Positions 1 to 64,000 of a DNA stretch of 64,000 bases are shown here, piece by piece. Position numbers and translations under genes: made by a program. Origin of the DNA: Candidatus Latescibacterota bacterium. Its GTDB lineage: Bacteria; Latescibacterota; UBA2968; GCA-2709665. The stretch spans positions 5,280,001 to 5,344,000 of the forward strand of contig OZ244744.1 of the NCBI GenBank assembly GCA_965219455.1, written 5' to 3'. How positions within the stretch are numbered: position 1 is the first letter of the stretch; the number at the start of each line of letters is the position of its first letter. The notes under the pieces are model-generated. The model made no database searches and was not told where the DNA came from. It worked only from the letters and a program-made list of their open reading frames with translations.

Positions 1-1
1 C

Positions 2-1303
2 CAGTTGTCGGCCGACGTTCAGACGCCCGCGGGTTGCACCACGGCCTTGCAGTGGCGGTGCGGTCCGTGTCCGGCCTACAGCCCGAAAACCTGGACGGCG
101 TGGGCGCCGGCATCGGAAACGATAGAGCCGGCCGGCCCCATGCGGTTCCTGCAATGGCGTATCGTCATGCAGTCAGGTCAACCATCGGTGACGCCGGAGG
201 TGGAGCGAGTTTCCCTTTCGGTAGCGGCACGGGCTACACAGCCGATGGCGAGGATCGTGGATTCCGACAACCCGGCGCTGGTTCGGAGTTCCTATCGGTT
301 TTCCCACTTGCCGGCGGATTCAAAACGGGGACAGATGTTGCGGGAGCGCTGGAAACTGGACGATGTGATCCGCCCCGCAAAATCCGAGTTCGAGGCGTTC
401 CAGCATTTGCGGCAGTGGGTGAGGGAGCAGTGGGAGGACGGCTGGAACATGGGTGAAATTGAATTCTGCCCACCTTGGGACGCCATGGTGATTCTGAGCC
501 TTGCGAGTCGCAAATTAAGCCTCGGAATGTGCACACACTACGCCACCGTGATGTCGCACTGCAGCGCCGCACTGGGATTTACGGCGCGTACTCAGATAAT
601 GCGTTCACATTGCATCAACGAGGTCTGGTCGAGCCAGCACGGCAAATGGGTGGCAATGGATGTCGGTGGAGATAGCAACGACGAGACGAAATTTACATAC
701 CATTTTGAGCGCCAGGGGGTGCCGCTCACCGCGCTGGAGGCGCACCGGGCGTGGGTGGAACAGGATTACGAGGACGTCAGGATCGTGCCCGAGCCGCCGG
801 CTGCGGTCTCGGAGCAATTCCAGGTGGCCAAGCGCTTGAAACTGTTCGAACGCTTTATGATTTCCCTTCGAAACGACGAACTGGAGACCATGGGCCCGGG
901 AGAGCCGGAGCATGGCAAGATTTCGTATCATTTCAATAGATACCTCTTCTGGCAGGACGCGGAAACGCCCGGGTTGCCGTGGTTCTCCGAGCATACGGAG
1001 CGACCGGAAGACCTTTACTGGACACCCAACCGGGCGGCGATTCATCTGCAACGGGGCGTTGGTACAAATGAGCTTCACGTGCTGCTGGATACGGAAACCG
1101 CGAATCTAAAGGGATTTGAAATACGGATCGACGACGAAGAGTGGCAGGAAAGTTCGTCGGCCTTCACCTGGCGTCTTAATTCGCAGGTGAGCAGGCTGGC
1201 TGTAAGGCCGGTGAATGCATTCGGGAGGCTCGGGGCGGAGAGTTCTGTCGTTGTTCGGGGAGTCCCACTTCCGGTTGACCATTCGGTATCGGACGGAGGG
1301 TGA
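2..1303 (+). CDS. Transglutaminase-like domain protein (5'-partial)
   Basis: Frame open from the window edge. Cys-His-Asp spacing: GMCTHYA...SHCINEVWS...KWVAMD. Confidence 0.7.
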   Translation, partial: QLSADVQTPAGCTTALQWRCGPCPAYSPKTWTAWAPASETIEPAGPMRFLQWRIVMQSGQPSVTPEVERVSLSVAARATQPMARIVDSDNPALVRSSYRFSHLPADSKRGQMLRERWKLDDVIRPAKSEFEAFQHLRQWVREQWEDGWNMGEIEFCPPWDAMVILSLASRKLSLGMCTHYATVMSHCSAALGFTARTQIMRSHCINEVWSSQHGKWVAMDVGGDSNDETKFTYHFERQGVPLTALEAHRAWVEQDYEDVRIVPEPPAAVSEQFQVAKRLKLFERFMISLRNDELETMGPGEPEHGKISYHFNRYLFWQDAETPGLPWFSEHTERPEDLYWTPNRAAIHLQRGVGTNELHVLLDTETANLKGFEIRIDDEEWQESSSAFTWRLNSQVSRLAVRPVNAFGRLGAESSVVVRGVPLPVDHSVSDGG

Positions 1304-2233
1304 ATGGACAGAATCACAATGGAGAATTACGGTACATCAATGGTTCGGCCGGACGATTTTGACTCCTTTTGGGACGATGTGCTCAACACCGTGGACCGGA
1401 TTCCTCTGAACGCATCCGTGGTGCGCAGCCCACTCAGGTCGACGCCCGACGTGGATGTTTTCGACGTCCATTTCGACAGTATCGACGGTGTCAGGATTGC
1501 GGGCTGGTACTGCCTGCCCGCGACGCGCACGGGGACGCTGCCTTCGATCTTGCAGGTGCCCGGGTATATCGGGGAGCCCCAATTGCCAAAACAGCAGGCC
1601 AGGGGGGGCTATGCGGTTTTCAGCGTCGCCCCGCGGGGAAAACTCAGAAGTAACGGGCAGTTCAACCCCGGATATCCGGGGTTATTGACGCACAATATCG
1701 TGGATCGGAATACCTATTCCTATCGCGGGTTTTATATCGATGCCGTACGGGCGTTCGACTTTCTGGCCAGCCGGGAGGAGGTGGATTCAGAGCGGATCGG
1801 CGTGACGGGCAGCAGCCAGGGAGGCGGATTGACGTTTGTGGTTGCTGCGCTCAGGGATCCCAGGGCCGGGGCAGCTGGAGCACCCTATCTGTGCGGGTTT
1901 ATGGATGCGATCCAACTGACGCACACCTATCCCTACCAGGAAATACGGGACTATCTGAGGCTTTACCCCGAGAGGGAGCCCTCGGTGCGGGAGACGCTGG
2001 CCTATTTCGACGGGATTCACTTCGGGCCGCGGATCAGGTGTCCGATTATCGTCAACGTGGGACTACGGGACAATATCTGCCCGCCCGAAACCGGATACGC
2101 GGCATTTCGGGCAATCGCGTCGAATGACAAGCGGATGTACGCGTACGACGGCCACGCCCACGATGCGGGCAGCGTGAAGCACAGTAAAGTGATTAGCGCG
2201 TTTTTCGAGAAACATCTGAAAAGTCATCCTTGA
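1304..2233 (+). CDS. Acetylxylan esterase / cephalosporin-C deacetylase (CE7)
   Basis: N-terminal RPDDFDSFW, GSSQGG nucleophile elbow, VGLRDNICPP (Asp) and GHAH (His). Confidence 0.9.
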   Translation: MDRITMENYGTSMVRPDDFDSFWDDVLNTVDRIPLNASVVRSPLRSTPDVDVFDVHFDSIDGVRIAGWYCLPATRTGTLPSILQVPGYIGEPQLPKQQARGGYAVFSVAPRGKLRSNGQFNPGYPGLLTHNIVDRNTYSYRGFYIDAVRAFDFLASREEVDSERIGVTGSSQGGGLTFVVAALRDPRAGAAGAPYLCGFMDAIQLTHTYPYQEIRDYLRLYPEREPSVRETLAYFDGIHFGPRIRCPIIVNVGLRDNICPPETGYAAFRAIASNDKRMYAYDGHAHDAGSVKHSKVISAFFEKHLKSHP

Positions 2234-2290
2234 TGTCGATTCGCGGGGGTCAGCCTGCAACTGCCCTCCGCGCGCCGGGAGAATTCGTCA

Positions 2291-3196
2291 ATGCCGGATC
2301 AATTTCGGCCGACCACGGCCAAGCCCAATGATTTTGAAGCATACTGGAATCGCACGATGGAAGCGCTGGACGCCACGCCGATTGCGCCCGAAGAGGAAAC
2401 GATGCCCATTCGGTCGACCGAGTTTTCAACGACATACGGGGTGCGTTTTACGGGCATCGGTCCGTACCGGCTGTTCGGCTATTTGAGCATTCCCCGTGGG
2501 CAGGGTCCGTTTCCGACGCTGGTGTATTTTACGCGCCTGCAAAGCGTCGTGGAACCGCTGCCGCAGGGCGATGCAATCGAGAAGCAACGACGATTCCTGG
2601 TGTTCGCCTTGGCCGCCAGGGGGCAACGCAACGCCGACAGACCCTATGCGGCGTCGTTCCCGGGCCTGTTTGTGGACGGAATCGAAGATCCCGAGGCCTA
2701 CGTTATGCGCGGAATTGTGGCCGACTGTTGTCGGGCCGTGGACTATGTGCTCACGCGACCGGAAGCGGATCGCGGCCGCATCGTGGGGATCGGTCAGAAC
2801 GAGATGCCGCTGTTGTCCGCGGCGCTACGCGGCGGCCTGACCCATCTTGTCGCGTCTCCGTCTTTCTTTTACGGCACCATGGATCGGGCTGCGGGCACCG
2901 AAAGCTATCCGCTGGAGGAGGTGAACGAGTATTTAAGGCAATTTCCGGTTCGCCGCGATGAGGTTGCCCGCACGGTTTCCTATTTCGACCCCCTGTTTTT
3001 TGCACCCCGGATCACAGTGCCGTCCCTGTTATGGGGGAGCCAGAATATGCTTGGGGCAATGGTCGATGCCATGTCGGGCAAGGTGGAGGTTCGCGCCTCG
3101 GAACACTCGCGTTACGAGGATGGGGTCTACCAGGAGGAATGGATTGCGCGGCACTTCGGATTGAAGGACGTTATACTGCCCGCGCACTGGCGTTAG
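2291..3196 (+). CDS. CE7 acetylxylan esterase-like paralog lacking the catalytic Ser motif
   Basis: Collinear with the upstream gene (KPNDFEAYW, ARGQ, YPLEEV, SYFD), but has GIGQNE in place of GxSQGG. Confidence 0.75.
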   Translation: MPDQFRPTTAKPNDFEAYWNRTMEALDATPIAPEEETMPIRSTEFSTTYGVRFTGIGPYRLFGYLSIPRGQGPFPTLVYFTRLQSVVEPLPQGDAIEKQRRFLVFALAARGQRNADRPYAASFPGLFVDGIEDPEAYVMRGIVADCCRAVDYVLTRPEADRGRIVGIGQNEMPLLSAALRGGLTHLVASPSFFYGTMDRAAGTESYPLEEVNEYLRQFPVRRDEVARTVSYFDPLFFAPRITVPSLLWGSQNMLGAMVDAMSGKVEVRASEHSRYEDGVYQEEWIARHFGLKDVILPAHWR

Positions 3197-3297
3197 TGCG
3201 GTGAGTCGCAAAGGGGTAGACGGCACGAACCGCAGTTGAACCGATCGGCATCGGACGCGGGTTACGGAAATTCTGTTCACACTTGGGGTGCAGACAA

Positions 3298-4488
3298 ATG
3301 AACATCCGGAAGATCAGGGAGGACTTTCCGGCACTTGAGAACTATGTGTGGTTCCAGAACGGGGGTGTGAGCATTACTCCGGCGCCCGTGGCCGAGACAC
3401 ATATGGGGTTGATGCGGGAATTGTTCGAACGCGGTCCGATGCACATTGCCTATCCCGACGTGGAATATCCCCGTCGGGAACGGACCAAGGAACGCCTTGG
3501 AGGATTTTTCGGTGTAAGGGCCGGTGATCTGGCTTTGATGCGCGGGGTGAGCGAAGCGTTCCAGACCGTCATTCGCGGCCTGGATTGGAAGGCCGGAGAC
3601 CGTATATTGATTTCGGAAGAGGAAGAGGTGGCGCTGCTGGTGCCGTGTCTTCATTTGCGCGATCTGTTCGGCGTTGTCGTGGACAAGGTACCTCTCCTGG
3701 ACGACGTGGATGGACAGGTTGATGCGGTTGCCGGACGCATCACGGATCGTACCCGGCTGATCGGGCTGAGCCATGTGATTTCAGATTCGGGGTACCGTCT
3801 GCCTATTGAACGGATCTGTGCGGCTGCAAGGGAGCGCGGGGTCATCACGTTTCTGGACACGGCGCATTCCGCCGGTTTGTACCCGATGGATCTGAACGAA
3901 GTGGGATGCGATTTTGCGGGAATTCTCTCCTACAAGTGGATGTATTCACCCTATGCCGCCGGTGCATTGTTCGCCCGAAAGGACCGCCGGGACGAGATCC
4001 GCGTTACCTATGCCGGCGGGCGTGCGCAGGCGTGGGTGGACTTCAGGGAAGATCGTTTCGAGCTCAAGGGAAATACAGAGAGGTTTGAATTCGGACCCTG
4101 GTCGTGGCCGTTGGTTCATGCCTGGGCGTCTGCGGTGGAATACCTGGCGGACGTCGGACTGGACGCGATCTGGACGCGCACTGCGGCGTTGACGACCCGG
4201 TTGAAGCAGGGGTTGAACGAAATTCCGGGCGTCACGCTGTTCACCCCTCTGTCCTCCGAACAGTCCGCCGCCGTCGTTGGATTCAACCTGGAAGGTTGGC
4301 GGCCTCCTGACGTGAGGGATGCGCTGAGGAGGCGCTGGCGCATTGTCGTCAAAGCGTTCAACACCACGCGAAACGGCCTGCGCGCCAGCGTGCCCTTCTT
4401 CCTCCTTGAAGAGGAAGTCGACCTGCTGCTCGACGCATTGGCCACGTTGGCCTCCGAAGGTCCGGCGCGATTGCCGGAAGGCGAGTGA
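3298..4488 (+). CDS. Class V PLP-dependent aminotransferase (cysteine desulfurase-like)
   Basis: IREDFPAL, LDTAHSAG, LSYKWMYSP (PLP lysine), RFEFG, LRAS...EEEVD. Confidence 0.85.
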   Translation: MNIRKIREDFPALENYVWFQNGGVSITPAPVAETHMGLMRELFERGPMHIAYPDVEYPRRERTKERLGGFFGVRAGDLALMRGVSEAFQTVIRGLDWKAGDRILISEEEEVALLVPCLHLRDLFGVVVDKVPLLDDVDGQVDAVAGRITDRTRLIGLSHVISDSGYRLPIERICAAARERGVITFLDTAHSAGLYPMDLNEVGCDFAGILSYKWMYSPYAAGALFARKDRRDEIRVTYAGGRAQAWVDFREDRFELKGNTERFEFGPWSWPLVHAWASAVEYLADVGLDAIWTRTAALTTRLKQGLNEIPGVTLFTPLSSEQSAAVVGFNLEGWRPPDVRDALRRRWRIVVKAFNTTRNGLRASVPFFLLEEEVDLLLDALATLASEGPARLPEGE

Positions 4489-4688
4489 GAATGTTCAGAC
4501 GGTCTCCGCGTGGATGTGTGTACCCATAACGCCCAATCCCCCGTCGGACCGATCCATTTCCAGGGGGCGTTTATTCTGTAAATGGAATCCGGTCAACCCC
4601 GTTTCGGGTACCGGAAGCAGGGCGATCTTGACGCGTGCGGCCTGCCCGCGCCCCTGTCGTCCCTTTTTACCACACTGGAGGTCCGGAT

Positions 4689-5654
4689 ATGGTCGATGGT
4701 GCTGTCAGGATGCTGGTCCCCGGAGACGATCCGGTGATGATTGCCGAATCTCCACATCTGGATCGCCTGGCGTCTTACGGACAGGTGGTATTGTACGATT
4801 CAAGGCCGGAATCGACCGCAGAGAAGGTCGAGCGGGCGCAGGGTGCGGGTGTAATTTTAAACACACGAGGGGTCGTGGCCTGGGGTCGAAAGGAATTCGA
4901 ACAGTTGCCCGATCTTCGGATGATTGCGAGTTGTTCGATAGGTACCGATATGTTCGACCTGGAAGCCGCCAGAGAGCACGGGATTGTCATTTGCAATCAG
5001 CCGGGACGAACCGCGCCGGTGGTGGCCGAACACATGTTCGGACTGCTGTTTGCCGCAGCGAAACGGGCGGCATTCTTCACGGCGCGGATGAAGGCGGGTC
5101 AGTGGCCCAGGATGGATGGCATATACCTCCAGGATAAGGTGCTGGGCATCGTGGGTGCGGGGAATATCGGGGCCGAGATGGCCAGAATGGGACGCGCGAT
5201 AGGGATGGAGGTGATCGCGTGGACCTACCATCCATCGCCGGAACGGGCTGGAAGGCTCGGGGTGCGTTTCGTGACATTGGACGATTTGCTGGCCGAGGCC
5301 GACGTCGTCAGCATGCACGTGGCGCTTACCGAAGATAGCCGCGGAATGATTGGCGCACGCGAGTTCGGACTGATGAAGGAAGGCGCGATTCTGGTGAACG
5401 GCGCGCGGGGTCCGGTGGTGGATACCAACGCGCTGGTGGACGCGCTCCGGTCCGGGCGTCTGGGCGGAGCGGCGATCGACGTCTACGACGAAGAGCCCGT
5501 GCCGCCGTCGCATCCGCTGCTGTCCTGCGAGCAGGTGGTCTTGACGCCGCACTGCGCCGACATGACCCCGGAAGGGGTTGATCTGCTCAATGGCGGCGCG
5601 GTGGACAATGTTATTGCATTTCTGGAGGGTCGCCCGCGTAATCGGGTGACGTAG
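4689..5654 (+). CDS. D-2-hydroxyacid / phosphoglycerate dehydrogenase family
   Basis: GIVGAGNIG Rossmann motif, VNGARG, DVYDEEP, LTPHCA. Start uncertain (4635 or 4689). Confidence 0.88.
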   Translation: MVDGAVRMLVPGDDPVMIAESPHLDRLASYGQVVLYDSRPESTAEKVERAQGAGVILNTRGVVAWGRKEFEQLPDLRMIASCSIGTDMFDLEAAREHGIVICNQPGRTAPVVAEHMFGLLFAAAKRAAFFTARMKAGQWPRMDGIYLQDKVLGIVGAGNIGAEMARMGRAIGMEVIAWTYHPSPERAGRLGVRFVTLDDLLAEADVVSMHVALTEDSRGMIGAREFGLMKEGAILVNGARGPVVDTNALVDALRSGRLGGAAIDVYDEEPVPPSHPLLSCEQVVLTPHCADMTPEGVDLLNGGAVDNVIAFLEGRPRNRVT

Positions 5655-5689
5655 AACTCTCCGGACGTGTCGGAATGGGGGAATCCGGA

Positions 5690-8191
5690 ATGGATGCGTA
5701 TGAACCGTTGGATCTGTCCAAAATGTGCAACGCGGGCCCGGAGAGTCTGGGTGACGGACCGGATGTGTCTGCGGGCGTCCGGTACTACCAGGGGTTGCCG
5801 TTTCTGATTGGACGAGCGGACGCGAAGGCAGCACCGTGTCTGTTGGGCTTCGGCGAGGGGATGTCGCGCCGACCGGTATCCATCCCGGTCCACAAAACGG
5901 CGCTGCGGGTGGTCGTGGCGCACCGATTGCTCGATTCCCGGATTCCGGATAACGGGCCGATAGGCGAGCACGTCGCGGAATATCGCTTCCATCTGGAGGG
6001 CGGCGCCATTGTTTCGGCGCCGATCCGGGATCGGTTTGAGATTGGCACCGTACCGGCGTCTTCAGGGCTCCCTTTCGTCGCGGTTCAGGACCAGACCGAC
6101 GGGATGCTTCCGCGTCATGAAGGACGCTGGGGTGACGCCGGGCGACGTCAGACCGAGGCGGTGCAGGGCCGTTCGCGAAGCTTTACGCTCTGGGCCTGGA
6201 AGAATCCGCAACCGGACCGCGTGATTGAACGGCTGGAGGTGATTCCCGCGGGTCCCCGGTTTGTCATTGGAGGCATCACTCTGGGTTACGCCGACGAGCG
6301 TCCGTTTTCACGGGAGGCGCCGCGAGAAGTGTTGATAACGCTGCCGAGACAGGAGGAGGCTGAAAAACCGTTCGACCTGGATGTGAAGGTGGATCGGGGC
6401 ATTGCCACGTACCCCTATCCGCTGCCGCCGCAGGCGTCGGATGATTTCCTGAGGGACGACAGGAAGGGTTGGGGGGAACCGCAAAACCCGGCGAGCAGTC
6501 CGGCCTATGTTGAGGTGGCCGCGATTCCTTCGGCAACCATGACCGTGACACAGGGGGCCGAAACACTCGGGTCCGTCAACTGGGGGGAGTTGGAGAAACG
6601 TGGAACCGTTGAGACCCCGGCATTAAAGGTCGAGGTCGTGAACCGCGGACGCAACTGGGTACACACCCGGGTGGTCGATGACGAGACGGGAAAACCTGTT
6701 CCTTGCCGGGTGCACTTCAGATCGCAAGAGGGGATACCGTACGCACCGCACGGCCACCATCCGCACGTGAACTCCAACCTGGGCACCTGGCATACCGACG
6801 TGGGGGGCGACGTGCGGCTGGGTCAGATAACGTACGCGTATACGAATGGCACCTGTCAGGGCTGGTTGCCCCGAGGGAAGGTCATAGCGGATGTGGCCCG
6901 GGGGTTCGAGTATGAACCGTTGCGCACCGCAGTGGAGATCAGACCCGGACAGCGGGAACTGGAACTGCGGCTGAAACGCTGGTGCCACATGAATGAAGAG
7001 CGGTGGTTCAGTGGGGATTCGCATGTCCATTTTCTCTCCACACAGGGAAGCCACACCGAGGCGCAGGGAGAGGATCTCAATGTTGTCAATCTATTGCCGT
7101 CGCAGTGGGGCAACCTCTTTACGAACACCGAGGAGTTTACCGGCAGAGCGAGCGTGTCTCCGGACGGGAGCAGTATCGTCTACGTCGGTTCGGAAAACCG
7201 GCAGCACTTTCTCGGGCATCTGATTCTGCTCGGTCTGAAAGAAACCGTGATGCCATGGTGTTCCGACGGCCCCGGAGAAGCCGAGATGGGCGGTACGCTC
7301 GAGGTGACCATGTCGGATTGGGCGGATCGATGTCACGCACAGGGCGGAAACGTGATCATTCCCCATTTACCCAATCCCAACGGCGAGCCCGCCACACTGA
7401 TCGCCACGGGGCGGGCCGACGCGGTTGAGATGCTCAGACACACGATGTACAATCACAACGAATACTACCGGTATCTCAACTGCGGGTACAGGCTGCCGCT
7501 CGTGGGCGGCACGGACAAGATGAGCAGCGATGTGCCCGTGGGCATTTACAGGACGTATGTGAGGATACCCGGGGATGAGCCGTTCACCTACGAAACCTGG
7601 TGCAGGAACATGGCCGCCGGGCGAACCTTTCACAGCGGGGGGCCGATCATTCGGTTCACCGTGGACGGCCACAATATCGGTGACACGGTCAGACTTCCGG
7701 GTAACGGGGGCACCGTCGAAGTGGCTGCGGAGGCCGAGTGCGTGCTTCCCATCCATACGCTGCAGATAGTACAGGATGGGCGTGTCGTTGCTTCAACGGA
7801 AGAATCCGGGGGTGCGCGAAAGCTGAGTCTGAAAGCGGAAATAGAGGTAGGTGCGCACTCCTGGCTGGCCGCGCGGTGCGGAGGACCGGGCTATTCCCGT
7901 GCGGTGCCGCACCTCGACGGTTGGGGGCGCGGGATAATGGCGCATACTTCCCCGGTCTATATTGCCTGCGGTGGAGCGTGGTGGATGTTCGATTCTGAAA
8001 CGGCGCAGTATATGTTGACACTGGTGGATGGCTGCATAACGTACATGCACCGGAACAGCCGTCAACACAGGCCGGGAGAAGTCACCCATCACCACGGGGA
8101 GGAGGATCATATGGCATATCTGGAGCGACCGTTTGTGGAGGCGAGGGAGGCCATCCACCGTCGGATGCACCGACACGGGGTGCCTCACTAA
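5690..8191 (+). CDS. CehA/McbA-family PHP-like metallohydrolase
   Basis: RGFEY, WFSGDSHVH, ENRQHFLGH, GGTDKM, AHTSPVY. Confidence 0.8.
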   Translation: MDAYEPLDLSKMCNAGPESLGDGPDVSAGVRYYQGLPFLIGRADAKAAPCLLGFGEGMSRRPVSIPVHKTALRVVVAHRLLDSRIPDNGPIGEHVAEYRFHLEGGAIVSAPIRDRFEIGTVPASSGLPFVAVQDQTDGMLPRHEGRWGDAGRRQTEAVQGRSRSFTLWAWKNPQPDRVIERLEVIPAGPRFVIGGITLGYADERPFSREAPREVLITLPRQEEAEKPFDLDVKVDRGIATYPYPLPPQASDDFLRDDRKGWGEPQNPASSPAYVEVAAIPSATMTVTQGAETLGSVNWGELEKRGTVETPALKVEVVNRGRNWVHTRVVDDETGKPVPCRVHFRSQEGIPYAPHGHHPHVNSNLGTWHTDVGGDVRLGQITYAYTNGTCQGWLPRGKVIADVARGFEYEPLRTAVEIRPGQRELELRLKRWCHMNEERWFSGDSHVHFLSTQGSHTEAQGEDLNVVNLLPSQWGNLFTNTEEFTGRASVSPDGSSIVYVGSENRQHFLGHLILLGLKETVMPWCSDGPGEAEMGGTLEVTMSDWADRCHAQGGNVIIPHLPNPNGEPATLIATGRADAVEMLRHTMYNHNEYYRYLNCGYRLPLVGGTDKMSSDVPVGIYRTYVRIPGDEPFTYETWCRNMAAGRTFHSGGPIIRFTVDGHNIGDTVRLPGNGGTVEVAAEAECVLPIHTLQIVQDGRVVASTEESGGARKLSLKAEIEVGAHSWLAARCGGPGYSRAVPHLDGWGRGIMAHTSPVYIACGGAWWMFDSETAQYMLTLVDGCITYMHRNSRQHRPGEVTHHHGEEDHMAYLERPFVEAREAIHRRMHRHGVPH

Positions 8192-8207
8192 GTTCGGTTC
8201 CGCGACG

Positions 8208-9290
8208 TCATTTGGCCTGCAGATAACCTTCCGCCGCAAGCAATTCGGCCATGAGAATGGCGCCGCCGGCCGCTCCTCGAACGGTGTTGTGGCTCAGAGC
8301 GACGAATCTGTAGTCGAACAGGTTGTCTTCCCTCAGCCTCCCGAGCGTCACACCCATGCCATTTCCCGCATCCCGGTCCAACCGTGTCTGCGGGCGGTCT
8401 TCTTCATCGAAATACGTCAGGAACGGCCTGGGCGAAGACGGCAGGTTGGCCGCCTTCGGGTTTCCCTGAAAATTTCGCCAGGAATCGATAATCTGTCCCC
8501 GGGAGGGCTTCCTTTCAAACGACACCGACGTGGCGGCCATGTGTCCGTCGCTCACGGGCACGCGAATGCACTGGGCGGAAATGATCGGTCCGCTGGCATT
8601 ACGGATTTCACCGTTGTGAATTTCGCCCCAGATTTTCAACGGTTCCATGGCGCTTTTTTCTTCCTCCCCTCCGATGAAGGGGATGATATTATCTTCCATT
8701 TCAGGCCACGACTGAAAGGTCTTTCCGGCGCCGGAAATGGCCTGGTAGGTACATACGGATGCTTTTTGTGGGCCGAAGTCCGCCAGTGCCTCAAACGCCG
8801 GGACATAGGGCTGGATCGAGCAGTTCGGCTTGACGGCCACAAATCCGGATCGCGTGCCCAGACGCTTGCGCTGCGTCTCGATGATGTCCACGTGCCCTGC
8901 GTTGATCTCGGGCATGAGCATGGGTACGTCCGGCGTCCACCGATGGGCGGAGTTGTTGGAGGCCACGGGCGTTTCCCGTTGGGCATAGGCGTCCTCGAGG
9001 TTGCGAATGTCCTCTTTATCCATATCGAGCGCCGAACAGACAAAATCGACCTCATCGGCAATGCCTTCGATCTCGTTGACGTTTCTAACGACCAGATCCG
9101 CGATGGCAGGAGGAATGTCCGAGGTAAGCGTCCAGCGGCCGGTGACCGCTTCACGGTACGTCCTGCCAGCCGACCGCGGGCTGGCCGCCACGACTGCGGC
9201 CTCGAACCAGGGGTGGTCTTCCAGCAGTGAAACGAAGCGCTGACCGACCATGCCGGTCGCGCCCAGAACGCCTGCTTTGAGTCTGTTCAT
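8208..9290 (-). CDS. asd: Aspartate-semialdehyde dehydrogenase
   Basis: GATGMVGQ, KPNCS, YQAISGAG, SHNTVRGAAG; lysine riboswitch upstream. Confidence 0.95.
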   Translation of the reverse strand: MNRLKAGVLGATGMVGQRFVSLLEDHPWFEAAVVAASPRSAGRTYREAVTGRWTLTSDIPPAIADLVVRNVNEIEGIADEVDFVCSALDMDKEDIRNLEDAYAQRETPVASNNSAHRWTPDVPMLMPEINAGHVDIIETQRKRLGTRSGFVAVKPNCSIQPYVPAFEALADFGPQKASVCTYQAISGAGKTFQSWPEMEDNIIPFIGGEEEKSAMEPLKIWGEIHNGEIRNASGPIISAQCIRVPVSDGHMAATSVSFERKPSRGQIIDSWRNFQGNPKAANLPSSPRPFLTYFDEEDRPQTRLDRDAGNGMGVTLGRLREDNLFDYRFVALSHNTVRGAAGGAILMAELLAAEGYLQAK

Positions 9291-9391
9291 ATCCCGTTCC
9301 TTCTGTGAGAGAGAGTTGCCAGCAGCCCGCCTCAGATTCGACGTGTGCCTGCTACCGGAAATCCGCGGCTTGCTGCCTTACGTTAACCGGC

Positions 9392-9435
9392 AAAAAAAAC
9401 AGCCGGCATGTCCGAAGGTAGAGACATCGCCGGCT
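9392..9435 (-). terminator. Intrinsic terminator of the riboswitch expression platform
   Basis: Minus strand AGCCGGC-GATGTC...GACAT-GCCGGCT followed by G and T8. Loop CTCTACC is complementary to the aptamer 5' GGTAGAG. Confidence 0.8.
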
Positions 9436-9461
9436 ACGACCGAAACGCGCCACATCGCAAG

Positions 9462-9636
9462 AGAGCGCTCCACGGGAAACCGATTCCCATGACAGTCCAC
9501 TGGATCTTATCCAGCAGCCCAGCCCGTCCATCCCGGCGGCGGGAGTTTCGAGCTTCGGCAGGTTCACCCTTTCGTCCGGCAGCTGTGGGTCCGCCGTCCA
9601 CTGCCGGTTACTGATGCAAACCCGCGCCTCTACCCT
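9462..9636 (-). ncRNA. Lysine riboswitch (L-box)
   Basis: Minus strand shows the ordered motifs AGAGGCGC..AGTAA..GAAAGG..GCCGAA..CTGGG..ATAA..GACTGTC..GGAGCGCT upstream of asd. Confidence 0.9.
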
Positions 9637-9648
9637 TGCAGCGGAAGA

Positions 9649-9676
9649 AAAATAAATAAACGCGAATATTTGTCAA
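9649..9676 (-). promoter_or_regulatory. Putative sigma70 promoter for the riboswitch-asd transcript
   Basis: TTGACA-16-TATTTT just upstream of the aptamer. Confidence 0.5.
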
Positions 9677-9863
9677 GAAAAAGCGTCGCGAAATTACTGA
9701 AAATCGGGGTCGTCAAACGAGGACTGCAACCAGAATCGGGTTGGCAGGACCGCGGCGTTACCCCGTCTGTCATCTGACCCGACGCTCGACTTTCACCATA
9801 GGTATCGTTCGTAACTATCTCTGTCCGAAATTTTTATCGTATTGTAACTACGTTGATCACGCG

Positions 9864-10604
9864 TCAGAGGTTCAACAGCCGGGCGATGTTTCCGGCTAGA
9901 ATGGCGGATTGTTCGGCCTCGGAGATGCCGGAAGCCCTGACCTTTTCGAGGTCGGTGCGGACATAGGTTGCCAGGTCGGGTGTGGGGTAGGGACCGTCGG
10001 TGCCCCAGATGATACGTTCCGGCCCCAGGCGTTCCACGGCTTCGCGGATTTTCCAGATCAGAACGACGCCGCTGATGTCCATATAGACGTTTTCGTATTC
10101 TTCCGCGATGCGGACAAACCGATCGATGAGCGACTGGTCGGTGCACAGATAGCGGCCCATGTGCGCGACAATGATCGAGGTCCCGGGGAAAGCGCGCGCC
10201 ATGCGTTCGAGGTCGTCGCCTCGGCCGATGAAATCGATGAGACAGGGTACGCCGAGTTTGCCGGCCAGTACGAGGATGGGGTCGGATACGTATTCCGCGA
10301 GGGTGCATTCGCCCGCGTGAATCTTGATACCCTTGAAGCCCAGGCCGGTTACGGCTTCTTCGATACATCCGACGATGGACCGCTCGGTGTTGGGCAGCGC
10401 GTATGCGTAAGGAATAAGGCGTTCCGGATACAGTTCATGCGCGGCTCGTGCCCGTAAGACGGCGTCAAACGTGGTGGTGCAGATGGCGAAGACGACCGAT
10501 TTTTCCACACCTGCGTCATCCATGGATTCAACGATCTGATGGGCAGTGTATTCGGTTCGTGCGGCGTTGCCGTGCCTGAGATGCACGTGGCTGTCGATAA
10601 TCAT
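9864..10604 (-). CDS. Amidohydrolase_2 family protein
   Basis: IIDSHVH, GFKGIKIH, IVAHMG, IIWGTDGP. Confidence 0.85.
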   Translation of the reverse strand: MIIDSHVHLRHGNAARTEYTAHQIVESMDDAGVEKSVVFAICTTTFDAVLRARAAHELYPERLIPYAYALPNTERSIVGCIEEAVTGLGFKGIKIHAGECTLAEYVSDPILVLAGKLGVPCLIDFIGRGDDLERMARAFPGTSIIVAHMGRYLCTDQSLIDRFVRIAEEYENVYMDISGVVLIWKIREAVERLGPERIIWGTDGPYPTPDLATYVRTDLEKVRASGISEAEQSAILAGNIARLLNL

Positions 10605-11074
10605 CGGCGTCGCTCCTCAACGAACGGGGCGCCGGCGGCTTCTTTGCCGACCGACTGGACCCTTCGATTCGGGATAGAAGTAGAACCCCCGGCGCATCGC
10701 GTGTTCAGAAGCACCGCGGAACGGATCAAGGGCGGGAATGGCGCAACGGTAATGCGGCGCATCGGCTCCGTGCGGCAGTCCAGCGGATGCCGGTTTACGC
10801 CAGGACGCGATTCAACTGTTGTCAGAGAGTACGGAGAAAGCGCTTGGCCGTCAATCGGTTTCCATGCTTGCAGACGTGTTTCCTTTGAGACGCGCGTCTT
10901 TCACCACCTTCGAATGTGGAAAAACGCATTTCAGGATTCGCCGGACGTCGTTTTCTGGGAGTTGACGAGGGTCGGAGCAGGCCGTCCGGACCCCGCGTTT
11001 ATTTCCGAATCAGGGCTTGCAGGGCGGTCACCGACCATTTCAAACAGATGTCACAAGATTGGAGCGGGTAGCTT

Positions 11075-13546
11075 ATGACGGACGTGTTTCAACCACTGGA
11101 TTTGAAAGCCTGTTTGAATTCCGGAACGGAGAATATCGAGACCGCGGCGACGGAGAGGCCAGGGTTCAGTGGCTTACACCGCCTTCCGGGCGGAGACTGC
11201 CGTTTCTGGGGCGTACCGTTCGCGCTGGGGGACCGCGAGGAGCGTCCCGGCGGACCGGCGTTTATCCTGGTTTCAGGGCGGCCGGATGAGCGGATTGCAG
11301 GTTCCGTTTCCATCGCCGTTGGCCGGAAAACGCGCCGGGTGTTGTTCGCCCACGTCTGTGCGCCCGTTGATGGAACCGAGACGAGTCTCGAAGGCACAGG
11401 AGAGTCGATCGGCAGATACCGGATCGACTACGACTCAGGACATGGTGTCGAGCAGGAACTGAGGCGGCGGTTCGAGATTCACGACCTGTTCGTGCCGTGG
11501 GGCCACCATCCCTTTCTCTGCCGGAATTGCCGCGAGTTTCTCCCGGTGACCCTGGACGACCGGACCCTGCCGTACGGCGCGGCACAGGTGGGTGTCAGGT
11601 CTGAAAGCAGCGACCTGACGGGCTGGTGGCTGTACAATTGGGAAAATCCGCATCCGGAGAAGACAATTCGGACAATCGAAGTGGTGGCGTCCCCCGAAGC
11701 CGCGATGGCTCTTGGCGGAATCACCCTCTGCCAGGAGGGAAACGACCCGTTTGCGTGGCATCCGCGCCGCGAAGTGGCCGTTTCGACGGAACACGAAGAC
11801 GAGATCGCGGTAGAGATGGATCGAGGTGTGATCGCGCGACAGGACTGTCTATACGCGCCTGAAGAGGATTACCTGGAGACGGATGAGGCGGGGTGGGGTG
11901 GCGGCAGTCAGGCGTTTCGGGAGGGGCGTTATCTGGAAATCCACGGGTCACGGGAAGGGCGGCTGAACATCCGGAGCGGGGAATCTGACGCGACGTTCAG
12001 GTGGGGAGAAGTATTGGATAATAAAACTGCGCAGCGCGGTTCCGTTCGCGTGGAATTGGTTGCTCCGGCCGGCAAGCAGTGGGTGCATGTTCGCGTGAAC
12101 GACGCGAAGGCCGGCCGGCCGGTGGGATGCCGGATACACTTCCGGTCTCCTCACGGCGCTTATTTCGCGCCGCATGGCCATCAGGCGGACGTGAATACCG
12201 CCTGGTTCGAGGATATGGGGGGCGACTGCAAGGTGCGCGGCACGCCGTACGCGTACATCGACGGTACCTGCCAGGTCGAACTTCCCGTGGGACCGGTTTA
12301 CGTGGAGGTGGCGCGCGGATTCGAGTATGTTCCTGTGCGGAAGCTGGTGGAGGTCAAACCGGGTCAGCGGGATCTCTCACTGGAGATTGAACGGGCATTC
12401 GATATGAAAGACCGGGGTTTCTATTCCGGCGACACCCACGTGCATTTTCTGTCGTCGCAATCCTCCCATCTCGAGGCGGCCGGTGAGGACCTGAACGTGG
12501 TGAACCTTCTCGCCAGCCAATGGGGTCGCCTGTTTACCAGTTGGGAGGAGTTTACGGGAGGCTTGGCGCCGACGAGCAGCGAGTACCACAAGATCTGGGT
12601 GAGTCAGGAAAACCGGCAGCATGTGCTCGGGCACATCAGCCTGTTGGGACTCAAGGAAATGGTGGCGCCAATGGGTACCGGAGGCCCTCAGGAGGATTGG
12701 ATTGGCGGTGAGATCCAGGTCCTGATGGCGGATTGGGCGGAAGCCTGTCGGCGGCAGGGCGGGCTTGTGATTATGCCGCATATGCCAACGCCCGATTTCG
12801 AGAATGCCGCGAATATTGTGCTCGGCCAGGCCGACGCCGCGGAAATGTGCTGGATATGGCAGGGGGAACGGATCGGCGCCGGTGAGCGCGGGTACTACCG
12901 CTGGCTGAACACGGGGCAGAAGCTTCCGATCGTGGGCGGGACGGATAAGATGTCGAACGGACGCATCCTGGGCGGATCCCGCACGTACGCGAAGCTGGAC
13001 CCTGCCGACGGGTTTACGTTCGAGAACTGGTGCAAAGCGGTCAAGCGCGGGACGACATTCGCCAGTACCGGCGCGATGATCGATCTCAGGGTCGACGGAA
13101 CGCCGATGGGAGGGGAGATCGCGCTGCCGGGTAACGGGGGAACCGTGGAGGTGGTCGCTACCGCGGAAAGCGTGTGGCCGTTGACCGCGGTGGAACTGAT
13201 TGTCAACGGGCAGCGCGTAACCAGGCAGGATGCGGCAGGCGACCGCAGGACGGTGGCTGTAAAATACGACATGAAGGTGGAAAAGTCATGCTGGGTGGCG
13301 GCACGGTGTTGGGGTGAGTACGCAACGGACGCCGGCCCGGTAATGGCACATTCATCGCCGGTCTACATCGACGTGGGTAACCGATGCGCGTTCGAATCCA
13401 CGGACGGCGAATATCTGTTGACTCATATGGAGGGCGGAATCGCCTGGGCGGAGAAAATCGGCGTATTCCGTGACGAGAGAACGCGCGCGCGGCTGATCGC
13501 GCTCTTTCGACAGGCCCAGGAGGAGTTGAAGCGGCGGGTGACGTAG
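11075..13546 (+). CDS. CehA/McbA-family metallohydrolase (paralog of 5690-8191)
   Basis: RGFEY, YSGDTHVH, ENRQHVLGH, GGTDKMS, AHSSPVY. Confidence 0.8.
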   Translation: MTDVFQPLDLKACLNSGTENIETAATERPGFSGLHRLPGGDCRFWGVPFALGDREERPGGPAFILVSGRPDERIAGSVSIAVGRKTRRVLFAHVCAPVDGTETSLEGTGESIGRYRIDYDSGHGVEQELRRRFEIHDLFVPWGHHPFLCRNCREFLPVTLDDRTLPYGAAQVGVRSESSDLTGWWLYNWENPHPEKTIRTIEVVASPEAAMALGGITLCQEGNDPFAWHPRREVAVSTEHEDEIAVEMDRGVIARQDCLYAPEEDYLETDEAGWGGGSQAFREGRYLEIHGSREGRLNIRSGESDATFRWGEVLDNKTAQRGSVRVELVAPAGKQWVHVRVNDAKAGRPVGCRIHFRSPHGAYFAPHGHQADVNTAWFEDMGGDCKVRGTPYAYIDGTCQVELPVGPVYVEVARGFEYVPVRKLVEVKPGQRDLSLEIERAFDMKDRGFYSGDTHVHFLSSQSSHLEAAGEDLNVVNLLASQWGRLFTSWEEFTGGLAPTSSEYHKIWVSQENRQHVLGHISLLGLKEMVAPMGTGGPQEDWIGGEIQVLMADWAEACRRQGGLVIMPHMPTPDFENAANIVLGQADAAEMCWIWQGERIGAGERGYYRWLNTGQKLPIVGGTDKMSNGRILGGSRTYAKLDPADGFTFENWCKAVKRGTTFASTGAMIDLRVDGTPMGGEIALPGNGGTVEVVATAESVWPLTAVELIVNGQRVTRQDAAGDRRTVAVKYDMKVEKSCWVAARCWGEYATDAGPVMAHSSPVYIDVGNRCAFESTDGEYLLTHMEGGIAWAEKIGVFRDERTRARLIALFRQAQEELKRRVT

Positions 13547-13586
13547 TCTGTCACTGCCTCCATGTTACATGCAGACGGGGGGATCC

Positions 13587-14393
13587 ATGCAATTCAAACT
13601 GGGATACAGTACACTCAGGTGGCAGGAGCCGGATCTGGAACCGGCGCTGGAAACGTTGAAAAAAGCAGGATGGGACGGCTGGGAGGCACGGATGCCCGCG
13701 GACTGGCTGGGGCCCCCTTCCCGGTTGCGGCGCGTGTGCGAAAACGTCGGACTGCCGATGGCGGTTTATACCGCCAGTGGATCACCGGATGTTCGGGATT
13801 GGGCGCACGTGGAGCGTAACCACCGCCGCATGGAATACGCGGCGGAAGTGGGTGCCGACTGCTTTATGTTCATGAGCGGCGTCAAACCGGCCGGCCGGTC
13901 GGTGACGGAGGACGACCTCACGGCGGCGGCCGAGGGCGCGGAAGCGTGGGCGGAATATGCGGAGTCACTGGGTCTGGAAATCAGCTACCATATCCACACC
14001 AATACGCTGGTTGATTCCGTGGCCGACTGGAAATTCTACTCGGAGCGGCTTCGGAAGGCGAGGCTGTGTATCGACGTGTCCCACGCCAAACTCTGGGGAT
14101 ATGATCCGTCCGATTCGATACGAGACTTCCGGAGCCGGCTGAATTACATGCACCTTCAGGATTACGCTTCTACCTCGCGGGACGAAAGCGGTCGATACGA
14201 TCCGGTCTGGTGCGACGTGGGCGAGGGGCCGGATGTGGATTTCGTGGCGATTCGAAGGGCGCTGGTGGAGATCGGTTTCTCCCGATGGGTGACGAGTTGT
14301 CCGGGAATCCCCATACCCGGTGCCGATGACCCGATCAGTGAGGCCAGGCGAAGCCGGAAGACATATGCGTTTTTGCGACGGATCGGATATTGA
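13587..14393 (+). CDS. Sugar phosphate isomerase/epimerase (AP endonuclease 2 TIM barrel)
   Basis: SYHIH, CIDVSH, YMHLQD, VGEG motifs. Confidence 0.8.
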   Translation: MQFKLGYSTLRWQEPDLEPALETLKKAGWDGWEARMPADWLGPPSRLRRVCENVGLPMAVYTASGSPDVRDWAHVERNHRRMEYAAEVGADCFMFMSGVKPAGRSVTEDDLTAAAEGAEAWAEYAESLGLEISYHIHTNTLVDSVADWKFYSERLRKARLCIDVSHAKLWGYDPSDSIRDFRSRLNYMHLQDYASTSRDESGRYDPVWCDVGEGPDVDFVAIRRALVEIGFSRWVTSCPGIPIPGADDPISEARRSRKTYAFLRRIGY

Positions 14394-14585
14394 ACCGGGT
14401 GTGAAGGACAGGAACCGACGACGGGCCCGAAGCCCTGTGTATGTGTCATTTTGGCATAAATCGTCAGGCGAATCGTTGAAAATAAGACGAAATGGCATAT
14501 TCTGTTTTTGTCGATTTCATTTTCTGAAATCAATCAAAATTCTTGATTCTTGCTAATTGGGCACCCGTTGAACCGGGGTCGAACG

Positions 14586-14627
14586 ACAAAGAGGCCGGGG
14601 AAGAAACTCCCGGCCTCTTTGTTTGTT
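14586..14627. terminator. Bidirectional intrinsic terminator between convergent genes
   Basis: ACAAAGAGGCCGGG...CCCGGCCTCTTTGT stem. Confidence 0.7.
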
Positions 14628-14641
14628 ATCCCGAATAACCG

Positions 14642-15475
14642 CTACGTTTCGGGATCCATCCAGGGTGTCCAATTGCTCAAAGATAGCGCGCCGTCGGCGA
14701 CAATCGTCGTTCCGGTGATGTATGCCGCGGCCGGAGAACACAGGAAGAGCGTGATGGCCGCGACCTCGTCCGGGTCCGCGAACCGGCCGGCGGGGACATC
14801 CCGGAGGGCCACTGATTCGAAGCCTTCGCGTTGGAGGGGCTTGAATTCGTGCTCCCGAAGGCCGGTGGTGTCGACAAAGCCCGGAGCGATGGCGTTGACC
14901 GTCACCTTTCGGCCGGCATAATGGTAGCCCAGGGTCCTGGTCAGGTTGACCACGCCCGCACGGGCGGCGCCTGAGTGGGCAAAAGGCGCTGCGCCCCGCT
15001 CGAGTGCGTATATATGTACGATGTTAACGATAGATCCGTAACCATTCCTGGCCATGTGGGGTCCGATGCGGCTGCACATGTTCCAGGTACCGTTGAGGTT
15101 GAGATCCACGACCGCCCGCCATCCCCCATCGGTGATCTCCGACGGACGCGCGGGGTACTGGCCGCCGGCATTGTTGACCAGAAAGTCGATGGCGCCGAAT
15201 TCGCACAGCGCGGTGGAGACAAGGTCTTCAACCTGTTCGATTTTCCTGATGTTGGTGGGCAGGGCCAGGCATCGGGCGCCGATGCTGGTAATTTCCTCGG
15301 CGGCGGACGCGAGAGGTCCGGGATTTCGTCCGGCGATTACAGTTTGCGCCCCCAGCCGCGCGAACGCGAGGGCGATTCGTCTGCCGATTCCCCGGCCGCC
15401 GCCGGTTACGAGCGCGGTTTTCCCGGCGAAGAGATCGGGAGCGAATACGGCCAGGGCTGCGGAGTCGGACTTCAT
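14642..15475 (-). CDS. SDR oxidoreductase (trans-2-enoyl-CoA / 2,4-dienoyl-CoA reductase-like)
   Basis: TGGGRGIG, NNAGGQ, AHSGAARAG, NAIAPG, YITG..ADG. Confidence 0.85.
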   Translation of the reverse strand: MKSDSAALAVFAPDLFAGKTALVTGGGRGIGRRIALAFARLGAQTVIAGRNPGPLASAAEEITSIGARCLALPTNIRKIEQVEDLVSTALCEFGAIDFLVNNAGGQYPARPSEITDGGWRAVVDLNLNGTWNMCSRIGPHMARNGYGSIVNIVHIYALERGAAPFAHSGAARAGVVNLTRTLGYHYAGRKVTVNAIAPGFVDTTGLREHEFKPLQREGFESVALRDVPAGRFADPDEVAAITLFLCSPAAAYITGTTIVADGALSLSNWTPWMDPET

Positions 15476-15697
15476 CGGGCGTTCTTCAGGACGGAATGGA
15501 GGGTGGACTACGGACGACTCGCAAAGATACGCGATGGGCGGGCTGAATTCAACCGCTAATGACATCCGCCGGGTCTGCCAAAAAAACAGTCGTGCAGACA
15601 CTCATGCCGGCGCCCGCCGCACGATCACACGTTTCCCGGTGGGTGAGCGCGGGTGTTTCGCAGTCGGGTGGTCGACGCATGAATCACCCATTTCCTA

Positions 15698-15834
15698 TTT
15701 CGCCCATCAGACCGTGAAAAGCGCTCCACGGGGTCGGTCTGGACTGTTGCAGAGAAACGAAAGGAGGGCGTGACAGACCATTTTTCGCCCATCGGGCCGC
15801 GAAAAGCGCTCCACGGGGTCGGTCTGGACTGTTG
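15698..15834. repeat. Tandem direct repeat of ~52 bp, period 85 bp
   Basis: TTTCGCCCATC..GAAAAGCGCTCCACGGGGTCGGTCTGGACTGTTG at 15698-15749 and 15783-15834. Confidence 0.9.
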
Positions 15835-16075
15835 GCGTGACAGAAATCCCTTGTGCCCGGAGACCGGATACATATCTTCCGCTTCGGGACCGAGATCTGA
15901 AACCGACAGGATTGGCGGGCGTCATAGGAAGTGCCGGCGACGGGCGAGCTACCAACTGCAGACGTGACGTCGCACGCCGGCGGACCAGCCTGCCCGCGGA
16001 CGTCGCCGAAACATGATTGGTCATCTGTTGAACCATCGTCCATTCCCGTTGAGTGACTGAACAGGATGTAAAGAT

Positions 16076-17830
16076 TTGATTTATGTCAGAGCCGTCGTCG
16101 CCATGGTCTTTTCCTGTATCCCCCTTGCCCTTTCCGGACAGGAAACGAAGTCTGCCATCGTCGAAGCGATTGCGATCGAGGGGAATCGGGTGCTTTCCAC
16201 CCGGGATCTCAAGCTGCTGATGTTTACCCGCGCGAGCCCTTGGTACGAAATTTTCCCGGGTGTAAGCGACCGGCGTTTCGTTCTTTCCGTGTTTCGATCC
16301 GATCTCGCGCGGATTACCGCGCATTACTCGGACATGGGTTATGTCGACGCTGTCGCGGATACGGTAATCGACAGGACGCGCCCCGGTTTCGTCCGGGTAC
16401 GTATCCGTATCGAAGAAGGAGAGCCGGTGCTGGTAAGCGGCGTCGGTCTTGAGGGGTTGCCCGCAGATGCCGAGCAGGACAGCACGCAAATCATGGCGGC
16501 GTTGAACACCAGGCAGGACCGGCCATTCACCCGGGTGGGAAGAGAGGCGGACCTCAAACGGATTTCGGACAGGATGCAGAACAACGGCTATGCCTTCGCC
16601 GAAGTCGCGGCGGAGGTGTCGATACAGGGCAAGCGTGCAAACGTGACGTTTCGAGTCAGGCCTGGACCCACGTGCCGGTTCGGGCAAGTACGAATCGAGG
16701 GCAACCGAAAGGTTTCAAAGGGTCTGGTCCTGAAAGGCCTGACCTTTCGGGAGGGAGATGCATACAGGAAGAAAGACCTCTTGAACAGCCGGCTCCAACT
16801 CTATCGCTCTGAAGCATTTCGGTCAGTTTCACTCGGCATCCCCGATACGGTTGCTCGTACAAGCCCGGTGGACGTGACCGTTGAGGTAAGGGAGCGTCCC
16901 GCGCGGAGCCTGAAACTGGGGGCGGGTTACGATACCGAAGAGCGGTTGAGGGGCCAGCTTGCGTGGCGGCACCGGAGTTTTCTGGGCAGCGGCGCCCGGC
17001 AGTTGACCGTTGAGTCTTCCGCGTCGGCGCTGGAAGCTCGGGCGAACGTCGGTGTACGGCAACCCTACATACTCGGGAGCAGGACGTGGTTGGAAATGAC
17101 GGGTTTTGTGGAGCAGGAGCGACCGCAGGAAGTCCGGGTAAAGCGTGGGGGCGCCAGCGCGGCGCTTGAACGGACCTTTCGGGCAACCGGGCGAGTCGTC
17201 TTCGAGGCGAGGACCGAAGTCGTCGAATTCGAGTTGGACAGCACCCGCGCAACTTTTTCGGTGGAATATCTTGAAGACAGACGAGATGATTTTTTCGACC
17301 CGCAGCGGGGCCTGCTGGCCGAACTCTTGGTGAAAGCGGCGGGAGTCAGAGAGTTCCTCAAAATATCGGGCGAGGTCCGATGGTATCGGAAGCTTTTCTG
17401 GAAGAGCGTACTGGCCTTGAGGGTTTCGGGAGGGATGATCCTGAACCGGGAAACCGTGGCGTCGATACCTAAGTTCGAACGGTTTTTTGCTGGCGGGGCC
17501 AACAGTGTGAGGGGATGGAAACTGAACCGGCTCGGCCCGAGGGACGCAACCGGCGAGCCGTTTGGCGGCAGGAGTATGCTCGAAGGAAGCATCGAAGTCC
17601 GCGCCCGGCTTCTGCCCGGTTTTGGTGTGGCCGCATTTGTGGATGCGGGCAACGTGGGATCGGATCGGTTCGACGCCTTCGATCCGGGCCGCCTGCGGCT
17701 GGCGGCAGGCGGCGGCGTGCGCTATCTCAACCCCGTAAGCCCGGTACGGCTCGATTTCGCGTACCGGCTGTCTGAAGATCCGGGCCAGCCTCGCCGGCGG
17801 ATCTATTTCAGCCTGGGACAGGCGTTCTGA
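16076..17830 (+). CDS. tamA: Omp85/TamA-like outer membrane protein with POTRA domains
   Basis: Signal peptide, POTRA repeats, RFFAGGANSVRG, C-terminal FSLGQAF; followed by tamB. Confidence 0.8.
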   Translation: MIYVRAVVAMVFSCIPLALSGQETKSAIVEAIAIEGNRVLSTRDLKLLMFTRASPWYEIFPGVSDRRFVLSVFRSDLARITAHYSDMGYVDAVADTVIDRTRPGFVRVRIRIEEGEPVLVSGVGLEGLPADAEQDSTQIMAALNTRQDRPFTRVGREADLKRISDRMQNNGYAFAEVAAEVSIQGKRANVTFRVRPGPTCRFGQVRIEGNRKVSKGLVLKGLTFREGDAYRKKDLLNSRLQLYRSEAFRSVSLGIPDTVARTSPVDVTVEVRERPARSLKLGAGYDTEERLRGQLAWRHRSFLGSGARQLTVESSASALEARANVGVRQPYILGSRTWLEMTGFVEQERPQEVRVKRGGASAALERTFRATGRVVFEARTEVVEFELDSTRATFSVEYLEDRRDDFFDPQRGLLAELLVKAAGVREFLKISGEVRWYRKLFWKSVLALRVSGGMILNRETVASIPKFERFFAGGANSVRGWKLNRLGPRDATGEPFGGRSMLEGSIEVRARLLPGFGVAAFVDAGNVGSDRFDAFDPGRLRLAAGGGVRYLNPVSPVRLDFAYRLSEDPGQPRRRIYFSLGQAF

Positions 17831-17881
17831 AATATCGCGTGCGTACCGGTCGAAACCGACCGGCACATTTAACCATCTGAC

Positions 17882-20800
17882 GTGATGCGCGGGTTTGCCG
17901 TGGCAAATCTAACACTTATGAGACGTATCTTCAATATAGCTGCACTCATCGCGGCCGGGGCGATCGTTGCAACCGGGATCGGACTGCTGGCCCTCGGCTC
18001 GGGACGGATGAACTCCTATCTGAAAGACTACGCGCAGCGCCGGCTCACCAGCGACCTGAACATTGCGGTGGAAATCGGCGCCCTGCACGGCAACCCCTTA
18101 AAGGGATTCCGGTTAGAACGTGTGCGATTCGGTGCCGAGCCGGAACCACTCCTGACTGTAGACGCGGTGGAAGCCCGGTATCGGTTGACGGCATTGCTGA
18201 GGGGATCGGTGATCGTGGACAAACTCGTCCTGGCCGCCCCGAAGGTCCGGCTCCCGGAAGGCTTGGTCGCCGCGGATTCCGCTGTCAGCCTGCTGCCGGC
18301 TTCCGACCCTGCTTGGTGGAAAGAGGCTCCGAATTGGGATATCCGCATCCGCCATGCGGAGGTCGTGGATGGCCGGATTCGCGCAGGCGAAGGTGGATGG
18401 GTCGACAGCCTGGATGCGGTCCTGGGGTTTCAGGCCGGTCCGGCAGGATACGAGTTGGCGTTACGCCGTTTCAGGTCCCTTCTCTTCGACCCTCCTCTGG
18501 TAATCAGGGACCTGTCCGGGCTGACCCTGCTTTCCGACGGACGGCTCAGACTTGAGGGACTTCGGCTGCAGACGCCGGGCTCCCACGTCCGGATCGACGG
18601 AACATTGAACGGGTTGTCCCATCCCGAGTACGATTTCGTGCTGAGTGCGGATTCACTGGCGTTTGACGAGATGGAGCGGATTTTCCCCGGGACCTGGACC
18701 TATCCACAGGGAAGTCTGGTCGCCGGCGGCAGGGTCTGGGGCGATCCCTCGGACGTGAACCTCGATCTGAAATTCAATTACGGGACGGCCGCGTGTGCTG
18801 TTGCGGGTTCGGTTGGTTTTTCACAGGAGGAGGTTACTTACGATATCCAGGGGACCGCAACAGGGATCGATCTGGCTCGGATCGGGCCGCAGTGGGGGCT
18901 GGACGCCAGCTTTGACGCGGCGGTAAAGCTGAAGGGTCGTGGCCTGGACCGGCAAACGGCCGATGTTTCCCTTGGCGGCGCAATCTCCGCGTCACGCCTT
19001 TTCGGCGTTGCCGTGGATACGGCGAACCTGGAGGCGTCGTTAAGGGGAGGGCGGTTACTGATGAACCTGAGTGTAGAAGGGGAGGCGGGAGGGCTGGCCG
19101 CCACGCTGAACGTCGACAGGATGCAAGCGGAGCCGTACTACGAACTGAGAACACGCCTTGCACACATTAACCTGACCCGGGTGTCTCGGAATTTACCAGG
19201 GGTTGTCGACCTCACGGGCGATATTTCGCTGAGACGGTCGGGCGATGGGCTATGGCGAGGCGAAGCGGGGTTCGACGTCCTGAAATTCGAGGGGCTGCCT
19301 CTGGCAACGGGACTCGCGCTTCGCGGATCGTTCCGGAAGGGCATTGTTAACCTCGACAGTATAGGCGTGAGACTGTCGGACGGATACGGCGTGGTCAGGG
19401 GACACGGCCGTATGGATCTGGGGCAATTCTGGAGCCCCGATGAAAGACAGCCCACCTACCGGGCGGGCCTTCGGGTGGACGGCCTGGCGCTGGAACGGCT
19501 CCTGGGCCGACCGGGCATCCTGGAAGACGTGTCACTGCAGATCGGACTCGACGGCGCGGGATTTCATCCGGATTCGGCGAAGGCCAGTGCGGACGTGATC
19601 GTGGAAGCATCGCGGTTTCTCGGCGGAAAACTGGATAGCGCGAGGGCGACGGTGGTTCAGCGGGGTCGCCGGACGATCGTGGATCGGCTGTTTCTTTCCG
19701 GTACGCGAACGCGCGTCGAAGGCAGCGGTTGGTTCACGCCTGGCGACAGCCTGAACCTCCGCGCGACCGGGCAGGTTATCGACTTCAGAGCGCTTGACGG
19801 CATCGTCGGACCGGGGCTGTCCGGAACGCAGGCTTCATTTGTGGCGCGCATCCATGGTACGTGGACGAAACACGTTTCCGTGGTGGATCTGCTGGCTGAC
19901 AGCGTGAATTACCGTGGTGTTCCGATCCACGGGGTCAAGATTGGGATGACGGGGCCGCAACTGCCATGGGGGGATGTGGCGGTCCGTGCGGATTCTCTTG
20001 TGTGGGGTGGACGATCGGTCCACGACCTTTCCGTGAAACTGGGGCTGAATCGAGATGGGGTATCATTTGTACTGGGCAGCCGCCCGGACGATATCGATCA
20101 CCTCCATCTCGCGGGTCGGGCGGGGTGGGCCAACGGCGGATACAACTTGAAACTCGACTCGCTGGCCGTGGGTATCGGCGGCGTGTCAATGTCCAGCGAA
20201 GGCGCCACACAAATGACGTATCACCCCGAAGAAGGGGTATCTGTGGAGCGTTTCCGGCTGGTCGGGGACGGCGGCGCGATTCAGGCGCGGGGACACAGCG
20301 GACAGAACGGAGGCGTCTCCGTGAGTCTCAAAGGCGTGGATCTGAAGATATGGTCGGGGCTCCTGGGGATGGCAGGCGAGTTGCGCGGGATGCTTACGGG
20401 GAGGATCGCGTTTTTCGGCACGCTGGACGATCCCCGGGTGAAAACAGAGTTGGTTTTTCGGAATGGCGCCGTTGCAGGTGTCAGTTTGAAGGAAGTTTCA
20501 GGAACTCTGGCGTATGGAAACAGGCGCGCGGCGGTGGACCTGAAAGCGGTGCAGTCCCCAGGCAGGGAGGCCGCGGCGAAAGGGCAGTTTCCGCTGAATC
20601 CATTGTCGGAAGGATGGGACGACCTGTTTCCCGAGGGGCCCGTCAACCTTTCGCTGAAATCCGGCGGGATCGATCTGAATTTTCTTCCAGAGGTCTTGCC
20701 GGCGGTGCAGGACGCGCAGGGTACTTTGTCCGCCGACCTGACTTTGAAGGGGACACCGCAACGGCTTCATCAGGATGGATGGATAAGGCTCCGCGATGCA

Positions 20801-21937
20801 AAAGCCCGGATTGTACCACTCAATACGAACTTCGAGAAGGTCGAGGCGGATCTAAGCCTTGAAGAGAACCGAATCGTGCTGGAACGCCTCGAGTCCGGCA
20901 CGGAGAAGAGAAGGGTCAATCTCACCGGCGACGTGACGTTGGATCGACTTAACGTGGCAAACTATGATCTTTCCTTAAAAGCAAATGAGTTCGAGGCGAT
21001 CGACCGGTCTGAACTCAAGGCCACCATTCAAGCCGATCTTCGACTGAAGGGGGACCTCCGGGCAGGGCGAATGGATGGCAGGGTGGCGCTGTCCCGAGCC
21101 GTTATCAGGCTGTCGGATTTTGTCAAATATCCGAGGGAACTTGCCTGGATGACGTCTCCGTTCTTTGGGAATCTGAGCTGCGACGTTCGGGTGTCGGCTT
21201 CTCGCAACGTGTGGATCCGCGACAGGGATCTGAACGTCGAGATTTCCGGGGACGTCGATCTCGTGAAGGACGCTGCGGGACTCAGGGTTTACGGGTCTCT
21301 CGATAGCAGGCAGGGGCGGTACGAGTTTCAGAATACGAGTTTCGCGATCCACCGGGGAGAGATAAATTTCCGAGGAAGTACGGATATCAATCCGGATCTC
21401 TACATCGTTGCATCGCGCAGGGTCAGGCTCGTTACCAACGAAAACGCGACAGTCAGCATCGTTGTGGGTGGAACGCTTCTGAAGCCCCAGATTTCGTTGG
21501 AAAGCGATGCCGCGGAGCGACTGTCCGAAAGCGACATCCTGTCCTACCTGCTGATCGGAAGGCCGGCCGACGACGTTTCCGGGTTGATGCGTGGGGAAGG
21601 CGGCGCCGGGGGCCGGCTGGAAGGGCAGGCTGCGATCCTTGTACTGGGTGTGGCGGCAAACCAGTTGAAGCGTACGATCGGACAGCGGTTGAATCTGGAC
21701 GTCGTGGAGATCGACCTGGGCATGGGCAGCTCCGCAACCCGTGTGCGGGCAGGGAAATATTTCGGCTCCCGGTTTTTCGTCAGCTATGCGCAGGATGTTT
21801 CCGAGGCGCGGGGAAAGGAGGTCGTCGTGGAATACGAACTGTTGCCTCATGTTACCCTGGAAGCGCAGCAGAGGGAGGGAAACGAACGCGAACGCGATCG
21901 GAGTTCGTTCGGGATCTTCTGGAAGAAGGAATGGTGA
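17882..21937 (+). CDS. tamB: Translocation and assembly module TamB (DUF490)
   Basis: 1351 aa with N-terminal TM anchor and beta-rich body; C-terminus LSESDILSYLLIG...AGKY...SY. Confidence 0.85.
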   Translation: MMRGFAVANLTLMRRIFNIAALIAAGAIVATGIGLLALGSGRMNSYLKDYAQRRLTSDLNIAVEIGALHGNPLKGFRLERVRFGAEPEPLLTVDAVEARYRLTALLRGSVIVDKLVLAAPKVRLPEGLVAADSAVSLLPASDPAWWKEAPNWDIRIRHAEVVDGRIRAGEGGWVDSLDAVLGFQAGPAGYELALRRFRSLLFDPPLVIRDLSGLTLLSDGRLRLEGLRLQTPGSHVRIDGTLNGLSHPEYDFVLSADSLAFDEMERIFPGTWTYPQGSLVAGGRVWGDPSDVNLDLKFNYGTAACAVAGSVGFSQEEVTYDIQGTATGIDLARIGPQWGLDASFDAAVKLKGRGLDRQTADVSLGGAISASRLFGVAVDTANLEASLRGGRLLMNLSVEGEAGGLAATLNVDRMQAEPYYELRTRLAHINLTRVSRNLPGVVDLTGDISLRRSGDGLWRGEAGFDVLKFEGLPLATGLALRGSFRKGIVNLDSIGVRLSDGYGVVRGHGRMDLGQFWSPDERQPTYRAGLRVDGLALERLLGRPGILEDVSLQIGLDGAGFHPDSAKASADVIVEASRFLGGKLDSARATVVQRGRRTIVDRLFLSGTRTRVEGSGWFTPGDSLNLRATGQVIDFRALDGIVGPGLSGTQASFVARIHGTWTKHVSVVDLLADSVNYRGVPIHGVKIGMTGPQLPWGDVAVRADSLVWGGRSVHDLSVKLGLNRDGVSFVLGSRPDDIDHLHLAGRAGWANGGYNLKLDSLAVGIGGVSMSSEGATQMTYHPEEGVSVERFRLVGDGGAIQARGHSGQNGGVSVSLKGVDLKIWSGLLGMAGELRGMLTGRIAFFGTLDDPRVKTELVFRNGAVAGVSLKEVSGTLAYGNRRAAVDLKAVQSPGREAAAKGQFPLNPLSEGWDDLFPEGPVNLSLKSGGIDLNFLPEVLPAVQDAQGTLSADLTLKGTPQRLHQDGWIRLRDAKARIVPLNTNFEKVEADLSLEENRIVLERLESGTEKRRVNLTGDVTLDRLNVANYDLSLKANEFEAIDRSELKATIQADLRLKGDLRAGRMDGRVALSRAVIRLSDFVKYPRELAWMTSPFFGNLSCDVRVSASRNVWIRDRDLNVEISGDVDLVKDAAGLRVYGSLDSRQGRYEFQNTSFAIHRGEINFRGSTDINPDLYIVASRRVRLVTNENATVSIVVGGTLLKPQISLESDAAERLSESDILSYLLIGRPADDVSGLMRGEGGAGGRLEGQAAILVLGVAANQLKRTIGQRLNLDVVEIDLGMGSSATRVRAGKYFGSRFFVSYAQDVSEARGKEVVVEYELLPHVTLEAQQREGNERERDRSSFGIFWKKEW

Positions 21938-22160
21938 GTATTAAATAGCTGTTCTGGAAACTCCGGTATGTTCCCGAGCGCGAGCGAAAAAGAGTCGGGG
22001 AAGGCGGGCGAACCCGGCCCAATCTGAAGTTAGGGGCGGATTTGGCCTGCGCAGACCGGCCTGTCTGCAGCGCGGTGCGCCTGCCTTGCCTGCGGCCGCG
22101 GGCGGGCGCAAAGTCCGTTGGGGGTTTTAAGATAGCTTCCAAAAATGGAGGATTTGGCTC

Positions 22161-22958
22161 ATGGCTCTGGAAGAAGTCACGGAACAGTACGAAACACAGG
22201 GTTACTTTGTCGTGGATGACGCGGTTGATCCGGATATGCTGGAGCCGCTTCTCAACGCCACACGGCGCGTGAAGGCCAAAACGCGTTCCCGAGAGGTGGA
22301 CGTGTACACACACCGGACACCCGGTGGGGAGCCGTGGGCGATCAGGGGGTTGTTCGCACCGGAATTCAACGAACCTGTATTTGCAGAATACCTGATGTCC
22401 CAACCGGTGATGCGATACGTCGAACCGCTGCTGGGAAGCGACCTGTGTTTGGGCGGCGTCGTCATTTTCACAACGCCCGACGAGGTGGATTGGAGCGGAG
22501 GGTGGCACCGGGATTTCGGCGCCAATGAGCGGGACGGGTCCTATGACGTAGAATTGGAAATCCTCAACCGGCCGATGGTGTCATTAAAGTGGCACCTGGC
22601 GCTGGTTGACGACGGCTGCCTGCAGCTTGTGCCGGGCAGCCACAGACGGTACCGGACGGATGAGGAGCGGGAGTGTCTCTTGAAGAATCGGCACGCTGAC
22701 ATTTCGACACAGAAAGTGATCAACCTGAAGGCGGGTCAGACGATTTTCTGGAGCGGAAATGCGGTTCATCGCGGGATCTACAATACGGAGCCCGAGAGAT
22801 TGACACTTGCGGGGAGTTGGCACAAACATGTGGAAGGCGAAGAGCCACAGGGTACGGACGAACGAGTGAAATGGATGCTTGCGGAAAATGTGCGTGGATT
22901 CTTGCCGGATGAGATGCACCCGGCATACGATAGGTGGCGGGCGCTGCAGTTGGGCTGA
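22161..22958 (+). CDS. Phytanoyl-CoA dioxygenase (PhyH) family protein
   Basis: QGYFVV, WHRD (HxD), LVPGSH, VHRG. Confidence 0.85.
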   Translation: MALEEVTEQYETQGYFVVDDAVDPDMLEPLLNATRRVKAKTRSREVDVYTHRTPGGEPWAIRGLFAPEFNEPVFAEYLMSQPVMRYVEPLLGSDLCLGGVVIFTTPDEVDWSGGWHRDFGANERDGSYDVELEILNRPMVSLKWHLALVDDGCLQLVPGSHRRYRTDEERECLLKNRHADISTQKVINLKAGQTIFWSGNAVHRGIYNTEPERLTLAGSWHKHVEGEEPQGTDERVKWMLAENVRGFLPDEMHPAYDRWRALQLG

Positions 22959-23008
22959 GCACCGGCATCGTGCGTGAGGGATCCGAAACTGGATAAGGAG
23001 GTTATCAC

Positions 23009-23767
23009 ATGGCAATAACGGCTGATTTCGAGGCCTATCTGGCGGAAGATTGGTACGGACATCCGATGACGGTAGCGGCGTTGCTCGAGTGCGAAGCGGA
23101 AGCGGGGATCGATATGGCCGTGGTCATGCCGGACGCAAAGGTGGATCCGGATAACGACGGGTTGCTGGAACGGACCGCCGGGCATCTGAACCTGTTGCCG
23201 TGCGTGATGATGGATCCGCATATGGGGGCGTTGGGCGTTGCCCGGTTGAAGGAGTACGTGGCCCGGGGGGCGAGGGGTATGAAGCTGATGGGCGCGATCC
23301 ACAAGTTCGAGGTGGACGATCCGATGGTTTTTCCGTTTGTCGACGCTGCGCAGGAGTTGGGCATCGTCGTTTCGATTCATACGGGCGTGGAGAATTGCAG
23401 CGCGGATCGCGCCGCCGCTATCGCAGGGCGCATTCCCGAAGCGACGGTTATCCTGGACCATATGGGTTTTCCGGACCATTTCGACGAGGCAATGGCGGTG
23501 TGCATGCGTCACCAGAACGTATACATGGGCACGACCATTTTGCGTTTCCACAAACGGTGGGCGGATAACCCGGAGGAGGCCGTCGCGGTGGAAGTCAGGA
23601 CGGCGGTGGAGAAGCTGGGGCCGGAGCGGGTCGTCTTCGGTTCCAACCTGCCGGAATATCGGCCCATCCAGGTGAAGCGGGCCATCCAGCGGCTGGAGTT
23701 GGGGAGGGAAGCGGAGCGGCTGATTTTTGGAGAGAACCTGGCGAGAATCTACGGGATCTCGGATTAA
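23009..23767 (+). CDS. Amidohydrolase_2 family protein
   Basis: GARGMKL, SIHTG, ILDHMG, VFGSNLP. N-terminal HxH is replaced by DFEAY. Confidence 0.75.
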   Translation: MAITADFEAYLAEDWYGHPMTVAALLECEAEAGIDMAVVMPDAKVDPDNDGLLERTAGHLNLLPCVMMDPHMGALGVARLKEYVARGARGMKLMGAIHKFEVDDPMVFPFVDAAQELGIVVSIHTGVENCSADRAAAIAGRIPEATVILDHMGFPDHFDEAMAVCMRHQNVYMGTTILRFHKRWADNPEEAVAVEVRTAVEKLGPERVVFGSNLPEYRPIQVKRAIQRLELGREAERLIFGENLARIYGISD

Positions 23768-23879
23768 GTTACCATGCGGCGGGGGATGAATTCCGGCGAC
23801 GGAATTCGATGCGCTGCAACGCCCGGTCCCGTCAACCGGATGACCGGATGTTACGCAATATGCACCGGGAAAGAGGCAG

Positions 23880-24644
23880 CTATTTCTCCGCGGACAGAAA
23901 AGCATATTGCAGGGCGCTGAAGTGGACGTCCGGTGCCGCGAGGGTGGGTTCCGGCGCCTCCTTTACCCTGAATAATTCCTCAAAGTCCACCGTCTTTCCG
24001 GAAAGGTACCGCAGGCGAACACCCAGCACCTTCAAGATGGCTGCGCCCGCGGCATAGTCCCATATCGACGCGTGGTCGAATGCGCCCACCGCGGAGCCCC
24101 TGGCAACGTAGCAGAGATGTGCGGCGGCGGATCCGAGGCTGAGGGTTTTCCCAGGATAGTCGATCCTGAGATGCTTGAATGCGCCTTCGCTGACCAGCAG
24201 GATGGCGTTGGCATCCAGGACTGGCGCGGCGGGTGCGAGCGGACGGCCGTTGTGGTAAGCGGTGATGCCGTCGGAGTAATAAATGTCTCCCAGTACAGGA
24301 AGAATGAAGGCGCCCATGGATGGCTCGCCGTTTTCAAACATGCCGATGGAGACGCCCCAGACGGGCAGGCCGTGGTTGAATGCCCGCGTTCCGTCGACCG
24401 GATCGATCGCCCACACGACAGGTGAATTCGGGGGTGGATCGACGCCCTCTTCGCCGAGTACGGCATCGTTCGGACGCGCGGCATCGAGTTCTTTCCTGAG
24501 ATAGGCTTCAACGTCCAGATCCGCCTGGGTCACCCAGGAATTGTCGGGCTTTAGCGTTCCTTCCGTCCTGCCGAAGTGGGAAAGGGCGATTTCTCCGGCT
24601 TTTTCGGTGATGTCGAGGATCCAATGGATGTCGATCGGCGTCAC
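23880..24644 (-). CDS. Inositol monophosphatase family protein
   Basis: VTQADL, LGEE, WAIDPVDGT, IWDYAAG. Confidence 0.9.
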   Translation of the reverse strand: MTPIDIHWILDITEKAGEIALSHFGRTEGTLKPDNSWVTQADLDVEAYLRKELDAARPNDAVLGEEGVDPPPNSPVVWAIDPVDGTRAFNHGLPVWGVSIGMFENGEPSMGAFILPVLGDIYYSDGITAYHNGRPLAPAAPVLDANAILLVSEGAFKHLRIDYPGKTLSLGSAAAHLCYVARGSAVGAFDHASIWDYAAGAAILKVLGVRLRYLSGKTVDFEELFRVKEAPEPTLAAPDVHFSALQYAFLSAEK

Positions 24645-24725
24645 GGTGCCTCCAAAACGATAGACGGGGTTTGCCGGACGGATTTAAGATATATAAAAAC
24701 GAAACGGAATTCAACGGGCTGCTAA

Positions 24726-24885
24726 CAGTCCGTTGGAAAAGTTGCTCTGCAGGCGAGGCCGAGCCATTGTGACCGAAGACAAGGCGCGCGACCGAGTCGA
24801 ATCGGAGGATTCGGAGAGGGAGCGCAACGCAGTAATTCGGCCACAAGAGCCGGCCGCAGCCCGGATGGACTTTTTCAATGGGCTG
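24726..24885. mobile_element. 160-bp MITE, copy 1
   Basis: TIRs CAGTCCGTTGGAAAAGT / ACTTTTTCAATGGGCTG flanked by CTAA on both sides; inverted homolog at 51096-51255. Confidence 0.85.
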
Positions 24886-25093
24886 CTAAGGGCCGGGTCA
24901 ATGGGAATTGCATTTGCAGGAGGGAGGTGCTATCTTCAAGAATTCGTGTCTTGACTGTCCAATCCGATGGCGCTTCCGGACCCTCTCGAACGTCTGCGTC
25001 CGATCCAGGCAGACATCGTCCCTCCATCCGGGGCGCACGAAAATTCGGTCTTGTTTTTCACGTTCAATCAGAGCCGGAGGATTTGCCCGCGCC

Positions 25094-25846
25094 ATGCTGA
25101 AGAAGCAGATATTCCTGACCGGTGCAGCCGGGTCGATCGGTACGAGTATCCGGTCCCGGCTGAGGGCGCGATACGATTTTCGGCTCCTGCTGCACTCGAG
25201 GGTGCCGGATGACGTGCATCTGGACGACCAGGTCGTCGTCGCCAATGTGGCGGATGGTGCGGCAATGGTCGAAGCCGCGTGCGGCGTCGACGTCATCGTA
25301 CACCTGGCGATCCGGCGCTGGAGCGGGATGACGGCCGACGATGTGGCCAGGGCAACCCTGGAAGTCGATAATCCGGGCGTGTATAATATTCTCGAGGCTG
25401 CTCGAATAAATAACGTGCCCACGGTAGTTTTCGCAAGTACCAATCATGTCACGGGTTTATATGAGAAGGAAGGGCTTGTTTCCACCCCGGAGAGCCCTGT
25501 GCGGCCGGATGGCGTTTACGGTGCGGGAAAGGCCTTCGGCGAAGCACTTGGCAGATTTTATTCGGAACGGCACGGAATCCGCGTGATCTGTCTGCGTGTG
25601 GCGAATTACAACGACAAAGACACGCCGCAACAGCGGTATGAGCCCGGGTATTCCCGCTGGCTGAGCCCGAGGGACCTGGCGCAACTGGTCTGGAGGTCCA
25701 TCGAAGCGGAACACGTGAAGTTCGGGATTTTTTACGGTGTGTCGGGTGGCAGCGAGAAGAAATGGGACATGTCCAACGCACGGGAGATGCTGGGGTACAT
25801 CCCGGAAGACGACGGATCGCTGCCTGAATATGGTTGTAAAGCGTAG
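25094..25846 (+). CDS. NAD-dependent epimerase/dehydratase (uronate dehydrogenase-like)
   Basis: TGAAGSIG, FASTNHVTG, RPDGVYGAGK, WLSPRD. Confidence 0.85.
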   Translation: MLKKQIFLTGAAGSIGTSIRSRLRARYDFRLLLHSRVPDDVHLDDQVVVANVADGAAMVEAACGVDVIVHLAIRRWSGMTADDVARATLEVDNPGVYNILEAARINNVPTVVFASTNHVTGLYEKEGLVSTPESPVRPDGVYGAGKAFGEALGRFYSERHGIRVICLRVANYNDKDTPQQRYEPGYSRWLSPRDLAQLVWRSIEAEHVKFGIFYGVSGGSEKKWDMSNAREMLGYIPEDDGSLPEYGCKA

Positions 25847-25899
25847 CAGCCGCGCGAAGACCGCTGGGGGTTTTATAACAGCTTCCAAGGGAGGATGGA

Positions 25900-26625
25900 A
25901 TGATCCGGGAGGGAATGCGAGTCCTGGTGTTCAGCGCCCATGCCGCGGATTTCTGTTCGCGCGCAGGGGGGGCGATCATTCGATTCGTAAAGGCGGGCGG
26001 TACAGTACACGTCCATAACCTGACGTACGGTGAACGCTGCGAGTCTCCGGCTCTGTGGGTGCAAGACCCCGATCGCACCCTGGAGGATGTCAAGGCGAGG
26101 CGCAAGGAGGAATTCGAGGCCGCCGCAAAGATCCTGGGTGCGAGCATCGATTGTTTCGATTTCGGAGACAGTCCGCTGGTGGTCGGACCCGACCGCCGGC
26201 TGCAACTGCTGGCGGCGATTCGGCGGTTCCAACCGGATCTGGTGCTGAGTCACTGGGTTAACGATGTGATGCATCCGGACCACGTGGAGACCACGCAGGC
26301 CGCGTTGTGGGCATGTTCTTATTGCAATTCAGGGGGAATCAAGACCGCCGATGCCCCGTGTCGGCGACCGCTCATCGTCTGCTATGAAACCACGATGGGG
26401 ACGTCGCCGGTTTCGGGATTCGTTCCCGATTTGTACGTGGATATTTCATCGGTGTTCGAACAGAAGATCCAGGCTCTGAAGAAGCTGGCGGCGCAGCCCC
26501 CTTTGCCGGAAGTTTATACGGTCTTGAATCGATACCGCGCCATCGAGGCGCAGCATATGGCCGGGATGAGCGATTGCCGGTATGCGGAGGGTTTTGCGAG
26601 GATCGGCAAGGAGCCGGTGGACTAA
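25900..26625 (+). CDS. PIG-L family protein, GalB (4-oxalomesaconate hydratase)-like
   Basis: FSAHAADF..RAGG, TYGERCES, HPDH, YAEGF. Confidence 0.75.
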   Translation: MIREGMRVLVFSAHAADFCSRAGGAIIRFVKAGGTVHVHNLTYGERCESPALWVQDPDRTLEDVKARRKEEFEAAAKILGASIDCFDFGDSPLVVGPDRRLQLLAAIRRFQPDLVLSHWVNDVMHPDHVETTQAALWACSYCNSGGIKTADAPCRRPLIVCYETTMGTSPVSGFVPDLYVDISSVFEQKIQALKKLAAQPPLPEVYTVLNRYRAIEAQHMAGMSDCRYAEGFARIGKEPVD

Positions 26626-26643
26626 CTCGAGAGGAGAACCATA

Positions 26644-27429
26644 GTGAAACCATCATGGATGACCTATGGGGTTCTGAAGGATCTTTCACGCCAGGACTTG
26701 CTGCAGACGCTGACAGACCACGGGTTCGAGGGCGTCGAGTTTCGGACGGACCTGGGTCACGGGCACGGCGTGGAGGCGTCAATCAATGGCGCTGAACGCC
26801 AGCAGGTGGTGGCCGACTGCCGGAACGCCGGCATTGAAATTATCAGCATCGCCACCGGAAACCGGTATCACGATACGGATGCGTCAGACCTTCGAGATCA
26901 CATCGAGCAGACTAAAGTACGGATGGATCTGGCAGCCGACCTGGGGGCGCCCAGAGTTCGTGTATTTGGAAACAACTTCCCAAAAGACGTGCCGAGAGAG
27001 AAAACGATCGCTCAGGTGGCGGAGGCGCTGAACGAACTCTGTGCTTACGGTTCCGGGAAGGGTGTCAAGCCCTGCCTGGAACTGCACGGCGAGTTCGACT
27101 GGCAATCGTGCCGGTCGGTGGCCGAGCAGGTGGATCATGAGAATTTGGGCCTGATCTGGAATTCGGTGCCGCAGGACGTGGTTGACGGGTCCGTTGAGGT
27201 GGCGCTCGACACGGTCTGGCCCTGGCTGGACCACGTTCATTTGCACGACCTGGCAGGGCAGGGATATCCGTATCGGGAGTTGTTCCGATTGCTTCACCAG
27301 AAAGAATACGGGGGGTATATGTCAGCTGAAGCGGAGCGAAGCCCCGATCGGGGGGTGGGGGATCTGTGGATGTTCGCGGCGTATTACGCGGATCTCTTCA
27401 GGGCCTATCGGGACCTCGCGCGGGGCTGA
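26644..27429 (+). CDS. Sugar phosphate isomerase/epimerase TIM barrel
   Basis: GFEGVEFR, RVRVFG, LELHG, HVHLHD. Confidence 0.85.
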   Translation: MKPSWMTYGVLKDLSRQDLLQTLTDHGFEGVEFRTDLGHGHGVEASINGAERQQVVADCRNAGIEIISIATGNRYHDTDASDLRDHIEQTKVRMDLAADLGAPRVRVFGNNFPKDVPREKTIAQVAEALNELCAYGSGKGVKPCLELHGEFDWQSCRSVAEQVDHENLGLIWNSVPQDVVDGSVEVALDTVWPWLDHVHLHDLAGQGYPYRELFRLLHQKEYGGYMSAEAERSPDRGVGDLWMFAAYYADLFRAYRDLARG

Positions 27430-27468
27430 GACGGGCTGGCTCGACGCCGGATGGCCGGTCCCTGCAAT

Positions 27469-27565
27469 CCTTTCACGATTGAATGAACAAAGCCTGGTAT
27501 GTTGTTGCGTATCAGGCTTTTTTCGTTTCGTTATCCCATCGACGACGGCGGTCGCGTTCAATCCT
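27469..27565 (+). repeat. ~95-bp direct repeat R, copy 1 (contains a terminator-like hairpin)
   Basis: CCTTTCACGATTGAATGAA..AAAGCCTGG..TATCAGGCTTTTT..CCCATCGACGACGGC; second copy at 29364-29457. Confidence 0.85.
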
Positions 27566-27745
27566 CCGCTATCGAGACATTTATCCTTACCGAATAATGA
27601 TATGATAGGCGATTATATTTGTAGGGGCTTCGGCCGACCCTGCCTCCTGCGAGTTCCACGATGCGGTCGGGCGGGGCAACCAACCGGATGGATTCAACGG
27701 CAATTTCGGTGCGTGTATGATTCTTCGATAATTTTCAGGTCGCAA

Positions 27746-27773
27746 TTGACTTTCCGCCGTGATCCCGTATTTT
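27746..27773 (+). promoter_or_regulatory. Putative rpn promoter (conserved upstream of copy 2)
   Basis: TTGACT-16-TATTTT. The ~95-bp leader is nearly identical upstream of 48216. Confidence 0.5.
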
Positions 27774-27821
27774 GTTTATACGGAGCCGCCCCCTCTCTCC
27801 CAAGGCCGCAGGGCATCTTGC

Positions 27822-28811
27822 ATGGCAGAATTCGATGCGATCTCCAAACACCTGATTCAATCCTATCCCGACGACTTTGCCGGCTTCGCCCTCGGCCGCG
27901 AGGACGTTGAGGTCCTTGAAGTCATTGACACCGAACAGCCCACGGTCTCAGCACGCCACGCGGACAGTCTCATTCGAGTCCGCATCGATGGCCGGGAAGC
28001 ATTGGTCCACAACGAATTTCAGACGACCGACAGCACCAACCCGCCCATGCCGCGACGCATGGCGGGTTATATCGGGCGCGCCATTGAACGTCATGGCGTG
28101 TCTGTCTACTCCAGCGTCATCTACCTGCGCCCGGACGCGGGCCAACGAGACCCGGGACAGTATTTGCAGGCGCATCCAGGTCACCGGGTGCTTGTGCAGT
28201 ACAGGGTGATTCGGCTGAGTGAACTGGATGGTCAGGGCATTCTCGATGCGGGACACGAGGGGCTGATCGCCTTTGCGCCGTTGATGAAGCCGCCCGCCGG
28301 GATGGCTTCACAGGCCTGGTTGCGCCACTGTATCCACACGGCTCACGCGCGGCCAATGGCTGCGTCGAAAAAAGCCGATTACCTGGCCGGCATGTCTCTG
28401 CTAAGTGGGTTGGCGTACGCGCCGGAGACCATTTCTGACATTGTCTCAAAGGAGGGTATTATGGACCTCATACGTGAATCATCCTTTGCCCAATACCTCA
28501 CCCGACAGGGCATCGAGCAAGGGATTGAGCAGGGCATCGAACAGGGCATTGAGCAGGGCATCGAACAGGGCATTGAGCGAGGCATTGAGCAGGGGATCAA
28601 GCAGGGCATCGAGCAAGGCATTGAGCAGGGGCTCCGGGATAGCATCCTGGCTGTTTTGGCAATTCGATTCGATCTCCCCGCGTCGCATCCTCTGGCCGCT
28701 TGCATTGCGACGATCGACGACGTCCAGCGCCTCAAGCAGTTGCACCGCGCGGCGGTCCAGGTGTCCAGTCTCGACGCATTCGGTCAACGGTTGGATGAAG
28801 AACAGAATTGA
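27822..28811 (+). CDS. Rpn/YhgA-like PD-(D/E)XK nuclease (putative transposase family), copy 1
   Basis: ADSL...HNEFQT...MPRRM..Y; C-terminal (QGIE)10 repeat, RF...LKQL tail. Confidence 0.85.
   Translation: MAEFDAISKHLIQSYPDDFAGFALGREDVEVLEVIDTEQPTVSARHADSLIRVRIDGREALVHNEFQTTDSTNPPMPRRMAGYIGRAIERHGVSVYSSVIYLRPDAGQRDPGQYLQAHPGHRVLVQYRVIRLSELDGQGILDAGHEGLIAFAPLMKPPAGMASQAWLRHCIHTAHARPMAASKKADYLAGMSLLSGLAYAPETISDIVSKEGIMDLIRESSFAQYLTRQGIEQGIEQGIEQGIEQGIEQGIERGIEQGIKQGIEQGIEQGLRDSILAVLAIRFDLPASHPLAACIATIDDVQRLKQLHRAAVQVSSLDAFGQRLDEEQN
28461..28811 (+). CDS. Putative internally initiated small Rpn (RpnS-like)
   Basis: AAGGAGG followed by an in-frame ATG at 28461; conserved in the other two copies. 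Confidence 0.55.
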   Translation: MDLIRESSFAQYLTRQGIEQGIEQGIEQGIEQGIEQGIERGIEQGIKQGIEQGIEQGLRDSILAVLAIRFDLPASHPLAACIATIDDVQRLKQLHRAAVQVSSLDAFGQRLDEEQN

Positions 28812-28845
28812 AGTCCATTGTCTGAATACCCTTCGCAGGAATGAG

Positions 28846-28886
28846 AAAACAGGACAACGCACCCTGGAGGTGTGTTGTCCTGTTTT
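28846..28886. terminator. Terminator downstream of rpn copy 1
   Basis: AAAACAGGACAAC...GTTGTCCTGTTTT. Confidence 0.7.
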
Positions 28887-29363
28887 GAGTTTGATATCGG
28901 AGGGTTTTCAGGATCTGAGTGTTTCGATCCGGATTTGCCGTAACCCGTCGATCGACCTATCCGTCTTGCAGGTGTACGAGGCAATTTCTCTGAAAAAACT
29001 CAACGTCTTTTCCTGTTGATGCCTTTCGCGTATCTTGTCAATGACCTGCGAGAAGAATCCGGTGTGGGGAGCTGGACGTACTGTGCGGCAGGGCCTGGCC
29101 AAATTACAGACGCTCGGCCATCATCCGACGCGAGCAGGAGATGCTTCGTCAGCCTGACGGCTTCCTCAGCATGAAAGTCCGGACGTACGATGAACGAGCC
29201 GTCTCTTCCTGTCGCGATGACTTCCCCCAGGTCTTATACCAAAATCACATCAACTACAGTCTTTTCATGGGGTTAAATCACAGTCCATCCCGATAATCAT
29301 AGTCAATCACAGTCCGATACGTGAATAGAACTCTTCCACGCTGGATGGTCGGTTCCCACCGTC

Positions 29364-29457
29364 CTTTCACGATTGAATGAATAAAGCCTGGTTCGTGGTT
29401 GCATATCAGGCTTTTTCGACTCGTTAACCCATCGACGACGGCCGCATCGTTCAGTCC
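29364..29457 (+). repeat. Direct repeat R, copy 2
   Basis: Homologous to 27469-27565. Confidence 0.85.
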
Positions 29458-30914
29458 ACGGTTCTGGCGGCGACAACCGAGATCAGCGCGGTATTGTATT
29501 CATCGTCGAGAACCGAACTTCCCACAATCACTATCACCCAGTATTGATATTGCGGAATATTCCCCAGACCGGATTGTAAATGGCGATTTGTCGCTCTCTT
29601 TCTTGTTGTTCCTTTAATCGTCGAACGAAGCTCTTTCTTGCCTGCCTCGCAGTGACCGTCCGTAGGTCAGCCACGATTGGTTCTTTTCGATCATTATTCA
29701 TGAGTACCCGTAGATCGAAGTTAAAGCTCTGACCGGGCGTTCTGGATCGCTTTTAGTTCAGCGTCGGAGATGCTCCAGACTTCGGCCGCTGCTTTGTCAA
29801 CCTGAGCCTCCAACGCCGTGAGCTGAGACTTATTTTTTGCTCCAACATGGCATTGGCGCGAGAGATTGGCTAGACGCTCGTGGACACTGTCGGTCGTTTT
29901 GTACCGAGGAACGGCTATGTTCTTCATAATATGAGGAGATGGATGTAGAACAATATAGGCTGCAACGGCCACAAAGGCAGGTGACGAATTGAGCATACCG
30001 GCGATGAAATATGCCTCTCTCTCGGAACCACAAGAAACAGCCACGACAGAATGACTCGGCAACGAAGGCTTCACCTTCTCGATCCTTGAGGGTCCGACCA
30101 CACTGGCACGGACAGAGTGCCCCACCTCCGGCCATAAAACCTTCCAATTCGCCATCGTGTAAGGCCCAACACCAAACATCGTATAAAAAGGTGCGCCCTT
30201 ATCAATCGGACCTCGCACGGCGTGTGTCGCACGACCACGTAATGTTCCCCGCGCAGGTCTTTGGGTATTGCCCTCAAACTGCTTCAGGTATCCGTACGTC
30301 TTAGGCCACCGTAATTTCATCACGGCTTCAGGAATACCCTTTCTTGTTTCTGGATCTTGGGCTAAGATAATGTACGCTGAAGGTTCGGCGGACCAGCGTT
30401 GAACATTGCGGCCTCGCAGCATCGGATACACTAAGTCTGGCTCGATAACGGCTTGTACGTGATTGACTTTTATCTTTCCGACGTCGTGCATATTCTCAAT
30501 CAGCAGTTCTCCATTCGGCCGTTTTTTTAGGATTCGAATCCAGTAGCATCCGTTCAGGCCACCTGTGTTTACGCCTTCGTAGGCCCTGTAATCGCTTTCT
30601 CCGATCACTTTCCGAATGCCGGGAAGTGCCTGCTTTGGTGCAGTAAGCCAAGGGGAAGAGTCTTTGGAAGCGACAACCGGAAGGGCTTCCATTTTGCATT
30701 GAGCAGTATCGGTTCGGACATTCGTTAGAGACTCGTCTTGGGCAATCCGAGAAGGTCCCATCCAAGTTGTGTACTTCACCGGATATTTGAACGGCAAGAT
30801 CGTCTTCACACACACAAAGACTGCGGTTCGGTTCGTTGCGCCTTCAAAAACCTGCATAGCACTTAGGTCGTGAACCATGAGAGGTTTGAGATACCATTGG
30901 TGAGTCTCATCTAG

Positions 30915-32798
30915 ACCTTAAACAAGCGTGACCAGTGAAATTTTTCTGGTCCAAGAGACCGGAAAGGCCTACCGTTGTTGGAGATAGATGGATTGTGCTA
31001 GAAATCATCACTCCAACGCAGGAGACCTTTCCGGTGAAAAGAATATCGGTTGATGACAGCCGCAGGAATCGTGCTCGTCGCAAACGCAAAGTGGCCGCCC
31101 GCCACGGTCGAGCGGGGCATTGGCAGGCCCAGCGCCGGCCCATGTTCAGTCCTGGCAAAGTGCACTACGAGGTAGGCGCCTACACCGACGCGATGAGTTA
31201 CGGAGGCATCGGCGCCGTGCATCGCCTGGTCACCAAGCTGGGTCTGCCCAAGCGCATCGACGCGTCACTGTCCTTGTTGAAGGTGCATCTGCCCTATCAT
31301 GAGTCGGACCACGTACTAAACATCACATACAACGTGTTATGCGGCGGCACGCGCTTGGAGGATATCGAGCGTTTGCGAAGTGACGGGGCCTACATGAATG
31401 CCCTGGGCGCCAAGTTGATTCCCGATCCGACCACGGCGGGTGACTTTTGCCGACGCTTCTCGGAACGGGACATCGTCGAACTGATGGCGTGCATCAACGC
31501 GGTGCGATCCTCCTTGTGGGCATCGCGTGGCCGCAAATTGCTTGGTGACATCACCTATATCGATGTGGACGGCACAAACGTGCCCACGTATGGCAAGCGC
31601 AAGAGGGGTATGGACATCTCTTACCAGGGCATCTGGGGCTACCATCCGCTGGTGATCTCACTTTCCAACACGAAGGAAGTGCTCTTCCTGGTCAACCGAC
31701 CGGGGAATGTGCCCAGCCACACCGGTGCGGCACAGTGGATCGACGCGGCCATCGACCTGGTGCAGCCCCACGCCAAGCGCATCTGTGTGCGTGGCGACAC
31801 CGACTTTTTCTTGACTCGACATCTTGATCGCTGGGCCAAAAGCGTCGACTTCATCTTCGGGATGGACGCCAACGCGGCGATGCGTTCCCGTGCCGAGGCC
31901 CTCGACGAGGCACAATGGCAGCCCCTGCAACGCAAACCCCGTTATCACACCGTGACCGACCAGAAGCGGAAGCGCAATCAGCCCCACGAGAAACAGCGCA
32001 TCGTCCACAAGCGGGCCTACGCCAACCTGGTGCTGAACCACGAACACGTGGCCGAGTTCAACTACCAACCCACGCGCTGTAAACGTGGGTATCGCGTCGT
32101 GGTCCTGCGCAAGAACATCAGCAAAATGAAGGGCGACCTTGTCCTGTTCGACGAATGCCGTTATTTCTTCTATATCACGACACGCACGGACGTGACCCCC
32201 CAAGAGATCGTCGCCTGCGCCAACCAACGCTGCGATCAGGAGAACGTCATCGAGCAACTCAAAAACGGCGTCAACGCCTTGCGCGTGCCCCTGTATGACC
32301 TGGTCAGCAACTGGGCCTATATGGTCATCGCCGCCCTGGCCTGGAACCTCAAATCCTGGTTTGCCATGATGATGCACAGACACCGTGATCGACAGCAGTA
32401 CGTCTGCATGGAATTCCGGCGCTTCATCCACAGCATTATCTTGATTCCCTGCCACGTCATCCAACGCGCGCGCACCACCACGTTACGGCTCATCGGCTAT
32501 CAACCCACCCTCGATCGCCTCTTCAGCACCTGGCGTATCATTGAACGCACCGGATTTGGATAACACCAATGCAGCACCACCGATGACACACAAACGCGGC
32601 GCCATCCCCACACCCCTCAACGGACCGGTGTGTCCACCACGCGTCTCAACGCCACTTCGGATACTCAATTTACCATAGCGACCACGACAAACACGGCCCT
32701 AAAAACCATCCAAAACGCCAATTCCATATAAATCGACACCAACGCCTCAACACAAACACAAATCACTGTGGCGCACACGATACTCGCTTATTTTAGGT
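30915..32798 (+). mobile_element. IS1380-family insertion sequence
   Basis: IRs (CTAG)ACCTTAAACAAGCG / CGCTTATTTTAGGT(CTAG); duplicated CTAG target. Confidence 0.9.
30935..32563 (+). CDS. IS1380-family DDE transposase
   Basis: IPDPTT, DVDGT, GYHPL, RGDTDF, ENVIEQLK. True start may lie downstream (~31033). Confidence 0.9.
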   Translation: MKFFWSKRPERPTVVGDRWIVLEIITPTQETFPVKRISVDDSRRNRARRKRKVAARHGRAGHWQAQRRPMFSPGKVHYEVGAYTDAMSYGGIGAVHRLVTKLGLPKRIDASLSLLKVHLPYHESDHVLNITYNVLCGGTRLEDIERLRSDGAYMNALGAKLIPDPTTAGDFCRRFSERDIVELMACINAVRSSLWASRGRKLLGDITYIDVDGTNVPTYGKRKRGMDISYQGIWGYHPLVISLSNTKEVLFLVNRPGNVPSHTGAAQWIDAAIDLVQPHAKRICVRGDTDFFLTRHLDRWAKSVDFIFGMDANAAMRSRAEALDEAQWQPLQRKPRYHTVTDQKRKRNQPHEKQRIVHKRAYANLVLNHEHVAEFNYQPTRCKRGYRVVVLRKNISKMKGDLVLFDECRYFFYITTRTDVTPQEIVACANQRCDQENVIEQLKNGVNALRVPLYDLVSNWAYMVIAALAWNLKSWFAMMMHRHRDRQQYVCMEFRRFIHSIILIPCHVIQRARTTTLRLIGYQPTLDRLFSTWRIIERTGFG

Positions 32799-35089
32799 CT
32801 AGTGTGTAGTGGAGTTTTCTGAAACCGTCGCCCGCCCCCTGTGTCTTGAATACGCTCTGAGTGATAACAAACCCAAGGCGTCCCTTCTACTTTAGATAGC
32901 TATCGACCGCGGAATATGTGAACAGCATGGAAATGTCTTTCTTGCCCCCACCTAAGCGGCCTTCGGAACCCGACAGCGTGAAAAGACCGTATGTCTGCCA
33001 GAGCGGTTTCATGTCGTCGCGGTACCCTTCGGGCAGATGCTCCCAATTTACCCACGGTGGATTACCAGCCACGTAGTCCACTTTGCCAATGAAGAGAGGG
33101 GCGAAGGCGTTCTTGATGATGCGTGCCCAGATGCCGTTTCTGTTGTCGGCATTAAGCCGTTGGAGGTAGCAATAGAGTTGCTTGTGGAGTCTAGCTTCAG
33201 TCGCGGGTATGGCCTCGGCCTCGCATCGTTCCAGGAATTCTTCGGGCGAGTATCCATTGCCAACGCAAAACTCGAGCGTATCGGCATAGCGACCTAAATG
33301 TATAGGGTTTCCAGTAACTTCAGTCGGAATGTTGAAGTCGCCAGCACTGGTCTTGAGTTGCCGCGCCTTGCCCCAGGCTCCCGTGAATACATCGCCGTAT
33401 TCCGATGGGGTCATGATGGAATCGCACAGATACACCGGCAGTTCGACGTTGGCCGCATGAAGCAATAGCTCGCGAATGGCCATCAGGTAGTTGGTACGGG
33501 CAGCCATGACCGCAAGCGGATTGAGGTCAAAGCCGATGATGTTGCGCAGTATTTTTTGTAACAACTCGTCTTCGCCAAAGCCGCATTCGTGGCGGTGTTC
33601 CTCGTACCACGTCTTGACGCGATTTAGCGCCATTACAAGAAAGGTGCCCGATCCGCAGGCGGGATCAAGAAGCCGCTTGTCCGGGTTGCCATCATAGCCG
33701 AGTTCTTCGAGCACGAGTTCGGCCAGCCAATCGGGAGTGTAGTATTCGCCAAGGTCGTGGCGGACGGATCTGGGGAAGAGTTGCTGGTATAGTTGCTTGA
33801 GCAAGTCGCGTGATTCGGCGGGTTCGACGCTCAGAGTAGTCGGGTCGAATCGGTCGAGTGCTTGCGTCATAGTACGGACGGCGTCTGCGCAATCTTCGTT
33901 CCAGGCGTCGAGATACCAGGAGAAGAGATCGCCTTCGAGAAAGTTGCGAATGCCGATTTGCGACCAGATGCCTCCCTGTTCAAGATTCCGCAATTCGTCC
34001 CGCAGTTTGGCCGAAGTAGGTGCGGAAATGAGTTTTTTGAGGGTTGAGGTCCCAAGTGGCGAAAAGGACGAGACAATTTCGGCGGCCAGAATCTTCATAA
34101 ATATGGCATAGTAAGTATGGACAGCGAAGAGGAGTTCGGCCGGATCAGGGTTGGTCACGTTATAGTGATTGGCCAATTTGTTGACTTTGGCGTTCTAACC
34201 GTGGATGTCGTAACCGCATACCTCGCCGAAGAGAATCTGCCACTGGCGGAAAAATGTGTTAGCCTTCGGGCTCTCGGTTGCGTGGATTGAGGCATGAATG
34301 TGCCGAACGCCATCTTGTGCGCTCTGGCCTTCGGAACCAAAGTAAGCTGCCAAATTTTCGGGCGTTAAGGAAAGTCCTCTTGCGCCTAGCGAGACAATGG
34401 CCCTGAGCAGGCGTTGGACTGTGTACGTCGTGACTGGCTGCGGATCCTCGGTATCGAGCTTGGCACCGCGTTTACGCACAAAGACAATCGTGTCGCCATC
34501 GCAGCCCACGCCAAGGATACGCTCCATACCGACATGCTCTTTTGCCTGAAAGTCCCGGAAACGCTTGTTGAGCTGTTCGACGACGGCCTTTACGCCCGGC
34601 GCGTTCTTGTCTTCTGTAATTCTTCCGGAACCCTTTGGGTCTTTGTATTCGATGACCACACCGCCGTATTTCGAGTCAATACGTCCTCCCGCCAAACCGT
34701 ATTCGTGTTGACCTTTAATGGCCAGCCCCGCTTTCTTGATGAACTCGTCGATAAGCTTATTGCACTCATGCCGAATGTCTTCTTCCGAGTTGGCCCAGAC
34801 AGCAGCACTTCTCATCTGATCGGCCATGATCCTGGCGTGCTCTTCAATTAGCCATTCGAGGTTCGTATTCATTGAGTGTATCGCTTTCTCTGGCGGTTGG
34901 ACTTCCCTAAAGTGTATGCGCGACGGCAGTGTGCCAGCTTGCTTAAACCGCCTCCCGGCCTCGCTATGGCTCGGTCAATACAATCTAAATGGGCTTTCAA
35001 CGAACAGGGAGGACAATCTCGTCGGCAAGGATTGACCTCCCGAAGGTGTTGAAAACGGTGGCAGTACGAGACTGAGAGTTCCACATTGG

Positions 35090-35926
35090 TCAATTCTCAT
35101 TGTATCCATGCTGTCTCGACTGGAGAACATCCTTCCAATGCCCTTCGCGCACTAAAATTAATTCGTCGCTAACTTCCGTTGCCCAATATTCCAAAAGACT
35201 GAATCGAAAATTTCTCTTGGCGTACTCCATTCCGCCATTCTCCTTGAGCAGATTTTTTAGTCCCGCGTTGCCACCATGCCCATCGCCTAATAAGTAGTCG
35301 TTCCATCTTCCCCAAATGCGCCCGTCGCCCGTCGCGGAACCGACGTAATTTTTGCCGTTAGACCTATCTGTGATCGGATAGACCCCCTTCAGATTTTTCA
35401 AAGCGGTTTTCCAATCTGGTTTTTGAATGGTCCATATATGCTCGAGCTCGGAAAACGGGTGGCATATTTTCTCATATCCACAAAATGACTGCCCTGTGTA
35501 GGGTTCGCGCAATATTTCGGCAACAATCAACTTGCAATAGTGGTTTTCGAAGTTCACTCTCGTTGCTCGCTCGCGATACGACGACGATAGTTTAAGACGC
35601 CCAACGAAGGCAGCCCCTTGTTCCGTGAGTTCAACACTAAAACGCTTTGAGTTGTCTCGTTCAACGACACCTAAGACCTCGAACACGCCACCAAATAGCC
35701 ATGTATCGGTTTGATGGTAGAAGTCCATAAGTGAGAAGATGTAACGTCGGTTGAAATCATTCCTTCTTGGCCAGTACTGTTGCCACCCAACCCAGTTTCT
35801 TCTATCCTCTGCAAAGGCCTGAAGGGGCTGCTTGTCACCATTCCATCGCGCGAAGTGCACTTTGTATTCGCAGAAATTTTCGTTCGGCCAGATATGTTTC
35901 AGCATTATCGGTGTTTTGTTCTCCAT
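35090..35926 (-). CDS. GIY-YIG nuclease family protein
   Basis: KGVYPITD..NGKNYVGSA...GRW..Y, FSLLE, REGHWK. Confidence 0.8.
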   Translation of the reverse strand: MENKTPIMLKHIWPNENFCEYKVHFARWNGDKQPLQAFAEDRRNWVGWQQYWPRRNDFNRRYIFSLMDFYHQTDTWLFGGVFEVLGVVERDNSKRFSVELTEQGAAFVGRLKLSSSYRERATRVNFENHYCKLIVAEILREPYTGQSFCGYEKICHPFSELEHIWTIQKPDWKTALKNLKGVYPITDRSNGKNYVGSATGDGRIWGRWNDYLLGDGHGGNAGLKNLLKENGGMEYAKRNFRFSLLEYWATEVSDELILVREGHWKDVLQSRQHGYNEN

Positions 35927-36028
35927 GTGGCTCTCCCCGTGGGATGACACAAATTCCTATTTTATATAGGTCAGTCACTTTGCTCTGGACATGACCTTGA
36001 CATCGGAATCGAGATTGAATATAACTCA

Positions 36029-37077
36029 TCACGGACCGTCCACGGTCACTTCCGCCACTCCGATTCGACGTAGTCGAGCTGCCTTAGGGTTTGGCTTGGG
36101 TTTGCCCTCCTTCGGCTTATGGGCGGCACACTATATATCTTTAGTGCGGAGATCTGTTTTAACGGCATAAAGGGCATTCTCAGCTTTCTCTGCCCGCTGC
36201 AAGTATAGGGCCCTGAATGCCGTCGGTCAACGACTGACATTGCACGGCTGACTCATTATCATACGACATCTTCGATGTTATCAGCGGGCTTGTATCCTTC
36301 TCTGGACCGTATGATTCTTTGGATCTCATCCACACAGGAATTCTTGAGATCCAGGATGGGCTGCCGTTGATATGGTTCAGTGTCGATTTCCCGACATTTG
36401 AGCTATCGCGGAAATCGTAACTCCTTGATGGAGTGTTCCGAATTTCGTTTGTTGGTGAGTGATAACCTACAAGGTGGGTTCGGTCAAGAGCCACTGCGGG
36501 ATGCAGGCGGAAATCAGATCACGCCGAAAGCGTTTGGGTGACCTGCTATGGCATTTTGTGGCATGTTTCGTCAAGTGTGGCGCGTTGCAGTTGGAAGTGG
36601 ACATATAGCAATGAGAATCGCGTTTACGCAGACGCTTCAAATTGTTTCGTGAAGGTATTCCGACAAGTCACCAATGATGACGATATTCTCGTCATTATGA
36701 CTGATTCGCCGACCTGCGTGTTCCTTTGGCACGCAGGCAGCCAGGTCACGGCGAGGCCGTTCCGCAGTTACTGATGCATCTCGATATTCTGGCCTGCTAC
36801 AGCAGGCCTCGCGTATCCGACGAGAACCGGTAATCTGAGAACAAATTCGAGCCGCTCAGATACACGCCGCTGCAACCAGCGCGCTTCCAGGGTATCCAGT
36901 ACGCCCGACACAGTGCATAATGGGCTGACACATCAGTTTCAGGTCGCCAGACAACGGACGCTCGACCCTGACTATCACACTCACCCTGGATGATTTGTCG
37001 ATGGAAAACCTCAACCTCCACGCATTCCCGACGAATTGTGGATTATCCGACCTCGGAGCACCAACCAATGACACCAT
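36029..37077 (-). pseudogene. Decayed unidentified coding remnant(s)
   Basis: Protein-like stretches on the minus strand broken by stops and frameshifts; no recognisable family. Confidence 0.3.
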
Positions 37078-37145
37078 CAGTTAATTCAGTAAATTCCCAC
37101 GAGAGTTGCGATATTTTTATTGACACGTTCCGCCAGTTTCTTGTC

Positions 37146-37862
37146 TCACTTTGATATTGGCAAGTAGTGTGTTGCAAGAGTTGTGTGATCAATCGCAATT
37201 GAGAAAAACACAACGGTGGCAATTAGTGGATATGCCAATACTCCCAGTATCAGAAGTGCAAAAAACGAGCGCCATTTACTCAAATCATTCAACCGTCTAT
37301 AGGCACCCCAAGCCACGAAGCACCATATCGAGACAGCGGCGAAACCAACCAATTGGATAAACAGATAAACCTTAGACACCCAGATATCCGCGTTCGTTGA
37401 ATCGGATATACCCGCCTGTAGTCCAGAGATAATCATTGTATATAAACAAGGTGCGAGTAATTTTAGAAACCCAGTCCCAAGAACTTCAAAGAAGACCAAT
37501 ACAACGCACGATACGCCAAAGAAATATGCGTACGTCACGAAAAAACTACGGACGTCCGCTCGCCCGCCAACCAGACGCCATGCTATACGAAGAGCGATCG
37601 CATATAGAAAAACCGAAAGCAAGCTTGTAACGCCAGTCGCGGCAGCGTGGACCCATAAACTTTTCCCAGCAGGAAGGAGCGGCGCGTGCATAATTGTCAC
37701 CAGCACTAATGAGAATCCCAAGAATGCAAGCGAGCGGGCGAAGGCAGTTTGTTTAGTGGTGTTTTGGCGAGCCATGAATCGTTTGGGACCCGACAGAAGA
37801 GAGCCGAAGTCCCTAATGTACCGAGGTATGTACCTCACAACTGTCCAATTTAGATTTCCCAT
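37146..37862 (-). CDS. Membrane protein, YIP1-like
   Basis: LLSGPKRF motif followed by ~5 hydrophobic helices. Confidence 0.6.
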   Translation of the reverse strand: MGNLNWTVVRYIPRYIRDFGSLLSGPKRFMARQNTTKQTAFARSLAFLGFSLVLVTIMHAPLLPAGKSLWVHAAATGVTSLLSVFLYAIALRIAWRLVGGRADVRSFFVTYAYFFGVSCVVLVFFEVLGTGFLKLLAPCLYTMIISGLQAGISDSTNADIWVSKVYLFIQLVGFAAVSIWCFVAWGAYRRLNDLSKWRSFFALLILGVLAYPLIATVVFFSIAIDHTTLATHYLPISK

Positions 37863-38553
37863 ATTCTACCCTTTTTTTTGTGATTGTCACTGCGTAAGTC
37901 AGTAAGGACAAAGACCATATAAGAATAGAACCGTCCAATGTGTTGGAAGTGGACCCCATGGTCAAGACCAATTAGAGGCGAATTTAAGGTGGATTGAATT
38001 TCTGTTCTGGAGAGGGCTCTCCATTCTGAAGTAAAGATCAGCGTGTAGCCGACTGCACACGGGGTAGTGCGTGCATTCCTCGTTGTAGAAGACGAGGTAG
38101 TCGGACCGTTCCCTCTCGTCTGCCGGATTACATCGGTCTGGTGACACTGGATGGGCGCGGTTAGACTTCATTATGTAGACGATCCTCACCGCGTCAACCC
38201 GGGATACGCATTCGGTTTTCACAATGTCCTCCTTTCGACAATCGTCTGAGAGTCCGCCTTGGACGGCGGCGCGTGGTCCGTTCATTGAGCAAGGACGGCC
38301 GCGAAGCGTTCGTGGGCTCAGGACGATTCCCGAGCAGGCCGCATTTGTGACCGCCGCGAACGGCGAAACGCAAGAACCGGTCAGAATCCAGTGGCGGTAG
38401 CGGGGGAGTTTGGTACGACACGAGATCGAGCAAAGGGTCTACTCCGAGCAATGCGGAAGGCTGCCCTGATTTGCATTACGACAAGCGTCCTTATCGTGCT
38501 TAAGAAGACACCGAAAGAAATCCCTAAACCCATCTTCCTGCTCATCCCACGAT

Positions 38554-39001
38554 CCTGAAAATCAGCAGAGGCTGGGGTTCCGTTCGTCCTGAAAACAAGC
38601 TCGACGAGCTTGCCCTCGCCGCTGGCGCCCTGGCCATCCACTTTCACGGCGCCAATTTCCAGTTGGCCCGGCGTCCGGCTTGAAGACAGGAACAGCGTTT
38701 GCTGTCCGGGAACTGCGTTGAGCAGATTGCCCTCCAACTCCCTGGCTTCCAGGAACGCATACTTCACGGGATCGAATTGAAGCGAAAATCCGTATCCTTT
38801 GAGGTTTTTCGTCTCTGACAACGAGACGTGGAGCTTGAGCACGCCGCTCTCGGCCGCCGGGTCGTTTACGCGCTCGAGGGTGAGCGTTGCGAAGGCGTTC
38901 TGCCCTCCGGTAATCGTCAAACCGCGCGTAAGTTCGCCGGCCGATGCAGCGGCGACCGTTGACAAGACCGCGCACATGGATACGACAAGCCGTTTCAACA
39001 T
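38554..39001 (-). pseudogene. 3'-truncated secreted cohesin-domain protein (FlgD-Ig tail lost)
   Basis: Near-identical to 43035-43482 up to SADFQ, then fused to unrelated repeat sequence. Confidence 0.8.
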
Positions 39002-39181
39002 ATCATCCTCCCTGCGATAAAGTGGACGTGGGCGACAAGGGATGTCGGAGATGAATTCACAGTAAACCGCGTCTTGGTTTACAACTGGCGCCTCGCTATT
39101 TCCAAGACGTGTCGAACGTGAACGTCTTTACAGAAGCGCTGGAGAGGGTGGTCCGTGTAATGGAAATCGCCTGGGTAACGC

Positions 39182-42100
39182 CTATTGTGAACAATTCGGG
39201 CCACCGGTCTCCCTGATCCCCTGCAACCACGTCTGAAAGTCCGAATCGAGCGGCGCACACAGGCCTCCTTCCCCTCCGAAGTGAAATACCTCCAGCTTTG
39301 CAAGCGCCGTCAGGCTTTGAGGAAGCGCACCACTCAGCTGATTGAGGCTAAGCCATAGTTGAGTAAGGTTGGCCAGGTTGCCCAATTCCGAAGGTACCAT
39401 ACCGCTTAACCGATTGCCTGCAAGACTCAGTTCCTCCGTCAGGCTGGTCAGATTGCCCAATTCCGATGGAATCACGCCACTCAATTGATTTCCGCCAAGA
39501 TCTAGGTAAGTGAGACTGGTCAAATTGCCCAATTCTGTCGGGATCACTCCACTCAACCTATTGCTGTCGAGACCCAGAAACTCCAGGTTTGAGAGGTTCC
39601 CCAATTCTACGGGTATCGAACCCCTCAACTCGTTTCCGCTCAGATCCAACTCACTAAGATTGGACAGGTTCCCCAATTTAGCAGGAATCGTGCCACTCAA
39701 CTCATTGAAGTCCAGAGTCAGCTCCTTAAGGTCGGACAGGTTACCGAATTTCTCTGGAATACCACCACTCAGCTGATTGCCGCCAAGCCTCAAGCTCCTG
39801 AGGTCGGTGAGGTCTCCCAGTTCCGGGGGAACCTGACCGCTCAATGCATTGCCGCCAAGCTGCAGCTCCGTAAGATTGGTCAGGTCGCTCAGTTCCACGG
39901 GAATCGTTCCGCTCAACTGATTGGAGGGAAGATGCAGAACTTCAAGCTTGGTCAAATTGCCCAGTTCAGCCGGAAGCTCACCCGTCAAGTTATGGTTTCT
40001 CAGGTCAAGGTCTGTAACCCAACCGTTAGAAACGCCAACGCCATGCCAAGTGGAAATGTCATTGTCTGACAGCCAGTTGGTGTTGTTCGTCCAATTGTCT
40101 CCATCCGTCGCATTGTACAGCGCCACCAACGCCTCGCGCTGGGACTCCAGGGCGCAGGTCGGGCCGTTGGACTCTTTGATGCCCCGCAGCCATCGTTGAA
40201 AGGCTTCATCAGCCGGCGCGCACAAACCTGTGCCCTCAAAGAGGAATTTCTCCAGATTTGTCAGCCCTGTCAGGCTTTGAGGCAGCGTGCCCGCTAACGA
40301 CGCGCTGTACTGGAACTCCAATATCCTGAGGTTCGTCAGGTTACCCAGTTCCACGGGAATCGCACCGTTCAGCTGTGTACTCCAGAGTTTCAGTTCTGTG
40401 AGTTTGGACAAGCTCCCCAGTTCCACGGGAATGGCGCCACTCAACGGATTGCCGCCAAGTACCAGTACGCTGAGGCTGTCCAGGCCGCCCAGTTCCACAG
40501 GGATCGGACCGGTCAATTGATTGTCGTAAAGACCCAGCCGTGTGAGGTTGGATAAGCTGCTTAATTCCACGGGAATCGAACCGGTCAACTGATTGTCGCC
40601 AAGATTCAGGAAAGTGAGGTTGGATAAGCTGCTTAATTCCACGGGAATCGAACCACTCAACTGATTCCCAATTAGATACAGCAGTTCCAGGTTTTCCAGG
40701 TTGCTCAATTCGGATGGAATTGGTCCACCCAACTGATTCCCAATTAGATACATCCGTTCCAGGTTGGACAGGTTGCCCAATTCGGATGGAATTGGGCCAC
40801 TCAACTGGTTACCGTGAAGATACAGCTGCTCCAGGTTTTCCAGGTTACCCAATTCGGGTGGAATTGGGCCACTCAACTGATTCCCAATTAGATACATCCG
40901 TTCCAGGTTGGACAGGTTGCCCAATTCGGGTGGAATTGGACCGCTCAATTGCGTCTGGCTAAGAGTCAGATGCTCCAGGTTGGCCAGGTTGGACACTACG
41001 GACGGTATCGAGCCGCTAAACCCTTTTCCACCAAGTGAAAGGCGCTTCAACTTGGTCAGGTTGAACAATTCGGATGGTAGCGAGCCAACCGATTGAATCC
41101 CCGAGAGTATCAAAGTCTCCAGATTGATCAGGTTGAACAATTCGGATGGTATCGGGCCAACCAACTGTTCCGAGCTAAGAAACAGCGTCTCCAGGTTGGT
41201 CAGGTTGCCCAATTCCGGGGGTATCACGCCACTTAACTGATTCTGATCGAGGCTAAGATAAATCAGGTTGGATAGTTTGGCCAACTCGACGGGAATCGGC
41301 CCGCTCAACCCATTCCAGGCGAGGTTGAGAATCGTAAGGGAAGACAGATTACCCAGCTCCACGGGTATCGGCCCCGTCAACGCATTACCGTTGAGTTTCA
41401 GGCTGTCGAGGCTTGCCAGGCTGCTCAACTCCGGAGGGATCGGGCCGGTGAGATTGTTCCGGGACAGGCTCAAGCCCGTGACGCGACCGTTCCCCACTGT
41501 TACGCCGTGCCACGTATCGAGCGGGTTGTCCGTCAGCCAGTTGGTCTGGATCGTCCAGTTGTCCCCGCCGGTTGCGTTGTAAAGCGCCACCAGCACGTCG
41601 CGGTCCGGCGCCGTGGGGGTAGGCGGCGCCACTTCTTGTCCATATAGCCCCGCAAACGCCAGAAAATCCGAAAATCCTACGGCCCCGTCTCCGTCCAGGT
41701 CAAATCGCGCGTCGTAAGTCCCATCACCCTCTTGCGACCCATAGTTGCCCGCGAATTGCACAAAGTCAGTAAACCCAACCGTACCATCGCCGTCGAAATC
41801 CGGCGAAGGACCGGCCGGAAGGGGTCGCAGAACGACATTGATATTCGGCATCAAGGTTTCCTGTTGGCCGCCCCTGCCCAGCGTGGCTTCCACGAAACGG
41901 ATCGTCGTGCCCGTGAACGTGGCTGACGTGCGAAACCGGACCGTGCCGACGAGACCAGCCGTCGCTGCAGCCCGGCCGCCCATCGACGCGACGCCCAGGG
42001 TGACTGACGTCGGGTTCGTCCCGGTCTCCACAAGCACCTGGGCATTGGGAAACAGGTCGCCCGGGTCGGTACCGTCGTAGACGACCTGACCCGCATCGTA

Positions 42101-42370
42101 TACCAAACGAATGGACACGCCCTGCGCCTGGCTCACGTCGCTCGCGTAAACCTGGATGGAAACCGTCGCGTCAGGGGATACCTCCACTGTCATGACCCCC
42201 TGGTCGCCGGCGGCGCCATCCACGTCCGCGGACAGTGAAAAACTGTCCTGTGAAGAAAGAGGCAGCGGGCTAAGCAAAAGGACGATCGACAGGATTGTAA
42301 ACATCGACGTCCGCGCCGCGCCAGGGCGATGGGGCGGCCAACCGGTCAGATGAATTAGTGGTTTGCGCAT
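39182..42370 (-). CDS. Secreted cohesin + EF-hand/dockerin-like + plant-type LRR protein (17+10 repeats)
   Basis: AAGGAG RBS, signal peptide, twin DFDGDG/DLDGDG motifs, two capped 24-aa LxxLxxLxLxxNxLSGxIPxELG arrays. Confidence 0.9.
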   Translation of the reverse strand: MRKPLIHLTGWPPHRPGAARTSMFTILSIVLLLSPLPLSSQDSFSLSADVDGAAGDQGVMTVEVSPDATVSIQVYASDVSQAQGVSIRLVYDAGQVVYDGTDPGDLFPNAQVLVETGTNPTSVTLGVASMGGRAAATAGLVGTVRFRTSATFTGTTIRFVEATLGRGGQQETLMPNINVVLRPLPAGPSPDFDGDGTVGFTDFVQFAGNYGSQEGDGTYDARFDLDGDGAVGFSDFLAFAGLYGQEVAPPTPTAPDRDVLVALYNATGGDNWTIQTNWLTDNPLDTWHGVTVGNGRVTGLSLSRNNLTGPIPPELSSLASLDSLKLNGNALTGPIPVELGNLSSLTILNLAWNGLSGPIPVELAKLSNLIYLSLDQNQLSGVIPPELGNLTNLETLFLSSEQLVGPIPSELFNLINLETLILSGIQSVGSLPSELFNLTKLKRLSLGGKGFSGSIPSVVSNLANLEHLTLSQTQLSGPIPPELGNLSNLERMYLIGNQLSGPIPPELGNLENLEQLYLHGNQLSGPIPSELGNLSNLERMYLIGNQLGGPIPSELSNLENLELLYLIGNQLSGSIPVELSSLSNLTFLNLGDNQLTGSIPVELSSLSNLTRLGLYDNQLTGPIPVELGGLDSLSVLVLGGNPLSGAIPVELGSLSKLTELKLWSTQLNGAIPVELGNLTNLRILEFQYSASLAGTLPQSLTGLTNLEKFLFEGTGLCAPADEAFQRWLRGIKESNGPTCALESQREALVALYNATDGDNWTNNTNWLSDNDISTWHGVGVSNGWVTDLDLRNHNLTGELPAELGNLTKLEVLHLPSNQLSGTIPVELSDLTNLTELQLGGNALSGQVPPELGDLTDLRSLRLGGNQLSGGIPEKFGNLSDLKELTLDFNELSGTIPAKLGNLSNLSELDLSGNELRGSIPVELGNLSNLEFLGLDSNRLSGVIPTELGNLTSLTYLDLGGNQLSGVIPSELGNLTSLTEELSLAGNRLSGMVPSELGNLANLTQLWLSLNQLSGALPQSLTALAKLEVFHFGGEGGLCAPLDSDFQTWLQGIRETGGPNCSQ

Positions 42371-42672
42371 GATATCTCTCCTTTGTTGCATTTCGCTACA
42401 TATCGTTGCGTTTTGCAACAGTTGTTCCGTCGAGGGTTGTTGTCATTAAAGTCCACGGCGTTACCTTCCGGGAGTCACGGCCGCGGGCACCGGGCGGCGG
42501 CAGTGTTTCGGAGCGAGCAAATGGCACCGGTTCCGGCAAGACCGCGGCCACGGCAGAAGGCAGAAGGACACGTTGCCCCGCCGCTTCCCGCTTGTTGGCA
42601 GGTCAGGCAGCAACAAGGACCTCGACCAGGGGTGTCCGGTACAGCGGTTCGAGGGTAATTATCGGTCCGCGC

Positions 42673-43482
42673 CTATTTCAACAATAACATCCGCCTGGAG
42701 GCGGAGACATCGCCGGCCTGGATCCGATACAGATAGATGCCGCTGGCGACCCGCCTGCTCAGCTCGTCCGTGCCATCCCAGGTCGCCGTGAATGAACCGG
42801 CTTCCATCCGCTCGTCGACCAGCACGCGAACCTCCTGGCCCAGCAGGTTGTATATCGCCAGCCGCACCCGACCGGCGTCGGGCAACTGATATCCGATGAC
42901 GGTGGCGGGGTTAAAGGGATTCGGCATATTCTGATCCAGAGCAAACCGGTCGGGCAACGGCTTCAAATCGCCCACTTCAACGCGTGCCGCCGCGTCCAGC
43001 TTACCGTCCAGCCCCACCAGCACGCTCTCCGAGACCTGAAAATCAGCAGAAACCGGTGTGCCGCTCGTCCGGAAGACAAGCTCGACGAGCTTTCCCTCGC
43101 CGCTGGCGCCATGGCCATCCACTTTCACGGCGCCGATTTCCAGTTGGCCCGGCGTCCGGCTCGAAGACAGGAACAGCGTTTTCTGACCGGGAACCCCTTT
43201 GAGCAGATTAACCTCCAACTCCCTGGCGTCCAGGAACGCATACTTCACCGGATCGAACTGAAGCGAAAATCCGTATCCTTTGAGGTTTTTCGTCTGGGAC
43301 AACGAGACGTGGATCTTGAGCACGCCGCTCTCGGCCGCCGGGTCGTTTACGCGCTCGAGCGTGAGCGTTGCGAAGGCGTTCTGTCCTCCGGTAATGGACA
43401 ATCCACGCGTCAGTTCTCCAGCCGATGCGGCAGCGACCGTTGACAAGACCGCGCACATGGATACAACAAGCCGTTTCAGTAT
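42673..43482 (-). CDS. Secreted cohesin-domain protein with C-terminal FlgD-Ig-like domain
   Basis: LKGYGFSLQFDP cohesin-like; QNMPNPFNP...IYNLLGQ...WDG...ASGIYLYR. Start is ATA (43482) or ATG (43458). Confidence 0.8.
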   Translation of the reverse strand: MLKRLVVSMCAVLSTVAAASAGELTRGLSITGGQNAFATLTLERVNDPAAESGVLKIHVSLSQTKNLKGYGFSLQFDPVKYAFLDARELEVNLLKGVPGQKTLFLSSSRTPGQLEIGAVKVDGHGASGEGKLVELVFRTSGTPVSADFQVSESVLVGLDGKLDAAARVEVGDLKPLPDRFALDQNMPNPFNPATVIGYQLPDAGRVRLAIYNLLGQEVRVLVDERMEAGSFTATWDGTDELSRRVASGIYLYRIQAGDVSASRRMLLLK

Positions 43483-43665
43483 ATCATCCTCCCTGCGATA
43501 AAGTGGACCTGGGCGACAAGGGATGTCGGAGATGAATTCACAGTGAACCGCGACCTTGATTGCATTTGGCGCCTCGCTATTCCCGAGACGTGGCGAACGT
43601 GAACGTCTTTACAGAAGCACCGGCGAGGGTGGTCCGTGCAATGGAAATCGCTTGGTGGGTAACGC

Positions 43666-46600
43666 CTATTGCGAGCAATTCGGCCCTCCTTTGTCACTGA
43701 TTCCCTGTAGCCACGTCTGGAACGCCGTATCGAGCGGCGCACATAGCCCTCCTTCTCCCCCAAAGTGAAATATCTCCAGTTTCGTCAGGCTGGTAAGGCT
43801 CAGAGGAAGGGAACCACTCAACTGATTCTCGTTAAGATGCAGTTCAGTGAGATCTGTCAGGTTGCCCAATTCGACAGAAATCGTGCCACTTAACTGATTG
43901 CTCCAAAGAGATAGCGCCCTAAGGTTAGACAGGTTGCCCAATTCTGTTGGGATCCGACCACTCAAATTATTGTCTCCAAGATTCAGATCCGTAAGCTTGG
44001 AAAGGTTGCCCAACTCTGCTGGGATCGGACCTGTCAACTCATTTGCGACAAGATGCAGGACCTCAAGTTTGGGCAAGTTGCCCAATTCGACGGGTATCCC
44101 ACCGCCCAACCCATTTTTAGAAAGATGCAGGTCGGTGAGGTTTGTCAGATTGCCTAGTGACGCTGGTATACCCCCACTTAGTTGATTTTCGCCAAGACCC
44201 AGGAATTCGAGCTTGAAAAGGTTGCCCAATTCTGTTGGGATCGGACCACTCAAATTATTGTCGCCAAGATCCAGTTCCGTAAGATCGGACAGGTTGCCCA
44301 ATTCTGTTGGGATCGGACCTTTCAACTCATTTGCGATAATATGCAGAACCTCAAGTTTGAGCAAGTTGCCCAATTCCACGGGTATCCCACCGCTCAATTC
44401 ATTCTTGTACAGCCATAGGTGAGTAAGCTTGGAAAGGTTGCCCAATTCCACGGGAATTCGACCGCCCAACCCGTTTTGGGAAAGATGCAGGTGCGTGAGG
44501 TTTGTAAGATTGCTTAGTGACGCTGGTATACCCCCACTTAATTGATTGTCGCCAAGACCCAGGTAATCGAGCTTGGAAAGGTCGCCCAGTGCTACCGGGA
44601 TCGTTCCGCTCAACTGATTGAGTCTAAGGTCCAGAGTCAACAGGTTGGACAGATTCGCCAATTCGACGGGAATCGTACCACTCAACTCATTATCGTAAAG
44701 CCACAGGCGAGAAAGATTCGTCAGGTTGCCCAATTCCACGGGTATCTTTCCGCTTAACCCATTTTCGGGAAGATGCAGAGTCTCAAGGTTGGTCAGTTTG
44801 CCCAGTTCCACGGGCAGTTCACCCGTCAGATTATTATCTCTCATGTCCAGGTGTGTAACCCAACCGTTAGAAACCCCGACGCCATGCCACGTGGAAATGT
44901 CATTGTCTGACAGCCAGTTGGTGTTATTCGTCCAATTGTCTCCATCCGTCGCATTGTACAGCGCCACCAACGCCTCGCGCTGGGATTCCAGGGCGCAAGT
45001 CGGGCCGTTGGACTCTTTGATGCCCCGTAGCCAACGTTGAAAGGCTTCATCAGGCGGCGCGCACAGACCTGTGCCCTCGAAGAGAAATTTCTCCAGATTT
45101 TTCAGCCCTGTCAGGCTTTGAGGCAGCGTTCCCGCTAACGACGCGCTGTACTGGAACTCCAATATCTTGAGGTTTGTCAGGTTACCCAGTTCCACGGGAA
45201 CCGCCCCGTTCAGCTGTGTACTCCAGAGCTTCAGTTGTGTGAGTTTGGACAATCTCCCCAGTTCCACGGGAATCGAACCACTCAACGGATTGCCGCCAAG
45301 TACCAGTACGCTGAGGCTGTCCAGGCCACCCAGTTCCACAGGGATCGGACCGGTCAATTGATTGTCGTAAAGCCAGAGGTGTGTGAGGTTGGATAAGCTG
45401 CTTAATTCCACGGGAATCGAACCGGTCAACTGATTGTCGCCAAGATTTATGGCCCTGAGGTTTTCCAGGTTGCCCAATTCGGGTGGGATTGCACCGCTCA
45501 ACTGGTTAATGGAAAGATGCAGCCGTTCCAAGTTTTCCAGGTTGCCCAATTCGGGTGGGATTGCACCGCTCAACTGGTTAACGGTTAGATTCACCTGCTC
45601 CAGGTTTTCCAGGTTGCCCAATTCGGGTGGAATTGGGCCACTCAACTGATTGAAAAATAGATACAGCCGTTCCAGGTTTCCCAGGCTGCCCAATTCGGGT
45701 GGAATTGGACCGCTAAATTGCGTCTGGCTAAGATTCAGCTGCTCCAGGTTGGCCAGGTTGGACACTTCGGACGGTATCGAGCCGCTAAACCCTTTTCCGC
45801 CAAGTGAAAGGTGCGTCAACTTTGTCAGGTTGAACAATTCGGATGGTATCGAGCCAACCGATTGAATCCCCCGGAGGCTCAACCTCTCCAGATTGGTCAG
45901 GTTGCCCAATTTGGATGGTATGGGGCCAACCAACTGTTCCGAGCTAAGAAGCAGTGTCTCGAGGTTGGTCAGATTGCCCAATTCCGATGGTATCACGCCA
46001 CTCAGTTGATTGGAGGTTAGATACAGTCGCTTCAGGTTGGCCAGGTTGCCCAATTCCCGTGGAATCGGACCACTCAACTGACTGCCAAGGAACAGATTCT
46101 CCAGGTTGGTCAGGTTGCCCAATTCTGATGGTATCGTCCCACTCAACTGATTCTGATCAAGGCGCAGATACGTCAGGTTGGATAGTTTGGCCAACTCGAC
46201 TGGAATCGGCCCGCTCAACTCAGTCCGGACGACGTTGAGAATCGTAAGGGAAGCCAGATTACCTAACTCGATGGGTATCACTCCTCTCAACGCATTACCG
46301 TCGAGTTTCAGGCTGTCGAGGCTGGCCAGGCTGCCCAACTCGGGTGGGATCGGGCCGGTGAGATTGTTTCGGGACAGGCTTATCCCCGTGACCCGACCGT
46401 TCGCCGCGGTGACGCCGTGCCACGTATCGAGCGGGTTGTCCGTGAGCCAGTTGGTCTGGGTCGTCCAGTTGTCCCCGCCGGTTGCGTTGTAAAGCGCCAC
46501 CAGCACGTCACGGTCCGGCGCCGTGGGGGTGGGCGGCGCCACTTCTTGTCCGAATTGCCCGGCAAGTGCCAGGAAATCCGAAAATCCCACGGCCCCGTCT

Positions 46601-47280
46601 CCGTCCAGGTCAAACCTCGCGTCGTAAGTCCCATCACCCTCTTGCGACCCATAGTTGCCCGCGAATTGCACAAAGTCAGTAAACCCAACCGTACCATCCC
46701 CGTCAAAATCCGGCGAAGGCCCGGCCGGAACCGGTTGCAATTCAATATTGATATTCGGCATCACGGTTTCCTGTTGGCCGCCCCTGCCCAGCGTGGCTTC
46801 CACGAAACGGATCGTCGTGCCCGTGAACGTGGCTGACGTGCGAAACCGAACCGTGCCCACAAGGCCCGCTGACGCCGCGGCCCGACCGCCCATCGACGCA
46901 ATGCCCAACGTGACCGACGTCGGGTTCGTCCCGGTCTCCACCAGCACCTGGGCATTGGGAAACAGGTCGCCCGGGTCGGTACCGTCGTAGACGACCTGAC
47001 CCGCATCGTATACCAAACGAATGGACACGCCCTGCGCCTGGCTCACGTCGCTCGCGTAAACCTGGATGGAAACCGTCGTTTCAGGGGATACCTCCATCGC
47101 CGTGACCTCCTGGTCGCCGGCGGCGCCATCCACGTCCGCGGACAGTGAAAAACTGTTCTGTGACGAAAGAGACAGCGGGCTAAGCAAAAGGGCGATAAAT
47201 ATGATCGCACAGCCTGAGACAGGCGCGAAAATAAATTCCCCGTTCACGAAACATGTGAGACGATCTCGAAGCGCACGCAT
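43666..47280 (-). CDS. Secreted cohesin + EF-hand/dockerin-like + plant-type LRR protein (18+15 repeats)
   Basis: AGGAG RBS; same architecture as 39182-42370. Confidence 0.9.
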   Translation of the reverse strand: MRALRDRLTCFVNGEFIFAPVSGCAIIFIALLLSPLSLSSQNSFSLSADVDGAAGDQEVTAMEVSPETTVSIQVYASDVSQAQGVSIRLVYDAGQVVYDGTDPGDLFPNAQVLVETGTNPTSVTLGIASMGGRAAASAGLVGTVRFRTSATFTGTTIRFVEATLGRGGQQETVMPNINIELQPVPAGPSPDFDGDGTVGFTDFVQFAGNYGSQEGDGTYDARFDLDGDGAVGFSDFLALAGQFGQEVAPPTPTAPDRDVLVALYNATGGDNWTTQTNWLTDNPLDTWHGVTAANGRVTGISLSRNNLTGPIPPELGSLASLDSLKLDGNALRGVIPIELGNLASLTILNVVRTELSGPIPVELAKLSNLTYLRLDQNQLSGTIPSELGNLTNLENLFLGSQLSGPIPRELGNLANLKRLYLTSNQLSGVIPSELGNLTNLETLLLSSEQLVGPIPSKLGNLTNLERLSLRGIQSVGSIPSELFNLTKLTHLSLGGKGFSGSIPSEVSNLANLEQLNLSQTQFSGPIPPELGSLGNLERLYLFFNQLSGPIPPELGNLENLEQVNLTVNQLSGAIPPELGNLENLERLHLSINQLSGAIPPELGNLENLRAINLGDNQLTGSIPVELSSLSNLTHLWLYDNQLTGPIPVELGGLDSLSVLVLGGNPLSGSIPVELGRLSKLTQLKLWSTQLNGAVPVELGNLTNLKILEFQYSASLAGTLPQSLTGLKNLEKFLFEGTGLCAPPDEAFQRWLRGIKESNGPTCALESQREALVALYNATDGDNWTNNTNWLSDNDISTWHGVGVSNGWVTHLDMRDNNLTGELPVELGKLTNLETLHLPENGLSGKIPVELGNLTNLSRLWLYDNELSGTIPVELANLSNLLTLDLRLNQLSGTIPVALGDLSKLDYLGLGDNQLSGGIPASLSNLTNLTHLHLSQNGLGGRIPVELGNLSKLTHLWLYKNELSGGIPVELGNLLKLEVLHIIANELKGPIPTELGNLSDLTELDLGDNNLSGPIPTELGNLFKLEFLGLGENQLSGGIPASLGNLTNLTDLHLSKNGLGGGIPVELGNLPKLEVLHLVANELTGPIPAELGNLSKLTDLNLGDNNLSGRIPTELGNLSNLRALSLWSNQLSGTISVELGNLTDLTELHLNENQLSGSLPLSLTSLTKLEIFHFGGEGGLCAPLDTAFQTWLQGISDKGGPNCSQ

Positions 47281-47567
47281 GGTCTCCTACCTTTCTGATT
47301 TGACGCCTTCTGGTTGGTGGAAGAGACGATTTTGAATGGACGTAGTCAGACGGACACGAAACAGACCGGATATGAAAGTTGGAAGAATATTTAAATGAGT
47401 GCGCATGTTGCACTGACGCCGGGAGGCACTTGGGAAGTGATCTCTCAGAAATTCGCCCAGCGGGTTCTCGAGCGAACGCCATGGCGTATAGCGGGGTTCC
47501 TTGACCGCGACGAGGAATTCGATACGCCGGTTCGGTTCTCCGGATGCTCGATTCCGGTTCGCCACAA

Positions 47568-47596
47568 TTGACACCACGACACAGGTTCCATATATT
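47568..47596 (+). promoter_or_regulatory. Consensus-like sigma70 promoter for candidate sRNA copy 1
   Basis: TTGACA-17-TATATT. Confidence 0.65.
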
Positions 47597-47602
47597 TACA
47601 GA

Positions 47603-47721
47603 TAGTGATGGCCGCATCCCGTCCCGTGGCGCTATATTGCCGGGGAACACGCGGGCTGTGGACCTTCTTGAATGACCGTCGGTTTTCGACTTTGCGCGTC
47701 AGGGAACCGGCGGTCTTTTTT
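47603..47721 (+). ncRNA. Candidate sRNA, copy 1
   Basis: Lies between the promoter and the hairpin GACCGTCGGTT...AACCGGCGGTC-T6; duplicated at 50259-50375. Confidence 0.5.
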
Positions 47722-47795
47722 GTGCTCGGGCTATCGCCTGGATGAGGGGTTCCGAATTGAACGGGTCGGATTTCTGACGCGTTCAGCCACAATAT

Positions 47796-47828
47796 AACAT
47801 AATAGTCGCAAATTGCAACTATTATGTT
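47796..47828. promoter_or_regulatory. 33-bp palindromic operator-like site overlapping a leftward promoter
   Basis: AACATAATAGT-N11-ACTATTATGTT; minus strand TTGCAA-16-TATATT; copy at 50450-50482. Confidence 0.6.
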
Positions 47829-48215
47829 TCTTTATAATTTTTACGGTTTTCTCTACTATTTCCGCAAATATATCCAAATTCGGCGGGGCTATACGTCGAT
47901 CTCTCCTCCATGTGCCCAACGGGATACTCTGCACCAGGGTTCAGAAGGTCGTGACAATGCCCACTGGAAACACGGTGGGACGGGTCACCCGGCCCACTCA
48001 TCAGCCGGGGGGAAACGGTTAATGATCGCGTATATGCGGCCATTGCAGGATCGGCCTGATGCGGCCGGCTGAGGATCGGTCTATTCGGGCTGCCTGGCGG
48101 CGCCGGTTTACGAGTTTCCGATAATTCTCGGGGATGCAATTGACTTTCTACGGCGATCCCGTATCTTGTTTATACGGAGCCGCCCCCTCTCTCCCAAGGC
48201 CGCAGGGCATCTTGC

Positions 48216-49133
48216 ATGGCAGAATTCGATGCGATCTCCAAACACCTGATTCAATCCTATCCCAACGACTTCGCCGGCTTCGCCCTCGGGCGAGAGGACG
48301 TTGAGGTCCTTGAAGTCATTGATACCGAGCAACTCACGGTATCGGCAAGCCGCGCCGACAGCCTCATTCGCGTCCGCATCGATGGCCGCGAGGTATTGGT
48401 CCACAACGAATTTCAAACGACCGACAGTACGAATCCGGACATGCCGCGACGCATGGCCGGTTATATCGGGCGCGCCATTGAACGTCATGGCGTGTCCGTC
48501 TACTCGAGCGTCATCTACTTGCGGCCCGATGCGGGCAAACGGGATCCGGGCCAATATCTTCAGTCGCATCCCGTGTACCGGGTGCACCTGCAGTACGGGG
48601 TGATTCGGCTGAGTGAACTGGATGGTCAAGAGATTCTCGATGCAGGACAGGCGGGGCTGATCGCCTTTGCTCCCCTGATGAGGCCTCCTGCTGGGATGGC
48701 TTCACGGGCATGGTTGCGCCACTGTATGCACACGGCTCATGCGCGGCCAATGGCTACGCCGGCAAAAGCCGACTACCTGGCCGGCATGTCGCTGCTCAGC
48801 GGGCTGGTGTACGCTCCGGAAACCATTTCTGATATTGTTTCGAAGGAGGGCATGATGGACCTCATACGCGAATCATCCTTTGCACAATACCTTACCCGGC
48901 AGGGCGTCGAGCAAGGGATCGAAAAAGGTATCGAACAAGGCGTTGAGCAAGGGCTCCGGGAGAGTATCCTCGCCGTACTGGAGACTCGATTCGATCTCCC
49001 TGCGTCGCATCCTCTTACTGCTCGCATTGAGACGATTGACAACGTCCAACGCCTTAAAGCGTTGCTTCGCACGGCGGTCAAGGTATCCAGTCCGGAGGAA
49101 TTCGGGCAATTGTTGGATCAGGAACGGCCCTGA
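48216..49133 (+). CDS. Rpn/YhgA-like nuclease, copy 2
   Basis: Close paralog of copy 1 with 4 tetrapeptide repeats; internal AAGGAGG-ATG at 48852/48855. Confidence 0.85.
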   Translation: MAEFDAISKHLIQSYPNDFAGFALGREDVEVLEVIDTEQLTVSASRADSLIRVRIDGREVLVHNEFQTTDSTNPDMPRRMAGYIGRAIERHGVSVYSSVIYLRPDAGKRDPGQYLQSHPVYRVHLQYGVIRLSELDGQEILDAGQAGLIAFAPLMRPPAGMASRAWLRHCMHTAHARPMATPAKADYLAGMSLLSGLVYAPETISDIVSKEGMMDLIRESSFAQYLTRQGVEQGIEKGIEQGVEQGLRESILAVLETRFDLPASHPLTARIETIDNVQRLKALLRTAVKVSSPEEFGQLLDQERP

Positions 49134-49550
49134 TATCCATTCCTTGACGAAAAGCCGCTTCATCGTGCTGAAGAAGAACCGGGAAGAGATCCTCGTATCC
49201 ATCATCCTGCTCATCCGACTATCCTGAAAATCCTGATCCGGACAGTTTCCACCGCCACGGTCTCTTGCAGTCCTGGCAGCGCATACACCCTTTGATTTGC
49301 CTCCTCTTCCTGCTTGCTGGCGCCCGGACATGGTATTCTGAGCTTTCGATTTGATGAATGTGAGCAGACAAGAATGTCTGCTCCACCTTTTCAAGTATTC
49401 CGACGATATCCTGTTCGGACCGGAAGCACGGTGGGACGGGACGCCCGGCCCGCTGATCAGCTGGGGGATAACGGTCGTGGACACGCGTGAGCGGCTCAGG
49501 CGTGGCGACGTGGAGACCACCGCCGAGACGATTTAGGGCAAAAAAACAGT

Positions 49551-49594
49551 GGTGGCGACACTCCGTGATCCCTTTCAGGGACGTCACCACCACT
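49551..49594 (-). terminator. Terminator-like hairpin downstream of the 49644-50030 gene
   Basis: GTGGTGGCGAC...GTCACCACCAC stem with an adjacent A-tract on the + strand. Confidence 0.5.
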
Positions 49595-49643
49595 TCGAGC
49601 ACACAAAAAAACGCCCAAGCGTTGAGCCCGGGCTTCCTGTTTG

Positions 49644-50030
49644 TCACCTGCCCTGTTCTTCAAGAGCGGTAACCCTCCCGTCGAGATTCAACAGGGCATC
49701 CCTTATTGCCTCTTGTGCTTGGATTCGTGCTTTGTCAATCTCGATATCGACCTTGTCTGATTTCTCAAGAGTAGTGAGCCTTTTATTGAAACCCAGGAGC
49801 GCGCGCTTTATTCCCTCGTAGATATCCTTCTGCAGCCTGTCCAATCTCATGGACTGCTGAGCATCTTCCTCGAGCGTGCTGACCCGCTGCTCCAGCGAAT
49901 CCAACATGTCGAAGATCTCGGTATCGTGGTTGTCGGATTCCGACTCGGACGTACCTTACGTGAGCGCGATAAGCAGGCAGACAGCCACACAAGCCAGCAC
50001 GATGAACGTGAACAGATTCCTTCGCAACAT
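49644..50030 (-). pseudogene. Small membrane-anchored/secreted coiled-coil protein with an in-frame stop
   Basis: GGAG RBS, ATG 50030, MLRRNLFTFIVLACVAVCLLIALT, TAA at 49958-56, then in-frame continuation into LEQRVSTLE repeats. Confidence 0.6.
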
Positions 50031-50223
50031 CTATTGCTCCTCTCGCAATCAGTATGGAACGGGGTCGTACCCATTGTCGGATAGACCTTCTCGTATAGCG
50101 TCGCGCAGCCATTTCGACGATGCCTCCTTTATTGGCCCCGAACGTAAAACCAGGAATTGCCGCCGCTATGACACGCTGCAGATTCCCGGTACAGAGGTGG
50201 GTGGCATTTTAGGGATGGTTCGG

Positions 50224-50252
50224 TTGACATACGAGGGGAGTCTCGGTATCTT
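50224..50252 (+). promoter_or_regulatory. Consensus-like sigma70 promoter for candidate sRNA copy 2
   Basis: TTGACA-17-TATCTT. Confidence 0.65.
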
Positions 50253-50258
50253 TTAAAT

Positions 50259-50375
50259 AGATAGGCCGCATCCCATCCCCTGGCGCAATGGCGCTGTGGA
50301 ACACGTGGGCTGTGGACCTTTTTGGATGACCGTCGGTTTTCGACTTTGCGCGTCAGGGAACCGGCGGTCTTTTTT
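50259..50375 (+). ncRNA. Candidate sRNA, copy 2
   Basis: Terminator hairpin identical to copy 1, followed by T6. Confidence 0.5.
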
Positions 50376-50610
50376 GTGCTCGGGCTATCGCCTGGATGAC
50401 GGGTTTCGAATTGAACGGGTCGGATTTCTGACGCGTCCAGCAACAATATAACATAATAGTTGCACATTGAAACTATTATGTTTTTTTATGTTTTTATCTA
50501 CTAATTCCGTACAATATATACAAATTCGGCGGGACTATACGTCGATCGCTCCTCCATGTGCCCAACGGGATACTCTGCACCAGGGTTCAGAAGGTCGTGA
50601 CAATGTCCAT

Positions 50611-51335
50611 CGGGTGCACGTGCAGTACAGGGTGATTCGGCTGAGTGAACTCAATGGTCAAGAGATTCTCGATGCAGGACAGGCGGGGCTGATCGCCTTT
50701 GCTCCCTTGATGAGGCCCCCTCAAGGGATGGCTTCACGGGCATGGTTGCGGCACTGTATGCACGCGGCTCATACGCGGCCAATGGTTACGCCGTCAAAAG
50801 CCGACTATCTGGCCGGCATGTCGCTGCTCAGCGGGCTGGTGTACGCTCCGGAAACCATTTCTGAAATTGTTTCGAAGGAGGGCACGATGGACCTCATACG
50901 CGAATCATCCTTTGCACAATACCTTACCCGCCAGGGCGTCGTGCAAGGGATCGAGCAGGGGATCGAACAGGGGATCGAACAAGGCGTTGAGCAAGGGCTC
51001 CGGGAGAGTATCCTCGCCGTACTGGAGATTCGATTCGATCTCCCTGCGTCGCATCCTCTGACTGCTCGCATTGAGACGATTGACAAACGCCTTAACAGCC
51101 CGTTGAAAAAGTCCATCCGGGCTGCGTTCGGCCCTTGTGGCCGAAATACTGCGTTGCACTCCCTCCCCGAATCCCCCGATTCGACGCGGTCGCGCGCCTT
51201 GTCTTCGGCCACAATGACTCGGCCTCGCCTGCAGAGCGACTTTATCAACAGACTGTTAAAGCGTTGCTTCGCACGGCGGTCAAGGTATCCAGTCCGGAGG
51301 AATTCGGGCAATTGTTGGATCAGGAACGGCCCTGA
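50611..51335 (+). pseudogene. Rpn copy 3: N-terminal nuclease domain deleted, C-terminus split by the MITE
   Basis: Matches copy 2 from 48579 onward; retains the RBS and ATG 50887. Confidence 0.85.
51096..51255. mobile_element. 160-bp MITE, copy 2 (inverted relative to copy 1)
   Basis: TIRs CAGCCCGTTGAAAAAGT / ACTTTATCAACAGACTG; TTAA duplication; empty site GCCTTAAAGCG in rpn copy 2. Confidence 0.9.
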
Positions 51336-51647
51336 TATCCATTCCTTGACGAAAAGCCGCTTCATCGTGCTGAAGAAGAACCGAGAAGAGATCCCTCGTA
51401 TCCATCATCCTGCTCATCCGACCATCCTGAAAATCCTGATCCGGACAGTTTCCACCGCCACGGTCTCTTGCAGTCCTGGCAGCGCCTAAACCCGTCGATT
51501 TATCTCCTCCTCCTGCTTGCTAGCGCCCGGACATGGTATTCTGAGGTTTCGGTTAGATGTATGTGAGCAGACAAGAATGTCTGCTCCACCTTTTCAAGTA
51601 TTCCGACGATATCCTGTTCAGCCCGATCGCTTTTGAACGGAAAAAAC

Positions 51648-51677
51648 AAAGGAGGCCGATGTATTGGCCTCCTTTTT
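51648..51677 (-). terminator. Terminator after tRNA-fMet
   Basis: AAAGGAGGCCGAT-GT-ATTGGCCTCCTTT. Confidence 0.75.
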
Positions 51678-51684
51678 GTTTTTT

Positions 51685-51761
<77 letters not shown>

Positions 51762-51807
51762 ACCATCATGTCCCATATACTGAAATCTATCAATCCGAAG
51801 CGTTTTG

Positions 51808-53097
51808 TCAAGCGATTTCTTGGGTTTTGCCGTGCTTGCTCCGGTCAGGTTCCTGTTTGACAATCCGAACCGTGGTAATGCGTTGCCCAACCACTTCCTC
51901 CACCAACAGTGTGAGGTTTTCGAAAACAAAGGTTTCGTGGGGACCCGGAACGCGACCCAGGTGGTTGTATATGAAACCCCCCAGGGTTTCGTATCCGTCG
52001 CGCGGAAGTTCGATATTCAGGATCAGGTTGAGGTCGTCTATATCGAGTCGGGCGTCGGCAACCAGCACGTGCCCGTCTTCGTCCCAGTGGTACAGTTGCT
52101 CTTCCTCGTCGTATTCGTCGTGGATTTCACCGACAATCTCTTCAATCAGGTCCTCCAGCGTGACCAGCCCGGAGGTGCCGCCGAATTCATTGATAACAAT
52201 CGCCATATGCACCTTGTTGGTCTTGAACTCTCGCATCAACTCTGCGATTTTCTTGTTTTCAGGCACGAAAACCGGCTGGCGCATGGCGCCCTCGGGCGTC
52301 CAGGCCTGCCCCGTGCTGAGAAGTTCGAGCAGATCCTTGGCGTACACCACGCCTTCGATGTGGTCCACGCGTTCCCGATAAATCGGAATACGGGAATGCC
52401 GCTTCTGCTGAATCAGGGCCAGGATATCCTCCGGTTTGGAGGAGATTTCGGCGCACGCCATGTCAATGCGCGGCACCATCACTTCCTTCACAGTCGTATC
52501 GCCGAACTCGAAAATGCCGGCGATCATGTCCCGTTCTTCCTCTTCTATGGTACCTTCCTCGGTTTCAGTTTCCACGATCTGCCGCAGTTCCTCCTCCTTG
52601 ATGGCCCTGGTATCGGTTTCGCTGACAAAAAGGCTCCGTGTTTTCTGCAGGAGCAGCGCCGGGGCCAGAAGCAGCACATATAGTGGGTAGTAGATGGCAA
52701 TCAGGTGAGGCACCGGGCGGTCGGATCCCTCTTCGCGCCTGTAGAAAGAGATCGCATTGTCAATCAGCAGCGAAATCAGCACGAACGCGGCGATGCTCAG
52801 CAGATCTCGCAGAAGTGGCCAGGCGAAATCGTTCAGCCCGGATCTGGCGAGAAAGGCGAACGCAAGCCCGCCCATCGCTATGGACAGCGATTGGCCAAAC
52901 GTGACCGTCAGGCCCAGGGCGTATCTTGGTCGGTACATCGACAGCAGGAGGTTCGCGCGGGGGACGGCTTCGTCGCGGAGGCGTTCAAGCGTCGCCCGGG
53001 AAATCGTGCTTCCAATTGCGCCCACCCGGGCAATCAGAGCGGTGATGACCAGAGACCCACCCGAGACAAGTGCTGCCAACCATTCGGAGTCATCCAA
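51808..53097 (-). CDS. HlyC/CorC (CNNM-like) hemolysin-family protein, CBS pair + CorC_HlyC
   Basis: VKEVMVPR, HSRIPIY, NEFGGTSGLVTLEDLIEEIVGEI, YETLGG. Confidence 0.9.
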   Translation of the reverse strand: MDDSEWLAALVSGGSLVITALIARVGAIGSTISRATLERLRDEAVPRANLLLSMYRPRYALGLTVTFGQSLSIAMGGLAFAFLARSGLNDFAWPLLRDLLSIAAFVLISLLIDNAISFYRREEGSDRPVPHLIAIYYPLYVLLLAPALLLQKTRSLFVSETDTRAIKEEELRQIVETETEEGTIEEEERDMIAGIFEFGDTTVKEVMVPRIDMACAEISSKPEDILALIQQKRHSRIPIYRERVDHIEGVVYAKDLLELLSTGQAWTPEGAMRQPVFVPENKKIAELMREFKTNKVHMAIVINEFGGTSGLVTLEDLIEEIVGEIHDEYDEEEQLYHWDEDGHVLVADARLDIDDLNLILNIELPRDGYETLGGFIYNHLGRVPGPHETFVFENLTLLVEEVVGQRITTVRIVKQEPDRSKHGKTQEIA

Positions 53098-53104
53098 AAT
53101 GGAT

Positions 53105-53557
53105 TCACGCTCCTTTCAGGAGTATGCCTGCTTGAAACCGGGCCATATACTCGCGTTCCCTGCATCGCATGGAGGCACAGGACCCGGGAGAGTCGTGGCG
53201 GTACCCGAGCAGATGCAGGGTTCCGTGAATGGCGAGCCACGCTATTTCGTCGGACACGCACCGGGAAGCTTCGCGGGCTTGTACCTCGGCTCGATCCAGG
53301 GAAACGTAGATTTCGCCCAGATCGTCGCTTCCGGGATGGACCGGATCCGCCAGATCGAAGGAAAGAACATCCGTGGGTACATATGCACCCTTGAACTCTC
53401 CGTTCAGACGGCATAGCGCCGCGTCGTCGGCCAGAACCAGGGTGACAGTGCCGTCCGCTCGGTGATCCTGGAGGACACTGTCAAGCAGGAGGTCGAGGTT
53501 CGTCAGGTCGAATGTTACCGGAAGCGGCGCCGCTTGTTCGATGCGAATCCGGGTCAC
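53105..53557 (-). CDS. ybeY: rRNA maturation endoribonuclease YbeY
   Basis: PTDVLSF, LGEIYVS, HGTLHLLGYRH; GTG start overlapping the upstream stop. Confidence 0.9.
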   Translation of the reverse strand: MTRIRIEQAAPLPVTFDLTNLDLLLDSVLQDHRADGTVTLVLADDAALCRLNGEFKGAYVPTDVLSFDLADPVHPGSDDLGEIYVSLDRAEVQAREASRCVSDEIAWLAIHGTLHLLGYRHDSPGSCASMRCREREYMARFQAGILLKGA

Positions 53558-55869
53558 AGAACTTCCTTCCTGCGCCTGGATTGAACCCGCTTCTGTTCGT
53601 GCTGCCACGGATAGGCAACGCGGCTGTGCCAGGTGGCCTCGAGAATGGGCAGAAATGCTTCCTGAATTTGGGTCAGGTCTCTGAGTGTCAGGTCGCATTC
53701 GTCCAGCTCTCCGGCCGTAAACCTTCCCTTCACGAGCGTTTGAACCATGTCACGTGTTTCTTCGGGGGAGATCGCGTTGAGGCTGCGAATTGCGGATTCC
53801 ACCGCGTCGGCCAGGCTGACGATGCCGGCCTCCCTGGTCTGAGGCCTCGGACCAGGGTATCGGAAATCTGCGTCGCGTACCTCGTGCGGGGCGCTGCGTT
53901 CCAGGGCACTCTTTTTGAAACTTGCGATTTCGCTGGTACCGTGATGCTGGGATATCATATCGATGATGACCCTCGGCAGACCCTCCTCTTCGGCCATTCT
54001 GACGCCGTCCTTCACATGGGAGATCAGAATCAGGGCGCTTAGACGAGGCTGGAGTTCATCGTGCGGATTCACGCCTTTCTGGTTTTCGATAAAATAGTGG
54101 GGTCGGATCATTTTGCCGATGTCATGGTAATAACAGCCCACCCGCGCCAGCAGCCCGTTGGCACCTATACCTTCTGCGGCCGCCTCCGAAAGCCTGGCCA
54201 TGATGATACTGTGACTGTACGTGCCGGGCGCCCGAATGGCCAGATTACGCAACAGCGGCCGGTTCAGATCCGAGAGTTCCAGCAACGTGTAGGTTGTGAC
54301 CACGCTGAATGCGCTTTCGAAGATCGGCAGGAGGCCGATGGTCAGAACCGAGGATGCACAGGCCGTGAACGTCCCCAAAACCAGATCCCACCTGACCTTC
54401 TGGAAGAATTCGCCGAAACTGGGATAGCTGAACAACAGGGTGGCCGTGGCAAGGGTCGAGAGAAGATAGGCACCGACCAGGAAGGCGATGGACCGGTAGA
54501 AAAAGTCGCTGCGACGGTTGACCGGGCGCACGGAATATGCTCCCGCAGCCCCCGTGATCAAGTAGATCAGTCCAAACGAAAGGCTTCCCACGATGCTCGC
54601 GCACAGCGTGGCGCAGACGAACGAAACGACCAGGCCGACTTCGGTGTCGAAAAGTACGGTAGCCAGCATTACCGAAAGCGCAACCGGTACCAGCAGGGGC
54701 GTGACCGACGACACGGTTGCCGCATACGACGCAACCAGGCACGGCATGATGACCAGGATGACAAAGAGGACAAGATTAGACGTTGACGCGAAGACCGAGG
54801 GGCGGGACACCTGAAGAAACACGAATAAAATGGCAATCAGCAGGGCGCTGACAGCAGCCTGGGCGCCGACCTGGAGTTGATATAGATAGGGGACCCTATC
54901 GATCGCCCTGTTCATGTGGACGGCCAGAGAACGCAGTTGGTCCATGTGTTCGGAGGTCACGCGGTCGTGTTTGTCTATGATGCGCTCACCTCCCAGAACG
55001 GATCCCTTGTAGGGCGAGACCCTTGCCGCTGCCTCGTCCCTTCGCCGTTCAGTTTCTTCCGCGCTGTAGGTGAGATTGGGCGTTAGGAATACGACCACAA
55101 GCTCGTAAACGGTCTTTATCTCCACAGGTGTTCCCTGCGGAAACTGCCTGTCGATTTCATCCTGCAGGCTCCGCTCATACCATTCGAGGCCGTGGATGGG
55201 TGCTGCCGAAATTCGTCGCTCCAGGTCGTCCCGGACGAGGAATACCTCCTTGATGTCGTTTCCAAGGACTTCCGAGTCCTGGTTCAATACCCCAACCGTA
55301 TAACTGGATACGAGAAGTTCGCGTACGGTCGTGCGAAGCTTGTCGAATCCGGTGGGGTAGTTGGCCGCCTGATTGATGAGAAAACGAAGACTGGCCTGAG
55401 ATACCGACCCGATTTCCGAATGCGCATGTTGCAAATGGTAAACCGCCGAGTCCGAAATGGCGGAGACGCTCAACGCATTCAGATCTTCAAAGAATCCGTC
55501 CAGGGCGCGTCGTCGATCGGCCGACACCTCCGCGTTCAGGAATAAGACGGGAAGAACGTCGCTGACGGCTGTTTCCACTTCGCGGTCATATTCGGTTTCG
55601 TTTTTGAGCACTTTGAAGTTTTCCGGTGCGATCACTTCATAGGGCGCGATCGTGCCCTCGCTGAACGCACTGTGTTCGTAGTTTCGTCTGGCAATCGGGA
55701 AAAAATACGTCAGCAGGGCAACCAGAGTGAACATGAGCCCCCCACGCAACAGAATCCTTATGCGCAACCGCAGCTTGCGTCGGGATAGCGCCCCACGGTC
55801 GCCGCTGTTGGCGTCCGTTTCCACGAGGCCTGTGGACAGGAGCATTCGTCGGAGACTACGCATCATCAC
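53554..55869 (-). CDS. 7TM-HDIG phosphohydrolase (PgpH-like cyclic dinucleotide phosphodiesterase)
   Basis: APGTYSHS, YYHDIGK, HHGT, RYPGPRPQ; phoH-HD-ybeY synteny. Confidence 0.88.
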   Translation of the reverse strand: MMMRSLRRMLLSTGLVETDANSGDRGALSRRKLRLRIRILLRGGLMFTLVALLTYFFPIARRNYEHSAFSEGTIAPYEVIAPENFKVLKNETEYDREVETAVSDVLPVLFLNAEVSADRRRALDGFFEDLNALSVSAISDSAVYHLQHAHSEIGSVSQASLRFLINQAANYPTGFDKLRTTVRELLVSSYTVGVLNQDSEVLGNDIKEVFLVRDDLERRISAAPIHGLEWYERSLQDEIDRQFPQGTPVEIKTVYELVVVFLTPNLTYSAEETERRRDEAAARVSPYKGSVLGGERIIDKHDRVTSEHMDQLRSLAVHMNRAIDRVPYLYQLQVGAQAAVSALLIAILFVFLQVSRPSVFASTSNLVLFVILVIMPCLVASYAATVSSVTPLLVPVALSVMLATVLFDTEVGLVVSFVCATLCASIVGSLSFGLIYLITGAAGAYSVRPVNRRSDFFYRSIAFLVGAYLLSTLATATLLFSYPSFGEFFQKVRWDLVLGTFTACASSVLTIGLLPIFESAFSVVTTYTLLELSDLNRPLLRNLAIRAPGTYSHSIIMARLSEAAAEGIGANGLLARVGCYYHDIGKMIRPHYFIENQKGVNPHDELQPRLSALILISHVKDGVRMAEEEGLPRVIIDMISQHHGTSEIASFKKSALERSAPHEVRDADFRYPGPRPQTREAGIVSLADAVESAIRSLNAISPEETRDMVQTLVKGRFTAGELDECDLTLRDLTQIQEAFLPILEATWHSRVAYPWQHEQKRVQSRRRKEVL

Positions 55870-56884
55870 GTGCGTTACCCTTTACAATTTCCTGATGTTC
55901 CACGGCTTCATTCAGCCCAGACCCATCCGTTGCCTTCAGCCGTTTTTCACTTTCATGACGGTCGTATGCGGAGATGATCTTGCGTACCAGAAAGTGGCGC
56001 ACCACATCCTGTTCAGTGAAATAGACGAACCGGACGGCCTCAATATGCGAGAGAATCTGCTGAACATGTACAAGCCCGGACACAGGGTCTGGTGGCAGAT
56101 CGATCTGTGTGATATCGCCGTTGACAACGGCCTTGGAGTTGGCCCCCAATCGCGTGAGAAACATCTTCATCTGGCTGATGGTCGTGTTTTGAGCCTCATC
56201 CAGAATCACGAAAGCGTTGTTGAGCGTACGACCCCGCATGAACGCAAGGGGAGCGATTTCCAGTGTCCGGTTTTCGAGCAGATGTTGCATATGCTCGCCG
56301 GGAATCATGTCCCTCAATGCGTCGTATAGCGGTCGCAGATAGGGATCGACCTTTTCTTGAATGTCGCCCGGTAGAAATCCCAGGTTCTCTCCTGCTTCCA
56401 CCGCCGGACGCGTCAGAATAATCCTCGAAACCTCCTTGCGCTTCAGCGCGGCGGCGGCGCAGGCGACCGCGAGGTAGGTTTTGCCGGTCCCGGCGGGGCC
56501 GATGCCGAAAACGATATCGAAATTCTCGATTCCGGTCACATATTGTTTCTGGGCCGCCGAACGGGGCCGAATCACGCATTTCTGGGTGACCAGAACGGTC
56601 TCTGCGGCTTCAGATGGCCCATTGCCGGGGGTTTTTCCGCCCGGCACGTTTAATCGTTCGGGCGTGCCCCCGCGCCTCAGGCACGAGACCATCTCTTCCA
56701 GCAGGCCGGAAACATGCCTGACTTTGTAGGCGGGCCCCGTGATCGTGACGGTTTCGCCTCGGGCCGTAACGTGTACGCCGTAACGGGCTTCAAGCGCCAG
56801 GAGGTTGACGTCGTTGTGACCGTAGAGGGTCAGAGGATCGACGCCCTGGATGGAAAGCTGATGCGATAAGGTTGGATTTCTCAA
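55856..56884 (-). CDS. phoH: PhoH/YbeZ family ATPase
   Basis: GPAGTGKT, RPAVEAGE, MRGRT, DEAQN, GDITQIDL. Confidence 0.92.
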   Translation of the reverse strand: MRNPTLSHQLSIQGVDPLTLYGHNDVNLLALEARYGVHVTARGETVTITGPAYKVRHVSGLLEEMVSCLRRGGTPERLNVPGGKTPGNGPSEAAETVLVTQKCVIRPRSAAQKQYVTGIENFDIVFGIGPAGTGKTYLAVACAAAALKRKEVSRIILTRPAVEAGENLGFLPGDIQEKVDPYLRPLYDALRDMIPGEHMQHLLENRTLEIAPLAFMRGRTLNNAFVILDEAQNTTISQMKMFLTRLGANSKAVVNGDITQIDLPPDPVSGLVHVQQILSHIEAVRFVYFTEQDVVRHFLVRKIISAYDRHESEKRLKATDGSGLNEAVEHQEIVKGNARDDA

Positions 56885-56906
56885 CAGGTCAGGTCTTTTC
56901 CCAAAT

Positions 56907-56952
56907 AAAAAAAGCCCCCGTTCCGGCCAGACTCCGGGAACGAGAGCTTTTC
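56907..56952 (-). terminator. Terminator after the LysM gene
   Basis: AAAAAAGCCCCCGTTCC...GGAACGAGAGCTTTT. Confidence 0.55.
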
Positions 56953-57038
56953 AGAAATCTTATTCGTGGTGTGAGTCGCTTTCCATTTTCTGAGGACGTA
57001 AATCTCCGTAGTTCGGAGCCTTGGTATCTGGAGATCGA

Positions 57039-57890
57039 TCAGTCTTCCGGAACGTCGATGACCTGTGCCGGGAAGATAAGGTCCGGTTTCATGATCTGAG
57101 ATTTGTTCGCACGATAAATGCGATGCCATTTCGAGGGGTCGTTGTAGACCATGCCGGCAATGCTCGTGAGCGTGTGGCCGCTCAGGACCAGATGTTGGCC
57201 TCTGTCTACGCCAAAAGGAATTTGAAGTACCCAGTCGGGAAAGATGAGATCGGGATCCTTGATCTTGTCGCGATTTTCGAGGTAAATGCGGGGCCAGAGG
57301 TAGGCGTTGTCGTATATTTCCCCGCTCCTGGCGATCTTCCAGAGACTGTCGTTCCGGAGCACCGTGTAGTCCTGGATCTTCTTCGCGGGCATCCGGGCGG
57401 CGATTCTCTCAACCAGTTGCGCTATGGTCTTCAGCTTCATCGACGCTTTTGGAATATGGCGGATCTTGTTCTGTTTGAGTCCCTCGACCTCTTCGGAAAT
57501 CGCATCGAAATGATCTCTCTGGTCGAAAAGATCGGCGTCGGGAAGATTCATCAGGGCTCTCAGCTGCCCCTCGACACGATCCAGGGCGGCCAGGTAGGCG
57601 TCGATGCACGATTGATCGGGACAACCAACCAGGTCCAGGAGCTCCTGCCTTGTGCTTGCAATTTGGTCTTCCACACCGGCGATCTGCTGTGCCACCTTGT
57701 CTCCCGCGTCTTTACACTCCTGTACTTTCTGCTTGATTTCCTGGACCTCTTGCTGCACGCTCGCAAGCTGCATTTCGTACTCTTCGTAGGTCATTCCGTC
57801 TTCCGACTGGGCAAAGACAGCCAGCGGGACCAGAGCCATCGCTAGCGCGGTGCAGAAGAGTGAAAACCCGACGTGTCTACGATTCTTCAC
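57039..57890 (-). CDS. Secreted coiled-coil + tandem LysM protein
   Basis: Signal peptide; YTVLRNDSLWKIA...PDLIFP, twice. Confidence 0.85.
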   Translation of the reverse strand: MKNRRHVGFSLFCTALAMALVPLAVFAQSEDGMTYEEYEMQLASVQQEVQEIKQKVQECKDAGDKVAQQIAGVEDQIASTRQELLDLVGCPDQSCIDAYLAALDRVEGQLRALMNLPDADLFDQRDHFDAISEEVEGLKQNKIRHIPKASMKLKTIAQLVERIAARMPAKKIQDYTVLRNDSLWKIARSGEIYDNAYLWPRIYLENRDKIKDPDLIFPDWVLQIPFGVDRGQHLVLSGHTLTSIAGMVYNDPSKWHRIYRANKSQIMKPDLIFPAQVIDVPED

Positions 57891-57906
57891 AGGAAACTCC
57901 TTTCCA

Positions 57907-58182
57907 TTACTGATTCAGGGCGTTCTGCACGGCGTCCCTATCGGCGGTCACTCCTTGAAGTTCTTGTTTCTTTTCGGCCAGCGTGCGTTCCAGTTCAGCC
58001 CGCTTCTGCCGACAGGCATCCAGGTCCGCTTCTGCCGCCCGCGCGTTGTTCCTGGCCTCTTCCAGCATCTGGAGATCTTCTTCGGAGGCCATTGCGATAC
58101 AGCCCGACAGAAGGGGGAGCAAGAACAGCGCCAGCACGACGCCAAATCCCGTGAAACGATCCATCAAATTGCGCTTAGCCAT
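57907..58182 (-). CDS. Small coiled-coil lipoprotein
   Basis: Lipobox LLSGC; Ala/Glu-rich helix. Confidence 0.7.
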   Translation of the reverse strand: MAKRNLMDRFTGFGVVLALFLLPLLSGCIAMASEEDLQMLEEARNNARAAEADLDACRQKRAELERTLAEKKQELQGVTADRDAVQNALNQ

Positions 58183-58396
58183 CGATGTCTCCTTAGGGAC
58201 ACGTGTTCACGCATTGAACGAACGTCGACTTGACATACAAACTGAAAACTGCGGCAATCGTTGAGCCATTCCGGAAAACGCGCAGAAAACACCGGTTTTC
58301 CGAGTTGCATTTAGTGCCTCCAAATTACTACAAGAAAGGGCTAAAGTCAAGAAAAAAATCTACATGATCCCTTGCAGGACAGCGTATATGCGAGGT

Positions 58397-60193
58397 TCAG
58401 GAATTGACCGATTCGCCGCCCAGTAACCGGATTCCGAGTTCTCTCAACTGGTCCGTGTCTACCTCCGACGGAGCGCCGTCCATCAAGGACGCGGCATTGT
58501 TGGTTTTGGGAAAGGCGATGACGTCGCGGATGTAATCCCGGCCCGCCATCAGGGCGACCAGGCGATCGTACCCGAAGGCGATCCCCCCGTGGGGAGGCGC
58601 GCCATAACGGAAAGCATCCAGGAGAAAACCGAATTTCTCTTCCGCTTCCGCCGGAGAAATATCCAGAAGGTCGAACATTCTTTCCTGCATTTCCCGGCGG
58701 TGGATACGAATGCTGCCGCCTGCTATTTCATTTCCGTTAAGCACGAGGTCGTAAGCCCGCGCCCGCACGCCTGACGGATCGGTGGCCATTTTTTTGACGT
58801 CTTCGTCCACGGGCGAGGTGAATGGGTGGTGGCACGCCGCATACCGTTTTTCGCGCGCATCCCATTCCACAAGGGGGAAATGGGTAACCCACCTGAAGCT
58901 GAAGCGATCGCGGTCCAGGAGGTTCAGGTGTCCCGCCAACCTCAATCGCAGATTGCCGAGTACCTCGGCCACAATATTGGGCTGGTCGGCCGCAAACAGC
59001 AGCAGATCCCCTGGCTCGGCCTGGAGGGCCTGCCGCAGAAGGTTCCGCGCCTGTTCCGGGAAGAATTTGACAATGGACGATTCCATGCCGCGGTCGGTGA
59101 CCCTGATCCAGGCGAGTCCCTTGGCGCCGAAGTCACGTACGAAAACACCAAGATCGTCTATCTGTTTGCGCGAGAACGTACCGCAACCCTTGGCATTGAT
59201 TCCGCGAACCTGACCTCCCGCGGAAAGCACACTTTTGAAGACCTTGAACCCGGAAGCTTCGGCTGCCACGGTCAAGTCGACGATTTCCAACCCGAAACGG
59301 GTGTCCGGTTTGTCGGAGCCGTAGGTGTCGATCGCCTCCTTGTGGGTGAGGCGGGGAAAGGGCCGAGGCAGGTCGATATCGAGAATTTCCTTGAAGACGT
59401 GGGCTGTAAGACGTTCCGCCGAGCACATCACGTCTTCTTCGTTGACAAAAGACATCTCGATGTCGATTTGGGTGAATTCCGGTTGCCGGTCCCCGCGCAG
59501 ATCTTCATCTCTGAAACAGCGCACGATCTGAAAATACCGGTCGAACCCGGCCACCATGATAAGCTGTTTGTAGGTTTGGGGGGATTGTGGCAGGGCGTAG
59601 AAGTGGCCGAGGTTGACTCGGCTGGGCACCAGATAGTCACGCGCGCCTTCCGGCGTACTCTTCATCAGAAACGGGGTCTCGACCTCGATGAAGCCGTTGT
59701 CCGAAAGGAATCGTCGCGTGGATTGCGATATGCGGTGCCGCAGCAGGATGTCGGATTGCAGGTCCGGGCGGCGGAGGTCAAGGTAACGATGGCGGAGGCG
59801 GATCTCCTCGTTGGCATCCGACTCGGCTTCGATGAGAAAGGGCGGAGTTTCGGATTCGTTCAGAATTTTCAGTTCGGATGCCTCGATATCGATTTCACCC
59901 GTTGACAGGTTGGGATTCGCCATGCCTTCCGGACGGGATTCCACCCTTCCCTTTACGGCCAACACGAATTCGTTCCGTATGGCTTCCGCCTTACCGTGTA
60001 CCTCCGGATTCAGGTCGGGGCGAAAAACGACCTGTGTGAGCCCGTGTCGATCACGCAGGTCGATAAAAATCACGCCGCCGTGATCCCTGCGTTTTGCGAC
60101 CCAGCCCATCAGGGTGACCTGCCCGCCGATGTCCTGGGCGCGCAGGCTGCCGCACGTGTGCGTGCGTTTCCAATCGCCGAGGGATTCCGCCAT
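58397..60193 (-). CDS. aspS: Aspartate-tRNA ligase (probably non-discriminating)
   Basis: RTHTCG, STPEGARD, LPQSPQ, GAPPHGG. Confidence 0.97.
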   Translation of the reverse strand: MAESLGDWKRTHTCGSLRAQDIGGQVTLMGWVAKRRDHGGVIFIDLRDRHGLTQVVFRPDLNPEVHGKAEAIRNEFVLAVKGRVESRPEGMANPNLSTGEIDIEASELKILNESETPPFLIEAESDANEEIRLRHRYLDLRRPDLQSDILLRHRISQSTRRFLSDNGFIEVETPFLMKSTPEGARDYLVPSRVNLGHFYALPQSPQTYKQLIMVAGFDRYFQIVRCFRDEDLRGDRQPEFTQIDIEMSFVNEEDVMCSAERLTAHVFKEILDIDLPRPFPRLTHKEAIDTYGSDKPDTRFGLEIVDLTVAAEASGFKVFKSVLSAGGQVRGINAKGCGTFSRKQIDDLGVFVRDFGAKGLAWIRVTDRGMESSIVKFFPEQARNLLRQALQAEPGDLLLFAADQPNIVAEVLGNLRLRLAGHLNLLDRDRFSFRWVTHFPLVEWDAREKRYAACHHPFTSPVDEDVKKMATDPSGVRARAYDLVLNGNEIAGGSIRIHRREMQERMFDLLDISPAEAEEKFGFLLDAFRYGAPPHGGIAFGYDRLVALMAGRDYIRDVIAFPKTNNAASLMDGAPSEVDTDQLRELGIRLLGGESVNS

Positions 60194-60269
60194 ATAGAAG
60201 GCTCCGAAAAGGGGATGAATCGAGACTCGGAGATGCCGTCAGGACGTCCCCGCATACCGAATCTTGGCG

Positions 60270-61553
60270 TTAACGCTTTGTTTTTATGTGTTCTAAAAAC
60301 TTATCGATGTTGTCGGACGGCAGGACGGTCTGTACACCCGTTGCCAGGTTTTTCAACACAACGGTTTTCGACCTTAATTCGTCGGGTCCGATGATGGTTA
60401 CAAACGGGATCCCTTTACGGTGCGCGTATTTCAGTTGCCGGTCCAGTCGCTGGCCGGGCCTCAGACCCAGTTCGACGGCGAGCCCGCGGGATCGGGCCAC
60501 CCGCGCAAATCCGGCGGCGTGTTCGGCCATGTCTTCGGAAAAGACCGTAACCAGCACGTCTGCGATGGGAGCGCTTACGTCGGCAAGCAAATCCGATTCT
60601 TTCAACAGTTCGGTAACTGCCATGTCGCCAACGGCAAAGCCCACGCCGGGAACCGGCCTTTTGCCACCGACCTGAAGGGTCAGATTGTCGTATCGCCCGC
60701 CGCCGAACAAGGCGCGCCTGAGGGAATTTTTCGCCCAGGCTTCAAAAACAATGCCGGTGTAGTAGTCGAACCCACGCACGATTTTCAGGTCGGGTTCCAC
60801 GTATTCGGATACATTGTTCTTTTCAAGCAACCGGATGACCCGTTCAAGCCATGGCGAGAATCCCGGGTCTTTGCTCTCCAGGGTCTTTACAAGTTCGTCG
60901 ATCTGTTTTGAACTCAGGCCGAGGCTTTCCAGGTCGGCGCTGAATTTTCCGAAGGGCATCTTGTCGATCCGGTCGACAATGGAGAACAGCGGCCGAATCT
61001 GCCCGGAGGAAAGGCCCAGAGAGCGAATGAGGTGGCATTCGAGATCCTGCCGGTTATTCAGCCTCACCGACACCTTATCCGGAGGCAATCCGAGGATCTT
61101 GAACAGTTCACAGGCGATCGTGATGATTTCGACGTCGGCATAGAGGGTATCGATTCCGAGCAGATCGATGTTCCATTGAAAGAATGACCGCCCCCTGCCG
61201 CGCTGCGGGCGTTCGTACCGGTAGAAACGTCCGTAGGATTGCCAGCGCAAAGGAAAAACAAGCCGATCCTCCTGTTGGGCTACCATGCGGGCGAGCGTGG
61301 GCGTAAGCTCGGGACGAAGAACCAGGGTTTTCTCGTCGCGGCTGGCCAATGAGAACGTCTGCCGGCCCACGATCTCCTCGCTGGTCTTACCCAGGTAGAG
61401 GTCCATGTATTCAACGATTGGACCCTCGTATTCCTGGTAGCCGAAACCGGCGCCAAGCGCGATGCACTTTTCACCGAGCCATTTTTGTAGGGCCCAGTCT
61501 TCAGGGTAAAAATCCCTGACTCCTTTGACGCGAGGGATCAGTTCATTCGCCAT
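60270..61553 (-). CDS. hisS: Histidine-tRNA ligase
   Basis: LRPELT, RYERPQRGR, VRGFDYYTG, GGGRYD. Confidence 0.95.
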   Translation of the reverse strand: MANELIPRVKGVRDFYPEDWALQKWLGEKCIALGAGFGYQEYEGPIVEYMDLYLGKTSEEIVGRQTFSLASRDEKTLVLRPELTPTLARMVAQQEDRLVFPLRWQSYGRFYRYERPQRGRGRSFFQWNIDLLGIDTLYADVEIITIACELFKILGLPPDKVSVRLNNRQDLECHLIRSLGLSSGQIRPLFSIVDRIDKMPFGKFSADLESLGLSSKQIDELVKTLESKDPGFSPWLERVIRLLEKNNVSEYVEPDLKIVRGFDYYTGIVFEAWAKNSLRRALFGGGRYDNLTLQVGGKRPVPGVGFAVGDMAVTELLKESDLLADVSAPIADVLVTVFSEDMAEHAAGFARVARSRGLAVELGLRPGQRLDRQLKYAHRKGIPFVTIIGPDELRSKTVVLKNLATGVQTVLPSDNIDKFLEHIKTKR

Positions 61554-61638
61554 GGTTTTCCGATTTCAAGTGGGTAAGCCCTTGATTTTCAGACAGATCG
61601 ACAAAGATAAACACAAGTTTACTCAATGTCAAGATTTA

Positions 61639-62928
61639 TCAGGTTTCAGGTCGAAATGCCGCTTCGAGATGCCGAATCTGTGGCGAATTGTCCACAAAGC
61701 AAACGGAAATCACGTCGAAACGCGGAGCCATGTCGGGGGCGGGATGGCGTTGGAGATATGCCCGTGCGACCCGGACAATCTGTCGTTGTTTTTCGAGGGT
61801 CACGCGTGTTTCAGGGGGGCCGAAGCCCTGCACGGCGGTGGCTTTTACTTCGACAAACGCAAGAGTACGGCCCCTGGAAACGATCAGATCAATTTCTCCT
61901 CCCGACGCCCGGTAATTTCGACGGAGAATCCGGTAGCCCGTTCGTGCGAGCATGGCGGCGGCCGCGTTCTCACCCCGTTTGCCGGCCCAGGAAAGACGGG
62001 CTTGTGCATTTTCGATGCGGGGGAGGCGTCTATCCTCGTCCGCCTTCGGCGGCGCGTCTCGAGCCCGGACGCCCCCGCAGGCCGCGGAATCGGGATCGGC
62101 AGGGCCCGCCGCAGCCTCGGTTCTAACGGCGAAATCTCGGGAATTTTCGGTGTGGACGGGCAACGGCACCCCTTTGAAGGATCGGCGGTGTATCCGACAG
62201 GGGCCATATATTCGGAGGGCCCGCCGGTGGTCGGCGCTGCCATACCCCTTGTGGTCGGAGAAGCCGTATTCCGGGAATTCGTTATGGTAGGCGAGCATTT
62301 TGCGGTCTCTGGTTACTTTGGCGAGGATGGATGCGGCCGCGATGGAGAGGGAAGCGGCGTCCCCGTCGATGACGGCGGATTCCGGATACGGGCTTCCGGG
62401 AACGCCCGAGCCGTCCACAAGAACGCGGTCGGGTGGCACGCCAAGCCGCCTGATGGCGCGTCGCATGGCCAGATAGGTGGCCTGCAGGATATTGAGACGG
62501 TCGATTTCTTCCGACGAGGCTTCGCCGATGCCATAGGCGACAGCGGTCTCTTTGATCCGTTCGTAAAGGCTCGCCCGCTTAAGAGGCGTGAGCAACTTGG
62601 AGTCGTTCAGCCCCGGGATCAGGGTCTCCCTCGGAAAAATCACCGCGGCGGCTACGACCGGACCGGCCAACGGCCCTCTCCCGGCTTCGTCGACGCCGGC
62701 GATGCGGCAGACGCCCCGCGCGTGCAACCGGTTTTCCAGAACCCGCATTTTCTCAAGGCGTGCACGTTCGGCCGCGATGGATTTTCGACGTCGACGCTCT
62801 TTGAGAGCCAGAATGCGAACGCCGGCGCGAGGATCGGCATCCAGGACATCCAGCAGCGCCAGGTCGATATGTTCCCGGCGACGGAGGAGATCGCGAACCT
62901 CGGAAATGGTGAGATCTGACAGGTCCAT
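61639..62928 (-). CDS. rnhB: Ribonuclease HII fused to a YraN (UPF0102) domain
   Basis: GVDEAGRGPLAGP, LNDSK, SIAAASILAK, then GKRGE...RNYR..GGEIDLI...FVEVK...RFDVI in the same frame. Confidence 0.88.
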   Translation of the reverse strand: MDLSDLTISEVRDLLRRREHIDLALLDVLDADPRAGVRILALKERRRRKSIAAERARLEKMRVLENRLHARGVCRIAGVDEAGRGPLAGPVVAAAVIFPRETLIPGLNDSKLLTPLKRASLYERIKETAVAYGIGEASSEEIDRLNILQATYLAMRRAIRRLGVPPDRVLVDGSGVPGSPYPESAVIDGDAASLSIAAASILAKVTRDRKMLAYHNEFPEYGFSDHKGYGSADHRRALRIYGPCRIHRRSFKGVPLPVHTENSRDFAVRTEAAAGPADPDSAACGGVRARDAPPKADEDRRLPRIENAQARLSWAGKRGENAAAAMLARTGYRILRRNYRASGGEIDLIVSRGRTLAFVEVKATAVQGFGPPETRVTLEKQRQIVRVARAYLQRHPAPDMAPRFDVISVCFVDNSPQIRHLEAAFRPET

Positions 62929-63356
62929 GGGAACGGGCATCCGTCCGGTGATACGAGTTTATGAAGCCAGAGAGAGGTATTCTGCCTGGAACGAACGCCA
63001 TACGTCAGAACCCCTGCGCTTTTCCGTTAAATTATGGTCGAATGCCAGTGAACATGCAAGAAAAAGCGGCCTGGCCGTCGCCAATGACGCGGCGAATCAG
63101 GAAGCTCGCTCCAAAACGAAGGACATCCGGGTCGGCCTTGGTGGATCCTGCGGTGTTGCGGCACTCGTTGCGCTCCCGGTTGCCGGGGGCAAATCCGCAG
63201 AAGGGTCAGGACCGCCTGGGCGTCCCGAAAAGTTGAATTCCGAAAGGTATATTTATATATTTGGATATCGTCGCCTGTTCGCGGGCTGCACGGGTCTTTC
63301 CGGATGGGCTCTCGAGTCGGCACCTCCAGAAGGTGCAATCGTTCAAGGAGAAAGTC

Positions 63357-64000
63357 GTGGAACCTCGTTCCGGAAACGACAACTTCCGAAAGCTGCTGCG
63401 GTTCGCCCGCCCCTACGCACCGCGTCTGGCGACAGCGCTGGGCCTGACCGTCCTGTTGGCGTTTCTGGAGATGGCGCCGCCGCTGATTACCATGTACATC
63501 GTGGACGAGGTTATCGTGGTGGGCAGGTGGGAAATGCTGGAGGCGGCACTGGCGTTACTGATCCTCGCACCGGCGCTCGCCGCGGGCCTGCGCGTGGTGA
63601 ACGCATTTACGTTTTCGTACGTCTCCAACCGACTGATCATGAATGTCCGCATGACGTTATATGAACATGTATTCCGGCTTTCCCTTGGGTACCATGAAGA
63701 AATGGGTACCGGAAAGGTAATGTCAAGGTTGATGGGGGACGTGGCAACGGTGCGGCAGATGGTCTCGATGCAAATGCTGCGCGTGATAACGGATTTCGTA
63801 TCGATCATCGCGGCGATGGCGATCTGTTACGGGCTGAACTGGAAGCTGGCGCTCCTGATGACCGTTCTGATACCCCTGTACTTTTTCAACTACAGGATTT
63901 TCGTAGGGCCGATACGCGTTTCAAGCCGGCGGTGGCGGCGGAAAATGGACGATGTGTCCGTGGGGCTGCAGGAGAGGCTGAGCGGGGCAATGCTGGTGAA
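63357..64000 (+). CDS. ABC exporter transmembrane domain (3'-partial)
   Basis: AAGGAG RBS + GTG; own translation LLRFARPY...LSLGYHEEMGTGKVMSRLMGDV...LQERLSG. Confidence 0.85.
   Translation, partial: MEPRSGNDNFRKLLRFARPYAPRLATALGLTVLLAFLEMAPPLITMYIVDEVIVVGRWEMLEAALALLILAPALAAGLRVVNAFTFSYVSNRLIMNVRMTLYEHVFRLSLGYHEEMGTGKVMSRLMGDVATVRQMVSMQMLRVITDFVSIIAAMAICYGLNWKLALLMTVLIPLYFFNYRIFVGPIRVSSRRWRRKMDDVSVGLQERLSGAMLV

Follow-up and report, generated by a model that had tools for sequence, protein, structure and literature searches.

The feature at positions 47568-47722 of the analyzed window, a stretch of 64,000 nucleotides of contig OZ244744.1 from a Candidatus Latescibacterota bacterium, can be described with moderate confidence as a gene for a structured small RNA (sRNA) that would act as a countertranscript inside the leader of the operons of a regulon. 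The countertranscript role is considered most likely because a transcript from the facing leftward promoter, designated P_left, has to traverse the sRNA gene in antisense on its way to the leftward gene. Judged by sequence motifs, the sRNA gene carries its own promoter and terminator opposite the leader of its presumed target, and it is from the DNA sequence that we infer both transcripts, their ends, the direction of the effect and the binding proteins.

Two copies of the gene are located in the window, at 47568-47722 (copy A) and 50224-50376 (copy B), each with a near-consensus promoter ahead of a two-hairpin RNA of about 115 nt that ends in an intrinsic terminator. The corresponding features are the following:

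47568 to 47596, plus strand: promoter of sRNA copy A, TTGACA-17-TATATT, 11 of 12 consensus matches
47603 to 47722, plus strand: sRNA copy A, in which a single-stranded CU-rich linker joins a long 5' hairpin to a 3' hairpin, ending in a U6 tail
47675 to 47721, plus strand: intrinsic terminator of copy A, with a 10-bp outer stem, an inner stem and T6
47727 to 47740, plus strand: short GC-rich hairpin just past the U-run, recognized by eye from alignment and fold
50224 to 50252, plus strand: promoter of sRNA copy B, TTGACA-17-TATCTT, 10 of 12 consensus matches
50258 to 50376, plus strand: sRNA copy B, matched by the covariance model at 50261-50376 with 116.2 bits and including the terminator at 50329-50375

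The initial annotation had listed both promoters and a hairpin with T6 that is identical in the two copies (47675-47721 and 50329-50375), all of which were confirmed, and its proposal of a structured plus-strand RNA of about 118 nt bounded by promoter and terminator is supported by these sequence motifs. The 5' end of sRNA copy A was deduced from the position of the -10 box; the covariance model matches this copy at 47607-47722 with 118.9 bits, and the predicted fold has a minimum free energy of -56.4 kcal/mol (z = -3.64). The terminator has the layout of an intrinsic (Rho-independent) signal, with the stem at 47675-47714 and T6 at 47716-47721, and was missed by a simple terminator scanner because its apical region exceeds the rule of a 3-8 nt loop. 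It represents the most conserved part of the family, with helix 3 being 96.9% paired among 26 sequences; the alignment revealed an imperfect U-run in the copies L021-L024. The GC-rich hairpin after the U-run was found by eye in most family copies, with differing stem sequences. Around copy A, four promoter-like sites were counted in 1.1 kb, compared with 0.9 +/- 1.0 in shuffled sequences. The two copies form a duplicated module (47610-47974 and 50264-50620) of about 90% identity, which starts a few bases inside the predicted RNA and stops at 47974 and 50620, respectively, and pairwise alignment showed that the 17-bp promoter spacers are unrelated. Preservation of the promoter boxes next to unrelated spacers had been taken as a sign of selection, for which a simpler cause was found: the boxes of copies A and B are alike because copy B joins the promoter of another family member, and all members have such boxes. 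Boxes of the TTGACA-17-TATATT type pass the promoter scan in 23 of 28 family units.

A blastn search with positions 47560-47980 detected 13 loci in the genome of origin (G000; 5.84 Mb, one contig), including a third full module at G000 5655733-5656137 and ten more loci that match only the first 160 nt or so, that is the promoter, the RNA and the terminator. The covariance model R1, which was built from an alignment of 12 copies (A2), yielded 12 matches with 99.9-132.5 bits, one degenerate match with 60 bits and two weak ones with about 37 bits in this genome. Matches of at least 60 bits were obtained in seven of 60 related genomes searched, six of them from the same genus (G002, G006, G011, G012, G013 and G014) and one from a sister genus (G015); G017 contains matches near 49 bits, and some match at E <= 0.01, most of them weak, is present in 23 of 61 genomes with G000 counted. 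An exact-pattern scan of 185,579 species genomes resulted in ten loci, nine of which match R1, eight in MAGs titled Candidatus Latescibacterota and one in a genome labelled Gemmatimonadota; the tenth locus, labelled Actinomycetota, has no R1 match. Two pattern scans of metagenome contigs found no family copies. By these searches, the family is confined to a small set of Candidatus Latescibacterota genomes. A search of positions 46500-52000 with Rfam 15 (E up to 1) gave no match for the sRNA and only a tRNA at 51688-51761, and the same search with three other copies (E up to 10) gave two chance matches, neither of which overlaps the sRNA. This is in line with the initial annotation, which had recognized no RNA family and which was right in calling the module portable, in the sense of a dispersed multi-copy module; its view of a pair tied to rpn genes had to be replaced by that of a 13-copy family.

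The copies represent paralogs that have a promoter and an upstream region in common, as is typical of sibling sRNAs, with sRNAs that are 73-94% alike between subfamilies and homology limits that recur at about -114 and +118. Since the copies are paralogs, family features partly reflect common descent or gene conversion. The copies L021-L023 represent one segmental duplication, in which the region from -39 to +300 is 92-100% identical; in the two comparisons with L023 the coding DNA on the flanks is 76-81% identical, whereas L021 and L022 are 91-95% identical in the near flank (-330 to -40) and only their distal flank drops to 78%. Copy A and L016 form another segmental duplication (85.5% identity over 3 kb), which shows no contrast between the sRNA (91%) and its flanks (93-94%). 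The unit from -114 to +300 is not bracketed by inverted repeats in the three copies inspected, as would be expected of the ends of an insertion sequence or MITE or of an invertible promoter; as judged from these three copies, the module does not have the ends of a known IS, and the Rfam searches gave no family for it. Among the joints listed for four metagenome runs (contigs only) there were skips and one that 'goes back', with no change of strand. These joints, including the one that 'goes back' from 49467 to 48103, have short sides and 90% likeness and probably derive from paralogous loci. Among the sequencing runs listed for the region, none is recorded as an RNA run. A MITE-like element was also noticed nearby.

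In the consensus structure of the RNA, three stacked helices form a long 5' hairpin, which is connected via an unpaired CU-rich linker to a 3' hairpin with 16 pairs; the U-run follows. This fold was evaluated with 26 sequences (alignment A5) and a 40-pair structure that was set by the analyst and derived from one of them. In total, 89.1% of the cells are paired, compared with 35.6-47.5% when the 3' partners are slid by one to three columns, and 12 of the 40 pairs changed on both sides, compared with 5.9 +/- 1.5 in shuffled data, where none of 500 shuffles reached 12. The covariation among homologs, the lack of which had been named as an argument against the RNA, is thus present, modest in extent and seen among related sequences. 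The plus strand is more stable than the reverse complement in all 26 sequences, with mean values of -53.5 and -42.3 kcal/mol and mean z values of -3.9 and -0.9, respectively. Since the plus strand folds better and many pairs are G-U on that strand, the structured molecule is most probably the plus-strand RNA and not the leftward leader. Copies that are more distant or degenerate retain the 3' hairpin alone.

An alternative fold had been proposed for the module, in which CGCGTCAG within the hairpin pairs with CTGACGCG further downstream. Copies A and B do contain the 8-nt complementarity, and this part of the proposal stands; the alternative fold as such is not conserved and was rejected, as the pairing is lost without compensation in two of the four full module copies, L016 and L051. 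The complementarity would support a riboswitch-like leader or attenuator of rightward genes, in which the hairpin and U-run would represent a conditional terminator and CTGACGCG the partner of an anti-terminator, together with the additional hairpins after the U-run and the imperfect U-run of some copies. This explanation is very unlikely in view of the loss just mentioned, and the rightward genes are unrelated between copies and often located on the opposite strand, the rpn gene has a promoter of its own, and no Rfam riboswitch was matched.

The rightward genes also bear on the earlier view that the module stands in front of rpn genes. The gene at 48216-49133 next to copy A is weakly Rpn-like at the sequence level: it scores 22.2 bits with TIGR01784 (cutoff 52.1) over the C-terminal part only and has no Pfam hit, and neither TIGR01784 nor Transposase_31 places it in the Rpn family; its nearest Atlas clusters are named Rpn family or DUF4351 (0.97), which serves as a lead only. 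This intact gene is preceded by its own promoter, TTGACT-16-TATCTT at 48140-48167, and the rpn of copy B is a frameshifted, 5'-truncated remnant without the first 120 or so codons. The rpn-type right-hand part is present in only three of the 13 copies (A, B and L016), and the association with rpn genes is secondary. Five of nine tblastn matches to Rpn-like genes or fragments are located within 2.5 kb of an sRNA copy. The least probable of the explanations considered is that the RNA serves as partner or guide of PD-(D/E)XK nucleases encoded to the right, which are Rpn-like at A, B and L016 and an AAA-ATPase with PDDEXK_9 at L021 and L022. Although such a gene or remnant follows in the same direction in five of the 13 copies, eight copies have none, the gene of copy B is a remnant, copies A and L016 go back to one segmental duplication and L021-L023 to another, and no sRNA is located near two of the four full-length Rpn-like genes.

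The evidence for a countertranscript is provided by the region to the right of the sRNA gene, in which the following features were identified:

47791 to 47818, minus strand: P_left of copy A, TTGCAA-16-TATATT with TG before the -10 box, passing the promoter scan, with a predicted start near 47784
47796 to 47828, no strand: palindrome of copy A, 16-1-16 (47796-47811 and 47813-47828), 94% complementary, a candidate operator
47840 to 47875, no strand: direct repeats of copy A, two 17-bp units with the consensus TTTMCGNWTTTATMTAC and a period of 19, a candidate activator site
50445 to 50472, minus strand: remnant of P_left in copy B, TTTCAA-16-TATATT, with the -10 box kept and a score that fails the scan threshold
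50450 to 50482, no strand: palindrome of copy B, with a 9-bp deletion just to its right

The leftward promoter that had been predicted to overlap the palindrome of copy A was recovered at 47818-47791, and the 33-bp palindrome, placed about 75 bp past the terminator by the initial annotation, is located 74 bp to the right of the T-run, where it covers the -35 box and the spacer of P_left. As RNA, the palindrome would fold with -13.6 kcal/mol (z = -5.09). At the same place, L020 and L021 contain a different inverted repeat, which hence differs by subfamily. An AT-rich block from about +165 to +300 is present in ten of the 13 copies (A, B, L016 and L018-L024) as well as in the copies L027, L051 and L033 of related genomes, the last of which is a regulator-linked locus. 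The convergent promoter postulated to be antisense to the sRNA gene recurs in ten of the 13 copies as a leftward TTGnnn-16/18-TATATT motif that is directed at the sRNA gene from a position about 190 nt past the sRNA start, with differing spacers and inverted repeats. The -10 box TATATT is found at +184 to +191 from the sRNA start in 11 units, and its combination with a TTG-type -35 box at 16-18 nt was seen in winA and winB (copies A and B), L016, L018, L019, L020, L021-L023 and L027, with spacers that differ between subfamilies. The -35 hexamers of P_left are TTGCAA, TTTCAA, TTGCAC, TTGAAT, TTGCAT, TTGGAT and TTGTAT; in L051 the -10 box is kept and a 7-bp deletion shortens the spacer. The -35 boxes are weak (3-4 of 6 matches), the 9-of-12 scan is passed at the P_left offset by seven of 28 units, and 15% of shuffled AT-rich sequences give a promoter-like site anywhere in 180 nt. 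It is therefore the positional constancy and not the score that carries the weight for the predicted P_left. Scans for a rightward promoter in the AT-rich block gave no consistent candidate, and reading positions 47830-47970 by eye revealed no small open reading frame conserved among A, B, L016 and L051.

The direct repeats are located about 10 nt upstream of the -35 box of P_left. Twenty matches to this tandem repeat were found in the whole genome, 12 of them at nine sRNA modules with a constant offset of +214 to +252. The other eight are located away from any intact sRNA: seven loci are apart from all 13 copies, and the eighth match is 1.9 kb from the degenerate copy L025. In three of these eight extra cassettes a degenerate sRNA-like 3' hairpin was noticed, and the leftward genes of those scanned include genes for dockerin/LRR proteins, a TonB-dependent receptor, trypsin-FHA proteins and a kinase with an FGE-sulfatase domain. 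In the analyst's reading, cassettes of the P_left type need no sRNA, since the eight matches occur without an intact one.

The transcription units that P_left is predicted to serve are headed in the window by the following genes:

43669 to 47280, minus strand: LRR/cohesin-domain gene of copy A, 1204 aa, Pfam LRR and cohesin domains and a signal-like N-terminus, presumed target of P_left
49641 to 50030, minus strand: leftward gene of copy B, 24 signal-like codons, an in-frame TAA and a 103-codon open frame

The LRR gene noted earlier at 47280 was verified by its Pfam domains, and scans of positions 47200-47790 detected neither another sigma-70-like leftward promoter nor a leftward terminator. 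As to the supposed coiled-coil gene at 50030, the 103-codon open frame is present and appears heptad-like and charged by eye, but it is separated by the TAA from its start, and the gene is probably a pseudogene. A leftward gene is present in 11 of the 13 copies; L018 contains the P_left block and no leftward gene. The deduced proteins contain LRR domains at A, L016, L019 and L025 and in the operon at L020, and fn3 or cadherin domains at L021-L023; L024 has a metallopeptidase-like protein, a regulator is encoded at L017b, and the gene at B is disrupted. Most leftward genes are predicted to specify secreted proteins of the LRR, fn3 or cadherin type. No start codon is present in L021-L023 from -36 up to the hydrophobic core of the predicted signal peptide. 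Since there is no later start codon, translation of these genes should begin at -21 to -36, inside the sRNA promoter; and since the start codons of L021-L023 and of the regulator are inside the sRNA promoter, the respective mRNAs should begin within or beyond the sRNA gene, so that the leftward mRNA of L021-L023 would overlap the sRNA in antisense. The antisense strand itself was rejected as a conserved open reading frame, as it is open in L019 and L021-L023 in different frames.

The probable origin of this arrangement can be traced to the founding copy L017b in G000, which is divergent to a gene (L017:5417-6184) encoding a response regulator with a receiver and an AraC-type HTH domain (Pfam). 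Orthologs of the regulator with 45-65% identity are likewise divergent to an sRNA copy in G013, G011, G006 and G012, and the divergent pair is therefore conserved in five genomes. According to alignment and translations as read by the analyst, the ATG or GTG of the regulator gene is the complement of the sRNA -35 box and in frame in all five genomes: with T or C after TTGACA, the opposite strand reads ATGTCAA or GTGTCAA. Protein similarity of the regulators begins at the codon overlapping the -35 box. The homology from -114 to +118 that is shared by the other copies covers the first codons of the regulator. In copy A, a relic of the regulator gene was recognized:

47290 to 47595, minus strand: decayed regulator copy, occupying the interval from the sRNA promoter to the LRR gene, detected by BLASTP

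The relic stretch measures about 290 bp. Its residues 1-35 are 51% identical to the regulator (E 3e-8) and its residues 20-99 are 33% identical to regulator residues 127-210 (E 6e-12). The 96-codon open reading frame at 47287-47577 was rejected as a gene, as it is part of this relic, has no Pfam hit and is broken in the paralog L016. Since other copies carry regulator homology or a relic, the family most probably arose by repeated copying of the regulator-sRNA locus.

These data can also be read in two other ways. The unit might be a repeated DNA element without an RNA function of its own, with promoter-like and terminator-like motifs that are inherited passively. It could have been left by duplication of the regulator locus and homogenized by gene conversion, or represent a hot spot of recombination or a mobile cassette. 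The decaying regulator fragments, the recurrent homology limits, the Rpn-like sequences close to sRNA copies and the MITE-like element would fit such an element, which is nevertheless unlikely, since the regulator part decays yet the sRNA promoter, fold and terminator are intact in 12 of the 13 copies, the compensatory changes and G-U pairs on the plus strand indicate selection on RNA, and the three copies inspected are not flanked by terminal inverted repeats. A more serious possibility, though still the lesser one, is that the copies specify trans-acting sibling sRNAs similar to Qrr, LhrC or csRNAs, which are co-regulated by the adjacent response regulator via the conserved upstream region and pair with distant ribosome-binding sites, so that the position of P_left would be incidental or reflect a second role. 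The 13 paralogs with conserved promoter and upstream region, the founding copy divergent to the regulator gene in five genomes and the lack of the P_left block in L017a and in L017b, the founding locus, point in this direction, as does a conserved unpaired linker resembling CCUUCCUGGA between the two hairpins. However, the linker varies and reads CUUCUUGAAU in copy A, and trans action alone accounts neither for the fixed geometry of P_left in ten of the 13 copies nor for start codons that are located inside the sRNA promoter.

If the sRNA is a countertranscript, P_left would drive the leftward operon, and its control would probably involve both types of repeat, direct and inverted, with the linked AraC-type regulator as the obvious candidate. 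The sRNA promoter would fire head-on inside the leader, and its product would be stable and terminated, with full complementarity to 115 nt of the leader. The effect, probably that of a brake although the sequence does not give its sign, could be exerted by formation of an sRNA-leader duplex, followed by processing or a change in stability, by polymerase collision or promoter occlusion in a head-on transcriptional interference, or by both routes combined. An additional trans role among the sibling sRNAs, via the CU-rich linker or imperfect pairing with other leaders, is conceivable. In a wider and rather doubtful version, the module would represent a regulon-wide leader cassette, comprising a regulator-activated promoter, an operator-like repeat and an embedded countertranscript, that was copied along with part of the regulator gene to positions ahead of at least ten operons for envelope or secreted proteins. 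As the sRNAs of different subfamilies are 73-94% alike, each could pair imperfectly with the leaders of other loci, and the set could act as a coupled, threshold or mutually exclusive switch of surface proteins. If this were true, it would constitute a chromosomal multi-locus analogue of the bistable switch of pCF10 for the surface-protein repertoire.

To our knowledge, Candidatus Latescibacterota is a phylum without cultured members, and among the papers listed in a literature search there was none on RNA regulators of this phylum. With this family, a well-defined regulatory unit that can be tested is at hand for the numerous surface proteins of these bacteria of the LRR, fn3, cadherin and cohesin/dockerin types. 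It also illustrates that duplicates of a locus with a regulator and an sRNA may come to serve other genes as their leader, and the unit with its about 400 bp is small enough for reporter fusions in a laboratory host.

The closest described system appears to be the prgQ/prgX control region of the Enterococcus plasmid pCF10 with its Anti-Q and Qs RNAs and PrgX operator. Its convergent promoters are 223 nt apart, and its control combines antisense RNAs with the repressor PrgX and transcriptional interference (PMC3181467). The present family would resemble it in two face-to-face promoters about 200 nt apart, in a small RNA antisense to the 5' leader of the opposing operon and in a protein-binding site at one promoter, which is a candidate site in the present case, and antisense pairing and transcriptional interference could be combined in both. 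The family described here differs from pCF10 in being chromosomal with more than ten loci per genome, in an sRNA with its own strong terminator instead of an RNA processed from a longer mRNA, in an overlap that contains no peptide signal or repressor gene, and in a leftward leader in which the scan revealed no terminator for the sRNA to favour; the two share no sequence similarity.

CopA/CopT of R1, RNA I/RNA II of ColE1 and RNA-OUT of IS10 are highly structured antisense RNAs of about 70-110 nt that are transcribed from a strong promoter inside the target leader. The sRNA would resemble them in its structure and in the position of its promoter, whereas its predicted targets are operons for envelope or secreted proteins and a regulator instead of replication or transposition genes, and its gene is present in many copies dispersed over the genome. 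Sets of sibling sRNAs that share one promoter architecture are known as Qrr1-5, LhrC1-5 and csRNAs, and an sRNA gene divergent to an adjacent regulator gene is found in oxyS/oxyR, gcvB/gcvA and qrr1/luxO. The present paralogs likewise have a common promoter architecture and a CU-rich unpaired stretch that could mask ribosome-binding sites, and one copy is divergent to a regulator gene; unlike the sibling sets, most copies are arranged in a fixed convergent geometry with another promoter and have spread with a piece of the regulator gene. Activator sites of the AraC/XylS type consist of two direct repeats about two helical turns apart beside the -35 box. This layout is matched by the candidate site next to P_left, with its two 17-bp repeats in a 19-bp period, and the linked regulator carries an AraC-type HTH domain, whereas the founding locus in G000 is without the repeats. 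The sRNA family is new, and the type of RNA, probably an antisense RNA, is a familiar one.

Three of the cassettes in which the predicted leftward promoter P_left is preceded by two 17-bp direct repeats contain a variant element that has kept only a diverged 3' hairpin of the sRNA. Its 5' part differs from that of the sRNA, and no sigma-70-like promoter was seen there in the three cassettes. The variant element could represent a second RNA type or, alternatively, a decayed sRNA copy. In two of the three cases, the variant-element cassette precedes dockerin/LRR genes. Additionally, a motif with two parts, TGTTGCAA-N4-GCAACAG and GGCGCA-N4-TGCGACAG, recurs near several P_left cassettes. These elements and further features are as follows.

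Features of the window (plain coordinates), of its own genome G000 and of loci outside the window (L-numbers)
G000 1059196-1059313, minus strand, also near 1268626 and 1272012 (L066, L068): variant element in P_left/direct-repeat cassettes
L071 and L072, relatives at L028, L050 and L053: recurring two-part motif, at a distance of about 100-250 nt to the direct repeats
L017:6689-9166: hybrid histidine kinase, domains GAF-PAS-HisKA-HATPase-REC-Trans_reg_C
39172-47280, minus strand: two large paralogous LRR genes in tandem, 72-nt repeat periodicity
47963-48019 and 49419-49475: 57-bp direct repeat, 84% identity
27441-27522 and 29335-29416: 82-nt repeat, 84% identity, hairpin and T-run at the end
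28485-28654, 48891-48964 and 50923-51008: tandem repeats with a 12-nt unit, coding for (G-I/V-E-Q)n
51091-51271 and L020:5424-5591: MITE-like element, approximately 170-180 bp, 28-nt terminal inverted repeats
51688-51761, minus strand: tRNA gene, 65.4 bits

The founding sRNA copy is flanked in G000 by the genes of an AraC-type response regulator and the hybrid histidine kinase; the latter is not adjacent in the four other genomes with the regulator-sRNA pair, of which flanks of 1-1.5 kb were seen. After each of the tandem LRR genes comes one of two paralogous 300-bp segments with 92% identity, at 38554-38853 and at 43035-43334; the latter segment is contained in a FlgD-Ig-like gene (42676-43458).

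The Rpn-like gene of sRNA copy A is flanked, together with its own promoter, on both sides by the 57-bp direct repeat, which may mark a cassette boundary and has an additional copy at G000 5667558-5667611. A third Rpn-like paralog (about 27822-28805) is located between the two copies of the 82-nt repeat, a candidate for a further small RNA or terminator element that is unrelated in sequence to the sRNA family studied here. The Rpn-like genes carry the 12-nt tandem repeats in their C-terminal portion, and the copy number of these repeats varies among the paralogs.

Downstream of the rpn remnant that belongs to sRNA copy B there is a conserved region, and the tRNA gene is located immediately past it. 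The remnant itself is interrupted by the MITE-like element. A second such element with 94% identity is present downstream of the sRNA copy L020. The summed contig depth across the MITE-like element ranged from 900 to 5200 in four metagenome runs, compared with tens elsewhere, and the element is therefore highly repeated.
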